A stretch of DNA of 64,000 bases from IMG/VR virus record IMGVR_UViG_3300030329_006380, positions 64,001-128,000 of that record. One strand, 5' to 3'. Positions 1 through 64,000 of this stretch are shown here, piece by piece. This DNA is from a virus. Positions within the stretch are counted from its first letter, which is position 1. Every line of letters starts with the position of its first letter. Position numbers and translations under genes: made by a program. Below the pieces are notes generated by a model, which was not told where the DNA came from, made no database searches, and was given only the letters and a program-made list of their open reading frames with translations.

Positions 1-1
1 A

Positions 2-400
2 GCCGTTACTTAAGATAAAAGAAGTTCTATTATTAGTTGATATCTTTGCAATTTGCATCCACGGAGGGAGACTTTTAATTATACCTTTAACTTTTTTAAC
101 TAAATTTGCTGCTGTTCCAAATTTGGTCGCCATCACAAGAATATTTTTATCGCGGTGGAACATCATCATCCATGAAACATAGGCCGCGGCGATTGTTGAG
201 ATCCCCAACTGTCTGGCCTTGAGAATGATATTATATCGATAATCATTAAAGTCTTTCAATAAGCCGTCTTGGTAGTCGTATGTTCGAAATGGGATCAGAC
301 CCTTCATGGGGTGAGAAATTTTTGCATAATTATTTACAAAATAAATCGGGTCTTTGCCCGATTTAATAATTTCCTGCATAATTTCTTTTTTTGTTAACAT
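2..400 (-). CDS. terL: Terminase large subunit, N-terminal ATPase part (runs off the window edge)
   Basis: Not in the ORF track; translated by hand from the ATG at 400: MLTKKEIMQEIIKSGKDPIYFVNNYAKISHPMKGLIPFRTYDYQ...NIILKARQLGISTIAAAY. It shows the T4 gp17-like 'DP.YF' start, the YQ adenine motif and the KARQLGIST Walker A. Confidence 0.92.
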   Translation of the reverse strand, partial: MLTKKEIMQEIIKSGKDPIYFVNNYAKISHPMKGLIPFRTYDYQDGLLKDFNDYRYNIILKARQLGISTIAAAYVSWMMMFHRDKNILVMATKFGTAANLVKKVKGIIKSLPPWMQIAKISTNNRTSFILSNG

Positions 401-401
401 G

Positions 402-563
402 TTACTCTTCTCGTGAAGGCTTAGCTAGTTCCTTGCTTATGAGATCCTGTAAAAGATCTGCGTCAACCTCTAACACATCCTTATTATTTAAATTTTCAAC
501 AAATGTCTCAACCTCTTCTTTAATAAGTTGTTTAAGTCGTTTCTGAGAAATGTTCAATTTCAT
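402..563 (-). CDS. Small hypothetical protein (53 aa)
   Basis: Hand translation: MKLNISQKRLKQLIKEEVETFVENLNNKDVLEVDADLLQDLISKELAKPSREE*. AGGAGG RBS, ATGA overlap with the upstream gene, stop 2 nt before the terL start. Confidence 0.75.
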   Translation of the reverse strand: MKLNISQKRLKQLIKEEVETFVENLNNKDVLEVDADLLQDLISKELAKPSREE

Positions 564-1084
564 TGTTTACCTCCTTTTCCCAAGCTAAGCCAGTTTTTAA
601 CCGCGTCACTTAATCTATCTTCGCTGCCGGCAGCAACTGATTCAACTGCGGGTATTCCACCAATTTTATAAAACTTCTTAGCGGTAACCCATGCTCTAAC
701 TCTAGAGATATATTCTGCTCGCGCTTGAACGTCACCCTCGGATGTCAAAGTTAAAGCATCTCCAGTAACGGCTTTATACTCTTTTTTGAGGAATTTAACA
801 ATATCTTTCAATTTGGATTCTATTTCTCCCTCAAGATCCTTGAGGTTGTGAAGCTCCCTCAGCGTTAACTCACTATGATAATGCAAACAAAGCACGTTAC
901 CGTAAAAAGAGACACCAAACCCATCCATAACCCTTTTGTCCACCAGTGGGTCGCCTTCTTCTCTACTTAATCCAATTTCCCTTGCCCTTCCATCGGATGC
1001 ATATGCCTCAACATGCGCACCATCAGGCTTTCCATTTGCCGCTGCTTGAGAGATTCCTCTAATTATCTCTAATGTAGTCGCCAT
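560..1084 (-). CDS. Hypothetical phage protein (174 aa)
   Basis: ORF 560..1168. Likely start MATTLEII at 1084, with TAATG coupling and a GGAG RBS. No recognisable motif. Confidence 0.75.
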   Translation of the reverse strand: MATTLEIIRGISQAAANGKPDGAHVEAYASDGRAREIGLSREEGDPLVDKRVMDGFGVSFYGNVLCLHYHSELTLRELHNLKDLEGEIESKLKDIVKFLKKEYKAVTGDALTLTSEGDVQARAEYISRVRAWVTAKKFYKIGGIPAVESVAAGSEDRLSDAVKNWLSLGKGGKQ

Positions 1085-1467
1085 TATTTGTCTCCTCCCG
1101 GTCGCCACCCAGCTTCCCAACGTTCTTCTCGGTCCTCGACCCATTGAATGTAGCATCCAAAGCAACACTCGTATTTATTCATATAGAGATCGTCTTTTAA
1201 ACTAAAAGAATAATTGCCACAAACCTGGCAAGACCTCTTCGATTCTTTATTAAGTAGTTTTTTTGAAATGAAAAAACCATTGTTATCAACCTTGTCCCTA
1301 GATTCTCGTCTTTTTCTCTCTTTTTTAGAAAGTTTCTTTAATTGCTCTAAATAATCTCGCTCTTTTTCTTCATTCCAGTTGGATTTCGGGTTCTGAACTG
1401 TTTCTTCGCCATATTTTTCTGCTATGGCTTTCTCAACTTTTATTACATACTCTGGATCGTCTCTCAT
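1084..1467 (-). CDS. Hypothetical protein with C-terminal Cys cluster (possible Zn finger)
   Basis: Likely start MRDDPEY at 1467 (ATGA overlap). Carries CQVC...CCFGC. Confidence 0.7.
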   Translation of the reverse strand: MRDDPEYVIKVEKAIAEKYGEETVQNPKSNWNEEKERDYLEQLKKLSKKERKRRESRDKVDNNGFFISKKLLNKESKRSCQVCGNYSFSLKDDLYMNKYECCFGCYIQWVEDREERWEAGWRPGGDK

Positions 1468-1964
1468 TGTAAACTCACATCTAAATTTTTGTTGATAATA
1501 CTCTTGCTTAAAACTTCGCTCGATGCCCAGACAACCAAAATAGTTAGAAGGATACCCCCTAATACACCACCGGAAAACCATAAAGCAGAATAATCCTCTT
1601 CAGGGACAGCTAACTCTCTAAGTTTCCTTATTTCTTCGTCTTTTATCTCAATTATTTCTTTATGTTTCATTATAGCAGAATCTAAAGACAATTGCAAGTT
1701 TTCTATTTGTAATTTATACTCTGCTTCTTTCTTTTTTATTGCAAATTCAAGTTTAAGCTCATATCTTTCCTTATCTAACTCCATACGAGCCATGATCTCT
1801 GACATTGCCCATGGGTTTAATAAGATCCCTTCGAACGGAGCTTCTTGGTTTTTTCTGAGATTTGTTATTTTTGAATTTGGATTTGAAGTTAGCTCCTGAG
1901 AGAGCGCAGCAATAGGGTTAAGTATGAAAACTAAACATAATATTGCTGCAATATATCTTCTCAT
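1464..1964 (-). CDS. Membrane protein: signal peptide, coiled coil, C-terminal TM helix (spanin-like topology)
   Basis: N-terminal MRRYIAAILCLVFILNPIAALSQ, a charged heptad-rich middle, and C-terminal LWFSGGVLGGILLTILVVW. Confidence 0.6.
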   Translation of the reverse strand: MRRYIAAILCLVFILNPIAALSQELTSNPNSKITNLRKNQEAPFEGILLNPWAMSEIMARMELDKERYELKLEFAIKKKEAEYKLQIENLQLSLDSAIMKHKEIIEIKDEEIRKLRELAVPEEDYSALWFSGGVLGGILLTILVVWASSEVLSKSIINKNLDVSLQ

Positions 1965-2716
1965 TATGAATAAGTGTAATCGAGTTTCGGATCCTGACTA
2001 GTGCCGCTAAGCGGTGTGAGACTAAAGGTTGGGGCGCCGATACCGGTCGGAGCGGTTTCGCCATAATCCAATTTGCAAACCAGCATGAAAGCAACGTCTG
2101 CTTGTGACTGTGCTTGAGTGCTGACATATGATAGTAGATCACCGGTTATGGGAAAGCTTATATATGCTCCGCCAGTAACGGTTGCTTCATCACCGGAAAT
2201 AGAAGTGTTCCATCCAGCAGAATTATTATCATTTCTAAAATTTCCGACAGCCAAGTTGCTGCTTGTTATATCATTGTGTTTAAAGGCTTTCCACTTATTC
2301 ACATCCGTGTCCGGGTCGTTATCTATGGATGTACAGTAAACTTTAAGTGTTGCTGCGGAGACAGAACTGATGCCCGCTGCAAAAGCACCACCGTTAAACC
2401 TAAAATAGAAACGAGTAGTGCCGAAGTTTCCGCGTGAAACTTGAATATGGCCGGCCTCACTCCCTTCGTCATCAGCGGCTTGGCCCGACTCTGTGGCATC
2501 AATACAAGCTGCCCAAGAAGATTTCCCGGCAGACGGCAGTATTTTAAGAAAGCCGTCCAGTTCGCAGCCGGTGAGTGTTGCTTCAACAGAGGCGCTAGCT
2601 TCTTTTGAGCGCTTATATCTAAGAAACTTGCTACTTCTCTTTCCTATAGACACTGTTCCGCCAAAACTTGCCCTAGAATTACCAATACTCTGTCCTGTTT
2701 CAAAACCTGATGTCAT
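1964..2716 (-). CDS. Putative virion protein with DNRLRE/CBM96-like beta-sandwich C-terminal domain
   Basis: S/G/T-rich. 'RFYFRFN...SVSAATLKVYCTS...YISFPIT...DPKLDYTY' resembles the DNRLRE-family pattern. Confidence 0.45.
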   Translation of the reverse strand: MTSGFETGQSIGNSRASFGGTVSIGKRSSKFLRYKRSKEASASVEATLTGCELDGFLKILPSAGKSSWAACIDATESGQAADDEGSEAGHIQVSRGNFGTTRFYFRFNGGAFAAGISSVSAATLKVYCTSIDNDPDTDVNKWKAFKHNDITSSNLAVGNFRNDNNSAGWNTSISGDEATVTGGAYISFPITGDLLSYVSTQAQSQADVAFMLVCKLDYGETAPTGIGAPTFSLTPLSGTSQDPKLDYTYS

Positions 2717-3133
2717 TTATTCACTCTCCACAAATGTAAAACCAAAGTAATTAGCTATCTCCCGAGTATAAGCCTCAGGATCCTTCTCGTATTTTTTTGC
2801 TAATTCTTTGACAGTTTCTTTTTCTTTCTTTGTTAGTGTTTTCTCTTTTTTCTCATATTCTTTCTCTAATTGAGAAATGGTCTCTTGATATTTTTTTATA
2901 AGCTTATCGCGCTTTTCAAGCTCTTCAGAGTGTACTCGATTAACAGCTTCCAGTTCTTTTTTGTGACTTTCCTTTGTTACCTCCAGTACTTTGAAAACTT
3001 TATCTTCGCCAGATTTACCTTTCCATATCAGATAGACCAACCCAACAACCGCAAAGAGAGGCATATACCAATAATGTTTGATAAAAACCCAAACTTTCTT
3101 TAAAAACGTTTTAACGGCCAACCAAGTCAGCAT
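2717..3133 (-). CDS. N-terminally anchored coiled-coil membrane protein (i-spanin-like topology)
   Basis: Start MLTWLAVK at 3133 with GGGGAG RBS. One TM (YWYMPLFAVVGLVYLIW) is followed by a long K/E coiled coil. Confidence 0.55.
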   Translation of the reverse strand: MLTWLAVKTFLKKVWVFIKHYWYMPLFAVVGLVYLIWKGKSGEDKVFKVLEVTKESHKKELEAVNRVHSEELEKRDKLIKKYQETISQLEKEYEKKEKTLTKKEKETVKELAKKYEKDPEAYTREIANYFGFTFVESE

Positions 3134-3323
3134 CGGTACTCCCCGCTTGTCGCCATGCAGTGGCCATATCAGCAAAACCTTGAATCCCAACGTAACCCAG
3201 TGCGATCGCAACCCACTGATCTGCTGTGATATATCCGGAAACCAAAAATCCAGTTGACACCAGCCAGACCAATAATTTTCTGCTTATAAGCTTTTCTAAA
3301 TATCTATCCAATAGTTTACTCAT
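3111..3323 (-). CDS. Small two-TM membrane protein, holin-like (70 aa)
   Basis: Start MSKLLD at 3323 with AGGAG RBS. Basic N-terminus, SRKLLVWLVSTGFLV, and a second TM WVAIALGYVGIQG. Confidence 0.55.
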   Translation of the reverse strand: MSKLLDRYLEKLISRKLLVWLVSTGFLVSGYITADQWVAIALGYVGIQGFADMATAWRQAGSTDADLVGR

Positions 3324-3339
3324 GGTTTTTCTCCTACAG

Positions 3340-3347
3340 TAATTAGT
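3340..3347 (-). promoter_or_regulatory. Putative late promoter motif ACTAATTA
   Basis: Same core just upstream of the RBS of the holin-like gene. Confidence 0.35.
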
Positions 3348-6300
3348 CATTTTACATGATTCACGTAAGCGTAATTATCTTTTTTATCAATAATAATCTG
3401 AGTATCGACACAATCCTTCAATCCTTCGAGGTGAGAAATCAATAAAACTGTCTTGAAATACATTTTAATTATATCCAAGATCCTCACGAATCCCTCAAGA
3501 TTTGCTTCATCTAAAGCAGTTCCAGGCTCATCGAGAATAAATATATTCGGCTTGGGAAGATTAGAAACAGATAGGAAGGATAAACGAATGGCCATAGCTG
3601 CAATGGTTTTCTCAGCCCCAGATCCCATTGATATCGGTCGAGGCTCTTGATCCTCGTGTTTAATAAAAATATTCAATTGCTTTTCATCTTCCTCGAAATA
3701 AACTTCAAAATTCGCTATATTTGCCAAAACTTTAGCAATTTCATTGTTGATTATTGGAAGCTTTTTCTTAATGATATCATAAGAAATTCCACAATTATGC
3801 ATACATCTTAAAAATAAATCATATATTGTGAATTGTTCATGAGCTTCTAGATATTCTTCTTTCTGAACCGTGACACTTTCATACTTCTGTTCCAGTGAGC
3901 CATGTATTTTATAAAGCTCCAGCTTCTCTTCATTGCATTTTCTCAACTCAGAAGATAAAGAGTGTATGCTGTTTTCGATGGTATCTAATTCTCCAACCAA
4001 AGATTCGAGATTTTCAATAGCTTCCTTATTCTCCTCATACTCCTGAATCTTATCTTCATTCTTTTTTATTTCATGCTGTGTGGTCTCAAGAACAGCTTCG
4101 TTCTTATCGATTTTTAAATTAATCTGAATTGCTTCTTTTTCTATATTTGATTTCCTTTCAAGCACCTGTTGATATTTTTGAAGATGTTGATCATTTTTAT
4201 CTGGCTCCATATCTTTAATAGCTTGCTCAAGTCCCTCTGCTTGACCTTTGATATCTGCTAAATTATCTTCAATAGAACGCATGCTATCTTTGGCTTCAAA
4301 TGCGTCCTTTATAAAGCGACATGAAGAGTATTCATCACCACATGGCACCTGATTCAATAATTTAATTTTCTGGCTCTTTCTCTTGATTTCTTGATCAACT
4401 GACTGGATATTTCTTAAAATATTATCTAACTCTTGTTTTTTCTCAATAATCAATCCCTGTTTCTCTTTTATCTCTTCATACTTGAATGTTTCGAGAAAGT
4501 GGCCGATTTTTTCTAGAAGTCCCAGATTAGACTTAACATCTTGTCTTAATTGCTCATTTTTGGCCTTTAGAGAAGCAAATTTAGATGTATTATCGCTCAG
4601 AGCCTTTCGAACGGCTACAACATCGATTATCTCACTCGGAAGAGATTTTATCAATAAATTTATCCTCTGTCGCTCCTCCTTGAGAATATCAATTTTTGAG
4701 TCAATCTTTAAGCATTGTTGCTTCCTGTCTTCTATTTTTTCAAGACTAAAGTCTATTTTTTCTTGAATTTCTTTTAATTCCTCTGAAAAATCTCTATCCT
4801 GCAATCGTTTAATATTTGCTTTCAATAATGCCGAGTCTTCTTTTGCTAATTTAAATTTCTTATCAAATATCTCCAAATCTAAAAACTTTGCCAATATCTC
4901 CTTTCTCTTGGTGGACCCCTCATTTATAAAATTTAAAGCGCCCATTTGACTAGTCATCGAAGTAAACAAAAAATCCTGTAATGATCCAAAATACTTTCTT
5001 ATATTTTTATCAGTGTCGTTTCTTGTCAAGCCATTTAAATCAACGGTTTCTTCTGTTACCGTGTTCTCAACCGAAAAGTTTAAATCTGTTTTCGCTTCGA
5101 GAGTTTCCTTGCCCTTTAATTTCTTAACATATTTTTCTGAGTTTCTCTTGACCCTGAAAATATTATTCCCAACGGCAATCTCTACTTCTCCAATTCCATA
5201 ATCTTTCTTCTCGTTGATAATATTAAGATTTTTTCTTTCATTCTTCGAGGTACTGTTGAAGAGTGTATAGAGAATAGTATCGATAATGCTGGATTTTCCA
5301 GAATAGTTTTTACCAAAAATTCCGACGACTCCGCTAAGATTTTCAAAATCGATAATGTTGTCTTCCCCAAAATTAAACAAATTACTCCATTTCAGTGCTT
5401 TAAGCTTCCAGTTAACATTTCTCCCAATCTCTTCATTCTCTTCAATTAGTGTATTGTATTTTTTATTTAAATCATAGATCTTTTCTAATTTCTCATCACT
5501 GAGTTCGTAATCCTTGAGATAATCGGCAATCAAGTCTTTTTGAACGGCGATATCGCGAAGATCTTCTTGTCCAATCGATATACTGTCATCGTCCAAGTCA
5601 ACAGAAGATCCCTCCGCTTTATTGAGAAAAGTGACAGATTCAGGCTTAAATTTGGTCTTTGAGATCTCGACGGCACGTCGAAGCTTATCCAAAGGCAGGT
5701 TGTTCCTCGAAACCAATCGTAGCTTCGCATTTTCTGGTAGTGTAGTATTCTTGGGGATCCTTCCCTTCGGGGTTAATTCAATTGTAATAAAAGGGCATGT
5801 ATTTTTTACTAATACATGCTTAACTGTAAAAGAATCTTTATTTTCAATATCCCAAATCAAAAAACCTTTGTCGTTGGTTTCCCCATGGTTCTGTTGAATC
5901 AGACTGCCAGCATATCGAATTTTACCTTTCGGATCCAATGCTTGATTTGTCTTGTGGATATCACCCAGCATTCCATAATCGAATTCATTAAAAATATTCA
6001 ATTCCTCTTCACCATGCTTCATGACCCAGCCAACATCGGTTTGACACCCACTTATTGATCCATGATAAAGGGCGATATTTATTTTATCTTTATTTGTCGG
6101 AGTTATCCAATTATCTTTATCGAAAATAGATAAACAATTGAAAACGACACCCTCTTGTATTTCAACCTCTTCACTGTTTTTGATCAGAACAATGTTGGGG
6201 TTGTCTAAAGCCTCAACAACCGGAGTAACTGCGTCTTGACGATGAGCAGTTCTCAGATTTCCATCGTGATTACCTAGTATTACATATGTTTTTGCTATAT

Positions 6301-6508
6301 TGGATAATTTACAAAGGAAGTCTGAACATAAATCAAAGTATTCCGGACTTAATTGTGTTTTTGTGTGAGCAATATCGCCAGCAACATAAATTACATCAAC
6401 CTCTTCCCTCTCAAGTTTAATGTAAAGATCGTCAAAGCACTCACGATATTGTTTGTGAAATTTTAAATTTCTAATATGTACATCTGCTATATGAGCAATT
6501 CTTATCAT
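3347..6508 (-). CDS. Single-chain Mre11(SbcD)-Rad50(SbcC) nuclease-ATPase fusion (1053 aa)
   Basis: Metallophosphoesterase motifs HIADVH, AGDIAH, GNHD, YHG and GDIH. Then Walker A GKNYSGKSS, a coiled coil with a central Cys pair, signature SMGSGAEK, Walker B/D-loop FILDEPGTALD, and H-loop LISH. Confidence 0.93.
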   Translation of the reverse strand: MIRIAHIADVHIRNLKFHKQYRECFDDLYIKLEREEVDVIYVAGDIAHTKTQLSPEYFDLCSDFLCKLSNIAKTYVILGNHDGNLRTAHRQDAVTPVVEALDNPNIVLIKNSEEVEIQEGVVFNCLSIFDKDNWITPTNKDKINIALYHGSISGCQTDVGWVMKHGEEELNIFNEFDYGMLGDIHKTNQALDPKGKIRYAGSLIQQNHGETNDKGFLIWDIENKDSFTVKHVLVKNTCPFITIELTPKGRIPKNTTLPENAKLRLVSRNNLPLDKLRRAVEISKTKFKPESVTFLNKAEGSSVDLDDDSISIGQEDLRDIAVQKDLIADYLKDYELSDEKLEKIYDLNKKYNTLIEENEEIGRNVNWKLKALKWSNLFNFGEDNIIDFENLSGVVGIFGKNYSGKSSIIDTILYTLFNSTSKNERKNLNIINEKKDYGIGEVEIAVGNNIFRVKRNSEKYVKKLKGKETLEAKTDLNFSVENTVTEETVDLNGLTRNDTDKNIRKYFGSLQDFLFTSMTSQMGALNFINEGSTKRKEILAKFLDLEIFDKKFKLAKEDSALLKANIKRLQDRDFSEELKEIQEKIDFSLEKIEDRKQQCLKIDSKIDILKEERQRINLLIKSLPSEIIDVVAVRKALSDNTSKFASLKAKNEQLRQDVKSNLGLLEKIGHFLETFKYEEIKEKQGLIIEKKQELDNILRNIQSVDQEIKRKSQKIKLLNQVPCGDEYSSCRFIKDAFEAKDSMRSIEDNLADIKGQAEGLEQAIKDMEPDKNDQHLQKYQQVLERKSNIEKEAIQINLKIDKNEAVLETTQHEIKKNEDKIQEYEENKEAIENLESLVGELDTIENSIHSLSSELRKCNEEKLELYKIHGSLEQKYESVTVQKEEYLEAHEQFTIYDLFLRCMHNCGISYDIIKKKLPIINNEIAKVLANIANFEVYFEEDEKQLNIFIKHEDQEPRPISMGSGAEKTIAAMAIRLSFLSVSNLPKPNIFILDEPGTALDEANLEGFVRILDIIKMYFKTVLLISHLEGLKDCVDTQIIIDKKDNYAYVNHVK

Positions 6509-6517
6509 ACACCCTCT

Positions 6518-7222
6518 CTAGAGATCTCGGCAACACCGAAATCCCGTTTCATAAAATCTAAACAAATCTCCGTGATTGCTCACGGACTGTCGACAGTTTC
6601 GTGGCTCAGACCAGAACCTGCCTTTAAGTCTTCCGTTAAAATACCCCCTTCTGGTTTTTCTTTTCTTTGTCCACTCTTCCACATTCCCAAGCATATCGTA
6701 GACTCCGTAACCAGAGACACATCTCTCCATTGCGCCACTTGGTTCTGCCTGATATAATTCATGGATGTGGTTTGCCGCTTCATAAGAAATTGCCGAATGC
6801 TTTTCTGCATTGGACAATAACCCCAAGAAGCTATCAACCTCTGGATTAGAAAATCCTTTCCTCCAGACTCCAAGATAATATTTTGAATATTTTATCCATG
6901 TTTTACTGTCATTACACACTCCTTTTTCATATTTTGTCCCATATTTCCATGGCAAATCTTTTGGACCAACACAGGCTTTTGTCCACTCATCATCATAACA
7001 CAAGCGCTTGCCACGTGCCTGACACCATGCTTCACTCTCAACCATAGAATACATCACCAAAGGCTCGTCTCCTTTTTGATTGGGAGCTTCATATTTATCA
7101 ATACAAAAATCTTTTACTTTTATCATTCCCGCTGGACATGTTATTGTTTCCTCTGTTGCATAAAGAAAACCCATGCAAGTAAAAACACCAGTGAGTATAA
7201 CAATTGATGGCAACCTCTTCAT
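6518..7222 (-). CDS. FGE-sulfatase (formylglycine-generating-enzyme-like / C-type-lectin fold) domain protein with N-terminal signal or anchor
   Basis: CPAGM..V..FCIDKYEAPN, EAWC...GKRLC...EW..AC, GVYDMLGNVEEWT and GFRCC; hydrophobic N-terminus. Confidence 0.85.
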   Translation of the reverse strand: MKRLPSIVILTGVFTCMGFLYATEETITCPAGMIKVKDFCIDKYEAPNQKGDEPLVMYSMVESEAWCQARGKRLCYDDEWTKACVGPKDLPWKYGTKYEKGVCNDSKTWIKYSKYYLGVWRKGFSNPEVDSFLGLLSNAEKHSAISYEAANHIHELYQAEPSGAMERCVSGYGVYDMLGNVEEWTKKRKTRRGYFNGRLKGRFWSEPRNCRQSVSNHGDLFRFYETGFRCCRDL

Positions 7223-8160
7223 GCAATCATCGTCCTATAAATCATATATTTTTCCATACTCATAAACTCTGCCTCCTTCTTTCTTTTCTGAAATTCCGAT
7301 CGTGGCATCTCTGCAACATCTTGATAGCCATCGGTGTCGATCTTAAAAACCTCGACGTCATATTTTAATAACTTTTCTATCATAGAGAGTGATTTCTTCT
7401 CCGCATCGCGGTCGAGCGCAATAAAAACCGAAGTATCGTTTTTTACTATTTCCCAGAATAACTTGGAATTTTCTGACAGCGTCGATCCCATCAAAGGAAT
7501 AGAATTTTCCCCTGCATTGATCGCGTCAAAGACGCCCTCCGTTATGACAACTTCTTTTGAGAAATCAACATATAATTCATTAAAAATAATTTTATTTTTT
7601 GCAACTCTGGGATTCATATATTTTCGCCAGTCATTAATATAATTTCTAGCAATAAAGAAATTAACTTTGCCCTCTGCATTAAAAGATGGTATTATAATTC
7701 TATCTTTAAAGATACCAGACACACAATAACCAATTTTCCACTTCAAGATATCTGCATTGGATACCGATCGATCTTTAAGATACTTTCGGGCCGGCATCGA
7801 AGAAAAAGCAATCTCTTTCGTACTCAACGGCAAGAAACCATCGGGAAGGTCTAGCGTTATCTCTTCCTCTTTTTCTTCCAATTGAAAAAGAATCTTCTCA
7901 AATTCACTGATATTGACTTTACGATCAAAGTTAGACCATTCGCGGCAATCTGTGAAATCCCCATATCTTTTAACAAGACGATAGATATTTTTTCCACGAT
8001 AATCGCAGACCCAGCATTTGAACACATTCTTCTCAATGTTCACGGAAAGCTTAAGTTTGTGATGATTGCATTGTGGACAGTGAAATTGATATTCTTTGGT
8101 GGACTGTTTATAGGATCCGAATATTTTCTGTAGAATTTTTAGTTTTGCAGTTGTTTCCAA
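7219..8160 (-). CDS. DNA primase (Zn finger plus Toprim)
   Basis: CPQC...CWVC zinc-binding domain, RIIIP, ITEGVFDAI, and ALDRDA (DxD). Confidence 0.9.
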   Translation of the reverse strand: METTAKLKILQKIFGSYKQSTKEYQFHCPQCNHHKLKLSVNIEKNVFKCWVCDYRGKNIYRLVKRYGDFTDCREWSNFDRKVNISEFEKILFQLEEKEEEITLDLPDGFLPLSTKEIAFSSMPARKYLKDRSVSNADILKWKIGYCVSGIFKDRIIIPSFNAEGKVNFFIARNYINDWRKYMNPRVAKNKIIFNELYVDFSKEVVITEGVFDAINAGENSIPLMGSTLSENSKLFWEIVKNDTSVFIALDRDAEKKSLSMIEKLLKYDVEVFKIDTDGYQDVAEMPRSEFQKRKKEAEFMSMEKYMIYRTMIA

Positions 8161-8675
8161 GTATTTAACCCCGAGCGTGCGATAATCAGCGAATCGGCCC
8201 GGTCATACGTTCCAGGCACAGGATTATCATTTCTGGTATATGATACCACGAAATCACGCTCGTTGTCAAGGATATATTCCAAAACAACTTGTTTTGCTTT
8301 CTGTCCGCGCATCACTTTGATACCACAGGACTTTCTTGCCGACACTGCTGCAAGAGGGGTAGGGGGCTCACCAAAAAGTTCATAAACAAGATAAGAGGTG
8401 ATGCCATTAATCTTAGAAAGCACTGAGAGAGTTTTTGCTGACGAAAATCCGGATCTGAATGATTGCAGACTCTCTTCAATGAAGACTTTCTCAATCTCAT
8501 AGCTTTCCTTGAGATCCAATAGTTTATTTTTTATAAATTCTGCTTTATGGAACAATGTTGGAAAGTGTCTTTTATTTCGCGTGTCCCAAGCTTCGCAATA
8601 TAAAATTTTTCCACTTTCATCAATTACTGTAGCGCCAGTGATGCTGGTACTAACGTCAAGGCCAAGAATATTCAT
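8139..8675 (-). CDS. ruvC: RuvC-like Holliday junction resolvase
   Basis: ILGLDVSTSITG (catalytic D), VFIEE (E), and DRADSLIIA (D..D). Confidence 0.85.
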   Translation of the reverse strand: MNILGLDVSTSITGATVIDESGKILYCEAWDTRNKRHFPTLFHKAEFIKNKLLDLKESYEIEKVFIEESLQSFRSGFSSAKTLSVLSKINGITSYLVYELFGEPPTPLAAVSARKSCGIKVMRGQKAKQVVLEYILDNERDFVVSYTRNDNPVPGTYDRADSLIIARSGLNTWKQLQN

Positions 8676-9877
8676 TATATATCCAGTTTGAGTTTAAAGG
8701 TGTAAGAGTCGGCCTCTTTCTTCCGTACCGGATTGGCCAACTTCGCAATTGCAATTAAGTTTTTATTCTCATCATATATGCCGATTTTTGATATAAATGT
8801 TTGCTTGAGAAAACTAGCTGTTGGGTCCGGATAAGAACTACTAACAGTATTCTTAAATAAGACCTCTGGGTCTCGATAATAAGTGGTATCATAGTCCGCA
8901 GAAGCTGTCCTGTGTTCATAATCAATATAGGTGGGATTAGCAGAATAATTCAAATGCATCTTTGGAGCATGCGCATACGCAGTCATCGTACTAACATAAT
9001 TACTGCCAGAAAAAGACAAACTAAAACTCGAACTGGGGAGCTTTGTCGATGTTGCACTAGTCGTTTTTGATCCAGTGGCAGCAAAATATATCCATGCGGG
9101 GTTCTTTGCAGTGGCACCTGGTTTATAGTTCTCCCAAGTCAGCGAGGTTAACCTTGCGCTGCCAGTTAATATAAAAAATCCCTCTTTGTATAGCGCTATG
9201 CCGGCGACACTGCCCGATTCAACGCTTCCTACCGGACCAGTCTGTATTAACTCTCCATTTTTATTTAAATCCTGTAGGCGGCTAATCAAAGTTCCAGTTA
9301 CAAAGAATTGTAAATCTATCGTCCCGCGCTTAATTGAAGACCCATAGAATATACTGGGTATGCTTATAAGATTTACGGCTGCACTGGCGAAGTCCCGCGC
9401 ATGCGGGTGGCCATCTGAAGATGAAAAAGCGTAGTGCATGCTGTTTTTCGTATAGTAGTCTAGGACATTCTTAAGGGCAGTAACGTGGGGGCGCGTGAGG
9501 TCGTCTTCTGCAAAAAACTCACGCGATATACTAGCTGTCATAGGATAATGAAATTTTTGTATGTCGGCCCAATCGTTAGTGGCGAAGGTACCAGTAGAAA
9601 CAGTTCGAAATGAATTCCTAGATGAGTGTTTTTCTAGAAATGCATATGGCATGCAATCAGCCGGTCGGTCGACAACCATTTCATACAAGCTTATACCCGG
9701 ATGGCCATAAGCTATATCTGCACCGGTCATATGTAACACAGCATTATCAAAAGAGCCGGCTCGGTATGGTCTATGGTTATAATATATACTGCCGCTATAT
9801 ATAAAAAAATTAACGCTAGGATAGGTTTTTATTCTATTAACAAGAATATCATTTTCTTTAAATTTATAATAAGGCAT
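8675..9877 (-). CDS. Virion structural protein (paralog of 9884..11020)
   Basis: Shares IKRGT, LNYSANPTY and C-terminal FISKIGIYDENKNLIAIAKLANPVRKK with its neighbour; lies in the tail/baseplate gene block. Confidence 0.6.
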   Translation of the reverse strand: MPYYKFKENDILVNRIKTYPSVNFFIYSGSIYYNHRPYRAGSFDNAVLHMTGADIAYGHPGISLYEMVVDRPADCMPYAFLEKHSSRNSFRTVSTGTFATNDWADIQKFHYPMTASISREFFAEDDLTRPHVTALKNVLDYYTKNSMHYAFSSSDGHPHARDFASAAVNLISIPSIFYGSSIKRGTIDLQFFVTGTLISRLQDLNKNGELIQTGPVGSVESGSVAGIALYKEGFFILTGSARLTSLTWENYKPGATAKNPAWIYFAATGSKTTSATSTKLPSSSFSLSFSGSNYVSTMTAYAHAPKMHLNYSANPTYIDYEHRTASADYDTTYYRDPEVLFKNTVSSSYPDPTASFLKQTFISKIGIYDENKNLIAIAKLANPVRKKEADSYTFKLKLDI

Positions 9878-9883
9878 AGCATA

Positions 9884-11020
9884 TCAGTAATCTAATCTAA
9901 CCCGTAGAGTTAATTCATTTTCTGGTGTTTTCTTGATTGGCTCGCTTAATTTAGCAACTGCTAAAAGCTCATTGTCTTCTGAATAAAGCCCAACTGTGGT
10001 GATATAAGTAACAGGAGGATCTGTTGATTGCTCCTTGACTCTTATTTGACTTCCGGTAAGATATGTTGGGTTTGAACTATAATTAAAATCATTGTGATTG
10101 GCTCGACAGAAATATATTGCTGAATTTAGCTCTGTTGTGTTATTAAACTGAAGATTGTAAATTCTGGCTCTAACACCATTAGCAACAGTGTCAATAGTCG
10201 AAGCCGTAATGTGGTTAAAGCCGCTAGCGCCTAGGGACAGATTCATAATAGTAGTGCCGGCATCAGCGTTGTGTAAAAGGCCGCCGTCAGCCTCATCATT
10301 AAAAATGGACCCAGAGATAACTGCGATGCCGGCCTGATAATATATCAAACCAACCGCATGATATGCGTCTGTTTTAAGGGCATTTTTCTGTGCAACACTA
10401 GAGGTTGCGTAAAGCACTCCATACTCGCCAGCGGGTGAATTTTTGAAGTAGCCGTCTGATCCACTATAATCAGTAATTTTTACCCTTTGAGCGTTGTCAA
10501 AAAGATCCCCATCATAATCAAAAGCAGACGTTAAACCTAGTTCTAATTCAAATGTGCCTTTTTTAATTTCATCTTTAGTTAGTAAACGAGAGAAGTTTAA
10601 GAAAAACACATCGTCCATTTTGTTGGCCTCATCACCAACTCCCGGCGAGGATCCATCCATATCAAAGCGTCCAACACTGCCAGTTAAATCGTATCCAACC
10701 AATATTTGTGCCATCTGGTTGTAGATATTAATTTTTTTAGCCTGCTGGCTAGTTGTAGACCCTGAAATCCGTGAATTAGATGAAATACCACATGTAATAT
10801 CAAATATATGATTAGCCGAAGAACTTAAATACGGATAATCATAAACGGACTGAAATTGTCCATGTGAAAAAGTTTTAATGTGTCTCTCACTCCCCAAAGC
10901 AGCATATGGATCACTACCATAAGTACCCGATATGATTGATCCTGTAATTGGGATCGCTTCGTGTAAAAGAGTCCTTGAGTCGATAACATCATTATTGGTT
11001 AACATCTTAAAAGTAGACAT
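9884..11020 (-). CDS. Virion structural protein (paralog of 8675..9877)
   Basis: IKKGT, FNYSSNPTY and YITTVGLYSEDNELLAVAKLSEPIKK. Confidence 0.6.
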   Translation of the reverse strand: MSTFKMLTNNDVIDSRTLLHEAIPITGSIISGTYGSDPYAALGSERHIKTFSHGQFQSVYDYPYLSSSANHIFDITCGISSNSRISGSTTSQQAKKINIYNQMAQILVGYDLTGSVGRFDMDGSSPGVGDEANKMDDVFFLNFSRLLTKDEIKKGTFELELGLTSAFDYDGDLFDNAQRVKITDYSGSDGYFKNSPAGEYGVLYATSSVAQKNALKTDAYHAVGLIYYQAGIAVISGSIFNDEADGGLLHNADAGTTIMNLSLGASGFNHITASTIDTVANGVRARIYNLQFNNTTELNSAIYFCRANHNDFNYSSNPTYLTGSQIRVKEQSTDPPVTYITTVGLYSEDNELLAVAKLSEPIKKTPENELTLRVRLDY

Positions 11021-11046
11021 ATTTTTTCCTCTAAACTATTGTCTTT

Positions 11047-12009
11047 TTAAGCTAGCTTAAAAAATCGTATTGGCAGATCTATTCTTTGACCGGTTACTGC
11101 TCCAGTTACCCGAATAACAGTATCGATTACCTTGCAACTTGTGTCTCCTGCGCCCATCTTAGCCGTTTTGCCTATTTTGTTAAATAAAACATTGCTATCT
11201 GCTAAATCCGGGTGAGATCTAATTTTAAATTTTAATCTAGTCCCTTTACGGCCAGTGATTGGGCTCTTTCCTCCCTCATCTGCCTCGGGGACAACGCCGA
11301 CAAAATTTCCGGCTGTTTTATTACTGATAAAGTATGTAGCGATTTTATCATCATCAACAAATGATGGTTCCGGCGAAGTTGTGTTTCCATCGCCATCTTG
11401 CTGTGGGCCGACAATCGATCCCAGCCGGTCATCGATTTCTATTAAATACGCAGAATCAATAAGCGAGTGGGGGAGTTGGCCAACATTTTCCACAGTATCA
11501 ACCAAGCCTTGATCGATCATAATATGAGTTGTTGAGTTCTTCGGTCGAACGCCATCCAGTACACCAGTTGAAGCTGGGGCCGCAGCATTTGCTGTTGTTT
11601 GTGTTCTTGTGGCTTCATTAACCGCAACACCAAATATATTATTACCAGATGGGCCGCCAACAGTTGCTAAAGATCCACCAGCCATTCGTTGATTTGGTGC
11701 CTCTTCCTCATTCAACCTGAGAACCGGAAGGTACAGAATTTGTCGATTATTAATCGTCATTAATTTATGTTTCAGTGAGGCCCGATTATCTGTGAATGCT
11801 TCCAGCACCGGTGTCTGCATAATATCTAGATCGTAATAAGCTGAGCCGCTCGAATGATTTCTGTTATATGTGGTATAATCAATCTCGTCATCCGAAAGTG
11901 CAAAATATTTTATACGAAAAGAGCCATCGCCCTTTGCGAGCCTCATTCTACCAGTATCAGTCAACACTGCATCCAGAATGATATCGCCTGAGTTATCTAA
12001 AAAAGCCAT
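11047..12009 (-). CDS. Virion structural protein (N-terminus shared with 18939..20036)
   Basis: MAFLDNSGDIILDAVLTDTGRMRLAKGDGSFRIKYFALSDDEIDY; AGGAG RBS. Confidence 0.6.
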   Translation of the reverse strand: MAFLDNSGDIILDAVLTDTGRMRLAKGDGSFRIKYFALSDDEIDYTTYNRNHSSGSAYYDLDIMQTPVLEAFTDNRASLKHKLMTINNRQILYLPVLRLNEEEAPNQRMAGGSLATVGGPSGNNIFGVAVNEATRTQTTANAAAPASTGVLDGVRPKNSTTHIMIDQGLVDTVENVGQLPHSLIDSAYLIEIDDRLGSIVGPQQDGDGNTTSPEPSFVDDDKIATYFISNKTAGNFVGVVPEADEGGKSPITGRKGTRLKFKIRSHPDLADSNVLFNKIGKTAKMGAGDTSCKVIDTVIRVTGAVTGQRIDLPIRFFKLA

Positions 12010-12023
12010 GTCTTTCTCCTTAA

Positions 12024-12050
12024 TATAAGTAGTTTTTCTATATAATTAGT
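12024..12050 (-). promoter_or_regulatory. Putative late promoter: tandem ACTAATTATA / ACTACTTATA
   Basis: Two near-identical 10-mers in the 67-nt intergenic gap upstream of the AGGAG RBS of 11047..12009. Confidence 0.45.
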
Positions 12051-12076
12051 CATAAAAACCTTATATTTCTTATTTA

Positions 12077-15000
12077 TCAGCGAATAATATCTGAAACAGG
12101 GGACTCTGCTGAAGTAGCCCTTCCTCTCATTCGCGCCTCCAGTTCTTCTAAGTTCACTTGTGGATCTTCGTAGCATGTCTCTTGTTGCACCGTTGGCTTG
12201 TGTATGTGCTTAAACTTAACATTAAAGTCTATTTTACGCCCTGTTGACTTAGATGTCAACCTAATTTTAAATTTTTGTCCATCCCAAATCGAATGATCAC
12301 TGTCTCCCATCGTAACTGGTATCGAAGATAGCTGGTCTGTTAAATTATCATATCTAGTACCATCATCAATTTGTGCTTGAATGTCTAAAACTGCGTTTAA
12401 AGTTTCTTCACGAGCTTGCGTTTGATTGACCGACGGTGAAATATATATATATTTTCTGGCCGGTTTTATATAATTTACTTCTTCAATCGGGAATTCAATG
12501 ATATCAATCCTAGGAAATACACCGCCATTGGTGTCAATTAATTCCACTTCAAAAACCGGAGATGGGTTTGATAAGTGACCATGCACGTCCTTAGACCTAA
12601 ACATATAATAATATTTTATATTTGGTCGAATTGTTTCATCTAAAAAGTCTATAGTAGAGGCTTTGAGATCACAAAGTCTTTGATGGTGATCAACTTCGAT
12701 TGTTGTGGCAACCTCTGCTATCATATTATCTTTAAAATCAATATATGCTGACGGTCTAGATGTCATCCTATAGACAAAAAATGACTCAATCCTGTCATCG
12801 CTGCGAAACATTATCGGAGAATCTTCAGGAAGCTCCTGTGCTTGTCTCACCGAGTCATACATGGCTTTTTCTATATCATTGAATGCTATGGGGTGTTGTA
12901 CTAATTTTCCGGGATTGTCACGTAAGAAAAAAGTCAACTTATCGGATCTTCCACGATGAGGTAATACCTCAACAACGGGCTGACAAGGTGGACTATCCAT
13001 TATAATGTTTTCAAATTCATGAAATGGAACTTCAACCATCTTTAAACAGGGTTCATAATGCACTTTGAATCTATAAGGATTAGTTAGATGTCTGGCATAT
13101 TGATATTGTGTCCCATATACAACTTGATAAGCGTATACTTTATATCGATACTTTTCTCCATACTTAACTTGAGTATCTAACCACTGCAGTACCTCTATTC
13201 TATTTGAATTAATTAAATAAAAATCTTGTATTTTTTCTTCTTTTTCTTCGCCGGCGACGCTAACTAGGGCATGCTTCTCTATCCTATAGAACATAGTCTC
13301 AGACTTGGCTTTCTTTCCGGCCATTATTTCTCGCCATGTTCTATTATATTGTTTCATCGAGCTTTTAATTTTTGCATTCATTAGAAATGAAAAAAGTTTT
13401 TGTTTAATTAAAGAGCCGGTTCTCAAAGAAGTGCTTGAATAAAACCAACTGCTGCCGCGGCTCAACTTAGAAAAGCCAAGATAAGTTATAATATCATCAC
13501 TTACAAAATCATAGGTGTTGGTGCCCCTTTCTTTAAAAAGTTGCAGCCAATTATTGAGATCCCACACCCTTAACATTTGTTTTAGGTTTTGAGTGCCCAA
13601 GTCGGATGTAAGACTAGAAGTATTTATACCGGACTCTTGGCCTTGTACTATTTTATTATAAGCGCGCCATGTAAGAATATCTGTCTGGAGTACTGGTCTT
13701 CCGTCAATTATTCCTCTTTGCCGCTCGGATCTATTGCCCCTATCTTCTGCTTCAGGGATTCCCTGAATTATCTCCTTGATCAAGGGAACATCATAATCAA
13801 ATTGAGTGAAACTACTCACTAAATCCGATTGATTAATCGGCGGAGTTTTAAAGTTAATTTCCAAAAACATAGGAAAATCATGTTTCTTCTGTAAACTAGC
13901 ATTATTAACATGATTGGATGTGGATAGAAAATCAACTTCTCCCGAAAGCATAACCATGTTTTTTTGTTTTTCCTTAAGAGACTCTAAAGGTTCATCGTCC
14001 TCCGGATAAAAAAGCGAAAAAGCATCAAAAAGATTAATACCAAGTTTTAATTCCGGCCCTGTACCTGTTTGCTTAATTAAAAAATTACTATCCATTATCT
14101 TGTTCAATGAAATTAGATTGTAAAGATCGGAGACTATTGGGGCCCAAAGATTGTCCCTCTTTACGCGTTCTATGAATGATAGCCAAACATAAAGGTTTGG
14201 TAGGGCGCGTTCTGGTATTGCTAGGTCTGAGATTCTATTTTCATATCTTCGAATATAATAATTATAGCGGCTAAAGGAATTAAAAACAAGCACATTTTTT
14301 AAATCCGGAAAGTCTTTAACAAAACGATCAGAAAATGGTAGGCTTATTTGAAACGTAGTATCGTAGTATATTTTATTTGGATTATTCGGTATTGTCGGTC
14401 TAAAATTATTTTCAAAGCCTCCTATACAATATTTTTCAAACAACCCCATGTCACCATTGAAATATTGCTGCAGTCCTTCTTGTGTGGGTTGTATGTTCAT
14501 CCTCTCAGTATCAGCCAGATCGGCAAAGGGCGTCGATGGCCAATTATCAATATCAACATAGTTTTCTGTCTCAGCCTCAGGATCCTGACTCACATACCCT
14601 ACACTAAAAACCCGTGGGACTGCCAAATCGAAACCGGTGCGTGTTCTGCGAATAGCACTTAGATCGTCCATCCACATTAATTTATTATCTTGATATATCC
14701 ACCCTTTCCTAGCCCTAAATCTAAAAATGTCCTCCATACTTGTCGTATCTAGGTGAGGATTCGTAGAGATCTGGCTCCACGGAATAGCACTAACTTGCCC
14801 TCCGGGAGCTTTATCGTCACTAACTCCGCCTGGTATCAGACCTGCCGTAAAAACCTCGGGCCATGGCTGATAAAGGCCAACATTTAAGGGGATCTGTCTC
14901 TCCTCTCCTATAGCAAATTCGCCATTGAATATTGCACTATCAATAAAAAGTGCATCTTGAGCGATGGATGTCGCCTCTGGTGAAAAACGTAATTCCGCAT

Positions 15001-15118
15001 CTTCTACCAATACCGGGTCTGGCTCAACAGGAGCGGGTTCCGGAGGAAGCTCGGGCTCAGAAATCTCCGGAGGACATACCAAGGCTCTCAATCTTTGTAA
15101 AAATTCACTCTCTGCCAT
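12077..15118 (-). CDS. Large hypothetical, probably virion protein (1013 aa) with FnIII/Ig-like C-terminal segments
   Basis: 'WLDTQVKYGEKYRYKVYAY' and 'FLDETIRPNIKYYYMFRSKD' are fibronectin-III-like strand patterns. GAGGTG RBS. Confidence 0.5.
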   Translation of the reverse strand: MAESEFLQRLRALVCPPEISEPELPPEPAPVEPDPVLVEDAELRFSPEATSIAQDALFIDSAIFNGEFAIGEERQIPLNVGLYQPWPEVFTAGLIPGGVSDDKAPGGQVSAIPWSQISTNPHLDTTSMEDIFRFRARKGWIYQDNKLMWMDDLSAIRRTRTGFDLAVPRVFSVGYVSQDPEAETENYVDIDNWPSTPFADLADTERMNIQPTQEGLQQYFNGDMGLFEKYCIGGFENNFRPTIPNNPNKIYYDTTFQISLPFSDRFVKDFPDLKNVLVFNSFSRYNYYIRRYENRISDLAIPERALPNLYVWLSFIERVKRDNLWAPIVSDLYNLISLNKIMDSNFLIKQTGTGPELKLGINLFDAFSLFYPEDDEPLESLKEKQKNMVMLSGEVDFLSTSNHVNNASLQKKHDFPMFLEINFKTPPINQSDLVSSFTQFDYDVPLIKEIIQGIPEAEDRGNRSERQRGIIDGRPVLQTDILTWRAYNKIVQGQESGINTSSLTSDLGTQNLKQMLRVWDLNNWLQLFKERGTNTYDFVSDDIITYLGFSKLSRGSSWFYSSTSLRTGSLIKQKLFSFLMNAKIKSSMKQYNRTWREIMAGKKAKSETMFYRIEKHALVSVAGEEKEEKIQDFYLINSNRIEVLQWLDTQVKYGEKYRYKVYAYQVVYGTQYQYARHLTNPYRFKVHYEPCLKMVEVPFHEFENIIMDSPPCQPVVEVLPHRGRSDKLTFFLRDNPGKLVQHPIAFNDIEKAMYDSVRQAQELPEDSPIMFRSDDRIESFFVYRMTSRPSAYIDFKDNMIAEVATTIEVDHHQRLCDLKASTIDFLDETIRPNIKYYYMFRSKDVHGHLSNPSPVFEVELIDTNGGVFPRIDIIEFPIEEVNYIKPARKYIYISPSVNQTQAREETLNAVLDIQAQIDDGTRYDNLTDQLSSIPVTMGDSDHSIWDGQKFKIRLTSKSTGRKIDFNVKFKHIHKPTVQQETCYEDPQVNLEELEARMRGRATSAESPVSDIIR

Positions 15119-15135
15119 CCGTTCACCTCTTCTTC

Positions 15136-18100
15136 CTAGTAATCACTAGCACCGCCTGTTGCTGGGCCCGTCATATATGTTGATGTGTTGGTGGCTCGGG
15201 GGCCGACGCCAGTGTTAGTTATAGTTCGTTGCACCGTAGCTTGGGGTGCTGCCGTCTGTGTTGTGACGCTGTTTAAGTTATCCCTCAGAAATGCTCCTTC
15301 GATTGCTGATCCATGAACTTCGTATTTTCTAGACACACTAGCATTCCTAGAAATAATCGCTTCCGCCTTAAGTCCAGAGAGTGGCTTAGGTGGTCTAAAC
15401 GTAGATGGGCGGAGAATAAAGTATTTATTATAAATAGGCATCTGTAGTTTGCTCGAAGAGTTGACACCAAACTCCGGCAACTCGTAGGGCACTAATCTAC
15501 AAATAAACTCCTGATCGCTATTTGTTATCTGTTCCATCCATCTGGAAGTGATAGGCACCCAAATAGGGCGACTAATTGATTTCCCCATGTATCCGGATAA
15601 TACCTCTACTCTAACTAGAGTTTGGTGTTTGAAATAAACCTCCAGTAGATCCTTGGTGTTGTTTTTAGCGTCCTTGGAGCCATTAAAATAATTAGCACTA
15701 CTATTCAGTGCATCAGTTTTGTTTTGTGCGCTTAGTATTAACGACTTGATTTGGTTTGGGAGATTCTGCACCTTACTAGTCAACAGGTTTTTTCTTTCTG
15801 ATTCTGTTGGGGCGCGGATGCCCGATTCTAAATCGGTCAAACCCTTGACTGGGCTAAATGTTCTGAAGGAATCCAGCGGCCGAACACTGGATCTAGATGA
15901 AGAATCTTCCATCTGTTGCTTAGTATGAAAAATACTAGATTGTGCTAGATTAGCCAAGACTTCTGGCATAAAATTATTAGCATCGTCTTCATTATGAATA
16001 TCACCCAGTGCACTATCTAGCATGATTACCGGCAACTCTAGAGTTGTTTCTTTTGGCGTTGAAAAACAAGTACCAAAACTGGTGTTAAAAAAATCTTCTA
16101 CATTAGCCGCAACTGTTGCAACGTTAGTGGCTGCCCTAGAGTTGCGCCATGGTGCGCGAGATTGACGCTGATTTAATATCGTTACATTAACATTCGATTC
16201 ATTTGCCAAGTGACCTGCCATGGAATCTGCCGCCATAATCTCTTCTCTTTGGGTGTCAGTAATTATCATCTTTTTATTGGACGGCACATTAGAGAGTTTC
16301 GGCGCCGTTCGCGGGATTGATGATAAAGAATTAGATGGCTGCGCAGATAAAATATCAGCAACAGCAGAAATACTAGCATTATTTTTAAAATTATCAACAG
16401 AAAAAGCTCTATTGGGGCTAGATCCGGGAGTTCTTATAATATTCGGTGATAAATAAGTATACCTTGTTCTTTCTGTGGAGTCCTCACCGTCGACACCATC
16501 AATTGAAAATGTTGTATCTGGTTTGAAATCCCTAGCAACCTCTTGTCGTGTCCTGTTGATATAATCTGCTGCAGTGAAAGCTGTGAGGCCCATACTAGTA
16601 TTGCTAATTTGTCCGCCTTCGCGTTCGCGTTGATTCGCCATCTCGGTCGCTTGGCCTTTAAAGCTTTCAACCGGAGCCGTCGATAAGAATTCCAATCCAG
16701 GAGACATAGTTTCTAAAATAGAAGTCACGTCGTTATTAAAATATTTTTTTAACTTAAAGGATCTAATGGAATGGTTCTTTAAACGAGTAGTTCCCGATGC
16801 ACCAGTTACTTCATCTGGCTCATGAGAAACCTTTGATTTTACATTGACTCCTATAGCACTCTCTATAATTTCTATAATTTGGTCAGTCATCTCTAAAACA
16901 TCCAATATCCCATCGGGACTTCCAGAGCTATAGTGCACTGCATAAAACATCAATTCAATTCCGTTGGAGCCAGCAGAAAGAAAGCTCTCTAAAGTTTGGC
17001 CCGTTATGACATTAAAATACGCAGCCATGGATGTTATAGCTTCTTTTGCTAATTCGTTATAGCGCTGAAATTCTGCTAACTGATGACCGGAAGAATTAAA
17101 TCGATTTGTTTTACGGTTATAGTTCCCCCTCATAATCGAAAATTTATAATAAGCTGATAAAGATGCTCGGTGATTTTTAAGTTTGCTATAAATTTCCTGT
17201 AAATATCTAACCGATCCGTCTTCAATCTCCACCTCTACAGCATATTGGTAATTCCCATATCCCTTCTCTTTTAGTTCACCATCCACTCCAGTATATGTAT
17301 AAATTCCCGAATTTGGGTTCCAGTTAACCTTACGAATGATGTTTTTAGAAAAGGAGCCCGATGGAACATGAACATTCATCGATGCATCTGACAATAATCT
17401 AACCACAATATCTTCTTTCGGGTTGTTTCTATCAAAAGGAGTAAGGCCAGACTCTCCAAAAAGATTAATTGAGTCTCTAGCCTCTAGAGTCCTTTGAGAG
17501 TCATTCCTACCTCTCAATATTGCCGGCGCCTCTTTTACCCGCCGGCGAATCACATCGATCTTTTTAATTTTGAAATACTCTTCAATATCTCCGGGCACCC
17601 GAGACAGTACTTCCGGAAAAATACATTTGTCTTTTGCGGCAGTAATATAATCAAACTGAAACATAAACATGTGATTATCATAATGATCGTTCGAGAGCCA
17701 AATATCAGAGAAATATGATTTCTCCTTGCTCCATTTATAATAATTCTTCCCTTTTGTCACTCTACGCATCATCGAGTCATGCATCGATTTAAAAGCGGGG
17801 AAACGAAGTGAAATATTATTGCTGTATTTCTTAAACTTCTGAGATGCTCTTCTATCTTGTACCCTTGTATCGAAAACATCAACTGCATATAAAAACCTTG
17901 AAGAATTACTGTGGCTTTGACCCGTCATCCAAGATCCATTTTCCATTTGATGCGCTGGTCCAGTATAAACTGATTCCGAACTAAGAGATGCTTCACTGAA
18001 TAACGCTACGGATTTAGTATTTAACTTTTTATCATGAAAAACCGTTTTTGTTATGACTTGACTAGCCATTGAAGCTAACTCAAGAATTATGCTGGTGTTT

Positions 18101-18939
18101 TCGTTGGCGGCATCAAAAAGAGGGGGGTCATCAATCTCAGACATCAAGCCTGCATCTCTCATTAAGGAATTAACATCTAGGTAAGAAATAACAAAATAAG
18201 TTAAATGATTCGGAGTAAAAGCTGGAAGAGTTGTGTCCGTTGTCATTACCCTCTCTCGATCCTCTGGCTTAGCCAGCGAATAGGACACATCTGGGTCATG
18301 AGCATCGTCAAAGTTGAGTCTAAATCTATAACTGTAGACAGATTCCGATCCCGGCCCAGAAACCTGCATTATGTTCTCTTCTATATCTTGCATGCTTATA
18401 CTAAATAAATTCATATTGCGTGCGCGGCCAATTTTTAAGTCCTTTGCCCACCCCTCCACTAACTGCTTACTGTACAAAGATTTTTGATAATTATCCCAGT
18501 TAGCTGGAGTATTCAGAGTGCTGACTTTATAGGCGGCCAATTTCTTTATCATATAAGAATAACCAAAGGGAGCGTATTTAAACACATCAGCTTCTTTCCA
18601 TAATTGCGTCATTTCAACATCAGTGCTCTGAATGGCTATAACTTTTATATAATCTTTAAAGGAATTAGGTGGGCCGTTTGGATCTACTTTAACATCACCA
18701 AAGAGACCATGGTGTCTAGAAAAAAAATTATCATGACCAACTTTCTCTTTCACGCATAAATCCAGAGATACAGAAAGTCCAGGATTGGTAGTCAATTCCT
18801 TATTAACTATTTCGGACCACTGTGCGCCGCCCGGATCTTGTGAAGATATTGTTTTCTCCTTAGAACTACGAGAGGTATCCAAAGTGATTTTATCAATATA
18901 AGCTGTCGGGGCGCCATGGCCATGCAATAATTCAGTCAT
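15136..18939 (-). CDS. Large hypothetical, probably virion protein (1267 aa)
   Basis: Uninterrupted ORF coupled to neighbours inside the baseplate block; no diagnostic motif. Confidence 0.5.
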   Translation of the reverse strand: MTELLHGHGAPTAYIDKITLDTSRSSKEKTISSQDPGGAQWSEIVNKELTTNPGLSVSLDLCVKEKVGHDNFFSRHHGLFGDVKVDPNGPPNSFKDYIKVIAIQSTDVEMTQLWKEADVFKYAPFGYSYMIKKLAAYKVSTLNTPANWDNYQKSLYSKQLVEGWAKDLKIGRARNMNLFSISMQDIEENIMQVSGPGSESVYSYRFRLNFDDAHDPDVSYSLAKPEDRERVMTTDTTLPAFTPNHLTYFVISYLDVNSLMRDAGLMSEIDDPPLFDAANENTSIILELASMASQVITKTVFHDKKLNTKSVALFSEASLSSESVYTGPAHQMENGSWMTGQSHSNSSRFLYAVDVFDTRVQDRRASQKFKKYSNNISLRFPAFKSMHDSMMRRVTKGKNYYKWSKEKSYFSDIWLSNDHYDNHMFMFQFDYITAAKDKCIFPEVLSRVPGDIEEYFKIKKIDVIRRRVKEAPAILRGRNDSQRTLEARDSINLFGESGLTPFDRNNPKEDIVVRLLSDASMNVHVPSGSFSKNIIRKVNWNPNSGIYTYTGVDGELKEKGYGNYQYAVEVEIEDGSVRYLQEIYSKLKNHRASLSAYYKFSIMRGNYNRKTNRFNSSGHQLAEFQRYNELAKEAITSMAAYFNVITGQTLESFLSAGSNGIELMFYAVHYSSGSPDGILDVLEMTDQIIEIIESAIGVNVKSKVSHEPDEVTGASGTTRLKNHSIRSFKLKKYFNNDVTSILETMSPGLEFLSTAPVESFKGQATEMANQREREGGQISNTSMGLTAFTAADYINRTRQEVARDFKPDTTFSIDGVDGEDSTERTRYTYLSPNIIRTPGSSPNRAFSVDNFKNNASISAVADILSAQPSNSLSSIPRTAPKLSNVPSNKKMIITDTQREEIMAADSMAGHLANESNVNVTILNQRQSRAPWRNSRAATNVATVAANVEDFFNTSFGTCFSTPKETTLELPVIMLDSALGDIHNEDDANNFMPEVLANLAQSSIFHTKQQMEDSSSRSSVRPLDSFRTFSPVKGLTDLESGIRAPTESERKNLLTSKVQNLPNQIKSLILSAQNKTDALNSSANYFNGSKDAKNNTKDLLEVYFKHQTLVRVEVLSGYMGKSISRPIWVPITSRWMEQITNSDQEFICRLVPYELPEFGVNSSSKLQMPIYNKYFILRPSTFRPPKPLSGLKAEAIISRNASVSRKYEVHGSAIEGAFLRDNLNSVTTQTAAPQATVQRTITNTGVGPRATNTSTYMTGPATGGASDY

Positions 18940-20036
18940 TAGTCACAAGGATCCTCATATTCTTCAGGTCTATAGATATTGGGCCTGATTGATGGGGCAA
19001 CGCCCTCTTCACATTGAATTTGCAAATCAGAGAAAACATCATTCTTCACGCCACCTTCAATTATGTTGCGGCATAATACCGGAGGATCTATTTCCTCGTC
19101 AACAAAAAAATCAAAATAATATTCAACATCTGTCGGTGATGCATCCCCGGTCAGCAATGTTGTTATATCGTCCATTCGCGACCCCTCAAAAAGTGTCTCT
19201 GATTCTGGAACGTCGATTAAGATACCGTCAACAACTAAATTTCTTGTTGGGTCCTTCTTGAATCGCAATGGCTCAAGTTGAGCCGGAACTGTTATGTTTC
19301 CGGAAGTATCAACCTCTGCCTCTTTCAATACTTTAAATATCTCAATATCAAAATTTTTTCTTTGTAATGCATCTGCATTTTCTTCTAAAACCTCTAAAAC
19401 AATATGATTTTTAACTATCTTTACATACGCTGTTTGATCTTGCTGGGTGATTGTTAAATCATCCAAAACCACTTCAGAATCGTGACCGGGATCATCAAAA
19501 TCATCAGCACCAACAAAACCTCTAAATCCTAAGGACGATGTCCAATATGGCTCAATATTTATTTGAGGTATTTTTGCAATAGATACCCTATCATCCCCTA
19601 TACTGCCACTAATCTTAGATGATAGGGCACGTATACTCCACTGTGGGGCCTTCTGATTGCTGACAGAAGAATTCCCAAGCGGCGAGGATAGTGAATAAAA
19701 TTTATCCTTCACTGGCTGTATTGGCTCTGAAAGAAGCACATTCCTGCTTTCGGCGGGCGAAGATCCAAATTTCTTCTCCATTTTTCTATTAATATCAACA
19801 AATTCAGACTCGATTCCATAGTACAAATATTGAGCCTTGGTTCGAACAGTTTCTTTGATTCTCTGCACAATATCATTTTGATTCTCTTCGAAGCCGCCAT
19901 ACTCGGAATCATACAATATATCATCATCATAGAAGGCATAATAAACCGGCTTAAATAAACCACGGGATAATTTTGCCTTCCCAAATTGTGTCAACTCTAT
20001 ATCAATAACTTCTTCTTTTTTATTAAAAAAGGTCAT
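18939..20036 (-). CDS. Virion structural protein (365 aa)
   Basis: MTFFNKKEEVIDIELTQFGKAKLSRGLFKPVYYAFYDDDILY parallels the N-terminus of 11047..12009. Confidence 0.55.
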   Translation of the reverse strand: MTFFNKKEEVIDIELTQFGKAKLSRGLFKPVYYAFYDDDILYDSEYGGFEENQNDIVQRIKETVRTKAQYLYYGIESEFVDINRKMEKKFGSSPAESRNVLLSEPIQPVKDKFYSLSSPLGNSSVSNQKAPQWSIRALSSKISGSIGDDRVSIAKIPQINIEPYWTSSLGFRGFVGADDFDDPGHDSEVVLDDLTITQQDQTAYVKIVKNHIVLEVLEENADALQRKNFDIEIFKVLKEAEVDTSGNITVPAQLEPLRFKKDPTRNLVVDGILIDVPESETLFEGSRMDDITTLLTGDASPTDVEYYFDFFVDEEIDPPVLCRNIIEGGVKNDVFSDLQIQCEEGVAPSIRPNIYRPEEYEDPCD

Positions 20037-23000
20037 TCGTTTATACCTTCATGTATTCTTGATTTTTCGTGGCCCTCTGGAATTTCATCGGGCTCGGAAC
20101 TTAATGCAACTTCAGCCTCTAGATTAACTAATTCAACAAAAGAAAAATAATCATACGGCCAATTATAACTATATCCCCTTGTGACCGCATGATTAACATT
20201 AGTCATGGGAGAGGCACCAACACGATTTAATAAATCAAGCCTTTCAAGCCTTTTTGTCAGCGACATACCAGGAATTGGAGTATAATCCGTAAGTGTCGAC
20301 AGCTTGACTGCATCTCCATAATTATTTAAAGCTCTTTGCTTTACCTTAAAGACCATCCATCTTAATTCTTTTCCCACTTTTTTGGTGGGATCAAAAAAAG
20401 CAGTTCTCAAACTAGGATGGACCACCGAAATTTCAGAAACGTCGGGTATACGGGCAGACTCCTCATGAGAACTGTGGCCCGTGGGTATCGGACCCCTTGT
20501 CTTGTTAGTTGCTGGTAAAAGATTTTGCCAAATATTCGCTAAATCTTGACCAGAAAACTTATAATTAAATTCAAACACAAACATCACTGCCGGAGTTACT
20601 TCCTCAAATTCAACAAAATTAAAGGAAGGCGGAAAGACATACTTGTCCATCATTGCAACAATATTCACAATAGACCTGTGCGGAGGGTCGTCAATGACTT
20701 CCTGTGGTATTCCGGTGAAATCTAATTCACTTGTGGCGCCTTTGAGTTTCTTCTTGGCATATTCTATGTGATCGCGTGGGATAGTAAAAAATTCCTTTTC
20801 ATTGCTGTTATTTAACATAAAAGGCACAGCAACAACTGCTTCGAAAACTTCTCTGGTTTTCTGGGGCATGTCGCCAATCTTGATTTTGGCGCCGCCACCA
20901 ACAAATTGCGCTGCTGTTCTAAAAGTTTCTCCCTCCATCGAAGAAAATCCCAAAACTTTCGCTAGGGATCCAGTCATTGTATGGTCGGTGGCGAATTTAT
21001 AGTCCTCAACCGAAAGATATATACCCTTATCCACACTCGGCAAAGATCCATACTGATGCCACATACCGCGGGATAAACATTCGCTTCCATAAGCTCCAGA
21101 TGTTACCGAGACACTTTGAAAATCTAATACCGGGCATTCAAATTTTGGCGAAATAACCCACTGAGATTCGGGATTCCCCGAGGAAGGATCGTTTGATATT
21201 GACTGTATGCCACCTGCTTCCGAAAAGGATATCTGCTTTCTTTTAACAATGTTAAATAGATTAACAGAAGAATCCAATTGCATTCTTTGGGCGCCTGGCC
21301 CAGTATATACATATGCGAAGGAAAAAAAGCCCTCCTCGTGAGCAGGAGTAGATCTTCTAAAAGTTACACTGCTGGAATTGATGATCTCCATTAAAGTATA
21401 TTCTTTATTTTCTAGAACAGTATCGCCGGCCGGGAAAGTGATAATTGCTTGTGCGCCCTTCTCTGTTCCAAAGTAAGGAGGTGTATGAGGCCAATAAACT
21501 GAGGCGGTGTTGCTATAGTTTGTAGGTATGCTAAGTACCCCAAATTGAACAGCGCTTGGCGGACCAAAAGCCGATGCTCTATTGTACATTGTAAAATCTT
21601 TTGTTTGCCTTAGATTTATTTCCATCGCATATCTACCAAAACTTTGATTATCGAAACTTATTTTATTAACCGGTTTGCTAACAATGGCGCCTGGTCCTCG
21701 TTTTTTTAAAAAGAAGTTCATCGTCTCAGCCAAAAAATTATTCATTGCAATGCTGTAAAGAGGGTCAGGTTGAACAGACGGATTAAAAGAAGCCGTGAGA
21801 TTAAGAGAAGCAGACGGATGAGGTTCATTGTCAATTATCTTAATTGATTGATTAGCAAGACTTGCGCCACTCGGGCCTGGAAAATAAATTTCCGGAAACA
21901 TTAACCCTTCAAAAGGTATTCGGTCGTCATAGTTTTGTGCAATGGACATCTGAGGTACGTGCTCAGGAATTGTTGAGGTGCCAACACTGGCAGAAGGATT
22001 TAGTTCCGAAGACACATGCACAGGGTAGTCAACCGCTATGCCCGATTTAATACTATTAAAAAGAATTCCGGGAGCATACAACGCAGAGGCTATCGGCCTG
22101 TATCTAACGGGCGCAGTTACTCTTTCATCATCTGAATCTGCGCCTGACGATGTCAGCGCGTTAGCATATGAACTAGAAAACAAGCTTGCAACTTTCAGCG
22201 CTCTTTGCGCAGGATAAAAGCCTTCATATGGTAAAAATTTCTTAAAAGCCTTACATGTTAGTGTGATGGCAGAAGCGTTATTGGATTCATGGTCTTTCCG
22301 GAACACATCAAAAAATTTCATAAAATCAGAATGTAGATATTCGCGACAAAAGGAGCTAAACGAACTGTCACTCGATGCTGCGCCGGTCAAAGAAAATAAA
22401 GAATCTCTTGTTGCAGAGAAATCCGACAAATTGTCTTTAATATAATATTCTAAGTGCTCACTTATTCTAAATTCTGGTATGAGACTATATTCTTTTCCTT
22501 GGGCGCGCATGACTTCCGCATATGATTCATATGAAGTATAATATGGTTCTAATCCAGACTGCGTGGCTGCCTCCCACATCGTGTCGCCGGCTATTTCAGG
22601 AAATGATGCAGTTGCTGCATCAGAAACTGTTCTTCGCGCATACACGGCGCCGGCTTTGAGTTTATACTCGTTTGCTGGCATCAAGAGAGAACCGGAATGC
22701 CAACGCACGTAAGATGCCTGGAGTGCGCCTGCGCCATCAGTTTTGTTGGCATACCCCGGAACTGCTGTTGCAAAATCTGCTCTTGCATCCAGCGGCCACA
22801 CGCTTTCGGTTGGGATTGTTTCACCAAAATCGTTAATACGATTAGTTTTTGTTCTATCAGCACGCGTGGAGTTCCAAAGATGATTATATGTAAACTGCGT
22901 TCTTGCACGTGTACCAGAAAGATATGTATTTGCCTCAGCCGGATATACAATTTCTCGATATATCATATTCCTGAATATGCTTTTTCCTGCTGGAATATTG

Positions 23001-26000
23001 CCAAGTCTTTCGCGTTCAGAAGGAGAACGGAAATTTAAACTATAATCTTGGTACAGTTGATCATAAGTCTGGGTTCTCTCATCATTGTCTGATCCGAACA
23101 ACTCCAGATTCAGATCTCTATTTGTAAATCTAGTTTTGTTGTTTCCATAACTGTGATCGACTTTATATCTAAGGCCCTCGGGGGCGCCGGCAACAGCAAA
23201 TTCATGGCTAATATATTTATGTTTTGATGTTATCGGAGGCTCTGTATATTGCTTGAGAGAGGTACTTTTGGAAAATTTGAAAGTTGCTCCCTCGTGGGCT
23301 CTCTCTTCTGTTTTCACTATTGAGAATCTATTGTGTTGGACCTCGTCTCTTCTAATTGGATGATTTCTTCCTCTGATTTGCTTCCAAGAGGGCCAGCCAT
23401 AAGGACCTTGGCGATGGTGGATGAGAGCGTTTAAAACACCAGCATAGGAAACCCAAGACGGCCAGTCCGCGTTCCTTTTAATGGTGGAGATATTCTGATA
23501 ATTCGACAAATCATCAAAATCACCACCAATACAGTTTGTCGGGCAATCAAAACTAGAGTATCCTAAAATATTACTTGAAGCTGTTATTGGTTCATATATA
23601 TGATAATTTAAGCCGGCGAAATCAGTACGTAAAAACCCAGTTGCACTCGCTGCGTCAGATTGTGCCAGAGTAATACCAAATTCTCGATTCGGATACGGAA
23701 CAGTACTACCGAGTTCACTCGCACTCAAGAAGTTAATCTCATCTTCTTCCAGCGCATGGCCAAATGGTAAAGAAGAAGCAACCGCGGAGGCGGTTATCCA
23801 TGCATATCCCGAGTCTTGCGCCGGTATTGGCCTTTGGATAAATTCATTATCATATATACTGGCTGTGGAAAAAGCGCTGCCATCGCCTGGATCGCTGGCT
23901 GTATCAAATCCCGCATTGTATTTAATGCGGCGAAAACCATTTCTTTGAATTTTTCTAAAAGATGCCGAAGGTGCAGAAGTATACCAACTGGCAACATCAT
24001 CTTCGTGAGACGAATGGCCGCCCGGGCCACAATGTATTGAAGCAAAATCATTTAAAACCTGACGAACGTTAAAGTTTCTATAATTCAAGCAATTATAAAT
24101 AGAATATTCGGCTGATAGGGCGTCGAGGCCGGGACCGCCATCAGTATCACCCATAGTTTCGGGGCCACCAGGAGCAGAAAATCTTTCAACGATTACATGT
24201 TTCCCGCGGGCGCGTATTGGCTTCGTATAATCCTTTAACCCACCAACTAAACCAGAATCTGCGGTCGTACTTAAATTAAAACTATCTTTTGCGAAATCCA
24301 AATCACTGGATTCTAAATCTCCGCCTTCCGTATCAACAAACCATCGATTGTTGAGTCTTCGATTGGAAGTCTGGACAATCTGATAATCCTTTTCATAATT
24401 TCCTAGGAAATTTGATGCAGTAGTGTGCTGAATGTTTTTAATATTAATCGGTCGCCTTGACGTGCCGTCTTTATAAAAATCAGACCTAGGGAGATGATAT
24501 CTAGCATTACCAAATGGATTGTTTCTCGGGTTAACGATCTTCAGCTTAGTTGTGTCAGCATAAACTCTAAACGCTTCTGCGCGTGTATCTTGCGTATCTG
24601 TACCATCACTAACAAAATTCGAACGATGGGGCATGCCACCAACATGAGTTCTAGTGAATGGGCCCTGCAGTGGTCTCTCATACTCCGGGCCGTAAACATC
24701 TTCGTGAAGGCCGGTTATATCAATTTTAATACTCTCCGGAGTGCTTAAAGTATGCAGATCGGTGACACCATAACCAACATCTACGGATGAGCTATAAATA
24801 CTAAAGGGAAAAGCCATATCTCCGGTGGGGGCTGCATCACCTGCGCCGTCTTGTATTTGAACATCTAGCTTTTCTTTTTGTATGAGTTCTGAATAATCGA
24901 CTGTATTGATTCTTCTATCGATAAATAGTTTTGAGGAACCATCTCTTGTTATAACGTTTGCCTGTAAAGTTGAATTTGCTCTGCCGCTTTTATATAAATC
25001 ATATTTCTTTTGCGTAGGAAAGTTCACGCCACCTTTAATGTATTTGTCATGACCAAACGTTGTTCGCAAAGCAGTTTGTCTTTTTCTATCGGTTGTACGC
25101 TGAAGAACATCGGCAATTGTCTGTCGACTTGTATCAACAGAAGTATCACCGCTAGTCAAATCAGGATCACTTCTCTCTGTTCTAGTTTTCCACCACAGCA
25201 CATTATCTTTCTGAGACTTTGAAATAGGAGCGTGACTAACACTCCAGTTATCTGACATTCGTGCAAAAGATTGCTTGTACAGTGGTATATTAACATTGTC
25301 ATCATCGTCAACTGACATTTGTTCTGAAATGCCTTTGGCAACACCTTCAATAATGTTAAGTTTTTCTTCTATAGTGGGGAATTTAGCTCTATATTTATTT
25401 CTCTCTAGAATATGACTCTCAATAACATTCTGTACATTATCGGGCATTCGTGCAGAAACCGGCACAAGCTCCTTAATAAGTTTATTAAGCGCACTATCAA
25501 ACCAGCGATAAAAATCAATAAACCTTTCGACATCCGGAGTATTAGACACTTTAGAAAAGAATATTTCCCTTAATTTTTCTAAACCTTTATACCCGTCACG
25601 ATAGCGATGTACTGGGTCGCCAATTAAATTACTAAAAGCTGCAATCGTAGAGAACATATTAATCATCTCTTCCGAAATATTTTGATACATGCTTTTTTCA
25701 ATCGACAAGAAGTAAGTTGTTGGTCTCTCGTCTCTACCAAAAGTCTCCTCAGCGGATCCAGTTATGATATTTACCATATCATAGCTATTCATAATCTCAG
25801 GTAAGGATTTCTTTGCGGATTGTACATGTTCAACCACAATCGCGCCGTTATGATCGGTCGGGAAATCATAGCCAACGCCGGGGTGGTGAGTCAACGCTAT
25901 TTTTCCTATTGTACCATAATCACCTTGCGCAGTTGTTGAGCCTGACGAAATGTCAGTAACTGTAAAGGCTTCAACTGAAGAATCTCCGGATCCAGTAAGA

Positions 26001-28771
26001 TTGCTGAAATCCCAATGTAGTGCCAGAGTTTTAACCTGAGGGTGGTGGGATCCCGTCAACACATATGTACCGGCGCCGGAGGGGGAGCCACCTAAACCTT
26101 CATATAAATACGCATTTCTGTATGGATCTCTGGTTCCGTAGTTCAGTGGACTTCTTGCATGAAAATTAATAGTTTCATTATCTAGATAATCCAACCAATA
26201 TCTTACAGAGGATATCTTAGCATAAGATTGCTGTAATACTGCACCAGTAAAATTAGTTCTGTGTGCACCAACAAATATCCTTTTGCGATCGGATAAAAAC
26301 CTAGTTCCGGGAGTTTCATCAATAGTACCGTGTATGTGAAAGCTACTAGATTGATTTGACAAGATAGAATGTACACCATAGAAATCTACATCATATGTGC
26401 TGGGGCTTGTCCCATTATATGTGGAATCACCTATTAGTGACTGAGGAGTTCTTGAAGGTTTAACCCTAATGGCAAAATTCCACCGTTTATTGTCAAATAC
26501 GTTAACAAATACACTGCTGCTTAACGTAGGAAAATTATTTTGAGAACTGGACAAATAGAATCTGGCATTTCGGCTATATCTACTATTTCTAACTGCATAA
26601 ACATGAAAGCTACCAGAATCTGAGGTATCCCATGTCATATCTGCATCGGCGCTGCCAGACGCTTTGGAATGGCCACCGAATAAAGAACACGTTACTGGTA
26701 CCTCAAAGAAATTTTTATCCTGCGGAAATGCCACGCGCGGGAATATACACTCAGCTTCCACTGTTACAGCGTGATCTTTTTCACGTAAAATCAAACCTGA
26801 TCCACTTATATAAGATAAGGAATCGCTTATCGCGCTAGATGTTTGCTGAAATACTGTTGCATTAAAGCTACCAGTATTATAAAAATTAACATATCTTTTT
26901 TTCTCGACAACTTCTCGATAATGATCTTCAAAAGTATAAGTTTCATTATCAGCATATAAGTTAATTCTTAAAAGTTCCTCATCAACGCCAAAGCAATGAA
27001 AAAGATTTCTAAAAGATTTTTCCGTACCTTTCGACTTATAAATATAAATCAAATTATTATATATATTTTTATAAATTAAATTTTTAATATCATGTATGGT
27101 GTCTCTATAGAGCCTGTCTTCATCTCTATCCTTAAAAAATTCTAAAATCTCTGCATCTGCAAATAACTCTGGGGCGGGGAACCCACGAGACTCCAACATA
27201 CGGTCAACAAATGGATACGGTTTAAAACTACTAGTGGCTACGTGGGACCCAGAAGTGTATTCAATGGCAGAGAGAGAGGGCAGGACCTCAACTTGCAAAT
27301 GAAGCATATCAAAATAGCTAGCTATTATCTGAGTTAAGTGTTTTAACTCGCTGGTACCTTCTTCCTCGTCTTCTTCAATAATCCACGCAGGTACGCTTTT
27401 AATAATGGATGCATTATTGGTATAATCATACTCTTGGCCAACCTTAACCTTCTCATCGTAATAAGAAGATACATCCGGGTGATCTGAATAAATAATTGGA
27501 TCCTTGGTTTCAAATTCTGCCGCCGATGCAGAAACAATAGCTGAGCCAACATTTCTTGATGCATCGCCCACATAACCAGTCCATGTTGCGTTAGAGACTC
27601 TTCCAGAATAATCTAACACTTTAGAATCGCGAGTGGATTTGCCAGTAATCCCCTCATTAAATTTAAAATAAATCCCCAGAGAAGTGTTTGACGTATCAGT
27701 GTTAGTGCCACCATCAACTTGTGTAAACCAATTCCTACCAATATCGCGAGAAGTCCTGGATTCCTTCCAAAATCTGAATTCATCTAGCGAGCCTGAGAAT
27801 TTGCCCCACCCTTTCATATCATCGCCAAATGTGTGATATATATTGCCTGAGGGAGCAGTCAGGAGCCCACCAATGTTCATTTGACTTCCGGTACTAATTA
27901 TCTCGGTTAGGCCGCCGCCGCCGAAAGTATTAAGCGTTTGATTTAATTCGCCATTAACATAGAATTTTAATAAATTTCTAACGGCGCCGGATACGATCGA
28001 AAAAGCATAATGATTCCACCCGTCTAGCAGGCTAGCCGTTGTAAAGCCACTACCTATCATCTGATTGCTGTATCCGGATGTTCCGGACATATATGTAACT
28101 CTAAAGGGTGAATCATCTGCTGTTGTACTAGCACTCACTTCAATAGTAAATCGACCATATTCAACACTAGATGAAGGTGCACCATTCCAGAGGTCAAATA
28201 TTACCTCTTTGCTGGTTAGTGCCAGACCTGCATATGCTTCCTTCTTTAACCAAAACTCAACAGTGGACCCGGACCCGTTAAGCCCAATGTTAAAAGTTTG
28301 ACCGGTGGCGCTTTCAAAAACATTGTCAACATTTATACTCTGTGACACATGGATATACTCATAGGATGCCGTTGCGGGGGCGCCATAATCACCTATTGTC
28401 TCTACTTTGTTCCCCCAGCCTGCGCATGCTAAATTTATATATCCATTAGTCTTGGGGTATTCATTCTTAAAAATATGTAAATCTAAATAAGAAGAACTAA
28501 GCTCCCACAGTGTCTTTTCATATCCAGAGCCATCATACGGATACGTATGTATGATTCTTCTTATTGAGTCTTTATAGTATTTTTCAGCCGATCCATATTT
28601 TGCAAAATTCTCAGGCACATACAGATCAACATGAGGAATTGATCTATCTTTATTCTTTACATAAGCATCAATATAATTTTCTGATTCGACTTCTTCGCCT
28701 AATTTTCTCAGCGATTTGCCAACTAAAGCGCTAGAAGCTTCTTCATTTCTAAAAAGATCTTTTATAGCCAT
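20033..28771 (-). CDS. Giant baseplate wedge-associated protein (2912 aa) with LamG domains and a T4 gp7/P2 gpI-like segment
   Basis: LamG-like TVEFWLK...WNHYAFS...LKFYVNG...FSGSLDEFRFW; YKSKGTEKSFRNLFHCFG (gpI/gp7-like KGT motif); a second LamG-like block (RWNFAIRVK...ISSVRYW). Confidence 0.65.
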   Translation of the reverse strand: MAIKDLFRNEEASSALVGKSLRKLGEEVESENYIDAYVKNKDRSIPHVDLYVPENFAKYGSAEKYYKDSIRRIIHTYPYDGSGYEKTLWELSSSYLDLHIFKNEYPKTNGYINLACAGWGNKVETIGDYGAPATASYEYIHVSQSINVDNVFESATGQTFNIGLNGSGSTVEFWLKKEAYAGLALTSKEVIFDLWNGAPSSSVEYGRFTIEVSASTTADDSPFRVTYMSGTSGYSNQMIGSGFTTASLLDGWNHYAFSIVSGAVRNLLKFYVNGELNQTLNTFGGGGLTEIISTGSQMNIGGLLTAPSGNIYHTFGDDMKGWGKFSGSLDEFRFWKESRTSRDIGRNWFTQVDGGTNTDTSNTSLGIYFKFNEGITGKSTRDSKVLDYSGRVSNATWTGYVGDASRNVGSAIVSASAAEFETKDPIIYSDHPDVSSYYDEKVKVGQEYDYTNNASIIKSVPAWIIEEDEEEGTSELKHLTQIIASYFDMLHLQVEVLPSLSAIEYTSGSHVATSSFKPYPFVDRMLESRGFPAPELFADAEILEFFKDRDEDRLYRDTIHDIKNLIYKNIYNNLIYIYKSKGTEKSFRNLFHCFGVDEELLRINLYADNETYTFEDHYREVVEKKRYVNFYNTGSFNATVFQQTSSAISDSLSYISGSGLILREKDHAVTVEAECIFPRVAFPQDKNFFEVPVTCSLFGGHSKASGSADADMTWDTSDSGSFHVYAVRNSRYSRNARFYLSSSQNNFPTLSSSVFVNVFDNKRWNFAIRVKPSRTPQSLIGDSTYNGTSPSTYDVDFYGVHSILSNQSSSFHIHGTIDETPGTRFLSDRKRIFVGAHRTNFTGAVLQQSYAKISSVRYWLDYLDNETINFHARSPLNYGTRDPYRNAYLYEGLGGSPSGAGTYVLTGSHHPQVKTLALHWDFSNLTGSGDSSVEAFTVTDISSGSTTAQGDYGTIGKIALTHHPGVGYDFPTDHNGAIVVEHVQSAKKSLPEIMNSYDMVNIITGSAEETFGRDERPTTYFLSIEKSMYQNISEEMINMFSTIAAFSNLIGDPVHRYRDGYKGLEKLREIFFSKVSNTPDVERFIDFYRWFDSALNKLIKELVPVSARMPDNVQNVIESHILERNKYRAKFPTIEEKLNIIEGVAKGISEQMSVDDDDNVNIPLYKQSFARMSDNWSVSHAPISKSQKDNVLWWKTRTERSDPDLTSGDTSVDTSRQTIADVLQRTTDRKRQTALRTTFGHDKYIKGGVNFPTQKKYDLYKSGRANSTLQANVITRDGSSKLFIDRRINTVDYSELIQKEKLDVQIQDGAGDAAPTGDMAFPFSIYSSSVDVGYGVTDLHTLSTPESIKIDITGLHEDVYGPEYERPLQGPFTRTHVGGMPHRSNFVSDGTDTQDTRAEAFRVYADTTKLKIVNPRNNPFGNARYHLPRSDFYKDGTSRRPINIKNIQHTTASNFLGNYEKDYQIVQTSNRRLNNRWFVDTEGGDLESSDLDFAKDSFNLSTTADSGLVGGLKDYTKPIRARGKHVIVERFSAPGGPETMGDTDGGPGLDALSAEYSIYNCLNYRNFNVRQVLNDFASIHCGPGGHSSHEDDVASWYTSAPSASFRKIQRNGFRRIKYNAGFDTASDPGDGSAFSTASIYDNEFIQRPIPAQDSGYAWITASAVASSLPFGHALEEDEINFLSASELGSTVPYPNREFGITLAQSDAASATGFLRTDFAGLNYHIYEPITASSNILGYSSFDCPTNCIGGDFDDLSNYQNISTIKRNADWPSWVSYAGVLNALIHHRQGPYGWPSWKQIRGRNHPIRRDEVQHNRFSIVKTEERAHEGATFKFSKSTSLKQYTEPPITSKHKYISHEFAVAGAPEGLRYKVDHSYGNNKTRFTNRDLNLELFGSDNDERTQTYDQLYQDYSLNFRSPSERERLGNIPAGKSIFRNMIYREIVYPAEANTYLSGTRARTQFTYNHLWNSTRADRTKTNRINDFGETIPTESVWPLDARADFATAVPGYANKTDGAGALQASYVRWHSGSLLMPANEYKLKAGAVYARRTVSDAATASFPEIAGDTMWEAATQSGLEPYYTSYESYAEVMRAQGKEYSLIPEFRISEHLEYYIKDNLSDFSATRDSLFSLTGAASSDSSFSSFCREYLHSDFMKFFDVFRKDHESNNASAITLTCKAFKKFLPYEGFYPAQRALKVASLFSSSYANALTSSGADSDDERVTAPVRYRPIASALYAPGILFNSIKSGIAVDYPVHVSSELNPSASVGTSTIPEHVPQMSIAQNYDDRIPFEGLMFPEIYFPGPSGASLANQSIKIIDNEPHPSASLNLTASFNPSVQPDPLYSIAMNNFLAETMNFFLKKRGPGAIVSKPVNKISFDNQSFGRYAMEINLRQTKDFTMYNRASAFGPPSAVQFGVLSIPTNYSNTASVYWPHTPPYFGTEKGAQAIITFPAGDTVLENKEYTLMEIINSSSVTFRRSTPAHEEGFFSFAYVYTGPGAQRMQLDSSVNLFNIVKRKQISFSEAGGIQSISNDPSSGNPESQWVISPKFECPVLDFQSVSVTSGAYGSECLSRGMWHQYGSLPSVDKGIYLSVEDYKFATDHTMTGSLAKVLGFSSMEGETFRTAAQFVGGGAKIKIGDMPQKTREVFEAVVAVPFMLNNSNEKEFFTIPRDHIEYAKKKLKGATSELDFTGIPQEVIDDPPHRSIVNIVAMMDKYVFPPSFNFVEFEEVTPAVMFVFEFNYKFSGQDLANIWQNLLPATNKTRGPIPTGHSSHEESARIPDVSEISVVHPSLRTAFFDPTKKVGKELRWMVFKVKQRALNNYGDAVKLSTLTDYTPIPGMSLTKRLERLDLLNRVGASPMTNVNHAVTRGYSYNWPYDYFSFVELVNLEAEVALSSEPDEIPEGHEKSRIHEGINE

Positions 28772-28774
28772 AAT

Positions 28775-30274
28775 TTATTCTACTCTGAATTTGAATATCT
28801 CGGGTTGTTCATGATATTGACCATTGATGTAATAAGTGAATCTTAAGTTGTATAAGTAATCCGGCTCGAAAAAACTCATATCTAGATCAAGATAACTCCC
28901 AGAGATATCATACGACATCTGTGTATGCTTCGTGCTCCCCGTGCCATAACTTATAACTTCTAAGTTATCGATGGCGCGTTCAACTTTATAATAAGCATCA
29001 TCAATTATTTCAGAAGCCATCACACTAGTTGCTTTTGTATAAATAGTTGGAGACCAATCTTTTTGTCGAATGAACAATCGAAGTCGCGGCTTCTCTTCTG
29101 CGGAGTATGTAGATTTCAAATTCTTTATAGTTGTTACGTATTCTGGATTGGTGCTATAATTTTGTGAACCAAATGTTTTGACTGTTATTGCACTACCGGT
29201 ATGATAAATAGTGTTGACGTGGGCACCGAGGCCTGAGCCAGAATGCCACACTGGATATATCGTTGTTGTTCCGGAAGAAGTATAAGCAAAGGAAGCTGAG
29301 TATATTCCCGTTGTAACCCAGCTAGCCGTAATATTTGCATCATTATTGGTCAATACGCCGCCGCCCAGTGGAAGTGTTATGTGATCACCACCGAGAGTTG
29401 AATAAAGGCTAACTAGCATATGACTAGTGCCAACACCGGGGATATCTTGATATTGTCCCCTAATATTATTATAGAGATATATATTGTTTAGATTATCTGC
29501 CGGAGGGGCGAGGGCGCTACTCAAATAAAAACTACCAGCATTATCTTTCTTCGCAGAATCCCAGCGCGCCTCTATTAGAGGACGTTTATTGAAATATTGT
29601 GTTCCGCGGGCAAAAAACTTCTTCGTATAAAATGATCCGGATGTTGATCCATCTTCTTGGCTGCCCGTAAGATAAACAGCAATGCCGAAATTATCATATC
29701 CGCCGGCCCCAGTGCCTGCAATCCATTTTTCCACTAAATCTGAAATATCGATTTCTAGATCCTCGGTGCCGCGGTCGAAATATTGAGTATAAATATTGCT
29801 AGTATAATCGTAATCGGAGGACGTTAAAAAATTGCCGCCTTCGGAAACCCACGCTGTTGTGCTACTAGCGGATATCCAGTTGGCATACCCTTTATCGGTA
29901 TACCCTTCCATATCGAGTCCTTCTCCTTCATCCCAAGACTGTGATATAGCAGAAGCCACCAGTGTAAATTGCCTAGGCAAAGTCTGACTATGGACGGCAT
30001 TGAACAAGCGTAAATAAAAACTTACGCTACCACTAGCAGGTATCGTATTGGCTGTTCGGTCATCCGATATTGCCGTAATCGGGAATTTATATAAAGCTCT
30101 AGATTTTTCTACAGAAGCTCCATCAGTGCTACTTGACACCTGCGAATAAATAGAAAATATTTCCGTAATATCTGATTCGCCCATATTTGAACCCGTGCCG
30201 CGGGTGGCGAGACCAGATTTATATGCATTTGTTATTGTGGTGTCAGCACTAGCTGTATATCTTGTTATTGCCAT
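28775..30274 (-). CDS. Baseplate-region structural protein (499 aa) with DNRLRE-like N-terminal domain
   Basis: ASADTTITN...SRALYKF...FYLRLFNA...QSWDEGEG...DLEIDISDLVEKWI...PLIEARWD; directly downstream of the gp6-like gene. Confidence 0.55.
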   Translation of the reverse strand: MAITRYTASADTTITNAYKSGLATRGTGSNMGESDITEIFSIYSQVSSSTDGASVEKSRALYKFPITAISDDRTANTIPASGSVSFYLRLFNAVHSQTLPRQFTLVASAISQSWDEGEGLDMEGYTDKGYANWISASSTTAWVSEGGNFLTSSDYDYTSNIYTQYFDRGTEDLEIDISDLVEKWIAGTGAGGYDNFGIAVYLTGSQEDGSTSGSFYTKKFFARGTQYFNKRPLIEARWDSAKKDNAGSFYLSSALAPPADNLNNIYLYNNIRGQYQDIPGVGTSHMLVSLYSTLGGDHITLPLGGGVLTNNDANITASWVTTGIYSASFAYTSSGTTTIYPVWHSGSGLGAHVNTIYHTGSAITVKTFGSQNYSTNPEYVTTIKNLKSTYSAEEKPRLRLFIRQKDWSPTIYTKATSVMASEIIDDAYYKVERAIDNLEVISYGTGSTKHTQMSYDISGSYLDLDMSFFEPDYLYNLRFTYYINGQYHEQPEIFKFRVE

Positions 30275-32091
30275 TATCTAACACTTCCCTTAATATTTGT
30301 AAAAAGTTTTTTGAATTCAAAGACTACATTCAGTGGAGCAGTAATATACCTCCCAGAGGGTGCTGTCTGATCCTCTACACTAAAGATTGTCTGAGAATAT
30401 CCAACGTTGGTCACTTGGTTGACTTTTACATGCGCAACATCTAATACACCCTTAACCTTTCGAAGTATATCATAAACCTTCGTTATGTAAAAAGGTTCGC
30501 CCATTTCCATAGTTTTCTGTCCTAATTTATTCACCAGTGCATTGGTGCATGATTGTAGGACCTCATATTTATTGTGATTATTCTCCGACACCACTATAAA
30601 CTCTAAACCCAGATTCACAATTTTACCATCAACAATATCTACGGCATCGTTAATCATTTTGTATTTCTGAATCCAAGTTTTTAAATTTGTCTTAAGTGCA
30701 TTATTTGGAACGGTTAAAAATCCATCGGCATCTTCGGATAAAATGTAAATATTCACGGTTCTTCTGTTACTATCATAATTTTGTATTACATTACATTTTT
30801 TAACTGCGCCGAAAGCAGCAGGCATATTATATACTATAGCACTGTAATCTGACTTGGTGACTGCGCGGTTTTGTGAAGCGAAAGTATCCATTATTCTTAT
30901 CTTCATTTCTTCAATCGTGGGTTTACTTATATCTCCAACGATCGATTCAACATTGTTACATTCAATTGAACTCTCCACGAATGTCTTGAGGGAGGAATCT
31001 AAAGCAGCCAACTCTTGCTCTTCGTAGGGAAACTCTAAAGTATATTCATTTACGTTCGCTACTGATCCCGCCTCAGCGTTAACCAATCCGGCACTATTGT
31101 GCCGATAAACTATATGCAGTGAAGTATCAACTGGGGCAATGCCAAATTTATCAGTCTCCACTATTTTAGTCGGATCAAATGTTTTATCAGTAATATAATC
31201 TCTCCCATAAAAATCAATTGCAACATTCTTCGGGTCATCAATTATATTGGTCTTCAATTCTGCTTCAGATCCATAGCCAAAAACTAATATTGTACTAGTT
31301 CTGGTATGTTCCACTGTGAACCTACGTGGGACAATTTGAGGTACCAAAACATTGGGTATGCTTACCTTACCTTCGCCAGTATTTGGAATCGCTCGATAAA
31401 TAACATTTTGAGAAAGATAATCAACCTCATAATATTCATTGCCCTCTGAATCTATAACACTGATTATCTCCGAGATATTTGCAGCCGGAATTGCTACCTT
31501 CTGGAATCTTCTAAATCCGCCGACTGCTATATCCGTGGAACTCTCCTGTCCGGATATAATTCGACCGGAAACTCTAACTGCTATAGCATTAACTCCTCCG
31601 ATAGACGCATCGTCTATTCTCGCAACAACATAATCAGCAACGGGTGAAGAAAAATCAACATCTTCAATTAAAGTAAATTGGACGCCACCGGTGGAAGATA
31701 CCTTTGATCCCTTCTTGAGGACCGGTAAATAAAATGGATCGGGGGTCAATCCATCAGTAGATGCTGGCACCAATACATAAAAATCTACAATCCCCTGTGA
31801 TACTGGGCTACCAGAGTATTTATATCCCATCTGGCGACCAATGCGCGATACATTGACGAATTCAGTTGCAGAGTCCAGATACAACTCATTAACTTGATAA
31901 TCTAAATAAAAAGATAAAATATCGCCAACATACGCTACGGTATCGATCATCAAAGAAGCAAATGATGCCTTGCTAAAATCTTTGAAAGAGTCTGAATAAT
32001 ATCGTGTAGCATAAGAGAGGAGGTCGCTTCTTATACTATCGTAATCTCGGCTAGTGTATTCGATTGGGACATATTTACGTTCTATTGGCAT
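30274..32091 (-). CDS. Baseplate wedge subunit (T4 gp6 / baseplate-J-like)
   Basis: YTSRDYDSIRSDLL...DTVAYVGDILSFYLDYQVNELYLDSA and QNRAVTKSDY; 605 aa, adjacent to the gp25-like gene. Confidence 0.88.
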   Translation of the reverse strand: MPIERKYVPIEYTSRDYDSIRSDLLSYATRYYSDSFKDFSKASFASLMIDTVAYVGDILSFYLDYQVNELYLDSATEFVNVSRIGRQMGYKYSGSPVSQGIVDFYVLVPASTDGLTPDPFYLPVLKKGSKVSSTGGVQFTLIEDVDFSSPVADYVVARIDDASIGGVNAIAVRVSGRIISGQESSTDIAVGGFRRFQKVAIPAANISEIISVIDSEGNEYYEVDYLSQNVIYRAIPNTGEGKVSIPNVLVPQIVPRRFTVEHTRTSTILVFGYGSEAELKTNIIDDPKNVAIDFYGRDYITDKTFDPTKIVETDKFGIAPVDTSLHIVYRHNSAGLVNAEAGSVANVNEYTLEFPYEEQELAALDSSLKTFVESSIECNNVESIVGDISKPTIEEMKIRIMDTFASQNRAVTKSDYSAIVYNMPAAFGAVKKCNVIQNYDSNRRTVNIYILSEDADGFLTVPNNALKTNLKTWIQKYKMINDAVDIVDGKIVNLGLEFIVVSENNHNKYEVLQSCTNALVNKLGQKTMEMGEPFYITKVYDILRKVKGVLDVAHVKVNQVTNVGYSQTIFSVEDQTAPSGRYITAPLNVVFEFKKLFTNIKGSVR

Positions 32092-32110
32092 TATACTTAC
32101 TCCTGAAAAA

Positions 32111-32118
32111 TAATTAGT
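32111..32118 (-). promoter_or_regulatory. Putative late promoter motif ACTAATTA
   Basis: Same core, overlapping the gp25 stop codon, upstream of the gp6-like RBS. Confidence 0.35.
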
Positions 32119-32491
32119 CCGTGAAGAATTTAAAATCTAATATATCGAATTCGTTTAGAGCAGGTATGAAGTAGCGAACATTCACTGTAATTCTATTGTC
32201 AGGTGAGTCGAAACCATCAATAGAAACCGTCTGCAGGCTTACTGCGGGTAAATATCGAGCTATTTGTTCTTGAATTCTTCCCTCGATTTCAATTGCAATT
32301 GCTGATGTCTTTTCTCTGAAAAGATATCTTTTTATTCCAACTCCAAAATCGGGGTCCATCATTCTTTCGCCCGGACTGGTCAATATTAACATTTTTAAAT
32401 TTTGCTTTGTTAGTTCCTTAAAGTTATTAATTAAAAGAAATCCATTTAATGAGTTCCTTGATAATGGTAATTTAACTGCTAATCCGGACAT
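32114..32491 (-). CDS. Baseplate wedge protein gp25-like (GPW/gp25 family)
   Basis: QNLKMLILTSPGERMMDPDFGVGIKRYLF...IARYLP. Confidence 0.92.
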   Translation of the reverse strand: MSGLAVKLPLSRNSLNGFLLINNFKELTKQNLKMLILTSPGERMMDPDFGVGIKRYLFREKTSAIAIEIEGRIQEQIARYLPAVSLQTVSIDGFDSPDNRITVNVRYFIPALNEFDILDFKFFTD

Positions 32492-32494
32492 TTT

Positions 32495-35400
32495 TTATCC
32501 TCCAAATGGAAAATCGTTATCTGCGCCACCAGAAAAACTATTGGGCACCGATGTCCTAGCTTTTCTACCTGCAGCGCGGGCTTCCCTCTCTTTAATTTGT
32601 TCACGTGTGCCACAACCATAGCCATCGCCCAATCTCCTAGGAAGATTTTCCTCATCGTCATCGTCAGATTTTCGATTCGGAGGTAATCTGCCCAACAAAT
32701 CTTTACAAGTCGTCCACTTACCCGTCCATGGCCAACCACTGAGCACCGAACAAAGAGGATCGACAATTGCCGCGAACCATGGTACTGACAGAATTATTTG
32801 CAACAGCTTCTTGGGCACATATGTGATAAATGCTAATAAATTAAAAGATAAGTCAGTCTGAAGTAGCTTCATCCACCATGGTAGTGGATCAAAAGCTCCA
32901 TTCTTCATCATCTCCGGTATGTCAACCCTCCACCAACCTGGCCGGCCATTTTCGTCACTAACAAAACTAGATGCCATTGCAATAAATAACTGCTTAGCAT
33001 GCAACTTTGTATCTGCGAATACATTCCTATATAGAGTTAGCCCGGAAATTTTTGACGTCGAATATATACTAAACAACGATGCGAATCTCTTAAGAGGAAA
33101 AATATAATCGGTTAACAGAGAATAATTGTGACTAGAGATTAGATCCTCAATAAGGCGATGTTTATATCCTCTTTCACCGTTCCTGCCGTTAAATAAATCT
33201 ATTGCATCGGCAGGGAGATTTGGAAAATCAAAGGAACTGCTGGACGATCTATAATTTTTCTGCAAGTTATTAATTGAGATTAAAGCTCTTCTCATTTTCC
33301 TTTCATATCGCATATTGATTCTCTCAATTGCATCATTAATTTTTTGATTAAGAGTGAGCCTAAACTCCTCATATGCGTCTGAGTCGAACACAGTCCTCGT
33401 TTCAGTAAATATAGCTTGATGATAATATTCTTCATAGCACCCGCCCGGTTCGAATAAAACACGATTACCGGAGTGATGTTCTATACGGTTGCCGCGATGT
33501 ATAAAGCGCCTAACCACATCCGGGCGGATCGCTTTGGGGTCGCCGGCTTGATCAACCGGACATCGTCGAATGAGTGCCCATGCAGGCGCCATATTGTCCG
33601 TCCATGTACTATGAAAATCTTCATCAACAGGAATCTCTGTATCTATATCGGGAAGTGAATTTAGCCAGCCCTCGGTACCAACAAGCATGGGCGTCGTTCT
33701 CCCAGTTTGAACTGTGATTGTTTTTGTAAAGGATCCCGGACCCGCAATGGATTCAACCCACGAGGTTGATTTCTCTGGTAAATATCTTTTAAAAATAGTC
33801 TTTAGTCGCGTAGTCCACGATTCCCAGCATGGTGCTGTCGTCTGTGTTTCGTATACGTTGGATGATTCCCAATAATCCTCCATGCATTGAGCCACAGGAA
33901 ACGACAACTGTCGATGATTAAAAGTAGCTGGATTGTTAGTATCGCAAGTTCCAGGAACAGTCCTCGTTTTTTTCGTCCTTGTGGTATCCACTACTACTTG
34001 TATTGGTGTGTTCCAAAAAGTTTTCAGGCCGGCCGAAGTATTTATAACTGCAAGAACTGTACTTAAAAAAGATGCATCACTAAAATGTCTGAAACCTTCG
34101 GGCCCAAAAGCACCTTCAAATTCAGGCGAGCGTACTAAATCTGCACGAAAGATTCTGGAGCTTCCAAATGGATATTCTCCGCCATCCTGTGGCAAAATCC
34201 AGAGATCTTTTTCTACCCACGGGAACCGCGAAATAAAATACTGTTGTATTTTATCTTCAATTTCTCGAATACCCCTATCCAGGGCCTGTATGGCAAGAAT
34301 AGCCGAATCATTGTCCTCGGAAAACGAATTTGTCATGTCATTATAACGCCGAAGACTTACAAAATATGACAGATTCTCCCAGTATCCCGCATCGGTAATT
34401 TTTCTAAGGATCTCAGTCATATCGCCACAAACACTCGAAGCGGGAATAATTTGCTTGCCGGCTGCATATTCACGATCAATACCAAAAATTATAGCATATA
34501 AATCATCTAAGTTGCCAGAGTGAGTAACACCAACTTTAGTATCGCCCACATATGTTGGCTCATAAGATCGCCACTGCAAGAGTTCGCCGCCGGCGGACAT
34601 AGAGTCGGTATGTATTGACAATTTTGGAAATTCAGGCGCGGTGAACCATGCATATTCTAAATCCTCACCGCCCTGTATAGAGGTAGAAAGCTGATTGATA
34701 TCTATCTTCTGGAGTTTTTCGACAACCGGTACCGATAAAAAGGCTATTTCTGATTCAGGATATCTTACTGATGCTACCTGATGGGCGAATGGGACGCCGG
34801 ACGCACTAGCATTAAAGGTTGAATAAGTCGATTCTGTCAACAGAAAAGCTTTATTCTTTCTAGAAATAATTCCTTTGGCTTCGTCCGATAACTCTTCTAG
34901 AAGAGAAAATGTTCCTTCGTTCTGCGTATCACGATCTTTAATGATGTCAATAGCTTCTTCATATGTACTAACATCAGACAGAATTTCAACAATTGATTCT
35001 TCCGAATATACGCTCTTTTGGTACTGCTTATCAACCATCATCAATCTTAATCCAAATTCCATGTTTTCAAACATGTGTTCATAATTAAAAATTGCTTTTC
35101 CGGTCTCACTATTGACCTGCCACATGGGATTAACTTTATTCCCATTTTCATCCTGAAATCCTAAGCTAGCCAACCACTCAAACCACTGTTCGATCGGAAC
35201 TATCGACTCTTTAAAATACGTATTATCTTGTTTCTTCTCAGGATTTAGGTCTAAATAAATTGATTCAGGATCCTGAGGATTGGATCTGCTTGGATTGGGA
35301 TAAGTGAGGAATCTGTTTCCGGGTGCCATCTTTTCCCATAATTGATACATCTGGTCCGATGTATAGTTTGTATCGGGTCCAAAGAAATCTTGTATATTTG

Positions 35401-38400
35401 CAGACTTAAGATCATTCCAGAAAACGGATCCATAGTCTGTCACCTTTATATACCGCTCTAAGATAAACGGCAGTGCTGTACCATCGAAAATCTCTTCGGG
35501 GAGTCGAGGAGCGGAACTCAAATTTTGTTCTTCTTTTAGGAGGGAGGGAATATCAACAACCTGTTTAACGAAATACTTGTTTACCGGATCACGTGCGATG
35601 GGATTAATATTTCTAAATCTAGGATTAATATTTCCTAAAAATAAACTATTGATATCCTCTATCTCTGATCCTATATAGCTCTCTACTTCGTGCCTCACGG
35701 TATAGAGTTGTTCGCGTGCCATGAACTCCAAATATCCCATTTTAATTTTATTAGTTTCTGGGTCTCTCTCCCATGAACTAAATTGACCCGAGGCCTCCTC
35801 GTCGCTCACAACTATACACTCGCAATCATAAGATCGGGATACCTCGTCATACCATGTAAAGAATGTTGGCGGATCAATCATAAATTGCGGAGTGTGTGGA
35901 ATTAAGCTTTCCGGGTCTAGACCGTCGCGATACATTCTTTCCGAAATCTCATTTATACTCTGTGGTGTCCAATCCGGAGAGCGAAGATCAGAGGCAGCAG
36001 TGGCGATAATCTCTTCCAGACCCTTGAAAATTTGTTCTCGGAGAGCATCTAGAGTTTGGAGTCTCTCTGGATATCTCTCAATCTCAAGTGCCGGGCCTTG
36101 AGTATAGTCTTTGTCCGGCCACCAATTCAACTCCACCTCAAGAGCATGCAAAGATTCATGATTTTCCGTCAGTCTAGGATCGAAATTATCTCTTCTCTCT
36201 CGATCATCAACAAAATCTGCCGGAAGTTCTCCATTAGAATCTCTCAAAATATCTAAATTTTGTTTATAAGCCCAGTAGACATTATACCAATTACGAAGAG
36301 CAAAATAGTATCTAGAGTGAGGAAGCATATCATCAACATCCTGAAATTTAACACTGATCCTCTCTTGATTCATAATGGGATCAAGCGTAACGATAACTTG
36401 CTGTCCTAGGAATTTATCAAAGAAATTCTCCTCGGCCTCTATTCGTCGCAGAATAGAAATTTCACACCATCTTAAAAATTCTTCATAAAAAGTTGCCTTC
36501 CAAGAAGAAACGTTTTTAATTAATAATCTTTCATGAACTCCTGCATTTTGTAAGAACTTTCGAATTTCTTTGAATCCATGGATTCTCCCACTAAGAGGAA
36601 AGCTCCCTTCTCTTGTTAAGCCATCCCGCAGATGTTTTACAGCTAATTTTAAAATAGGTTCGTCCATAACATCCTGCGAATTGAACCTAGAAAATGGGAA
36701 TATCCCACTTAAAATAAATTCTAACATGTACACTCTTATGAAGGTGTTGACAACGCCCTCAAAAACTGCCATACCAAATCTCTCTTTGTGGTCACTTATA
36801 ATCTGATCGGAATAATATCTGTCTCTCACATGCGCAGTAATTGTATCGATATTAACTAAGCTATCCTTGGGGGGTACACACGCTTTATCCCCCTTGAGCG
36901 CCAGATTTCTCAGTGCCCCGTAGCTAAAATATTTAGAATTACCAACGGCTGCAGCCATTGATTGTAAAAACTCCTGTGTCAATACATTAAAATTATCACG
37001 GAGATAGTAATCATAAAGAGGGGAAGTATCAGCCGTGAGATTAGAGACATCCACACCTACACCTGCGAACTCACGTTGCCAAGTTTTCATCATGAAGTGG
37101 GCGAAAATTTCTTGTTGTAAAGATGCGAAACCCTTAGGTTCATAATTCTTCACAACATCCATATTTAATATTTCAGGTTTTATTTTTTTCTCACCAGCAA
37201 TATTAAGTACCGGGCCGCTTAAAACATTTAAGAAATCTTGTTCATATCCAGATACCGTCGGGCCAGCTACAGACACTACTTCGCTATCTAACTGCACTTC
37301 GTAAAAATCCCTCTGCTTATCCCATTCAACACAGAAAGAAGAAAGAGGAAGAGAATAGGTCATCTTTATTTTCCCAACTATAGGTTCCATACCCATTGCT
37401 CGGGCCAAGGGGGACTGGCCCGATTCATGCTCATTTGTCGGTGTGTCTCCTGCTCCCGGAATATAATCTAATATATTATCCCCCTCGTTAAACTGCAGGT
37501 CGATAGTATCATATGCAAACGATTTAAAGGGTGCCATCTCTAGAGTAAATGCTGTGGCGGTTTTACCCTTGATATCCGCCGCGCTAAACTTGAAATTCTC
37601 CGGTGTACGTAAATCATCCTGCAAGCCTGATCCAATAATCTTTTTTCCTGTTGGTGTCGACATCTTAATTTGTGATAAAGGTCCTCCGGGAGCAGTTAAA
37701 TTACCCAACTGGAGTGGAGAATCGCTATCTGAGTCGACTAAATTCTTAATCATGTTAGAGAATCCGGCCATAGATAAATCCGGAGTAAACATATTGTTTT
37801 CTCTATCTTCTACCGCAGAGGAGACATCTAGAGAAGTGTTACCCGCTAAGATTCCATCAAGATCACTGGGTGATGAATACTTATACTCAGTCTCAATTAG
37901 AGATTCAGGAAAAGAAGTGGCATCACGGTCGAAGGCCATGGCCACTGGCAAGAAAATAGTATCGACGGTTTTGTCAACCATACTTCGAAGCTCTGGTGGG
38001 TCGCGAGGAATCAAACTATCTTCGCCTGGAGCCCCCATTATTGGTGGTATTAACTTTTTAAGGAAGTCCTGCGGGTTCTCAGATAACTGACGAGCGACAT
38101 CACTAACCGCCAAAAGGCGTTGCTGACGGCACAAGCGGACTCCCCTAAGAAGCTCAGCTATTTGATCCGAACTAGAATCTCCTGCCCGCAAACGTTCCTT
38201 AAGTTCATCGATTGGAGCGCCTTCACATATATGATCTGCGATTGGAGTATTATGAATAGAGTTTGAAAGATCAACCAGTTGATCACATATTGTAGTATCC
38301 GATAATCTTCGACCAACAATTATAAATAATTGCTGTATCTGAGTCTGGTCTCTCAAATAAGCTGTTAGTGCGGTGTGTTGACTTTGAAGCAAATCTTCCA

Positions 38401-41389
38401 ACGTATTTAGCGTTCTAGGGTCTGCTTCTCCGCGGATAAGCTGACAAAACTCTTTGGGGCTAACAACTAGAGGAACATCATCCATATATGGCCGCAGCAG
38501 ATCCATATTCATTGGATCTGAGTTGATTCCGGAGCTAATAGCTTCGGCGCTTGCGGGGTCTCCAAAAATATCAAAATTTGTCGCATTGTTCAACAATTGA
38601 TTAAATTCTTCTTGCACCTGTGGATCTGATTTGTCAAATTCGCACCGTAACAAATCATCCAAAAGTTTTTGTATGAGACCTAAGATTATATTCAATAATA
38701 TATCAATAAGAATATCAATTAGCAGGCCCACTAAATAACCAAAAATACCCTCAATAGTGAACCTAGGAATGTCAATATTTGGCAACGACAAATCTATACA
38801 CGAACACAGTAATGGAAGTGCCTTGCAAAGATCTTTACAGATTGCTTCATGAGCAAAGGCAGCGCCCTGTGCGCCTGCGCCCGGACCAAACATCGAATCC
38901 AATCCAGCGACTGCTCCTCCAATTGCCAACTCTGAGGCAACGGCTGCAGCAGGTGGCAAATATGCATCATCGCCTTGATCCAAAATTACGCCGGAGGGAG
39001 TATACTCAAAAGACATTTTATCTGATATCGACACTCCCATAGCATCGGCTGCGGCCTTTATTCCCGGCGGAGTCGGAATCGTGACTTCCCTATTGGCCAA
39101 AGTTGTATTGCGTCCCGGTGGAGACGCAGTGTGAGCCCGAACATATCTCCCTGCACGCGCGCCGGCTGGAAGTTTTTCTGTACTCTCGTTATTTTTAAGA
39201 GAGTCAATAGTTGGTCTAGTTGAATGCCACCATTCTTCTGGTGATTGTGCCGGAGGCGGAGCACCGGTCAAGTTGGCTTGTTCAATTAGGTCTTCCACTT
39301 CTCGCAATTGTTGCTGTGCGCGGTCGCCTTGGGCCTCCAGAACGCTACATGTACACTCTAACGCCTTTTTCATTATTCCGCGTACATTAATGGCATTCCA
39401 TATTTTACCCATATCTTCCCATGTTGGTGATTGATAGTCCTCCGCTGAAAAGAATTGACCGTTAGCGCCGAAGGCACCCTTACCTGCAAGCCTTTTAATA
39501 ATATCAGAAATAACCGGTTCATTAATAAACTCATAATCCGTCTTAAGGCACTGCGAAAGGCCGGGCGACATAAGTTTGATGTCCGCATCTTCCAATAATT
39601 TAAAACTAGCCTTTTTAAGCGGAGAATACTTACTTCGATAAGCTTCAGGTGGTTTAAAATCTATATATCCCTTATCATGCACTTGTTTAGCAGCATCTAT
39701 CAATGCTGTGACGGTATGGATTCCGGATGGTGCGCGGGGGTTGTCTATAGTCGTAAACAAATTAATCGGGGTATTTTTACCCGGACAAGAAGCTAGAACA
39801 AAGCCCTCTTGGTAGTTCAAGAAATCTTTTTTAAGTTTCTCCGGATCTAACAAGTTTTTAATTTGAGCCTTGGTATTTTTACCTATTTTTCCAAAATGAT
39901 CTTTGATCCCATCACTACTCCACAAATCAAAGTCGCAGCATTTTAATGGACGTAAGGGATCGGGTTTGCATGGTCCTTTATCTGAGCTAGCTAAATTTGC
40001 TACTTTATCAGGAGTAGGCATTATAAAGTCCTGAATAAAATCCTCTGCGGATACCTGATTTCTCTTGGATCTGATCACCTCAACCAAAAAATCATAATTT
40101 TCCAAAAGGACCATGGTTCTGGTCATGGAGCAGGGGGCATTTTCCCGGAAGAAATTAAAACCAACCGTCAATGGGATATTCCCTAATCCCTGATCGATCA
40201 TGACATAACTTATCTTGTGGTCCATGTCGAATCCAATTTCGATAAAATCGTTATTTTGTCGACGAAAATTAAAACCGTTTGTCCTCAAAAAATTAGCCAA
40301 AAAAGGTATAAATTCACTTAACCGCTCTGCTTCATATGCAAATGAAAAATCACCATAACCCAGTGGGCCCTTGTACATCCCTTCAACATCTCTCCATTTA
40401 GCATCTTGATGAAACTCCAAAAGATAAAAATTAATTAAATTTATATTCTCTTGCATCTCAGATGTATTGAATCTAACAGTAGTAAAGTGATTTGGTATCT
40501 TCTCTTCCAAGAAGGTGTGTAAATTTCTAGTTCGCTTTGGGATTGCATCGAAATATTTTGCAGGCACAGTAACTAAAACCTTAAGCCCGCCGCCAGGAGG
40601 CGGATCAATATGCCAAGCTGTCGCTCTAGCAAATTCATATGCATCATGCTTAAAGATGTTTTTAAAATCTTCATCTCTTACTTTGTCATAATATTCAAAA
40701 AGTGCATCAATACCCAGAGATATCGCATGATTTTTTCTAGCCTCCAGTTCCTGCTCCGAGCCTCCGGCGCCAGAATCTCTTGTCCTCACGGTAATCCAAT
40801 ATTCACATCTAGGCGCGTACAAATAAGGCTTAATTAAATTAACCCACTGAGAGGTTGTTGCGTCACAAACAGTGCCTTCTAAAGTAGAGGTTATCCTACA
40901 TGTATTGTTGGTAACCGGCAACAATCGCTTGGTCTGGGAAAGTCTTCGAATATATTTTGCCTGAATAAAAGCTTCTGTGTCTGCTAATTCCCCATTCAGT
41001 ATGCGAATTTTGTGAAATTCGGAGTTCCTACCAACATGAGTATTGGTTAATTTGACAATTGTACCAACATGAGCGTTTTGACCGGTGGCCTGCGATAAAT
41101 AATAAGAGTTAACTCTGGCCAATAAGTTGCTTCCGTCAATCAAAACTGCGGGACTGGTGAACACCGGTGGGCACCAAGATCCCTCCACTTTATCTCTCCC
41201 AGTGAAAACAAAATGGGAAGCCTCGGGATATCTTATTGCAGCGGTGTCCGCGGAGCCCAATATTGTCATATATCGCTGAAAATCTTCCTCTTCATTAATG
41301 GACTCTATTTCTTCTATGTAAGAATTCCGGGATGATAGATACTGTATTCGAGCTAGTTGTTGTTTTCTTTCAAAAATTGAATCAGACAT
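32495..41389 (-). CDS. Very large hypothetical protein (2964 aa), probably a virion component
   Basis: Uninterrupted ORF between the spike-like and gp25-like genes. Possible SH3-like stretch near the N-terminus, an amphipathic helix, and many Cys. Confidence 0.5.
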   Translation of the reverse strand: MSDSIFERKQQLARIQYLSSRNSYIEEIESINEEEDFQRYMTILGSADTAAIRYPEASHFVFTGRDKVEGSWCPPVFTSPAVLIDGSNLLARVNSYYLSQATGQNAHVGTIVKLTNTHVGRNSEFHKIRILNGELADTEAFIQAKYIRRLSQTKRLLPVTNNTCRITSTLEGTVCDATTSQWVNLIKPYLYAPRCEYWITVRTRDSGAGGSEQELEARKNHAISLGIDALFEYYDKVRDEDFKNIFKHDAYEFARATAWHIDPPPGGGLKVLVTVPAKYFDAIPKRTRNLHTFLEEKIPNHFTTVRFNTSEMQENINLINFYLLEFHQDAKWRDVEGMYKGPLGYGDFSFAYEAERLSEFIPFLANFLRTNGFNFRRQNNDFIEIGFDMDHKISYVMIDQGLGNIPLTVGFNFFRENAPCSMTRTMVLLENYDFLVEVIRSKRNQVSAEDFIQDFIMPTPDKVANLASSDKGPCKPDPLRPLKCCDFDLWSSDGIKDHFGKIGKNTKAQIKNLLDPEKLKKDFLNYQEGFVLASCPGKNTPINLFTTIDNPRAPSGIHTVTALIDAAKQVHDKGYIDFKPPEAYRSKYSPLKKASFKLLEDADIKLMSPGLSQCLKTDYEFINEPVISDIIKRLAGKGAFGANGQFFSAEDYQSPTWEDMGKIWNAINVRGIMKKALECTCSVLEAQGDRAQQQLREVEDLIEQANLTGAPPPAQSPEEWWHSTRPTIDSLKNNESTEKLPAGARAGRYVRAHTASPPGRNTTLANREVTIPTPPGIKAAADAMGVSISDKMSFEYTPSGVILDQGDDAYLPPAAAVASELAIGGAVAGLDSMFGPGAGAQGAAFAHEAICKDLCKALPLLCSCIDLSLPNIDIPRFTIEGIFGYLVGLLIDILIDILLNIILGLIQKLLDDLLRCEFDKSDPQVQEEFNQLLNNATNFDIFGDPASAEAISSGINSDPMNMDLLRPYMDDVPLVVSPKEFCQLIRGEADPRTLNTLEDLLQSQHTALTAYLRDQTQIQQLFIIVGRRLSDTTICDQLVDLSNSIHNTPIADHICEGAPIDELKERLRAGDSSSDQIAELLRGVRLCRQQRLLAVSDVARQLSENPQDFLKKLIPPIMGAPGEDSLIPRDPPELRSMVDKTVDTIFLPVAMAFDRDATSFPESLIETEYKYSSPSDLDGILAGNTSLDVSSAVEDRENNMFTPDLSMAGFSNMIKNLVDSDSDSPLQLGNLTAPGGPLSQIKMSTPTGKKIIGSGLQDDLRTPENFKFSAADIKGKTATAFTLEMAPFKSFAYDTIDLQFNEGDNILDYIPGAGDTPTNEHESGQSPLARAMGMEPIVGKIKMTYSLPLSSFCVEWDKQRDFYEVQLDSEVVSVAGPTVSGYEQDFLNVLSGPVLNIAGEKKIKPEILNMDVVKNYEPKGFASLQQEIFAHFMMKTWQREFAGVGVDVSNLTADTSPLYDYYLRDNFNVLTQEFLQSMAAAVGNSKYFSYGALRNLALKGDKACVPPKDSLVNIDTITAHVRDRYYSDQIISDHKERFGMAVFEGVVNTFIRVYMLEFILSGIFPFSRFNSQDVMDEPILKLAVKHLRDGLTREGSFPLSGRIHGFKEIRKFLQNAGVHERLLIKNVSSWKATFYEEFLRWCEISILRRIEAEENFFDKFLGQQVIVTLDPIMNQERISVKFQDVDDMLPHSRYYFALRNWYNVYWAYKQNLDILRDSNGELPADFVDDRERRDNFDPRLTENHESLHALEVELNWWPDKDYTQGPALEIERYPERLQTLDALREQIFKGLEEIIATAASDLRSPDWTPQSINEISERMYRDGLDPESLIPHTPQFMIDPPTFFTWYDEVSRSYDCECIVVSDEEASGQFSSWERDPETNKIKMGYLEFMAREQLYTVRHEVESYIGSEIEDINSLFLGNINPRFRNINPIARDPVNKYFVKQVVDIPSLLKEEQNLSSAPRLPEEIFDGTALPFILERYIKVTDYGSVFWNDLKSANIQDFFGPDTNYTSDQMYQLWEKMAPGNRFLTYPNPSRSNPQDPESIYLDLNPEKKQDNTYFKESIVPIEQWFEWLASLGFQDENGNKVNPMWQVNSETGKAIFNYEHMFENMEFGLRLMMVDKQYQKSVYSEESIVEILSDVSTYEEAIDIIKDRDTQNEGTFSLLEELSDEAKGIISRKNKAFLLTESTYSTFNASASGVPFAHQVASVRYPESEIAFLSVPVVEKLQKIDINQLSTSIQGGEDLEYAWFTAPEFPKLSIHTDSMSAGGELLQWRSYEPTYVGDTKVGVTHSGNLDDLYAIIFGIDREYAAGKQIIPASSVCGDMTEILRKITDAGYWENLSYFVSLRRYNDMTNSFSEDNDSAILAIQALDRGIREIEDKIQQYFISRFPWVEKDLWILPQDGGEYPFGSSRIFRADLVRSPEFEGAFGPEGFRHFSDASFLSTVLAVINTSAGLKTFWNTPIQVVVDTTRTKKTRTVPGTCDTNNPATFNHRQLSFPVAQCMEDYWESSNVYETQTTAPCWESWTTRLKTIFKRYLPEKSTSWVESIAGPGSFTKTITVQTGRTTPMLVGTEGWLNSLPDIDTEIPVDEDFHSTWTDNMAPAWALIRRCPVDQAGDPKAIRPDVVRRFIHRGNRIEHHSGNRVLFEPGGCYEEYYHQAIFTETRTVFDSDAYEEFRLTLNQKINDAIERINMRYERKMRRALISINNLQKNYRSSSSSFDFPNLPADAIDLFNGRNGERGYKHRLIEDLISSHNYSLLTDYIFPLKRFASLFSIYSTSKISGLTLYRNVFADTKLHAKQLFIAMASSFVSDENGRPGWWRVDIPEMMKNGAFDPLPWWMKLLQTDLSFNLLAFITYVPKKLLQIILSVPWFAAIVDPLCSVLSGWPWTGKWTTCKDLLGRLPPNRKSDDDDEENLPRRLGDGYGCGTREQIKEREARAAGRKARTSVPNSFSGGADNDFPFGG

Positions 41390-41406
41390 TTTTTACCTTT
41401 CGTGCA

Positions 41407-42453
41407 CTAATTTGTTGAATTATGGTGGCTTAAAATATATTGTGGTGCCAGAGGTTGCAAATATTTAAATGAATCGGCAACTAAATTAATCCTACCCAAC
41501 AAACAAGGGAACGTACATTGCATTAACATATCAATATTAACTTTTATTCCGGCCGGCAAAGCAGAAAAGGAAAGAGAGGTGGGGGTGGCCGGTGTCGTCG
41601 TCGCGTGGCTGTGGAACATTAGTGCATTATTATATAATGCTTGTGTTTGTATGATATTATCGATAACATTATATATATCATTCAAGGTATCTAACACCGT
41701 ATTACAAAATTCATAAAGATTATTGCCCTTAACTAAGGGCTGTAGCTCCCATTTAGTACCGGGAGTATCCTTGTTGCCGGCTATTAAGTCAATTCCCTCA
41801 GGATGTGCCGCTTCCCAGCCTTGACCCAAAGAGTTTCTCTCATCGGCCCCAGTTATAATTTTAATTCCCGCATCTCGTGAAACCAATCTTATACCGTCAG
41901 CTTTTGCTAATACAAAAGACCTCGGCCAATAATCATTCCCTATTGTCCCTCCGGCCAGCGAATAATCCAAATCCATCCTAGATTTCTGCACAATTTTAAC
42001 ACGTGCAGCGTCCAAAGAAACATGGGGATCTGCATATAGTGGTTCAATCTCAAATTGATCCAGTGCTTTATCGCGAGATTTTGGATCAGAAACTGTTCTA
42101 GCAACAGTAACTTGATTAGTGCGTATCTTAGAATCAACTGTTACTGCACGAACTGCTGGGCCACATGGACCAGCGACTAAATCAATCATGCCGCATAGAG
42201 AGTGGCCCATGCCGCCATACCCAGTCAATCTAGATCCGGGCCTGTCAACACCTAAAGTTATTCTAGCCGTCCTTCTGTCGCTTTCAAGGACTTTTTCTGC
42301 ATCCGCCCTATTATAATAAGGCACTGGCTCAGTCATAAAAGTGCATGCCACTCCCTGAACCCTGCCTTCTATTTCTGCTACTGATCTCTGCACTGGATCC
42401 AATCGATCCGGATCATTAATTTTTTGATAAGTTCCAAAAACTGGATTTGTCAT
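41407..42453 (-). CDS. Baseplate central spike / gp5 C-terminal-like protein
   Basis: Short beta-strand repeats (ADGIRLVSRDAGIKIITG, GIDLIAGN), a coiled coil, and a distal HxH (FHSHAT) typical of metal-binding spike tips. Confidence 0.6.
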   Translation of the reverse strand: MTNPVFGTYQKINDPDRLDPVQRSVAEIEGRVQGVACTFMTEPVPYYNRADAEKVLESDRRTARITLGVDRPGSRLTGYGGMGHSLCGMIDLVAGPCGPAVRAVTVDSKIRTNQVTVARTVSDPKSRDKALDQFEIEPLYADPHVSLDAARVKIVQKSRMDLDYSLAGGTIGNDYWPRSFVLAKADGIRLVSRDAGIKIITGADERNSLGQGWEAAHPEGIDLIAGNKDTPGTKWELQPLVKGNNLYEFCNTVLDTLNDIYNVIDNIIQTQALYNNALMFHSHATTTPATPTSLSFSALPAGIKVNIDMLMQCTFPCLLGRINLVADSFKYLQPLAPQYILSHHNSTN

Positions 42454-42468
42454 CTTTTCTCCTCATCA

Positions 42469-42475
42469 TAATTAG
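42469..42475 (-). promoter_or_regulatory. Putative late promoter motif CTAATTA
   Basis: In the AT-rich gap upstream of the spike-like gene RBS (GAGGAG). Confidence 0.35.
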
Positions 42476-42489
42476 AATATATTTAAATA

Positions 42490-43800
42490 TTACGGCCGGA
42501 TTATCTGAACATAGTTATCCGGCCATGTCAAAACTTCACGTGTTCCAACATACCATGGCTGTTTAAGAGACTTTTGACTACTAGGATTTCCCGGATCTGG
42601 CTGGACCGATACGTGCTGAAATACGCACCTATCTCCATCTTGACATGTTCCTCCCAGTCTAACCGGTACATTTTTCCTAGTTACTGAGCCCAAAGCAAAA
42701 TCTGTGACTTTGGGCTTGGGATTTCTTACTTGACCCTTTGCCCACGACATCGTTAAGTTCATCATTTTAGATTTTTTATTAATTGTTTCTGACAGGGTCC
42801 AAGATTGAAGTTTTGCTCGCCATGATGTGCGATGTGTAGAGCACTTATCTGTTCCATGGCTCTTTGCACCTTTAGCGCAGAATTTACCAGACGCCAACCA
42901 AAGAGGGTTAATTGGTTGCGAATACGCTCGAATTGTCTTATAATAAGAACTACCATAGCTGTTACCACGAAGTTTAAAAATAACAAATTTTAAGGCCATA
43001 GACCATAGAGTCAAATCTAGATGACCACCTTCTCCAACAAGCATCTTGGCGGCCCAAAATATATCTGCATCTGTAAGCTGATAATTGATTTTTCTATCAG
43101 AAGTAATTATTCTCCCCCATTTCCCATCGAACCCTAAACGTCGGGCTTCCTGCAGATCGGCGGCGGGGATTGATGGAGGAGGAATTGTTGCAGTAATTGG
43201 GCCGGATTGTCTTCCAGAAGTTGAGGAACCCCCCGCAGTACCTATAACATTTGTTCTTTTCAGTCCTGCCGCGGCTTCGGCACCTAGATATAATGGGTCT
43301 TCTCTGGTAGCGAGATTCCCGAATCTAACACGAACTATTTGACCGGGGTTTGGTATTTCCACAGAATCAGATTGCGCATAAAAAGTTGGATACATATCAA
43401 TTATTGGATGCCAACATTTCGAAATCTTCTTACCGGTAAGTTTTGATAAACAATCTTCACTGCCGGTAAATACTGGTACCGGCAACATATAATGTAATTC
43501 TGGGATTCTAACTTTAACGGCGACTAGTGTTGGCGGAGTAGAAGACTTACCTCTATATTTTTTCATTGGAAAGGAACCGGGCTCATAAGGAAACTTAGAA
43601 TTATTTGAACTGCCTAGCGATTGTTCTACACGCAATACCACACCAACAAAATCTTCTCTTTTGCTGGTAATATCATGATTGTGTTGGTCCTCGGCTATCT
43701 TTTTAGAAGTATTAACAAAATTAGTGTTATTGTTCTTTCTGTGACCAAACTTACTAGCCTTAGTGGGGTTGATAATTGAGTCTAAATTTTCAATGCTCAT
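42490..43800 (-). CDS. gp5-like OB-fold hub protein with putative SleB/Hydrolase_2-like cell-wall hydrolase
   Basis: N-domain FVGVVLRVE...VKVRIPELH...PNPGQIVRVRF...DPLYLG. The C-domain DIFWAAKMLVGEGG resembles the SleB catalytic 'LA..I..EA' helix. Confidence 0.5.
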   Translation of the reverse strand: MSIENLDSIINPTKASKFGHRKNNNTNFVNTSKKIAEDQHNHDITSKREDFVGVVLRVEQSLGSSNNSKFPYEPGSFPMKKYRGKSSTPPTLVAVKVRIPELHYMLPVPVFTGSEDCLSKLTGKKISKCWHPIIDMYPTFYAQSDSVEIPNPGQIVRVRFGNLATREDPLYLGAEAAAGLKRTNVIGTAGGSSTSGRQSGPITATIPPPSIPAADLQEARRLGFDGKWGRIITSDRKINYQLTDADIFWAAKMLVGEGGHLDLTLWSMALKFVIFKLRGNSYGSSYYKTIRAYSQPINPLWLASGKFCAKGAKSHGTDKCSTHRTSWRAKLQSWTLSETINKKSKMMNLTMSWAKGQVRNPKPKVTDFALGSVTRKNVPVRLGGTCQDGDRCVFQHVSVQPDPGNPSSQKSLKQPWYVGTREVLTWPDNYVQIIRP

Positions 43801-43809
43801 GATATGTTC

Positions 43810-45483
43810 CTAAGCCTTCACGCTCGATGCATTTGGAGAAGAAGTTTTATTATATGTTATTTCATTGCTTTTCTTCCAATATAATTCTAAACCTGGAGTG
43901 GGAGCAATTCTTTTTCCCGTTGCCCCTGAAGTTGTATGAGTGGTTATTGTCGCGGCCATATGTATTCCGGAGACCTCTACCTCTATCCATCCATATTCCT
44001 GTCCAACATCGCTCTGTAATCTCCTTCGAACCATGCTGCGAAGATGGAAGCCGGCCTGTGCTTTTTTTGAAACGGTGGCGATAAATAATTTTGCGCAAGG
44101 GTCAGGATGGGTCTTTACTCTCATGAATTCGCCTGTTTTTTTCCATCCATATGGCTGAGTTTCTCCGCGGCCGATGAATCTAGGCTGCGAAAAATTAAAT
44201 ATTGGACTCGTAGCACAGCGGCCGCGTGGAACAAATTTTGCACCAGATGATGGTGTGGATGTACCAGATTCACGCTTTGGGGGCCCAGGGCGGCCCTTAC
44301 AATAAGGGTTACCATCATAAGATTGTTTCGACGAGCGGGCGGATTCAGCAACCGATGGATCGCCCTTAAACTCAAAATGCATAGAATCAACATACCCCTT
44401 CCAGTCGCCGCCCCAACTAAATCCATACCTCTTAAATGCTGCTATCACACACTCCGGAAGATCATAAATTAATACACCTTGTTTTGCGGGGTTTTGTGCA
44501 GGATTAATGTCAATTGCTGTTCCCCATGCATGATTACTAATACCTATCTTGCAATCATTAGGAAACGTACCTTGATGTCTCATGCACCTGCAGGCATACG
44601 TTCCGGGTCCCGGAAGGCCTTGATAGAATTTATAATTCTGAGCTTCTTGGCACATGGCTATATCTGCTTCCACCATCTCAAAAGCAGCAGCAGCAGCGGG
44701 ATTAACCGGTATTTTTCTATTCCTAAAATTCACGTTTGCCCTTTTACCTTTACATGGTGCACCATAAAATTGATCTCTCATTTGGGCGTTTCTTACAACT
44801 ACCGGAACACGTGGATAACTACCACATGTCGCAGCCGGAATATTGGCTCCGCCGCCCGGTATTCCTCCGCCTCCGCCTCCGCGGCCAACCCCATAGCTTC
44901 TTGCGCCACCGGTGGTTGCAACCGTTGGAGCAAAGTACTTAGTTTCGGAGCTTATATATATGGGATCGGTGCCGGCATTAAAATTTCGGAATGTTACACG
45001 TACAAGTTCTCCGGGATCTGGGGTTGGGAGATCACTGGTTTCCGCATAAAAAGTTGGATATAGGTCTATTATCGGGTGATGACATTTCTTTACTGTGTCT
45101 TTATCGCTACATGGCTCTGACCCCAATTGGTTTGGGACAGGAAGCATGGCATGGATCTCCGGTATCCGAACTTTAATCGCAACTAATTGCGGGGCTGTCT
45201 CACCACGATATTTTTTAGTCATCAGTGATCCTGGCTCAAAGGGCCATGAAGAATCACCAACAGTATTAGTTTCCACCCTTAAAACCATCCCAACATAGAA
45301 CTTTCTTTTTTTTGTTGTATCCTTTGTGTATTGAGCTTCCGCTAGTTCTTTAACTGAGGAAGTATATTTCTTGCCTCGCGTATGTCGCGGGCCATATTTA
45401 GACGGCGCATCATGCGTTATGTGCGATTCTAAAAATGATTTATCACTTACCATTTCGTGATATCCCCATAAATCTAAGACCAA
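43810..45483 (-). CDS. gp5-like OB-fold hub protein with M15-family Zn peptidoglycan peptidase
   Basis: Same N-domain, a Gly-rich linker, then R...SNHAWGTAIDIN and WGGDW...DSMHFE. The true start may be MVSDK at 45453. Confidence 0.82.
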   Translation of the reverse strand: MVLDLWGYHEMVSDKSFLESHITHDAPSKYGPRHTRGKKYTSSVKELAEAQYTKDTTKKRKFYVGMVLRVETNTVGDSSWPFEPGSLMTKKYRGETAPQLVAIKVRIPEIHAMLPVPNQLGSEPCSDKDTVKKCHHPIIDLYPTFYAETSDLPTPDPGELVRVTFRNFNAGTDPIYISSETKYFAPTVATTGGARSYGVGRGGGGGGIPGGGANIPAATCGSYPRVPVVVRNAQMRDQFYGAPCKGKRANVNFRNRKIPVNPAAAAAFEMVEADIAMCQEAQNYKFYQGLPGPGTYACRCMRHQGTFPNDCKIGISNHAWGTAIDINPAQNPAKQGVLIYDLPECVIAAFKRYGFSWGGDWKGYVDSMHFEFKGDPSVAESARSSKQSYDGNPYCKGRPGPPKRESGTSTPSSGAKFVPRGRCATSPIFNFSQPRFIGRGETQPYGWKKTGEFMRVKTHPDPCAKLFIATVSKKAQAGFHLRSMVRRRLQSDVGQEYGWIEVEVSGIHMAATITTHTTSGATGKRIAPTPGLELYWKKSNEITYNKTSSPNASSVKA

Positions 45484-46772
45484 TCAACTATGCCATTACT
45501 AACTCTCTGGCAGCGTTCTATCATTTTTTCATAAGCGGCGCGTGGTGGAAGACCCCTTGATCTAAAATAAGTATATGTCATTTGCGTAGTACCATCTGCT
45601 CTGCGAGAAGGCGATATGTGAGAGTGCGCCAATAGGCCTGGCGGGGGTGGATTTGACCGGGACCAATCTCCCTTAATAGTATAGTCTGTACCATTAAGAC
45701 CCACCCACCTCATCGGTGTAGAAGTCTGACCAGTGACTTGTCTAACAATCGTCCACGCTGATTCATAAGAAGCTAGCGGAGGTACCGGATATGTTCTAGA
45801 AATCCAATGTGAAAAATTATAAATTCGTACCGGAACCTTCTCTACGCTTTGATATGTTTTCCTATGCCACCCTTGTAAAGCTCTTGCTTGGAATGGATTA
45901 ACGACTTCGAAGCCAACAGATCTAGGGTTGTATAAACTCCCTGCGTGAACGCCCCATTGGTCATAACTAGCTAAATTCCACAGTTTTCCATCCCATCCAA
46001 CATAATGGTGCAAAAAACCCGATTTACTGTTATTGACATAATTAATACTCTTCCCAGCATGCATTGGGCCGCCAGTTTCATGCATAACTAACCACACCAC
46101 ATCGCTTGTAGCTCTCTGATATGTTCGGTTCCATCCTGTAAACCCTTCAGGGAGGACTGCGCCCTGAAAATTCTTCCAATTTCCCGAAACGGTCTTGACT
46201 GCGCCATACGCAGATACAGAAGTTCCATCACCAATGGCCATCCTTAGGTTCCCTGTCTCCGGCGATAAATAAACCGGATCTTTAAAATTATTTAAATCAC
46301 CATATTTAACCCTAACAATATCACCGGGTGCTGGAGTTGGGACCCCCGGATTGATTGCATAAAAGGTAGGATACAAATCAATAATAGGGTGGTGACATCT
46401 TTTTAAAATATTTCTATTTCTTTTCCCAGTGCAATCAGTGGCTGGTCCTCCAGAGGGAATGGATGGCACTGGTAGCATGGTGTGAAGCTCTGGGATACGA
46501 ACTTTTATCGCAACCAATTTGGGAGGAGTCCCTGTTTTAGCGCGATATTTCTTAAGAGGCATTGAGCCAGGTTCGTATTCTCCCTCTCCACTAGTACTAG
46601 CTTCAACACGAAGAACGATGCCGCAAAAAGTACCCTGTTTATCAGTGGCATCATTTTGAAATGCCTTTTCATTGGTTTTTTTTGCAGATTTTACAAAATC
46701 TGTATTAACATCATCTCGCGGCCCGTATTTCGGAGCATCGAACCAGTTTAAGAAGGTATCTAAAACCGACAT
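45474..46772 (-). CDS. gp5-like OB-fold hub protein with N-acetylmuramoyl-L-alanine amidase (Amidase_2)
   Basis: Same N-domain, then LVMHETGG, HHYVGWDG, HAG..NPRSVGFEVVN and LLAHSHI...D. Confidence 0.82.
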   Translation of the reverse strand: MSVLDTFLNWFDAPKYGPRDDVNTDFVKSAKKTNEKAFQNDATDKQGTFCGIVLRVEASTSGEGEYEPGSMPLKKYRAKTGTPPKLVAIKVRIPELHTMLPVPSIPSGGPATDCTGKRNRNILKRCHHPIIDLYPTFYAINPGVPTPAPGDIVRVKYGDLNNFKDPVYLSPETGNLRMAIGDGTSVSAYGAVKTVSGNWKNFQGAVLPEGFTGWNRTYQRATSDVVWLVMHETGGPMHAGKSINYVNNSKSGFLHHYVGWDGKLWNLASYDQWGVHAGSLYNPRSVGFEVVNPFQARALQGWHRKTYQSVEKVPVRIYNFSHWISRTYPVPPLASYESAWTIVRQVTGQTSTPMRWVGLNGTDYTIKGDWSRSNPPPPGLLAHSHISPSRRADGTTQMTYTYFRSRGLPPRAAYEKMIERCQRVSNGIVDWS

Positions 46773-47074
46773 TATTCTCCGCCTTGAATTATCTCAAATA
46801 GTTCATCGCGATCCTCGTTGGTCAACTCATTTGAAGCATCTTTTTTCTTCTGCAACAAGGAAGCTAATTTAACCAACTGTTCATTTGAACGCTGCAGTGT
46901 CTCTACATATTTTGCTGCGATCAGGCCGACGCCTCTATGGTTTTCATCTGATTTCTTTATATAGGCCAAAAGATCGACCAACAATGTTTTTGTTAACGAG
47001 CGATCTTCATGGATATTTTCTACGGCCTCTTTTATAAATTCTTCAGTGCTTTTTAAATCTTTCCCGTATCCCAT
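46772..47074 (-). CDS. Small helical hypothetical protein (100 aa)
   Basis: AKYVETLQRSNEQLVKL; TAATG-coupled to the amidase gene. Confidence 0.65.
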   Translation of the reverse strand: MGYGKDLKSTEEFIKEAVENIHEDRSLTKTLLVDLLAYIKKSDENHRGVGLIAAKYVETLQRSNEQLVKLASLLQKKKDASNELTNEDRDELFEIIQGGE

Positions 47075-47763
47075 TTCTTTTTAAATTCCCTATATCGTGC
47101 GCGGAGCTTGTTAAGGTTATTGACAATCTGTTTTGTGTTAAGTCCTGTAAGTTCTCGCAAGTATAGATAAATAGCCTTTTTATTGAAAATTTCTATTTCG
47201 TCACAGCTTTTAAGAAGTATTTTAACAGCCTCAAGTACTTTCTTTTCATTCTCCTTTAAAGAGCCAGTATCCCAAGTTTCGATCTCCGTCCATAGGTAAT
47301 GCCAGAATTCTGCTTCTTCGCGCCATGTGTCATATTCATTATATACAACCATATTATCTGATGCAGGTTCCTCCATGAAATAGTCTTCATAAAGCACCTC
47401 TCTCTTGTTTCTTTTAGAAGTTTTCTTAACCTCGTGAATAAACCAATTTTTTGTAATTACACTGAAATAGGAAAATGCCTTTGATCCCTTGTTCGGATCA
47501 TATTTGTCCAATATTGTTGTTAACCAGATTTTACAATCTTCCCGAAGACAGTCGATATTCGGAAGTGTTGTAAATTTGTAAGTATATACGATTTTATCAA
47601 CCATTTCGCTAAACACAGGCCCAATAAATTTAATATATAAATCACTTCGAATATCGGCATCTTCTGTATTAGCATATGCTACTATTGCATCTTCATGCAC
47701 TTGAGTGAAGTACTGCTTCTTCTTGCTCCGTCGGCGCCGGGTCTTCCTCTTCTTCTCTGTCAT
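47053..47763 (-). CDS. Phage RNA polymerase sigma factor (sigma-70 region 2, gp55-like)
   Basis: YFTQVHEDAIVAY...MVDKIVYTYKF...DKYDPNKGSKAFSYFSVITKNWFI; GAGGAG RBS. Confidence 0.8.
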   Translation of the reverse strand: MTEKKRKTRRRRSKKKQYFTQVHEDAIVAYANTEDADIRSDLYIKFIGPVFSEMVDKIVYTYKFTTLPNIDCLREDCKIWLTTILDKYDPNKGSKAFSYFSVITKNWFIHEVKKTSKRNKREVLYEDYFMEEPASDNMVVYNEYDTWREEAEFWHYLWTEIETWDTGSLKENEKKVLEAVKILLKSCDEIEIFNKKAIYLYLRELTGLNTKQIVNNLNKLRARYREFKKKWDTGKI

Positions 47764-48070
47764 CTATTAACTCCTCTGAGGTCTCTAAGTCCTCCTCGGT
47801 TAAAGAAAATATTTCTTCAAATTTATCTATCTCATCTACTAAAAATCTTGAATGCTCTAACATCGCCATAATTGTTTCATCGCCATAAAACAGTTCCATC
47901 TCAGATAACGCTGTAAGATGTTGTTTAAAATCCAAAACAACGTCCATCAAGTGGCCTATGTTTTTAGAAACAAACACTAGTTTATCAATAGTGCCTCTTA
48001 TGTACCACACCAATAATATATTTATTGCCGATGATAGAATTAACAATAAACTGATTATAAAAATAGTCAT
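47693..48070 (-). CDS. Hypothetical protein with N-terminal TM helix and acidic tail
   Basis: MTIFIISLLLILSSAINILLVWY; ATGA overlap with upstream gene. Confidence 0.65.
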   Translation of the reverse strand: MTIFIISLLLILSSAINILLVWYIRGTIDKLVFVSKNIGHLMDVVLDFKQHLTALSEMELFYGDETIMAMLEHSRFLVDEIDKFEEIFSLTEEDLETSEELIDDREEEEDPAPTEQEEAVLHSSA

Positions 48071-48336
48071 TCCGGTTTATACTCCTGTTTTCTCAAATTT
48101 TGACGTTCTTCTTGTAGTTCCCCCTTTGCATCCTCAATGAATTCTCTCACGAGATCCCCTGTTCTAGTAAGTCTTGACTGTTGTTCAGATTTGGTAAAAA
48201 TAGACGCTACAGGAGGAATTTTCAGCAAATTACCGTCTTCAAGGCAGTTGGGGCAACATTGATGTATATCAGACATCGAATGGCGTTTTTGGTGAACAAA
48301 ATCGCATTTTTGACATTGGTATGTATATCTGGGCAT
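48067..48336 (-). CDS. FmdB-like zinc-ribbon protein
   Basis: MPRYTYQCQKC...CPNC. Confidence 0.8.
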   Translation of the reverse strand: MPRYTYQCQKCDFVHQKRHSMSDIHQCCPNCLEDGNLLKIPPVASIFTKSEQQSRLTRTGDLVREFIEDAKGELQEERQNLRKQEYKPE

Positions 48337-48339
48337 GGG

Positions 48340-48525
48340 TTAATTATATTGTTCCCCTTCATCAATGTCAAATTTAACTTTAGGAGGGTTAGTTACAACT
48401 ATCTCACTATTCTCATCAATTTCTAATTCAAATCCTTTAAGGGTGCGGGTTACATCTGAGCGCTCCAGTATTGCTTTCTGTAATGCTAGCATAACTGCTC
48501 CCAGTGCTTGATCTGATAATTTCAT
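48340..48525 (-). CDS. Small hypothetical protein (61 aa)
   Basis: Start MKLSDQAL at 48525, with ATGA overlap and GGAG RBS. Confidence 0.65.
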   Translation of the reverse strand: MKLSDQALGAVMLALQKAILERSDVTRTLKGFELEIDENSEIVVTNPPKVKFDIDEGEQYN

Positions 48526-49400
48526 TCTCTCTCCTTTAATTTTTGAAAACAAGAGTTTATCCCCTGTTCAATATTTATTTTTGTTTTCCATCCCAACGAC
48601 TCTAGAGGAGCAATATCTGCTCTGGTCTCCCTTACGTCTCCACTCCTCTCTGATATGCGCGAGAACGTCACATTTGGAAAATATTTATTAACAATCGACG
48701 CTACCTCATTTAGAGATATATTACTACCAGTTGCTGTATCATAGTGGCGACCTTTGAAATTGCCCTTGTAATTCATACAGAAAATATTAGCAGATACAAC
48801 ATCAGAAACATGAATCATATCTCGGCGCTGATCTCCGGCGCCAGTAATATATGGATCTTTCCCCTTTCGAATGTAATCCATAAAATTAGCAATTGCCGTT
48901 GCATATGGACCATCGACCTCCTGATCCTCTGAGTATACATTAAAGTAACGAAGAGATACTGTATCTAAGCCATAAACATCAGAATAGTTTTTACATAAAA
49001 TCTCTGGTATTAATTTTGATGCGCCATATGGGCTGGTTGGCCCATCTCCATTGCCAACTACAGATGAAGAACTAGAGTAAATCACCCTCTTGGCACCATT
49101 CTTTCTGGCGTATTCCAGAATTCGAATTGTGGAAAGAACGTTGTTCTCTAAGACCTCCTCGGGAAATTCCATGCTATATGGAACTCGTGGAATCGCCGCA
49201 AGGTGAAAAATGTACTCTGGTCTGAAGCACTTATATCTTTTGTGATTTAAGTCATGAATTATATCCAGCCCATCTTTTAAATCAATACCTCGAACAACGC
49301 AACCCATCTTCTTCAAGGCTTTGTAAACACGAGATCCAATATATCCTCTATATCCTGTTACTAAACATCTAATAGCCATATAGTCACAATTTATATCCAT
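48522..49400 (-). CDS. NAD-dependent nucleotide-sugar epimerase/dehydratase (extended SDR)
   Basis: VTGYRGYIGS, HLAA, SSSS, YGASK and LRYFNVY. Confidence 0.9.
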   Translation of the reverse strand: MDINCDYMAIRCLVTGYRGYIGSRVYKALKKMGCVVRGIDLKDGLDIIHDLNHKRYKCFRPEYIFHLAAIPRVPYSMEFPEEVLENNVLSTIRILEYARKNGAKRVIYSSSSSVVGNGDGPTSPYGASKLIPEILCKNYSDVYGLDTVSLRYFNVYSEDQEVDGPYATAIANFMDYIRKGKDPYITGAGDQRRDMIHVSDVVSANIFCMNYKGNFKGRHYDTATGSNISLNEVASIVNKYFPNVTFSRISERSGDVRETRADIAPLESLGWKTKINIEQGINSCFQKLKERE

Positions 49401-50005
49401 TTGAAGTTAATATTTTTTAAGTTCTCCTCTTGAACGCGGCGCTTAATCTCTTCTGTGGCCGGCCTCAAGGATGGAATCTTTTTCTCGTGGGTCTCAACAA
49501 AGACATAGGGGATATCATGCAAAGCCCCATTATCCAATAAATGCTCTAGGAGATCACACTCAGCACCCTCGATATCTATTTTTAAGACCTGTATATTCTT
49601 TTTAAATTTATTCTTAATTTTCTGAATTATTCGATTGAGATCAATCGTTTTGACTTCTACATAATCATCAATGTTAACGTTGCTCTTCTCACTCACCAAG
49701 GAACTCCCAGTAGAATATTTTAAAGGATCTTCTGGTGATTTCTGGTGCATATATAACTTTGAAACTCCGTCACTAGAAGAAACTGCCGCTTTAAAACACC
49801 TTACATTGCGATTATTCTTAAATCGATTAGACAATACATCAAAAGCTCTATCATTCGGCTCATAAGCTAACACTATTGCTCCATGATTTATAAATAAATT
49901 TGTAATATCGCCGATATTTGCACCACAATCAATAACAATATCGCCTGAGTTTATAATCACGTCAACGAGGCTATTATCTTTAAGCTTTACTTGCAACACA
50001 CTCAT
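49391..50005 (-). CDS. FkbM-family SAM methyltransferase
   Basis: VIDCGANIG, AYEPN and LKIDIEGAE. Confidence 0.9.
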   Translation of the reverse strand: MSVLQVKLKDNSLVDVIINSGDIVIDCGANIGDITNLFINHGAIVLAYEPNDRAFDVLSNRFKNNRNVRCFKAAVSSSDGVSKLYMHQKSPEDPLKYSTGSSLVSEKSNVNIDDYVEVKTIDLNRIIQKIKNKFKKNIQVLKIDIEGAECDLLEHLLDNGALHDIPYVFVETHEKKIPSLRPATEEIKRRVQEENLKNINFKWI

Positions 50006-50895
50006 TGTTTCTCCCGCGATATCATCATACTTCTGGCTATTTTTTTAGTATACCCGTTGAGCCATGGCTCTAAGTTTTCTCTACAGGTTATAGCTATAGC
50101 ATCTTCGTTTTTAATATTTTCATAAATGCCACGATTGAATCCATCTGTCTGGACGATATGGGTTGGTTTATACCCCAGTTTTGCAAAGAGTTCAGGTTGT
50201 GGTCTGGGCGTTGCAACAATGTAGCTACACCTAAAACCGATATCAAAATATTTTCTCAAAATATTTTCAAAATCATTGTTTTCTGAATATTCTGACGGGT
50301 GGATTTCCAAAAGTATGTGAGTTTCCCCCATATTTTTTTTAAAATATTCATACCCTCCGTTAAAGACTGACACCTCGTGACCCTCAATATCCATTTTTAT
50401 GAAATTGGGGTATCTTCTATTTTGAAAAAATGTTTCTAGTGTGAAGCATTCAACTGTCTCTTCCCTCACACTGTGTTTGGTTTTATTAATACTGTTTAAG
50501 TTTGGCTGTCGTGCAATCCAAAAAGATGATTCCCCATCATGGTCGGATATTAAACACTTATTAAGCTCGCAACGATCTGGTGTTAGATATCCATTTTTTT
50601 TAATATTTGTTTTTAAAAATTTCAAATTATGGGCGTCAGGCTCAATGGCGTAAACAAAGCCAGAAAACCCACTATTCCTGAGCATGATCATTGTAGCGTA
50701 GCCTATATTGGCGCCCAGATCTAAACATGTCATACCAGGCTTGACCGTCTTATTCATGATAGCCATAAAGGCGCACTCTCGTGAAAAAGAAAAACCTTTG
50801 CCATCAGTGTGCGAATAATACAGAGTGCTTCCAATACCGCCATCATTAATGTCTAGAATCCATTTAAAATCATCAACTTCTTTTCTATATAACAT
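50002..50895 (-). CDS. FkbM-family SAM methyltransferase
   Basis: LDLGANIGY, AIEPD and IKMDIEGHE. Confidence 0.9.
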   Translation of the reverse strand: MLYRKEVDDFKWILDINDGGIGSTLYYSHTDGKGFSFSRECAFMAIMNKTVKPGMTCLDLGANIGYATMIMLRNSGFSGFVYAIEPDAHNLKFLKTNIKKNGYLTPDRCELNKCLISDHDGESSFWIARQPNLNSINKTKHSVREETVECFTLETFFQNRRYPNFIKMDIEGHEVSVFNGGYEYFKKNMGETHILLEIHPSEYSENNDFENILRKYFDIGFRCSYIVATPRPQPELFAKLGYKPTHIVQTDGFNRGIYENIKNEDAIAITCRENLEPWLNGYTKKIARSMMISREKQ

Positions 50896-52027
50896 CACTA
50901 CCCCCACTAGAATCTATCACACAATAATTAATATTCTCTTGTTCCAGTGCATAAAAAAGATTCTGATATGAAAAAGGATAATTGTCTAAATGTTGATTTA
51001 TTGAGTTCCCTCTCTTATTCTTTACTCGATTCAAAAGTCTCTCTCGATGAATATACGGCTTTACGTAGCATATAATCGCAGTTGCATCTTTATCCCGCAG
51101 TATCCTTACCCACTCATTAATGTTCGGCTTAAACCCACTAAGCGATTTGTAATTCGGAGCAATATATATCACAGGATAGTCATCTGTAAACGTTGTTATA
51201 TTTTTCCCATATTTTAGCGATCTCCCCTCACCATCAAAAACCTTGTTTTTAATGATATTCTCCCCCTTGTATTCTACTGGTATATTATAAAAATCATGCA
51301 AGAGCCTCGTTTTCCCAGAAGCGCCGGGACCAATTACAATCCCCCTCTTAAGATTTCGAACCGATTCTAAATCACTAAAAAATATTTTTCTTTTTTGAAA
51401 AATGCAAACATATCTCTCTGGGCCCATAAAGCTTTCTTGATTATCACTAGCCTGTTTAATTAACAAGTCATAATTTCTCTCCCGAAGAAAGGAGATTATA
51501 TCCTGTAGGTTTAGATTTCCTTCAAACTTAACTTCCTTACCTATATCTCTCTCGTAGGCGTCATAGAATCCAAATAATGGAGCTTCTATGCAGATCATAT
51601 CATTCGATAGTTCTGCTACTAAGTCCAATATCTTGTAAGGAGTCTGTACGTGATGTAAAATATTTAATAAGAATATACAATCATATGATTCTTTCGTTTC
51701 ACTTAAAAATGGTTCAAGTTTAGATAATATAAAATTTATATTATCGATATTATTTTTTTCAGCAATATCGATTCCAATATTTAATTTTTTATCATCGATA
51801 TCAACCGCGGTACCTTTTAATATTTTATCTTGTATATTAAACAAAATTGCGCCGGCGGCGGTACCCAAATCTAAAACACTTTTATTATTAAAATAATCAC
51901 CACCAAACATATCAATAATATAATTAGGTGTTCTATTTTTGTCGCCATCTTTCCCCATATAAACCCTGTCACCTATCTGTATATGTCTATAGGTTTTTTG
52001 TGGGTATGCTATATTCTTTTTACCCAT
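50885..52027 (-). CDS. Class I SAM methyltransferase fused to a P-loop (kinase-like) domain
   Basis: VLDLGTAAG, AVDID and LNILHH, then IVIGPGASGKT. Confidence 0.75.
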   Translation of the reverse strand: MGKKNIAYPQKTYRHIQIGDRVYMGKDGDKNRTPNYIIDMFGGDYFNNKSVLDLGTAAGAILFNIQDKILKGTAVDIDDKKLNIGIDIAEKNNIDNINFILSKLEPFLSETKESYDCIFLLNILHHVQTPYKILDLVAELSNDMICIEAPLFGFYDAYERDIGKEVKFEGNLNLQDIISFLRERNYDLLIKQASDNQESFMGPERYVCIFQKRKIFFSDLESVRNLKRGIVIGPGASGKTRLLHDFYNIPVEYKGENIIKNKVFDGEGRSLKYGKNITTFTDDYPVIYIAPNYKSLSGFKPNINEWVRILRDKDATAIICYVKPYIHRERLLNRVKNKRGNSINQHLDNYPFSYQNLFYALEQENINYCVIDSSGGSDVI

Positions 52028-52901
52028 CGTTCACCCCATTTTGTTTTTTTATAAATTCTTCTAAATCAATAACATCTTTTGAGTATTTTTCATTAGCAAA
52101 TTTCTTCCATAAATTTATTCTATGATTTAAATTTTTTCGTTGTGAATCTGTAAGCATGTATATTCCATTGTTGATAAAATTGTGATATCTATTTTCCTTT
52201 TCAGTCTTTGTAATGATTGTATTTTGCACTCCCTTGAAGTGCTGTATACACGTTCCATCAAACCAATCAGATTTTGGATTTGATCTGTTCAGATAATCAC
52301 AATGTATTGCCAAAAATCTTATACCTCTTTCATCAAATTTGAAATAGTCATCCCTAGAAGAGGACAACACACTATTAACAAATTTAGAGTCTCTATTTAT
52401 TAAATTTATAAAAGTATACTGGTCATTTTGATTCCTTTTTATATCAGCAATCATATTAGATTCATAATCTTCAAAAAATTTAAGAGCTTTTTCATTTCTC
52501 CTGACAAGCATAACTCCACTGTTAATCCACTGTGGAAGACTATGCCTCCAAGTAAAAATAAAGTCTGCGGCGTTCTCCTCCGCCATTTTTATAAAGCTAT
52601 CAATATTTTTCAACAAAGCAGTATCGTTATCCATAAACAAAACCCATTCACTATCTGCTTCTTTAAAACCCTGATTCCAGCAAATAATTTTTAAACTCCC
52701 AGGTGAAATTCTAACAAATCCTATTTCATCTCTAAGCTTATTAATTCTATCTTCATCTGTTGGAGTGTCTTTTCCAACAACATTGATTTTCATTTCTGGA
52801 TAAATAGCCTTTACACTATTTTTTAATGATCCGACATAAGGATCACAGCAAGTTCCGAATGAACTTGCTACAACTGATATTTTATCTTTTGTTATTGCCA
52901 T
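52020..52901 (-). CDS. GT-A fold glycosyltransferase (nucleotide-diphospho-sugar transferase-like)
   Basis: WVLFMDNDT (DxD), INSGVMLV, NDQ and HFKG. Start MAITK at 52901 with GGAG RBS. Confidence 0.75.
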   Translation of the reverse strand: MAITKDKISVVASSFGTCCDPYVGSLKNSVKAIYPEMKINVVGKDTPTDEDRINKLRDEIGFVRISPGSLKIICWNQGFKEADSEWVLFMDNDTALLKNIDSFIKMAEENAADFIFTWRHSLPQWINSGVMLVRRNEKALKFFEDYESNMIADIKRNQNDQYTFINLINRDSKFVNSVLSSSRDDYFKFDERGIRFLAIHCDYLNRSNPKSDWFDGTCIQHFKGVQNTIITKTEKENRYHNFINNGIYMLTDSQRKNLNHRINLWKKFANEKYSKDVIDLEEFIKKQNGVNDG

Positions 52902-52902
52902 A

Positions 52903-53499
52903 TTATTTTCTCCAGTTATTATTTTTGTTAAGGTATTCATTTGGATTATAAGACTTAATCGGTGTTTTCCAGTCGCCATAATAAAATGTCAAATATTCTT
53001 CTGCGGGACCAGGAAGAATAAAATCTCTGCCCCTGAAATTAAATTTCTCGCCATTGTTATAATATTTATTAGGGAATTTCTGTTGTAAGTCACATCGATA
53101 TCCCATGCCATTATCATAAAGAGCACTAGTTGCAATTTTGATGCCGTGTTTAAAAAATGCCATTTTGCTAGTTTTTCCCCTGAATGTGGCGCGGGTGATG
53201 AATCCATGACTAATAAACGTCTCCTTAATTTCTTCAAAACGTGGTACATAAACCTCAGAAAAAATCTCAATATCAATTTCATCATCCCATGAGATAAAAT
53301 CCCCATCGCGATAAAACCCTAAAGCGGTACCGCAAGACAAAAAATATTTTATTCCCAATTCTCTAAAGATATCATCAACCTCTAAAAGTGCTAACGATGC
53401 TGCTTCCCTATCCATACCTTTGTTGGGTACATGATAATTGTGCCTCACTTTTCGCCATTCCTCAGTTGATAAAAGACTTATTATTTCATTTTGTTTCAT
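52903..53499 (-). CDS. licD: LicD-family phospho(no)transferase 1
   Basis: YFLSCGTALGFYRDGDFISWDDEIDI and YLTFYYGDW. Confidence 0.9.
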   Translation of the reverse strand: MKQNEIISLLSTEEWRKVRHNYHVPNKGMDREAASLALLEVDDIFRELGIKYFLSCGTALGFYRDGDFISWDDEIDIEIFSEVYVPRFEEIKETFISHGFITRATFRGKTSKMAFFKHGIKIATSALYDNGMGYRCDLQQKFPNKYYNNGEKFNFRGRDFILPGPAEEYLTFYYGDWKTPIKSYNPNEYLNKNNNWRK

Positions 53500-54086
53500 A
53501 TATACAGACTCCTGTTAAAGTAATTTTCTTTCGACGGAGTATTCCAATCTTTACCATATGTATGTTCTACATATCCCAGTACATCAGGAGCCTGGAAATT
53601 CATATTTTTAAAAATTATATTTTGACCTCTCTCGTATAAACTGGCTGGCCATTTGTACCTATACCTATAGCGTATTTTTTTGACCGGATTTAAATAAAGG
53701 GCAGCGATGCCGACTTTTTCACCAGAATGATAAGCATTAATCTTCATATTGGGGTACTCTCTAATCCCCCTAGTGATATATCCTAAGTGAGTTAATTTGT
53801 TTTTTATAGTATCAAATTTAGGTATCAATTGTTCTGCAAAGACGTCCATATCTACATCGGGATCCCACTGGATGAAGTCGCCTTCTCTTAGATAACCCAA
53901 TAGAGTGCCGCCGGAAAGAAACAAATCTACACCTTCCTCTGATAATATTTTTTTAAAATTTGCCATTATTTCCATTCTTGCGTTGAAATTGTAATTTGGA
54001 AACGAATTCAAGAGCGCATCTTTGTTCTTCTTTTTATATCTAATCCACTCCGAATGTGACATACTGCTAATCTCAATATTATTCAT
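53496..54086 (-). CDS. licD: LicD-family phospho(no)transferase 2
   Basis: FLSGGTLLGYLREGDFIQWDPDVDM and YVEHTYGKDW. Confidence 0.9.
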   Translation of the reverse strand: MNNIEISSMSHSEWIRYKKKNKDALLNSFPNYNFNARMEIMANFKKILSEEGVDLFLSGGTLLGYLREGDFIQWDPDVDMDVFAEQLIPKFDTIKNKLTHLGYITRGIREYPNMKINAYHSGEKVGIAALYLNPVKKIRYRYRYKWPASLYERGQNIIFKNMNFQAPDVLGYVEHTYGKDWNTPSKENYFNRSLYI

Positions 54087-54486
54087 AATCCTCTTTTATT
54101 CTCTCAATGATAGCGGTCGTAGAGACATGCTTAGTTCTAGGTACATATTTCATAATACCCATTTTTATTGGTACTGCCTGCTGTCTTAGGAGTTCGGGCG
54201 TGATATCATCGCCCCTAACAACATAGTCAATTTTGTTCTCCCCTAAGAACTGTTCGGTCATGATAAGAGGTGCTGCCTCTATTACTTCATCGACATATCT
54301 ACAAGCGCGGACCAATTCATATCTCTGTGACTCATTGATGATAGGTACTCTTTTATAACTAGCAATATCAGCATCTGAGTGGACACCAACAATCAAATAG
54401 TCTCCTTGTTCGCGCGCCCTCTTAATCAGATTTAAGTGACCCAAGTGGAATAAATCTGCTGCCATATCAGTGTATATACGTATCAT
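54079..54486 (-). CDS. HxGH-type cytidylyltransferase (TagD/ECT/Fom1-CyTase family)
   Basis: ADLFHLGH, LIVGVHSD, CRYVDEVI, VVRGDD and RTKHVSTT. Confidence 0.9.
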   Translation of the reverse strand: MIRIYTDMAADLFHLGHLNLIKRAREQGDYLIVGVHSDADIASYKRVPIINESQRYELVRACRYVDEVIEAAPLIMTEQFLGENKIDYVVRGDDITPELLRQQAVPIKMGIMKYVPRTKHVSTTAIIERIKEDYE

Positions 54487-54487
54487 C

Positions 54488-55471
54488 TTATACTGTGTCC
54501 TTAAAGGCTTTAACTATTTTTTTAAATTTGATATCAAAATCCACGCTCATTGTCGCGACTCTGAAGCTACGGTCTACGCCATCAACACCCGAGTAAATAA
54601 CAATCTTGCGACTCAATAGAAAATCATGTAATTTTTTGTATCCCATTCTAGGATGTTTAAATGCAATTATTGAATTCGCCGGATTAGAATTAATACACTC
54701 GATTCCGATAGATGACATAGCGGATATTAATTTTTCTCTTCGAAGGTTAAATATTTTTTCATTTTCCAAGCTTTGGTCAACAGTATATTCTAAAGCATAT
54801 ACCGATTGTGTTGGCAGCGTAAAAGGCAAATGACCCAATTGATACTTCGAAAGATTTCCATAATAAGATCGATCAAAAATCTGCATCTCTTTATTCCACA
54901 ACACTATTCCTAAGCCCGGAGTTGACTGTAGGCACTTGTTACTACAAAAAGACAATGCCGCTATCCTATGACCAAGTTTTTTATAGTCGGAGGCGCCAAA
55001 AGCAGAGGTGGCATCAATAATAAATTTAGCCTCTGGGTAGATCTTGCACATCTTCTCTAGAGAATAATGCTCCCCTGTAGAAGTCTCATTTTCAACATAA
55101 TAAACATACTTAACATCTCTATTTTCAACCAAATCATCAACTATTCTAGAGTTGACCTGCGCGCACTGAATGTTATATGTTTTGAAAATTTCCATTGCAC
55201 GTTGACCATACTTGCCGGCGTTGACAACAAGCGTATCATTTGGTGCCAGTGAAGATATCATGGCTTCCATTGCCGCTGTTCCGGATCCACAAAGAATTGC
55301 GATTCGGCCGGCCGATGAAAATTTTACAGCACTTAAAAGTTTCTCCTGTAGTGATCTGAGTACTGCCTTGAAGGTGTCTTCTCTATGACAAATATCACTG
55401 CCCAGCCACTGCTTTATTTTAGTCAGAAACCTAGTATTTGTAGGTCCGGGATTCAATAGGATATCAGACAT
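54488..55471 (-). CDS. aepZ: Class V PLP aminotransferase, 2-aminoethylphosphonate transaminase (AepZ/PhnW-like)
   Basis: LLNPGP, GSGTAAMEA, NAGKYGQR, ETSTG, IDATSAFG and SNKCLQSTPG (PLP lysine); neighbours the Ppd genes. Confidence 0.8.
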   Translation of the reverse strand: MSDILLNPGPTNTRFLTKIKQWLGSDICHREDTFKAVLRSLQEKLLSAVKFSSAGRIAILCGSGTAAMEAMISSLAPNDTLVVNAGKYGQRAMEIFKTYNIQCAQVNSRIVDDLVENRDVKYVYYVENETSTGEHYSLEKMCKIYPEAKFIIDATSAFGASDYKKLGHRIAALSFCSNKCLQSTPGLGIVLWNKEMQIFDRSYYGNLSKYQLGHLPFTLPTQSVYALEYTVDQSLENEKIFNLRREKLISAMSSIGIECINSNPANSIIAFKHPRMGYKKLHDFLLSRKIVIYSGVDGVDRSFRVATMSVDFDIKFKKIVKAFKDTV

Positions 55472-55928
55472 TCAAAAAACTCCGGAGATTCTCAATATTC
55501 TCTTTACATGAGAGGCCAACACGAGGAGTTTTACCATCATTGGAAATTTTTATAATCTCGTTAACGCCAACATAATTAAGCTCCAAGTCAGAGCATTTAT
55601 ACTCGCCAACTGACTCGTGGCAACCATTATCCAGTACGTAAATATATAGATTACCGAGGGCCTCATCCCTAATGGTATGGGTAATCCCCAGATGCATAAG
55701 AAGTGATGCATCACCCACAAATACTACAACATCTTTATCAATATTCCTTGCAGCCCCCAGCCCTATTGCCGGTGAAAGACCCATACTGCCTTGCATATAA
55801 AGAATATTTTTATTATCCGGGTATATATTATATATTGCGCGGGACAAATACCCAGTATTCGTAATATATAAAGAATTCTCTCCGTGTCTTTCAAAAATAT
55901 TTTTTATCGCTTCCTCTCTACTTAGCAT
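55464..55928 (-). CDS. ppd: Phosphonopyruvate decarboxylase, C-terminal (ThDP-binding) subunit
   Basis: TGYLSR, MQGSMG, and VGDASLLMHLG...VLDNGCHESVG (GD-x-NN-type ThDP motif). Confidence 0.8.
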   Translation of the reverse strand: MLSREEAIKNIFERHGENSLYITNTGYLSRAIYNIYPDNKNILYMQGSMGLSPAIGLGAARNIDKDVVVFVGDASLLMHLGITHTIRDEALGNLYIYVLDNGCHESVGEYKCSDLELNYVGVNEIIKISNDGKTPRVGLSCKENIENLRSFLNV

Positions 55929-56313
55929 TATTTTCACCACATATCAAAATATAATTTGAGTAACCAATTAAATCCAAGATCTTTTGATCAACCTCCCCCA
56001 TCACTTTGTGTTGAGGAAGCGTGTGTCTGTGTCCAATTATCAACAATGGTTCAATACCAAAGGGGATACACAAACTAGTCAAGGGATTAATACAATTTCC
56101 CAGTCCAGAATTCTGTAAATATACACATGGTTTCTTGCCGGCTAGGGCTGCGCCGAAAGCTATAGCTACCGCCTGCGATTCATGTACCGCTATTATATTT
56201 GGCACACCAGATGCAAGGATATCATTTTGGAAATTCTTTAAAGCACTGTCCGGAACACCGGTGAAAAAATCGTATCCCTGTTTAGATAATCTTGAATAGA
56301 GGTCATGATCCAT
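55918..56313 (-). CDS. ppd: Phosphonopyruvate decarboxylase, N-terminal (PYR) subunit
   Basis: FFTGVPDS, HESQAVAIAFG, VYLQNSGLGNCINPLTSL, IIGHR and QHKVMG. Confidence 0.8.
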   Translation of the reverse strand: MDHDLYSRLSKQGYDFFTGVPDSALKNFQNDILASGVPNIIAVHESQAVAIAFGAALAGKKPCVYLQNSGLGNCINPLTSLCIPFGIEPLLIIGHRHTLPQHKVMGEVDQKILDLIGYSNYILICGENNAK

Positions 56314-57169
56314 ATTTATCCTGATTCTCCTTCATTTCATCCACAGCAATCAAATCAAAGATGGTTGTCATGGGAACCACAAAATCATTTCCGGCAGAAA
56401 GAGTACCCTCTTTAATAATAGTCGTAAACATAGATTCTAGAGTGTTAACTGTAGCCCTGACGGAGTAATTAGCATAGATTGCCAAGCTTACACCACAGTT
56501 CCTCATCTGTTCCGTTGTCATCTGGTTGTATGTGGTGGGAACAATAACCAAAGGCGTTGTCAACCCCTCTTTGTGATATCGATCGCAAAATTTTAAAACT
56601 TCATCCGGTGTCTTATTCTTGTTGTGGATCAGGAAGCCGTCGCAACCAGCATCAGTATATGCCTTTGCTCTCTCGATGGCGACGTCAATGCCTCTGTTTT
56701 GTATGAGAGCCTCTGTACGTGCAATCACCGCGAAACCTTCCTTGTTATTCTTCTCCAAGGCCGCTTTAATCTTTCCAACTGTCGTAGGTGTTTTTTCAAG
56801 TACTTTCTTCATACCATAAAAAGAACATCTCTTAGGCGAAGGGTTATCCTCGATGCACATCGCCCATGCACCAGCCTTAGAATATTCACGTGCCATCCGG
56901 ATAGTGTTGATAGCACTTGGACCACCTTCATCTGCGTCAACTAAAATAGGTATATTCACTCGATCTGCAATCTTGCTAATCGCGTCTGCATAGTCAGCTA
57001 CATTCAAAATTGATGCATCTGGGAATCTGTTCCATGCGTGCATCTCAAAACTAGAAAGCCAAATCGCGTCAAATCCTGCATTTTCGGCCAACTTTGCTAT
57101 CATTGCATTACTTGCACCGCAAGCCAAACTTAATTTTTCATCTCTCAATAAATCTTTTATGGTTCTCAT
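56303..57169 (-). CDS. pepM: Phosphoenolpyruvate mutase (ICL/PepM superfamily)
   Basis: GFDAIWLSS, PD, PILVDADEG, IEDNPSPKRCS, IARTEALI, GCDGFLIH, PLVIVPTTY and IYAN; immediately upstream of ppd and the AEP transaminase. Confidence 0.78.
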   Translation of the reverse strand: MRTIKDLLRDEKLSLACGASNAMIAKLAENAGFDAIWLSSFEMHAWNRFPDASILNVADYADAISKIADRVNIPILVDADEGGPSAINTIRMAREYSKAGAWAMCIEDNPSPKRCSFYGMKKVLEKTPTTVGKIKAALEKNNKEGFAVIARTEALIQNRGIDVAIERAKAYTDAGCDGFLIHNKNKTPDEVLKFCDRYHKEGLTTPLVIVPTTYNQMTTEQMRNCGVSLAIYANYSVRATVNTLESMFTTIIKEGTLSAGNDFVVPMTTIFDLIAVDEMKENQDKYGS

Positions 57170-57179
57170 ATCACTTCCC

Positions 57180-58070
57180 TTATTCCGTGACGAAGTTTAA
57201 ATACTCTTTTGCTACGTTATGCATATTATAGCAAGAATCATAGGAATTGTCAAGTTTATTATTAAAGTTCAAGACCTTGGGGGAATATAAATCTATTGGT
57301 GAAAAATCCCATTCCTCTTCTTCAATAATAATTGCATTAGGGCCTGCTATTTCCTTGGTCCCTCCGGAGGATGAACATATCACCCTGCACCCGCACGCGC
57401 GGGCGTCGACAACAACATTTGGACAATGATCTAGCCATGCCAAGTGAATAAAATACTTTGAAGCTTTGTAGATTGAAATTAACTGCCTCTGATTTAAGTG
57501 GCCCAAGTATTTAATTCTAGGATGTTTAATCGGTTCTTCGTTAGTTGAACCAGCAACCAAAAGACAATCTCTTGCGCCCGAATGCTCTAAAAAATATCTT
57601 ATATTTTCTGATAATCTTTTGTGAGGGCGCCACGATGAAGCGCATACCCAAATATTATCATAATTCTGCGAGAACTCATCAATAGGAGAAACCTGATCAA
57701 TTAATTCTAAATCTGCGCCATTGTGAATGACCCTGTAGTTCTTGTGTGGGCCAAACCACCTAAAAATAAGATCTTTGTTGAAAGTGGACTGAAATATTAC
57801 CCCACTAGAATGTCTGTATGTTCGAAGAATATTACTATTCTTTATATCATAATTCTCTTGTGTATTAAAATAAATGCCATCTAATCTCTGAAAAGTGGGC
57901 ATAGAATTAATGTTTTTACGATGGGACTCGATAAAACATAGGCTGATATCGGAGATTCTTAGGTCGGTAACCTCACACCCCAAGATATTGAATTGATTTT
58001 TTAATTTTTGAGCAAATGAATTCGGGCCGCTGTTGCTACCCAAGTTAACATTTTCTAGGCATATTTTCAT
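57180..58070 (-). CDS. GT4-family (GT-B) glycosyltransferase
   Basis: IHNG, WRPHKRL and DHCPNVVVDARACG (variant E-x7-E motif). Confidence 0.85.
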   Translation of the reverse strand: MKICLENVNLGSNSGPNSFAQKLKNQFNILGCEVTDLRISDISLCFIESHRKNINSMPTFQRLDGIYFNTQENYDIKNSNILRTYRHSSGVIFQSTFNKDLIFRWFGPHKNYRVIHNGADLELIDQVSPIDEFSQNYDNIWVCASSWRPHKRLSENIRYFLEHSGARDCLLVAGSTNEEPIKHPRIKYLGHLNQRQLISIYKASKYFIHLAWLDHCPNVVVDARACGCRVICSSSGGTKEIAGPNAIIIEEEEWDFSPIDLYSPKVLNFNNKLDNSYDSCYNMHNVAKEYLNFVTE

Positions 58071-59713
58071 AAAGACTTTAATCTCTCATATTGAGACTTC
58101 TTTCTTATCTGTGCTTCGATTCGTAACTGATCTCTCCGTTGCACCCGATCAACAGAAAGAGGATTTAGGCGATTGTAAGTATATACAATCTGATCGATCG
58201 ATTTATAGTGTGTTTGGCCGGCCATCTCTAACATAGGATACATCAAGGCTCGATCAAAAGTACATTGGTAAAATTTACCATCTTCATCTTTTAAATCTGA
58301 TTTGTCAATCTTATCAAAAAGTTTTTTTCGAAAAGTTCTAAGGTGGGAAAAAACATTTGGGTGACCCGAACCATCGTAATATTTTCTTAAGTTACCATTC
58401 CACATTGCATCATCAGAGTTAGCCGATTTAACTACCCGACATGTCGTTGATTCTATGTATGTTCCTGCGGTAATCCATGTCTCCTTATCATATTCCTCAT
58501 TAAGCCTAGCTAACACATTAAAACTAGATAACCAGTCATCGCCATCGAGCAACACTATAATTGAGTCATCACGGACTTGCTTTATAGCATTGTTAATATT
58601 ATACAGAGCCTTGTAATTCTTCTTATTCCTTATAATATTTAAACGATCTTCTTTGTCATAAAGATCTTTTATCTCAGAAACCAAATCATATGTGGCATCC
58701 TCTGAATCATCGTCGATGTAAATAATATTAAAATTACCATATTTTTGGTTTAGTGCAGATAAAACATTTTTTTCAACCCATGGGGCGCAATTATATGCAG
58801 GTATAATAATCGTAAAATGGTTTTTCTCTAATAAGTTATTGCCTATAGGAGTGTCAATGCTGGATATCTCTTCTATCTTTTTCCAGAATGTTAGCGGTCT
58901 AGATGATAGATACTCTTCTATCTCCCTCGTTGACGTTGAACTAAACCATGTCTCATCTTTATGTTGAACATGGTCATTTATAATCAATTCCTTCCCTAAT
59001 AATTTAGCCTCTATTACCATTCTAGGGCAAGTATCTGATCCAATTGGCAAAAAAAGCAACCCCCTGCATGCTTGCATTTTTTTTAAAAACTCTTTATGAG
59101 GTAGATCCCCAACTAATTCATACTCTAGATTATTTTCTATCGCATACTCAATCGCTTCTCTAACCCCCTTGATTTTTGAACTGGAATTCATTATAAGCCA
59201 TTTATTAGTATGACCCTTCTTCTCTTTCAAAAGAGAAATATATTTCAAAGTGTCTAAAGAGAAAATAGAACTGAGTACATAACTCTCTTTGTTCTTCAAG
59301 AAGGGAAATTTACTATGATATTTATCTCTCTGTCCCTGTGACATCCACCACAATGATTTTGCACCCTTGAAAAAGATAGATATTAGTTTACCATGTGATT
59401 CTTTGTGGCATTCGCATTTCCCCTCGGCCATTTCATGCAACTCTTCACATCGAAATTTACAAAATTTATAATCGTATTCAATCACTGAATATTCTAAATT
59501 TTTATATGCGTGCAAAAGAAGCGATGTATCTAAATTATAAAAATTTCCAAAAACCCAGTGATAATCCTTATAAGAATGCATATGCTTTTTGGTACAATGA
59601 TGTGAGTGGAGTTTAATAACTGGGAGCGGGCATTTCTCTATCAACGCCTCAGAAGTTAATTCTGCTCCACCTGCATGATCTTCTTTGAAGAAGTCCGAGA
59701 CAAATACAATCAT
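58067..59713 (-). CDS. Two-domain glycosyltransferase: GT-B N-terminus plus GT2 (GT-A) C-terminus
   Basis: GGAELT and DTCPRMVIEAKLLG; then IIIPAYN, YIDDDSED and LLDGDDW. Confidence 0.85.
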   Translation of the reverse strand: MIVFVSDFFKEDHAGGAELTSEALIEKCPLPVIKLHSHHCTKKHMHSYKDYHWVFGNFYNLDTSLLLHAYKNLEYSVIEYDYKFCKFRCEELHEMAEGKCECHKESHGKLISIFFKGAKSLWWMSQGQRDKYHSKFPFLKNKESYVLSSIFSLDTLKYISLLKEKKGHTNKWLIMNSSSKIKGVREAIEYAIENNLEYELVGDLPHKEFLKKMQACRGLLFLPIGSDTCPRMVIEAKLLGKELIINDHVQHKDETWFSSTSTREIEEYLSSRPLTFWKKIEEISSIDTPIGNNLLEKNHFTIIIPAYNCAPWVEKNVLSALNQKYGNFNIIYIDDDSEDATYDLVSEIKDLYDKEDRLNIIRNKKNYKALYNINNAIKQVRDDSIIVLLDGDDWLSSFNVLARLNEEYDKETWITAGTYIESTTCRVVKSANSDDAMWNGNLRKYYDGSGHPNVFSHLRTFRKKLFDKIDKSDLKDEDGKFYQCTFDRALMYPMLEMAGQTHYKSIDQIVYTYNRLNPLSVDRVQRRDQLRIEAQIRKKSQYERLKSL

Positions 59714-59714
59714 C

Positions 59715-60986
59715 TTATACCTCTGAGAGTTCTGCAAATAGCTTGTCTATCTCTTCATCCCTCTCTAGCTGATCACCCATGATAGCTTCGACCATCTTCT
59801 TGTTGATCTTTTGCACCTCAAAGGCCTCTAGAGTATAATCCTTTAGTTTCTCAGCCTGCTTCTCATACATCCCCAAATTTTTATATACATCGCGCATTTT
59901 CATCTTTGCGCTGCCCTCCCTAGGATAACACCACATTGAACCCTTCTCTAGGACACCCTTCCAAACTGCTTTTTTAGGTATTGGTTTAATATCATAAGAC
60001 ACGCTGGCGAAGAAGGGGCGCTTCTTCTTTTTCCCATTCTTCTTAACAGTGTCCATAAAGAGGAAATCATTTTGACCGCTCCACTCGGTAGTCACCACAG
60101 GTAAGCCATGATACACTGCCTCAAAAATCGGCAACCCATAACCCTCGCCATGACTTAAAGATATTAAAGCTTTGATTTTTTCATGATTATATAGATATGA
60201 CATTTGACCCTCTGAAAGGGAGCCATGAAGTAGATGTACCTTGCACTTTCTCTTGCTATATTCTTCATTCGCCAATAAATTTTTAATCTTTTCTCTAAAG
60301 TGGTAATAATCCATCAAAGAATTGCTTGCAATATTACATTTAAGCACTAATCCCACCTCTTGATCGATAAATTCTTCAACAAACCACTTAATAGTGTTCT
60401 CTAAGTTTTTACGAGGGGACCATTGGGCTACTACTAGAAAATTAAAATCATACTCCAGATCAATCGTCACCTCCTCTGGTTCAAAAAATCGCACTGGGTA
60501 TCCAACGACCTCTATAGGGGTGTTGCATTTGAAATTAGGAATCGTCTGGCCGGTTTGAGGGTCTCTCGCTTCATAAGAAGTTGATTCATAAACATTCTTT
60601 GCATGATTCGAAACAACTATAATCTTGTCCATGCCCATGGATTTCTCAATCCACTGTGGAGCGACTTTTGTTGTCTCGATGCCCGCGGTGTATCCAATAT
60701 TAATTGGTGCTAGGCGCTCCCATTCGTTAGGTATTGTCACTTGAAGAGATATATCGAAATGCTTTGAATTCTGCATGTACACAGCCGTTTTCTGAATTAA
60801 GTGATCAATCCATTGTCTCTCTTCAGTGTCTCTCCATTGCCAACTGGTGCGGCCCCAATTTAAAGTATGTACATATATATCAAAAATCTCTTCATGTTCT
60901 CGGAGGGCCCGCAAAGCAAATCTGGCCTGCTCACCATACCCACTCTGACTTAATATGGGTCCTCTCACTAATATCTTTTTTCTCAC
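59715..60986 (-). CDS. GT4-like glycosyltransferase
   Basis: GPILSQSGYG, RKN and EGYGLPIFEA. Confidence 0.85.
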   Translation of the reverse strand: MRKKILVRGPILSQSGYGEQARFALRALREHEEIFDIYVHTLNWGRTSWQWRDTEERQWIDHLIQKTAVYMQNSKHFDISLQVTIPNEWERLAPINIGYTAGIETTKVAPQWIEKSMGMDKIIVVSNHAKNVYESTSYEARDPQTGQTIPNFKCNTPIEVVGYPVRFFEPEEVTIDLEYDFNFLVVAQWSPRKNLENTIKWFVEEFIDQEVGLVLKCNIASNSLMDYYHFREKIKNLLANEEYSKRKCKVHLLHGSLSEGQMSYLYNHEKIKALISLSHGEGYGLPIFEAVYHGLPVVTTEWSGQNDFLFMDTVKKNGKKKKRPFFASVSYDIKPIPKKAVWKGVLEKGSMWCYPREGSAKMKMRDVYKNLGMYEKQAEKLKDYTLEAFEVQKINKKMVEAIMGDQLERDEEIDKLFAELSEV

Positions 60987-60994
60987 AGTATCTC

Positions 60995-62257
60995 CTATAA
61001 TGTTGTGTAGCGATATGATTTATAATTTTCCCTAGAGTCCCAAGAACCATGGGTTTCATGTACTCGAATCAAAAGATTCTCCCAAGATTTTGCATACTTA
61101 TCATATCCATATTCACGGAGCACATGTTGTCTTCCCTTTTCCCCCATTTCTTCGCGCTGTTCCTTCGTCATATTGAAGAAATCAAGCAATGCGTCAATAA
61201 AATCTTCCTTGTTGAGGCGATCTTCGTAAATCCATGGAACTTCTTGCGATCCTATCACAGCTTTCGAGCTAGGTTCGAGGCCTATCCCATACCACTCTTT
61301 ACCATTCGTAACTTGTTGCTGTAATCCGCCGGTCATATTCACTATAATGGGTGTACCAGCAAAAAGAGATTCCAGTGTGGATAACCCAAACCCCTCAGCA
61401 TCAGCAATATTAATTGTACAATCAGCAGCATTATAAATCATATTTAATGCTGCTGGTGGAAGTTTTTCCATGGATAATAAAACTTGCCCTTTGTTCATCC
61501 CTAATTCATGAATTATCGCATGTAAAGATTGACCATGCTGGTCATTGGGATCAGTGTGCATTAAGAGCATTGCTTTATCATGGCCAACTTTGTCTAAAAA
61601 TTCTTTAAACCAAAATATCAAAGTTCCAGACTGCTTTCGCCTAGCATTTCTATTGTTCCAGAAAAACACTAGTTTATCCTCTCCCTTTCCATGGAAAAAA
61701 TTTTCTTTTCGAAATTCTTGTATCTCTTCTTTCGAAAGTTTTTTGAATTCTTGGTCATTGGCCGTATGAGGTATATATTCAACATCAACAGAGGGCGACA
61801 CATTTCGTACAATATCGTCTGTGACTTTAGATATCGTCACTACCATATCATTTGATTCATAAAATGGCGCATTAAATTTAGGATATGGGTAGTTATCCCA
61901 TACATGATAATAAACCATAGGGCATAATGGCCGTATCTCATCTGAGATTTCCCATAGCCATGCCCAAAATCGAGGATCTGTCATAAACCACAACATATCC
62001 GGACGATGAATTCGGAGCATCGATCGAACCAGATCTGCGTTCCCATATCCATCAACTGGGTGGATTAATAGATCATCTCCCCATTTATCTGTTTTTTGTG
62101 GTGAATAATTCTCATGTTTCATTGCCCCCGCAATGCACACAAAGGAAAACTTACCGGTACCCAATAAGTGTTCAATCATATATCTCGTCTGAGTTCCCAC
62201 TCCAGAGGGGGCAAACGGGTGGTCACTCAACACAAGTACCTTAATTTTTTTGGACAT
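60995..62257 (-). CDS. GT4-like glycosyltransferase
   Basis: SGVGTQ, PHT, RNARRK and EGFGLSTLES. Confidence 0.88.
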   Translation of the reverse strand: MSKKIKVLVLSDHPFAPSGVGTQTRYMIEHLLGTGKFSFVCIAGAMKHENYSPQKTDKWGDDLLIHPVDGYGNADLVRSMLRIHRPDMLWFMTDPRFWAWLWEISDEIRPLCPMVYYHVWDNYPYPKFNAPFYESNDMVVTISKVTDDIVRNVSPSVDVEYIPHTANDQEFKKLSKEEIQEFRKENFFHGKGEDKLVFFWNNRNARRKQSGTLIFWFKEFLDKVGHDKAMLLMHTDPNDQHGQSLHAIIHELGMNKGQVLLSMEKLPPAALNMIYNAADCTINIADAEGFGLSTLESLFAGTPIIVNMTGGLQQQVTNGKEWYGIGLEPSSKAVIGSQEVPWIYEDRLNKEDFIDALLDFFNMTKEQREEMGEKGRQHVLREYGYDKYAKSWENLLIRVHETHGSWDSRENYKSYRYTTL

Positions 62258-62260
62258 GTT

Positions 62261-63028
62261 TCACCTAGGGCAGTGCGAGGTTCTATAAAACTCGCAATTT
62301 TCACACTTAAGTTTGTTTTTGATAAAATTTTTATTTTTTATATTATAGACTGCTTTCTTAACTTTGTCAAGAGAATTCTTAACTCTCTTGGGTCCACTAG
62401 TAACCCGAAGAAACTCAACTTTATCTTTCTTGGCGGTCCTCTTAAGAAGAGCAAAATACGTTTCAATATCTTTCATATCTATATTATATTTCTTAGCATA
62501 ATAATTTTTATATAAAACAATCTGGTAGATGACCATAGGATCTGCCTTTTTTCGCGAGTCCCAGCCCCACGAACATGTCTTCCAATCGATTATATGATAT
62601 TTCTGATCGGGTGTTCTGATTATTAAATCGATAAATCCCTTGAAGATATAATCTACATCTTCCATCTTCTCATACAACCTTTCCTCAACGCCAATAACCT
62701 CGAAGACACCAAAATGTTTCTTTAATTCCGGTATCGCTAATGAAACTAACGTGGTGCCCTGCTTCAAGAATTCAACAAACCGCTCCTCTTCAACCTCTTC
62801 TGGTATTTTGTTGATCTCTCGTAAAAAAGATTCACAAAAATAATCTTGCATATCCGCCTGTTTAATCTCCTTCAGGAGATTTTTTTCGCAAGATTCATGC
62901 AGAGCGGAACCAAATGCTGTAAATATATTCCCCTTGAAGGGTCTGAGGCCATCTAAATTTACTAATTTATGATAAAATGGACAGAAATCCCAATTTTTTA
63001 ACTCAGAAAAAGATATATGTTTTTTCAT
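62261..63028 (-). CDS. PD-(D/E)XK nuclease, Cas4/RecB/AddB-like
   Basis: HISFS...CPF, GSALH, GFIDL...IIDWKT, QIVLY and C-terminal CENC...C (1+3 Cys). Confidence 0.85.
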   Translation of the reverse strand: MKKHISFSELKNWDFCPFYHKLVNLDGLRPFKGNIFTAFGSALHESCEKNLLKEIKQADMQDYFCESFLREINKIPEEVEEERFVEFLKQGTTLVSLAIPELKKHFGVFEVIGVEERLYEKMEDVDYIFKGFIDLIIRTPDQKYHIIDWKTCSWGWDSRKKADPMVIYQIVLYKNYYAKKYNIDMKDIETYFALLKRTAKKDKVEFLRVTSGPKRVKNSLDKVKKAVYNIKNKNFIKNKLKCENCEFYRTSHCPR

Positions 63029-63342
63029 ACTTCCTCGGTGGAAGCGACCGTTGTTTTCTTTTTGCGGCTGCGAGTGGCCTTCTGTTTCACGGGAGGAGGT
63101 GATGGAGCTAGCTTCTTTAATCTACATTTAAACGCCTTAATTCTTATGTCCTCTCGATAATTTCCCATAGGTGCCAAATTTTCGACTTTAAGTACCTCTT
63201 TTATATTGTCGCGAATAAAACTTTCCACTTCGTGAGGGGTGGACTTTAAAGTGAGACCATCTACTGATTCCTTAGTGGGTAACTCTAGTGTCACCTCCAG
63301 AAATTCAGTTCCGGAGCCCTCCTTTTTGATAATTTTAAGCAT
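63025..63342 (-). CDS. Hypothetical protein (105 aa), basic C-terminal tail
   Basis: ORF coupled to both neighbours. Confidence 0.6.
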   Translation of the reverse strand: MLKIIKKEGSGTEFLEVTLELPTKESVDGLTLKSTPHEVESFIRDNIKEVLKVENLAPMGNYREDIRIKAFKCRLKKLAPSPPPVKQKATRSRKKKTTVASTEEV

Positions 63343-63994
63343 TTCCTAATTTCTCCTCTAAAAATTTTATTTTTTTGTACAGTACTGGACAAAGCAACTG
63401 TATATAGGGTCTCTCACCATATTTCGTAAAATACTCTTCAAAACCAACGGCGAAATATTCGCGAATTGACGTGACAGAATAAGGCCCAATAAACAATCCG
63501 GTAGTAAAATTTGTCAACTTTTCATATCCGATTTCTTTGTACAAAAGGTTATCAAAGTCTACGGAGTATTCCAACTCCATAAACTCATCTGTTGGTATAT
63601 TATATCCATGTGCAGTCAAAATGTCAAGTAATTTATTTCTTTTTCCTAAAAATTCTGCTCTTATGTAGCCATCTCCGTAAATTTCCTCTGAATATCGCTC
63701 CTCAATCATGTGAGCGATCTCATGAACAATATCATCAATAAGGTCAGCGTCACTATCTTGATCATTGGTGATATGGAGGGTACCATTCTCATAAAAAGCG
63801 TTAACCTGTTTATTTTCGAACTCCTCGGAGTAACCAATAATTATAGACTCTAAGCCCAAAAAGAAATTATCCGGCAACATTTTCCGGATTTTTGTAAATA
63901 TGTCAATAAAATCGATGCCCACAGGAAGGGGGTCTTTAATTTGGACTTGAACTTTTCCGCCCAATACGCTAAAACTCCCTGCGTTTCGCTTCAT
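63335..63994 (-). CDS. Zincin-like metallopeptidase; may start beyond the window edge
   Basis: HEIAH (HExxH) plus downstream REYFAVGFEEY. The frame stays open to position 64000. Confidence 0.65.
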   Translation of the reverse strand: MKRNAGSFSVLGGKVQVQIKDPLPVGIDFIDIFTKIRKMLPDNFFLGLESIIIGYSEEFENKQVNAFYENGTLHITNDQDSDADLIDDIVHEIAHMIEERYSEEIYGDGYIRAEFLGKRNKLLDILTAHGYNIPTDEFMELEYSVDFDNLLYKEIGYEKLTNFTTGLFIGPYSVTSIREYFAVGFEEYFTKYGERPYIQLLCPVLYKKIKFLEEKLGNA

Positions 63995-64000
63995 CCGCGA

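Follow-up and report, generated by a model that had tools for sequence, protein, structure and literature searches.

Three tandem paralogs in the baseplate module of an uncultured T4-like phage combine a predicted spike-type OB domain with exchangeable cell wall-degrading cargo

An uncultured aquatic T4-like phage with a contractile tail encodes, inside its baseplate module, three back-to-back genes whose products share an N-terminal domain (N-domain) of approximately 175 amino acids (aa) and carry C-terminal domains that are unrelated to one another. The explanation that we favor, with a probability of roughly 0.6, is that these paralogs are tail-tip virion peptidoglycan (PG) hydrolases mounted on gp5-type docking modules, with the spike encoded by a separate gene and the enzymatic cargo swapped among phages. 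Whether a contractile phage can get through a given cell wall depends on its tail-tip lysins, and in this large, wholly uncultured lineage a single, previously undescribed docking domain of the gp5 type would act as the common adaptor to which wall-degrading enzymes of at least ten kinds are attached.

Paralogs, cargo and gene order

The source record spans 136 kb and is 62% complete; all coordinates below refer to the window, that is, the stretch of 64,000 nucleotides of this record that was analyzed. The three ORFs are located on the minus strand and encode proteins of 432 aa (45474-46772; paralog A, slot 1), 557 aa (43810-45483; paralog B, slot 2) and 436 aa (42490-43800; paralog C, slot 3), closely packed with spacers of 9-36 nt. 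The listed ORF of paralog B opens with TTG and, because the extra N-terminal residues are absent from the other paralogs, translation probably starts at an ATG 10 codons downstream, which would yield a protein of 547 aa. A family HMM detects exactly three copies of the N-domain in the window (E-values of 1e-61 to 1e-65), and a protein search of the 136-kb record recovered only these three. The alignment spans the first ~175-200 residues, over which the other two proteins are 46% and 49% identical to paralog A, so that the paralogy far exceeds chance. The conserved motifs include VLRVE, EPGS, KKYR, KVRIPE.H.MLPVP, C.HPIID.YPTFYA, PG..VRV and DP.Y, with a signature that differs between the slots (CWHP in slot 3, CHHP in slots 1 and 2), and a Gly/Ser/Thr-rich linker follows the N-domain in all three paralogs. 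The coordinates, the motif and the linkers given in the first-pass annotation of three adjacent genes with a common N-domain are all present.

In paralog A, the N-domain (residues ~1-175) and linker precede an Amidase_2 domain (PF01510; residues 224-313, E-value of 1.1e-8, 35.9 bits vs the Pfam cut-off of 26, and 38.6 bits in a second search) in which zinc-ligand-like H..T and H.H...D motifs can be discerned by eye. The Gly-rich linker of paralog B leads to a Peptidase_M15_4 domain (PF13539; residues 315-371, E-value of 7.8e-19, 68.5 bits vs the cut-off of 25), followed by a C-terminal tail of ~160 aa that has no relative among the proteins collected. The conserved C-domain of paralog C, of ~220 aa, yielded no match in profile searches of Pfam (E <= 10), NCBIfam, PHROG or PDB sequences; its homologs are found in L004/L005 and P0032 and as the free-standing proteins P0288-P0290. 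Its ESM-Atlas neighbors are Hydrolase_2 clusters, with weak TM-scores of 0.34-0.41, and its motif LWAA.M.VGEGG resembles, as judged by eye, that of SleB, so the assignment to SleB-like (Hydrolase_2, PF07486) enzymes is a lead and not a result. Of the three enzymes named at first pass, the amidase and the M15 peptidase thus stand above the Pfam cut-offs, whereas the SleB-like lytic transglycosylase has weak structural neighbors only; because the latter call is weak, the suggestion that the three proteins together attack all three types of PG bonds is unproven.

The module is headed by a gene for a gp55-like late sigma factor (47053-47763, 236 aa; phrog_234, E-value of 3.3e-5), followed, also on the minus strand, by a conserved ~100-aa gene (46772-47074), the three paralogs, a gene for a 348-aa partner protein (41407-42453), a gene for a giant protein of 2964 aa delineated as an ORF with synteny in relatives (32495-41389), and genes for gp25-like (32114-32491, 125 aa; phrog_261, E-value of 1.9e-21) and gp6-like (30274-32091, 605 aa; phrog_6, E-value of 2.5e-19) baseplate wedge proteins, the last showing 29% identity to the baseplate wedge protein of Flavobacterium phage immuto. 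Synteny with the relatives is strict. All related loci contain a ~230-aa gene in the place of the sigma factor gene and a 96-118-aa gene directly upstream of the N-domain gene(s); the giant protein, possibly a tape-measure or ejection protein, consists of 1754-2942 aa in relatives and is encoded after the partner wherever the contig reaches that far; GPW_gp25 is present in syntenic loci, and gp25 followed by gp6 lies beyond the giant gene in most relatives with a long enough contig.

The N-domain and its relation to gp5

The N-domain family comprises 937 clusters, all of them metagenomic, and matches no Pfam or PHROG model. In particular, Gp5_OB (PF06714) and Phage_base_V (PF04717) do not match the three proteins, nor any protein of the 136-kb record at E <= 1; Gp5_C likewise gave no match, so that the Pfam gp5 models find nothing in the entire record. 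The AF2 model of the N-domain consists of an N-terminal helix and an OB barrel at residues 46-175 (pLDDT 79.8, pTM 0.74). In a structural search against 48,161 PDB chains, the four best matches are OB domains of central spikes or VgrG proteins, namely the P1 baseplate (Z-score 7.8), the spike of cyanophage A-1(L) (7.0), VgrG1 (6.8) and the S. coelicolor CIS (6.6). The alignment with the A-1(L) spike begins at model residue 18, ahead of the barrel and within the N-terminal helical part, and additional spikes (the gp5-like protein of KP1 and those of Mu, P2 (gpV), phiKZ and the R2 pyocin) appear lower in the ranking. All Z-scores are below 8, those of the spike OBs spanning the middling range of 6-7.8, generic OB folds (ribosomal protein S12, IF1A, ligase OB) are interleaved with the spikes, and the Foldseek E-values are 0.05-0.2. 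Alignment of the N-domain by hhalign with a profile of 8 T4-like gp5 OB domains gave a score of 25.6 (P = 0.004) over 83 columns in the expected register, with a probability of 8% on HH-suite's own scale; none of 200 column shuffles reached this score (mean 12.7, sd 2.7, maximum 21.8). Collectively, the model and the comparisons provide moderate, not decisive, support for the N-domain being an OB fold of the gp5/VgrG spike type. The assignment of this fold at first pass is accordingly upheld by the AF2 model, by the top-ranked spike OBs and by the profile match.

The first-pass term for these proteins, gp5-like hub paralogs, is by contrast not supported as a full description. The OB barrel begins at most 45 residues from the N-terminus and the enzyme comes directly after it, leaving no preceding gp27-like domain, and the enzyme domain is the last one in the chain. 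Because a C-terminal triple-stranded beta-helix is missing, they are not whole gp5 proteins, and that identification was rejected; the body of the spike is likely encoded by the downstream gene. A gp27-like hub was not identified in the partial (62% complete) record. We read the architecture as a genetically split gp5, in which the N-domain hydrolases correspond to gp5* apart from the spike gene.

T4 gp5 is cleaved after assembly, and the arrangement described here would represent a natural split of gp5 at the same point as the T4 proteolytic cut. Similarly to gp5* (OB plus lysozyme), the paralogs consist of an N-terminal OB, a linker and a PG hydrolase, and the gene of T4 gp5 also belongs to a baseplate module near gp6 (here next to gp25 as well). 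However, in T4 the OB, the lysozyme and the beta-helix are parts of one 575-aa gene product, whereas here the candidate spike body has a gene of its own, the enzymes are not T4-type lysozymes, the N-domain is present in three copies, and Pfam Gp5_OB is blind to it. Evolved VgrGs of type VI secretion systems, such as V. cholerae VgrG-3 with its PG-degrading C-domain, also combine a conserved spike scaffold with exchangeable C-terminal effectors and occur as several paralogs per genome, but a single VgrG polypeptide contains the gp27-like part, the OB and the beta-helix, and the effector is attached behind the last of these, whereas the proteins described here have the OB alone with the cargo directly behind it.

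Among phages, the spike protein CBB_240 of the RaK2-like jumbo Pectobacterium phage CBB, a structural protein by MS, has an N-terminal gp5-type OB ahead of more than one wall hydrolase-like domain (PMC5259590); unlike the paralogs, it is one long multi-domain chain, is recognized by standard gp5 models and comes from a cultured phage group. The baseplate core of cyanophage A-1(L) contains domains resembling lysozyme, endoglucanase and peptidase, and activity was demonstrated for two of them (PMC10966104). Its spike protein gp25 has the N-terminal helix and OB seen in the N-domain model, but the enzymes are domains of a single chain, the hub protein gp15, rather than being carried by OB-bearing paralogs. 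The first-pass statement that no described phage is known to have this arrangement applies to the tandem triplet, for which our literature search found no published report of such genes ahead of a separate spike gene, but not to OB-plus-hydrolase tail proteins or to a multi-enzyme baseplate core, both of which have been published.

Partner protein and cargo exchange among relatives

In all 34 related contigs (8/8 assembly contexts and 26/26 IMG/VR loci), the N-domain gene or genes are located directly upstream of a separate gene for a protein of ~310-350 aa that belongs to the same family as the 348-aa partner. This family includes more than 1620 clusters and was never found fused to the N-domain among 167 + 120 proteins. 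The partner combines a beta-rich N-terminal half with a helical hairpin containing an HxH motif (H281, H283) that is invariant in 57 sequences. An HxH near the C-terminus is a mark of spike apex domains (bioRxiv 10.1101/2023.02.25.529910); the partner thus shares this feature with central spikes that have an Apex domain, of the P2 gpV type, which is suggestive only given that HxH is found in fibers as well. The AF2 monomer is poor (pLDDT 69), also in the part where such a spike would have its N-terminal OB and intertwined beta-helix, and fold searches returned only helical hairpins. The partner is likely the spike body, encoded apart from the docking modules.

Most of the relatives possess one copy of the N-domain, and one clade has three. 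Two phages have an array of three genes, and another has three copies or more, its contig breaking off within the third one (the window, L004/L005 and L011); L048 has two copies. In the N-domain tree, sequences group across phages by slot and not within genomes, with support values of 99/97 for paralog C with the third copy of L011 and 97/95 for paralog B with P0006 and the second copy of L011. Within the three-copy clade, the cargo varies in one and the same slot while the gene order of the slots is kept. Across 145 family members, the cargo includes VanY (49), Amidase_2 (21), Muramidase (19), M15_4 (7), GDSL (6), M74 (4), M23 (2), CHAP (2) and others, amounting to at least ten enzyme types. 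This survey of family members and slots makes clear that cargo is swapped in the manner of a polymorphic VgrG cassette, as proposed at first pass, and an interchangeable set of enzymes is probably mounted at the tail tip. The adaptor appears to be used in two ways, with several domains per chain or as tandem paralogs. The docking domain with its linker offers a natural scaffold for studying the exchange of cell-wall enzymes among phages, and a handle for annotation of hundreds of 'hypothetical' metagenomic proteins.

Possible arrangements at the tail tip

Under the favored explanation, each protein would consist of short N-terminal helices and an OB barrel, a flexible linker and one wall-degrading enzyme, and three OB modules would assemble into a collar by which the spike is anchored to the hub. 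Contraction of the sheath would push the spike through the outer membrane, after which the tethered enzymes would cut the wall locally to allow passage of the tube. Single-copy relatives would use homotrimers; in the clade analyzed here, an old gene triplication would have given rise to three slots that retained their order, with the enzyme part exchanged at the linker. Presence in the virion, the docking site, the time of action and the composition of the trimers are all aspects of this scheme that we infer.

With respect to that composition, it is conceivable, albeit on balance doubtful, that the collar around the separate spike is an obligate 1:1:1 heterotrimer with fixed slots, in which the cargo is reshuffled between slots and phages by linker recombination and each virion carries the third enzyme alongside the amidase and the M15 peptidase. 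Such a collar would deliver three wall-cutting chemistries per virion at one puncture site, and the locus lends itself to testing if three different subunits can make up a C3 spike collar. The recurrence of the array, the persistence of three N-domain types as separate lineages in conserved order despite the changing cargo, and the slot-specific signatures are all consistent with this possibility, and V. cholerae VgrG1-3 are reported to form mixed trimers. Nevertheless, old triplication followed by vertical descent suffices to explain the persistence of the three lineages, L048 makes do with two copies, and a single gene is enough in most relatives, some of which carry two enzymes in one chain.

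Somewhat less probable still is that each paralog trimerizes alone, such that a virion carries one type, or a random mix, and the phage population is mixed in its chemistry. The OB cores remain 46-49% identical, and the single-copy relatives must be homo-oligomeric, but each activity would then be missing from a third of the virions, and the tight packing of the genes suggests equal co-expression.

An unlikely alternative to the split-gp5 explanation is that the 348-aa protein has an OB of its own and makes up the complete spike. In the model of its residues 54-184, three strands, a helix and two strands follow one another in an order that fits the OB topology; if this region is an OB barrel, the hydrolase proteins would need another docking site. 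They might sit within the tube, at the far end of the giant or tape-measure protein, and be ejected with it, or form a peripheral collar. In favor of this alternative, the N-terminal helices of the A-1(L) spike contact the tape measure protein (PMC10966104), and in immuto, the cultured phage whose gp6 is closest, the corresponding position is occupied by one 378-aa gene, where no hydrolase motif was found by eye. Conversely, the score of the 348-aa family profile against the gp5 OB does not exceed background, and this profile shows no similarity to the N-domain, the structural matches of the N-domain are the hub-binding OBs of spikes, and no gp5-OB-like sequence other than the N-domains was detected within the module.

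Finally, although the PHROG matches of the C-domains are all labeled endolysin and the same enzyme families act as endolysins elsewhere, it is highly improbable that the paralogs are ordinary soluble endolysins with a wall-binding N-terminal OB and not virion parts, given that in every context the genes adjoin the spike-family gene inside a baseplate module, with the late sigma gene on one side and the spike, gp25 and gp6 genes on the other, that the N-domain resembles spike OBs and that a tandem of three endolysins would be an uncommon arrangement. A separate, free-standing Amidase_2 gene (E-value of 1e-22) is present elsewhere in the genome and is the likelier endolysin of this phage.

Three tandem paralogs with different C-terminal domains

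The window covers bases 64001-128000 of an IMG/VR record of 136,483 bp. According to CheckV, this source record is 62% complete, and all large ORFs in the window are carried on the minus strand. Among these are three adjacent genes, A (45474-46772, 432 aa), B (43810-45483, 557 aa) and C (42490-43800, 436 aa), whose products can be aligned over the first ~175-200 residues (46% and 49% identity to A) and share no similarity beyond this point. An HMM of the common part, hereinafter the N-domain, identified exactly three copies in the window and in the whole record, namely those of A, B and C. The ORFs, the alignment and the HMM search thus confirm that, as proposed in the first-pass annotation, these are adjacent paralogs that combine a common N-domain with unrelated C-terminal domains. 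The enzyme assignments made at the same stage held for A and B, in which the C-terminal domains scored over the Pfam cut-offs for Amidase_2 and Peptidase_M15_4, respectively. The SleB-like assignment of C is best treated as a lead because it derives from ESM-Atlas structural neighbours with TM scores of 0.34-0.41 and a motif resemblance; this domain produced no family match in any library scanned, Pfam and PHROG included.

Free-standing homologs of the C-terminal domain of C (P0288-P0290, 204-236 aa) end with a hydrophobic, membrane-anchor-like tail. Past the M15_4 domain, B contains an additional C-terminal region of ~160 aa (residues ~395-557; window 43810-44298, minus strand), with no relatives among the collected proteins and no Pfam matches.

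Affinity of the N-domain with the gp5 OB fold

Sequence searches against Pfam, PHROG and PDB did not recognise the N-domain: a PHROG scan of the members that consist of this domain only yielded no families. None of the profiles A1, A2, A3, A8 and A9, which include those of the C-terminal domain of C, gave a usable match to PDB sequences. A PHROG match to a 'tape measure' family came from a scan of whole family members. An AlphaFold2 model built on a 50-sequence alignment (pLDDT 79.8, pTM 0.74) consists of short N-terminal helices followed by a five-stranded barrel (residues 46-175). Foldseek searches with this model resulted in weak matches to OB folds (E 0.05-0.2), including T4 gp5 and a baseplate chain of phage P1, and in an exhaustive structural alignment against 48,161 PDB chains, the top four were all central-spike or VgrG proteins: the P1 baseplate (Z 7.8), the cyanophage A-1(L) spike (Z 7.0), the VgrG1 OB domain (Z 6.8) and the contractile injection system (CIS) of S. 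coelicolor (Z 6.6). Approximately 10 more spikes were found within the top 50, interspersed with generic OB folds.

Because these Z-scores are middling, we compared the N-domain profile with a gp5 OB profile constructed from T4 and seven diverse phages. The two aligned over 83 columns with a score of 25.6 (P 0.004), in the register predicted by the motifs, and none of the 200 column-shuffled controls reached this score (mean 12.7, sd 2.7, max 21.8), which supports the earlier proposal of a gp5-type OB fold. The Pfam gp5 models do not detect the N-domain. Taken together, the structural matches, the profile match and the gene position identify it as a divergent gp5-type OB module.

In the three-copy clade described below, an insertion between OB strands (A residues 114-128, window ~46390-46440, minus strand, with equivalents in B and C) contains two invariant cysteines and a subsequent histidine (C..x11..C-H/W-H). 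This insertion, which is absent from the single-copy lineages, might form a metal site or a disulfide at a subunit interface.

Exchangeable cargo and an old triplication

The N-domain profile retrieved 937 clusters at E <= 1e-3 from 1.84 billion representatives, with the domain at the N-terminus in all cases, in proteins of 166-1564 aa. A Pfam scan of 145 family members detected VanY (49), Amidase_2 (21), Muramidase (19), Peptidase_M15_4 (7), GDSL esterase (6, three Pfam models pooled), Peptidase_M74 (4), Peptidase_M23, CHAP and Peptidase_M15_3 (2 each), and Phage_lysozyme2 and Glyco_hydro_46 (1 each), with two enzymes per chain in some long members. The diversity of this cargo makes the N-domain a conserved adaptor, behind which wall-degrading enzymes can be exchanged. 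The VgrG-like polymorphism anticipated from the window is apparent in the family at large, with at least ten enzyme types as cargo and with variation within slots, that is, the positions of the first, second and third gene in the array.

Most relatives possess one N-domain copy, locus L048 has two, and a single clade, comprising the window, L004/L005 and L011 (a contig that stops inside the third copy), has three. In the N-domain tree, this clade is separated from the single-copy lineages with 100/100 support, and within it the domains cluster with those of the same slot in other phages, not with the remaining copies of their own genome (C with the third copy of L011, 99/97; B with P0006 and the second copy of L011, 97/95). 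The triplication must therefore be old, in agreement with the slot-3 signature (CWHP vs CHHP) and with pairwise scores. The cargo of slots 1 to 3 is Amidase_2, M15_4 and the C-type domain in the window; C-type, M15_4 and Amidase_2 in L004; and GDSL-like (weak), M23-like (weak) and C-type in L011. The L004 pattern suggests a cargo swap between its first and third slots. In the tree, copies 1 and 3 of this locus are not resolved.

We propose that A, B and C are putative tail-tip lysins that would dock at the hub/spike complex via the OB module and act once the spike has crossed the outer membrane. Published precedents for this reading are T4 gp5, the RaK2-like virion protein CBB_240 with gp5 OB, M23 and lysozyme domains (PMC5259590), and the multi-enzyme hub of cyanophage A-1(L) (PMC10966104). 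In kind, tail lysins that are anchored by an OB and vary in their cargo as VgrG proteins do are already known. What is new is an OB variant undetected so far, its genetic split from the putative spike, and an ancient three-slot array with reshuffled cargo, all confined to uncultured phages. Searches of 50,697 phage records (blastn and tblastn with the region, the N-domain, the 348-aa product of the gene downstream of C, the third C-terminal domain and the relatives P0207 and P0288) yielded no cultured relative, with no matches for the N-domain or the 348-aa protein; the family member P0015 was matched through its VanY part only.

Elsewhere in the source record, outside the window (locus L013), lies a gene for a free-standing Amidase_2 without the N-domain (G000:C1:7443-7967, minus strand), which is a likelier endolysin than A, B or C. 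Its open frame of 252 aa matches Amidase_2 at E 1.1e-22 and is classed as AmpD-like in NCBIfam.

The adjacent putative spike gene and its neighbourhood

The 348-aa protein (41407-42453, minus strand) belongs to a family of >1620 clusters, part of them from Tara Oceans samples, in which H281 and H283 are invariant; HxH near the C-terminus is described as the only sequence feature that all spike apex domains share (bioRxiv 10.1101/2023.02.25.529910). The protein was modelled poorly as a monomer, and its searches with Foldseek and VIA returned helical hairpins only and gave no placement by fold. A fused form, with the N-domain and the spike body in a single chain, was ruled out, with no instance among 287 collected proteins.

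In transcription order, the window encodes a gp55-like late sigma factor, a ~100-aa protein, A, B, C, the 348-aa protein, a 2964-aa giant protein, and gp25-like and gp6-like proteins. The core of this order recurs in 26 IMG/VR loci and in eight contexts from metagenome assemblies. In 34 of 34, the N-domain gene(s) precede a 348-aa family member, immediately or with one inserted gene in between; the giant protein is next wherever the contig runs on, and gp25 and gp6 then follow in L006 and L007.

In our reading, gp5 is encoded in this lineage in two pieces, the OB-plus-enzyme gene(s) and a putative spike-body gene. T4 obtains the counterparts of these pieces, gp5* and gp5C, through proteolysis. 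Structurally, the chief uncertainty is that the 348-aa protein may contain a separate OB. Its BFVD search yielded a single unnamed homolog, plus a weak row labelled 'Gp5/Vgr OB' (E 0.09). The family profile resembled neither the gp5 OB nor the N-domain. In the Flavobacterium phage immuto, the nearest cultured phage by gp6, HMM searches of the locus gave no matches, and hhalign comparisons of both families with the 378-aa protein at the equivalent position were not significant, the aligned stretches being collinear in both proteins.

The giant ORF (32495-41389, minus strand) is strongly hydrophobic over a stretch around residue 860, and its counterparts behind the spike-family gene measure 1754-2942 aa in relatives whose contigs reach that far; if it is a tape measure, its length is unusual. 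The baseplate module includes a second giant ORF of 2912 aa (20033-28771, minus strand). A search for a T4-type late promoter was negative: TATAAATA is present at 12 sites, with 7.7 expected, and none of them is close to A, B or C. The ~100-aa protein (46772-47074, minus strand) is acidic and helical, and its gene is conserved in every related locus and in immuto. Upstream of the late sigma gene lies a long sugar-modifying cluster (48522-62257, minus strand) with epimerase-like, methyltransferase-like and several glycosyltransferase genes, and related contigs carry sugar genes at the equivalent position. The single-copy relative L008 gained a second enzyme by a different route, as a free-standing 203-aa Glyco_hydro_19-like gene (9148-9759, plus strand) located between the N-domain-VanY gene and the spike-family gene.

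Follow-up and report, generated by a model that had tools for sequence, protein, structure and literature searches.

A putative 2-aminoethylphosphonate cassette within a glycan-building island of an uncultured marine T4-like jumbo phage

Bacterial clusters that tailor surfaces with 2-aminoethylphosphonate (AEP), such as aepXYZ of Bacteroides fragilis, lead from phosphoenolpyruvate (PEP) through phosphonopyruvate, phosphonoacetaldehyde, AEP and CMP-AEP to a glycan, and the combination of a PEP mutase (Ppm) with a cytidylyltransferase and LicD has its bacterial precedent in the work of Rice et al. 2019 (PMC6697681). Among viruses, a survey with a motif filter obtained no Ppm from RefSeq viruses or from 364 huge phages; one AEP pathway, GCF 881, turned up in the MAG of a giant virus (NCLDV) (Li and Horsman 2022, PMC8942020). 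There, a single eukaryotic giant-virus contig encodes a canonical-motif Ppm fused to the decarboxylase (Ppd) in an AEP core beside aminosugar genes, which was read as a viral phosphonoglycan pathway. A heteromeric Ppd, RhiE/RhiF (PDB 9IZ3/9IZ4), belongs to rhizocticin biosynthesis in Bacillus subtilis, according to the account of Nakamura et al. 2024 given in PMC12141560. We found no paper on such an AEP pathway in a bacteriophage, the giant virus being the one viral case known, and none of the PHROGs v4 families covers pepM, ppd or aepZ; an earlier note on the present DNA had likewise been aware of no characterised phage with the full pathway.

The window analysed here is a stretch of 64,000 nucleotides (positions 64,001 to 128,000) of the IMG/VR record IMGVR_UViG_3300030329_006380. 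This record of 136,483 bp carries, together with the cassette, genes for TerL, portal, a gp23-like major head protein, tail sheath, baseplate wedge, DNA polymerase, RNR and DnaB, so that the phage setting claimed in the earlier note is unambiguous: the carrier is an uncultured marine T4-like jumbo phage of lytic type. Seven genes, pepM-like, ppdA, ppdB, transaminase, cytidylyltransferase, licD and licD, follow each other in pathway order on the minus strand between positions 52903 and 57169 (Table 1). Profile matches confirmed their identities and order, the division of Ppd into separate PYR- and PP-domain genes, and the glycosyltransferase genes on either side. The genes had also been described as translationally coupled; the compact junctions stand (overlaps of 11, 11-23, 8, 8 and 4 nt and a single 1-nt gap) and make coupling plausible. 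All seven genes are intact, with cofactor, metal and other catalytic motifs present except in the lid of the PepM-like enzyme, and the four core enzymes all score below their NCBIfam equivalog cut-offs.

Table 1 Features of the phage island in window coordinates; the starts of ppdB and of the gene at 52020..52901 were set by gene calls.
Feature	Position	Strand	Size (aa)	Match or remark
GT4 glycosyltransferase, first island gene	60995..62257	-	420	PF00534 1e-10
GT4-like glycosyltransferase	59715..60986	-	423	PF00534 8.5e-7
Two-domain glycosyltransferase, C-terminal GT2	58067..59737	-	556	PF00535 5e-24, residues 309-477
GT4-like glycosyltransferase	57180..58070	-	296	PF00534 5e-9
Perfect sigma-70 consensus promoter, TTGACA-17-TGcTATAAT	57225..57253	-		~55 nt upstream of pepM
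PEP-mutase-like enzyme, 'Cys-lid' PepM	56303..57169	-	288	PF13714 2e-41; lid EDNPSPKRCS
Ppd alpha subunit (ppdA), PYR domain, RhiE-like	55918..56313	-	131	TPP_enzyme_N; TIGR03297 6e-30
Ppd beta subunit (ppdB), PP domain, RhiF-like	55464..55928/55940	-	154-158	TPP_enzyme_C; TIGR03297 8e-25
AEP:pyruvate transaminase, AepZ/PhnW family	54488..55471	-	327	TIGR03301 2.6e-48
Cytidylyltransferase, ethanolamine-phosphate/Fom1 CyTase type	54079..54486	-	135	PF01467 5e-23
LicD-family phosphotransferase 1	53496..54086	-	196	PF04991 1.7e-8, above cut-off
LicD-family phosphotransferase 2	52903..53499	-	198	PF04991 6e-12, above cut-off
GT-A-like nucleotide-diphospho-sugar transferase	52020..52901	-	293	PF03407 and PF00535, both weak
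SAM methyltransferase	50885..52027	-	380	PF13847 1.6e-11
FkbM-family methyltransferase	50002..50907	-	301	PF05050 3.7e-17
FkbM-family methyltransferase	49391..50005	-	204	PF05050 5.9e-16
NAD-dependent sugar epimerase/dehydratase, last island gene	48522..49400	-	292	PF01370 1.3e-44

Homology and gene context suggest a route in which the PepM-like enzyme would isomerise host PEP to phosphonopyruvate, the RhiEF-type, TPP-dependent ppdA/ppdB decarboxylase would yield phosphonoacetaldehyde and thereby pull the unfavourable PEP/phosphonopyruvate equilibrium forward, the class-V transaminase would form AEP, and the ECT-like cytidylyltransferase would convert it to CMP-AEP. Like the bacterial clusters (PMC6697681), the phage cassette sits among glycosyltransferase genes, and the likeness to B. 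fragilis aepXYZ drawn in the earlier note holds for the chemistry but not for the parts. The carrier is a T4-like phage of lytic type, the lid of the mutase reads EDN..KRCS in place of EDKx5NS, the decarboxylase is divided between two very short chains (131 and ~154 aa), activation falls to an enzyme of the ECT/Fom1 type (PF01467) and not to a LicC-type PntC (PF12804), and the island is devoid of membrane, export and lipid-carrier genes. Compared with GCF 881, likewise known only in silico, the phage case comprises a family of bacteriophage contigs with a stand-alone, non-canonical Ppm and a split Ppd.

The first enzyme departs most clearly from its known counterparts. Its best NCBIfam family is TIGR02320, at 230.6 bits and below the cut-off of 319.55, followed by phosphonopyruvate hydrolase (TIGR02321, 177.6 bits). 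Relative to canonical PEP mutases (Mytilus edulis 1PYM/1M1B; Streptomyces platensis 5UNC), Asn takes the place of Lys116 and Cys that of Asn122, and the resulting lid, EDNPSPKRCS, contains a lyase-like K-R-C; the Ser following the Cys is that of Ppm, in contrast to the Gly-His of lyases. The fold, the Mg- and phosphoryl-binding residues, the lid Lys and Ser and an adjacent Ppd partner are common to both: W37, D51, D78, D80, E107, K113, S116, R151 and H182 correspond to W44, D58, D85, D87, E114, K120, S123, R159 and H190 of the Mytilus enzyme. PEP mutases are the top PDB sequence matches (5UNC, 1e-58; Mytilus, 3e-41), with phosphonopyruvate hydrolase also matched (2DUA, 2e-47), and an AF2 model (pLDDT 96.8) superimposes on 5UNC with a TM-score of 0.94 and an rmsd of 1.4 A, against TM-scores of 0.83-0.87 for lyases. 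The lid is invariant or nearly so across 120 relatives, and the nearest 50%-cluster representatives, also with EDN..KRCS, have an NTP_transf_3 cytidylyltransferase or a TPP domain as fusion partner. Among GTDB genomes, ppd lies within 10 kb in 17 of 32 KRCS-lid loci, and members of the clade adjoin AEP transaminases. Phylogenetically, the phage clade belongs to a basal EDN grade, with the lyases on one side and the EDK..NS crown on the other. The designation PepM given in the earlier note is therefore borne out by the fold, the other catalytic residues, the clade fusions and the context, from which we infer an active PEP mutase, but not by the diagnostic motif or the NCBIfam cut-off. Since the lid is invariant, the nearest cellular kin share it and either adjoin Ppd or are fused to phosphonate cytidylyltransferases, and PEP mutase gives the best fit to the model, we regard C-P bond synthesis by the cassette as likely. 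Surveys that count phosphonate producers by EDKx5NS would miss phages of this kind, because their first enzyme lacks that motif.

An unlikely alternative is that the PepM-like protein employs the lid Cys as an ICL-superfamily lyase, hydrolase or decarboxylase, its pathway yielding a non-phosphonate amino-alcohol or a sulfonate (for example, taurine from sulfopyruvate through sulfoacetaldehyde by a ComDE-like decarboxylase), or no C-P bond at all. The lyase-type K-R-C, the missing Ppm motif and the score below the TIGR02320 cut-off are in its favour, as is ppdB, for which Ppd and sulfopyruvate decarboxylase beta score nearly equally (87.6 and 85.7 bits). Against it speak the sequence and fold, nearest to PEP mutase and phosphonopyruvate hydrolase and not to lyases, the Ser after the lid Cys, the clade fusions and transaminase neighbours described above, and ppdA, which favours Ppd (TIGR03297, 104.5 bits) over ComD (2e-19, 70 bits). 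Moreover, we know of no ICL-family enzyme that makes sulfopyruvate, which counts against the sulfonate variant.

The remaining enzymes match the predicted AEP route. The closest PDB match of ppdA is the Ppd alpha subunit 9IZ3_A, and the sole match of ppdB, which probably starts at the ATG at 55928 and contains the Mg-TPP motif GDAS...LDNG, is 9IZ3_B. As far as the source on RhiE/RhiF describes them, the PYR and PP domains reside on separate chains there too, the phage subunits being ~50 and ~30 residues shorter (131/~154 versus 181/186 aa) and placed in an AEP rather than an antibiotic pathway. For the transaminase, TIGR03301 is the best NCBIfam family (165 bits, below cut-off), the PntC-AEPT fusion 6PD1 is the first PDB match, followed by PhnW structures, and the S-N-K context of the PLP lysine is present. 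The cytidylyltransferase, whose predicted product is CMP-AEP, has the motifs HxGH and RTxxxSTT and matches human ECT (3ELB, 8e-45) as well as the Fom1 CyTase domain (5X3D). LicD 1 contains GT-LG...W-D-DxD, and the AF2 model of LicD 2 (pLDDT 92) is closest in fold to the FKRP catalytic domain (E 1e-8). FKRP is a phosphotransferase acting from CDP-ribitol to a glycan. Transfer is the less certain part of the route when set beside synthesis, because the LicD Pfam matches span only ~35 N-terminal profile positions and LicD was undetectable in several relatives that retain the five-gene core; we infer that LicD acts as the AEP transferase.

The cassette is housed in a 14-kb island (48522-62257) with five soluble glycosyltransferases, three methyltransferases and one epimerase. 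In the relatives L009 and L010, the first island gene is 59% conserved and the second shows 47-51% identity, and the glycosyltransferase gene next to pepM is 52% identical in L010. The N-terminal 300 aa of the two-domain glycosyltransferase are virus-typical and resemble viral clusters, some with GT1. The 380-aa methyltransferase, with an orthologue in relative L011, is a candidate for sugar O-methylation or AEP N-methylation. We consider it likely that the cassette makes AEP, activates it with CMP and moves it to a glycan: the two LicD proteins would place aminoethylphosphonyl, with CMP-AEP as presumed donor, on two hydroxyl positions of a chain built by the five glycosyltransferases and trimmed by the methyltransferases and epimerase. 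AEP is probably attached to a sugar chain. Membrane segments are absent from all island proteins, and the island encodes neither a flippase nor a polymerase nor a polyprenyl-phosphate primer transferase; assembly would therefore be cytoplasmic, starting either from a phage protein or from a host precursor at the membrane's inner face. Virion proteins are the foremost, if tentative, candidates for the acceptor; a host envelope glycan or glycolipid comes second, and something else is a lesser possibility. Of the uses proposed for the product in the earlier note, it may armour or disguise virions or remodel the host surface; DNA modification is the least likely.

Freeman and colleagues are said to have described virion glycosylation in the mycobacteriophages Che8, Corndog and Myrna in 2023, reportedly with no export machinery and by soluble, phage-encoded glycosyltransferases and methyltransferases whose genes lie beside those for virion and lysis proteins, an arrangement resembling the present island. 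We know of no phosphonate or LicD step in those systems. Unlike there, neither a glycosylated virion protein nor a Ser/Thr-rich acceptor tag was found among the phage virion proteins, and the island lies behind sigma-70-type promoters rather than inside a structural operon. Four perfect sigma-70 sites occur in the window, all on the coding strand, against 0.07 expected; one lies ~85 nt upstream of the first island gene, and more distant relatives do not share the one upstream of pepM.

It is also conceivable, but quite improbable, that the product is a soluble phosphonate (antibiotic-like, a signal or a CMP-activated intermediate) and that the adjoining glycosyltransferases and methyltransferases form a separate system. 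In relatives L011-L013 a B12-binding radical-SAM enzyme is inserted directly after the cytidylyltransferase, recalling the Fom1/Fom3 logic of fosfomycin, which together with the Fom1 match and the core-keeping loci lacking detectable LicD favours this idea. Here, by contrast, the two LicD genes overlap the cytidylyltransferase gene (8 nt) and each other (4 nt), with a glycosyltransferase gene immediately after them, sugar genes surround the cassette at every locus seen, and neither peptide ligases nor exporters nor resistance genes came to light. An AEP-producing transaminase is, in addition, a hallmark of surface-decoration pathways (PMC6697681, PMC8942020).

Highly improbable is a catabolic role, in which the phage would help its host to gain phosphorus from AEP or phosphonopyruvate through a PhnW-type transaminase and a phosphonopyruvate hydrolase. 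The phage encodes PhoH and other phosphorus-related genes, and phosphonopyruvate hydrolase is the second-best family of the PepM-like enzyme; but Ppd, cytidylyltransferase and LicD have no part in known AEP catabolism, genes for phosphonatase (PhnX), PhnA/PhnY or C-P lyase were not seen in the island, and the gene order parallels the biosynthetic one. That a cellular fragment was mis-joined to the phage contig, or a bacterial contig mis-binned, is effectively refuted: apart from a lower G+C of the LicD/glycosyltransferase/methyltransferase part (0.33-0.35, against ~0.39-0.40 for the rest) nothing was found in its support, an identical PepM recurs, with gene order unchanged across both borders (DUF2490-PhoH ... 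amidase), in 10 contigs from separate Tara Oceans assemblies, single-run Logan assemblies among them, and PepM identity does not exceed 52% in any cellular species representative.

Related viral contigs with syntenic islands also bear TerL or baseplate genes, which likewise speaks against a mis-join. The five-gene core is present in every sufficiently long IMG/VR and metagenome relative, in at least two phage backgrounds, and is under purifying selection in several marine phage lineages (dN 0.08-0.56, dS saturated). The order pepM-ppdA-ppdB-aepZ-CT-LicD is shared by Solirubrobacterales MAGs.

Virtually every gene of the window, and of the 136,483-bp IMG/VR record of which the window forms bases 64001-128000 (CheckV completeness estimate 62%), lies on the minus strand. 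Phage genes on the record encode the terminase large subunit (TerL), the portal, a gp23-like major head protein, the tail sheath and the baseplate wedge, and further phage genes encode DNA polymerase, ribonucleotide reductase, DnaB helicase, GroEL and PhoH. The closest cultured relatives by capsid and terminase were Flavobacterium phage immuto and Microcystis phage Mel-JY01, and since identity to these phages reached only ~37-45%, the source virus is, as judged from its genes, an uncultured and distant T4-superfamily myovirus of ~200 kb or larger. As a clue to the host, a single tRNA-Arg(TCT) was found, and the cyanophage marker psbA was absent across the 136-kb record.

The phosphonate genes occupy the centre of a 14-kb glycan gene island of 16 tightly packed genes, bordered on one side by a PD-(D/E)XK nuclease gene and on the other by a group of small genes, beyond which lie amidase/lysin-like genes. 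Gene content, pathway order, translational coupling and glycosyltransferase flanks were as the earlier note had described them; within the seven-gene set, neighbouring genes overlap by 4-23 nt, except at one junction with a gap of 1 nt. The placement of these genes in a phage genome, which the same note had taken as unambiguous, also held. An identical PepM protein was encoded on ten contigs from separate assemblies, among them a Tara Oceans scaffold from ENA and two Logan assemblies of single runs, with the same gene order across both island borders, from the DUF2490-protease-PhoH side to the amidase gene. Synteny was kept in viral contigs with 63-87% identical PepM, the contig bearing the cassette also encoded TerL in three records and a baseplate protein in two, and none of the species-representative bacterial and archaeal genomes encoded a PepM more than 52% identical. 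The island is thus phage DNA, and its mis-assembly onto a phage contig is ruled out by the independent assemblies that share gene order over both borders.

Coordinates of the features discussed (window positions unless another sequence is named; GT, glycosyltransferase; CT, cytidylyltransferase)
Feature	Position	Strand	Content
Glycan island	48522-62257		16 genes
Island genes 1-4			GT4; GT4; two-domain GT (GT2 + virus-typical N-terminal domain); GT4-like
Island genes 5-11	52903-57169	minus	pepM, ppdA, ppdB, aepZ, CT, LicD1, LicD2
pepM	56303-57169	minus	PEP-mutase-like protein
ppdA	55918-56313	minus	decarboxylase alpha
ppdB	55464-55928/55940	minus	decarboxylase beta
aepZ	54488-55471	minus	AEP transaminase
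CT	54079-54486	minus	cytidylyltransferase
LicD1	53496-54086	minus	LicD protein
LicD2	52903-53499	minus	LicD protein
Island genes 12-16			GT-A-like transferase; SAM methyltransferase; two FkbM methyltransferases; NAD-dependent sugar epimerase/dehydratase
LicD/GT/methyltransferase part	50000-54000		low G+C
Perfect sigma-70 promoters	48343-48371; 57225-57253; 62342-62370; 63599-63627	coding	TTGACA-N17-TATAAT
Perfect sigma-70 promoters, whole record	128870-128898; 30383-30411; 11733-11761	coding	TTGACA-N17-TATAAT
Recombination-nuclease-like ORF	3347-6508		1053 aa
Giant ORF	20033-28771		2912 or 2964 aa
Giant ORF	32495-41389		2912 or 2964 aa
Proteins with a common domain	41407-46772		432, 557 and 436 aa
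Their neighbour	41407-42453		348 aa
Metabolic block, whole record	128674-136443		upstream of island
Viral relative L011	13786-15411 and neighbours		79% PepM identity
Viral relative L016	8441-20870		five-gene core
Solirubrobacterales MAGs (L028-L030)	~10001-14166		pepM to LicD
Vibrio phage Va2 (MW073017)	1143-7248		annotated PEP mutase

Base composition differed within the island: G+C was 0.33-0.35 in the LicD/GT/methyltransferase part and 0.38-0.40 in the pepM-CT core and the remaining phage, which fits a variable, more recently exchanged part of the island. A metabolic block upstream of the island encodes PIN-PhoH, DUF2490, glutamine-synthetase-like, OMP decarboxylase, AsnA/class-II-synthetase-like and adenylosuccinate lyase proteins, together with a trypsin-like protease read from the other strand and a 5-TM protein with a weak match to the PHO4 phosphate transporter.

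The first step of the predicted pathway depends on the PepM-like protein, whose best sequence match was the PEP mutase 5UNC (1e-58). [quoted passage not shown] Among family profiles TIGR02320 ranked first with 230.6 bits, below its equivalog cut-off of 319.55, ahead of PPH (177.6) and PrpB (158.9). Canonical PEP mutases carry the lid motif EDKx5NS, in which the Asn helps to hold the migrating phosphoryl group. The phage protein instead reads EDNPSPKRCS, with Lys replaced by Asn and the Asn by Cys, the latter preceded by Lys-Arg as in superfamily lyases. Apart from these two lid positions, all Mg2+ ligands and phosphoryl-binding residues are kept: D51, D78, D80 and E107 align with Mytilus D58, D85, D87 and E114, and K113, S116, R151 and H182 with K120, S123, R159 and H190.

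Loss or change of PepM function through this variant lid is argued against by the sequence and fold matches, by the conserved residues, and by the invariance, fusions and genomic context of the lid variant. Among the relatives listed, the lid was present in 120 of 120 down to 66% identity, with rare changes at single non-catalytic positions, and pepM was the most conserved gene of the cassette (dN 0.08-0.30, dS saturated). Among the 1.84 billion cluster representatives searched, those nearest to PepM likewise read EDN..KRCS, and several of them were fused to an NTP_transf_3 cytidylyltransferase or a TPP (Ppd) domain. A lyase-rooted tree resolved the EDN lids as a basal grade below an EDK..NS crown, with the phage sequences forming one well-supported clade within that grade. 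At least 17 of 32 cellular loci with a KRCS lid had Ppd within 10 kb, often accompanied by an AEP transaminase. In the phage the phosphonopyruvate-consuming partner is directly adjacent, ppdA overlapping the pepM stop by 11 nt, and this adjacency was seen in all related loci. The pathway reading, resting on a predicted non-canonical PEP mutase, is well supported, and it is likely that the predicted cassette makes a C-P compound.

The predicted phosphonopyruvate decarboxylase (Ppd) is split into a 131-aa PYR subunit (alpha, PF02776) and a 154-158-aa PP subunit (beta, PF02775). The Mg-TPP motif GD(G/A)-x24-27-N is represented in beta by GDAS...LDNG and the cofactor-activating Glu in alpha by VHES, so that the pair has the separate, motif-bearing subunits of the RhiE/RhiF type. 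Chains A and B of 9IZ3 (RhiE/RhiF) were the best PDB match of the two subunits, and RhiE/RhiF, the heteromeric phosphonopyruvate decarboxylase of rhizocticin biosynthesis (PMC12141560), was the only relative with a solved structure. An origin of the split by frameshift or sequencing error is excluded, the split being kept in all relatives, including the Solirubrobacterales MAGs, and having a solved precedent. With these subunit sizes the phage Ppd may be the smallest TPP decarboxylase pair. Sulfopyruvate would be the alternative substrate. Alpha scored 104.5 bits for Ppd versus 70 for ComD, and beta 87.6 versus 85.7 for ComE, both values lying under the TIGR03297 cut-off of 312.5 bits; gene context favours phosphonopyruvate as the predicted substrate. 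The next protein, the transaminase, belongs to the class-V AepZ/PhnW group with an intact PLP-lysine motif (S-N-K-C), and its best family was TIGR03301 (2.6e-48; 165 bits, under the cut-off of 360.8). Top PDB matches were 6PD1 (PntC-AEPT), 9KK8, 1M32 and 7E7G, the nearest proteins being the AEP-transaminase half of the Treponema PntC-AEPT fusion and PhnW.

The cytidylyltransferase scored 82.2 bits against PF01467 (cut-off 21), with the family motifs HxGH (as HLGH) and RTxxxSTT (as RTKHVSTT) intact, and matched human ECT (3ELB, 8e-45) and the phosphonate CyTase domain of Fom1 (5X3D, 2e-14). Because phosphoethanolamine is the O-ester analogue of AEP, such an ECT-like enzyme would be a sensible CMP-AEP synthase. 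Both LicD proteins are short (196 and 198 aa) and matched PF04991 with 35.3 and 46.6 bits (cut-off 22.6) over only ~35 aligned profile positions; the DxD motifs (GT-LG...D-x-D) of the nucleotidyltransferase-fold catalytic domain were present in both. The AF2 model of LicD2 (pLDDT 92) best matched the catalytic domain of FKRP (E 1e-8, TMq 0.62-0.64), an enzyme that moves ribitol-phosphate from CDP-ribitol onto a glycan. CMP-AEP is the predicted LicD donor, as suggested solely by the adjacency of the genes.

Every related locus long enough to show it contained the five-gene core of pepM, ppdA, ppdB, aepZ and the cytidylyltransferase gene, while the downstream tailoring part varied and LicD was detectable in some loci only. 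Many relatives came from Tara Oceans data, and some exact sequences recurred on dozens of contigs. One viral relative (L016) carried the core in a markedly different phage setting (DEAD helicase, peptide deformylase, a CCA-adding-type enzyme, an Apyc1-like nuclease and an AAA_24/DUF669 module), surrounded by GT11, HpcH/HpaI-like, CTP_transf_3 and DegT genes of a nonulosonic-acid-type sugar pathway. In close relatives of the window phage (L011, 79% PepM identity) the island also encodes two sulfotransferases and a B12-binding radical-SAM enzyme of 541 aa, a hint that the phosphonate of those phages is C- or P-methylated and their glycan sulfated. The same pepM-ppdA-ppdB-aepZ-CT-LicD order was found in Solirubrobacterales MAGs, which are soil actinobacterial, at 49-63% identity and with the PepM lid EDNPFPKRCS; among the cellular loci, these come closest to the phage cassette. 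Among 50,697 phage records, blastn of the island returned no match and tblastn of PepM only weak ones (identity at most 34%): two 'Acinetobacter phage' contigs annotated prpB, which are probably bacterial, two unannotated faecal fragments, and Vibrio phage Va2. PHROGs v4 holds no family for pepM, ppdA, ppdB or aepZ. The cultured phage Va2 has a very divergent 435-aa annotated 'phosphoenolpyruvate mutase' with the lid EDKNPSAKIN..., not a clean EDKx5NS, which lies across the RNR genes from a 367-aa TPP-binding protein; no transaminase, cytidylyltransferase or LicD was found in its vicinity.

No TM-like segment was detected in a hydropathy scan of the 16 island proteins, and the island has no flippase, polymerase or lipid-carrier (polyprenyl-phosphate) primer transferase, which places assembly of the predicted glycan in the cytoplasm. 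The whole 136-kb record has just two multi-TM ORFs, both outside the island. The acceptor may be a virion protein, a precursor of a host envelope glycan or glycolipid, or another molecule. A search of the virion proteins for Ser/Thr-rich acceptor tags found no mucin-like tract, the highest Ser+Thr content in a 30-residue window being 57%, in one 400-aa protein. For a Gtr-type or Wzx/Wzy-dependent seroconversion or O-antigen modification, the GT2 domain of the island weakly matches a GtrB-like PHROG, and the membrane parts (GtrA, GtrC, Wzx, Wzy, polyprenyl-phosphate transferase) were not found in the island. DNA hypermodification is a small residual possibility, the cassette neighbourhood containing no gene that supports it.

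Seven perfect-consensus sigma-70 promoters were found on the record, four of them in the window against 0.07 expected. Five of the seven fall at 112-129 kb of the record and none in the structural module. Of these five, one is ~85 nt ahead of the first GT gene, another ~55 nt ahead of pepM and a third just past the epimerase gene; the perfect promoters thus bracket the island, and they also precede GroEL. This placement suggests that the unmodified host polymerase transcribes the island early in infection, a lead only, since the pepM-proximal site was found in same-strain contigs and not in more distant relatives. In view of the promoters used by Bacteroidota, it also hints that the host lies outside that group and has canonical sigma-70 promoters. 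The T4-type late promoter TATAAATA was not enriched (12 versus 7.7 expected), with none before island genes.

A large share of the dissolved organic phosphorus in the sea consists of phosphonates, which fuel aerobic methane production and whose producers are only partly known (Acker et al. 2022, PMC8931226). An exact Ppm motif was required in the surveys of Rice et al. 2019 (PMC6697681) and of Li and Horsman 2022 (PMC8942020), and Acker et al. accepted up to two motif changes only with an adjacent Ppd above the TIGR03297 trusted cut-off. Such surveys would have missed the phage cassette because the exact-motif filter fails on the EDN..CS lid and the split Ppd scores below the TIGR03297 cut-off. 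The motif-filtered scan of 364 huge phages and RefSeq viruses by Li and Horsman yielded nothing but one giant-virus contig, and literature searches turned up only two related items: a sponge phage bin in which the gene is briefly named as an AMG, and Borg elements with PEP-mutase fusions. While the chemistry itself is known, a family of marine bacteriophages that carries it, with a Cys-lid mutase and a minimal split decarboxylase, appears to be undescribed.

A conserved, intact AEP pathway in an ocean phage family would put viruses on the producer side of the phosphonate cycle, and would show that standard filters (EDKx5NS and the TIGR02320/TIGR03297 cut-offs of Acker, Rice, and Li and Horsman) overlook real producers. 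It is a tentative and still rather doubtful proposal that marine phages are direct, uncounted producers of phosphonoglycans, in infected cells or on particles, using the Cys-lid clade that motif-filtered surveys discard. If it is true, part of the high-molecular-weight phosphonate pool of the ocean would be virus-driven, and infection could switch on a phosphonate phenotype in the host. For phage biology this would be the first phosphonate-decorated glycan ascribed to a bacteriophage, raising the testable question of whether the phage coats itself or re-dresses its host. For enzymology, the compact five-gene cassette of ~3.1 kb holds a predicted PEP mutase with an Asn-to-Cys lid and the small TPP decarboxylase pair, both of which lend themselves well to direct assay.

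Several other genes of the window were also annotated. Adjoining the island are three proteins with a common domain, as all three match one region in relatives; amidase/endolysin-like domains occur in two, and the three may be tail-associated lysins. Their 348-aa neighbour had no family match. The two giant ORFs (2912 and 2964 aa) on both sides of the baseplate-wedge gene, with a weak Laminin_G_3 match in one as their sole Pfam match, are presumably fibre or baseplate-associated proteins. Finally, a single ORF of 1053 aa, with both calcineurin-like phosphoesterase (Mre11/SbcD-like) and AAA_23/SMC_N (Rad50/SbcC-like) domains, looks like a fused gp47/gp46-type recombination nuclease.
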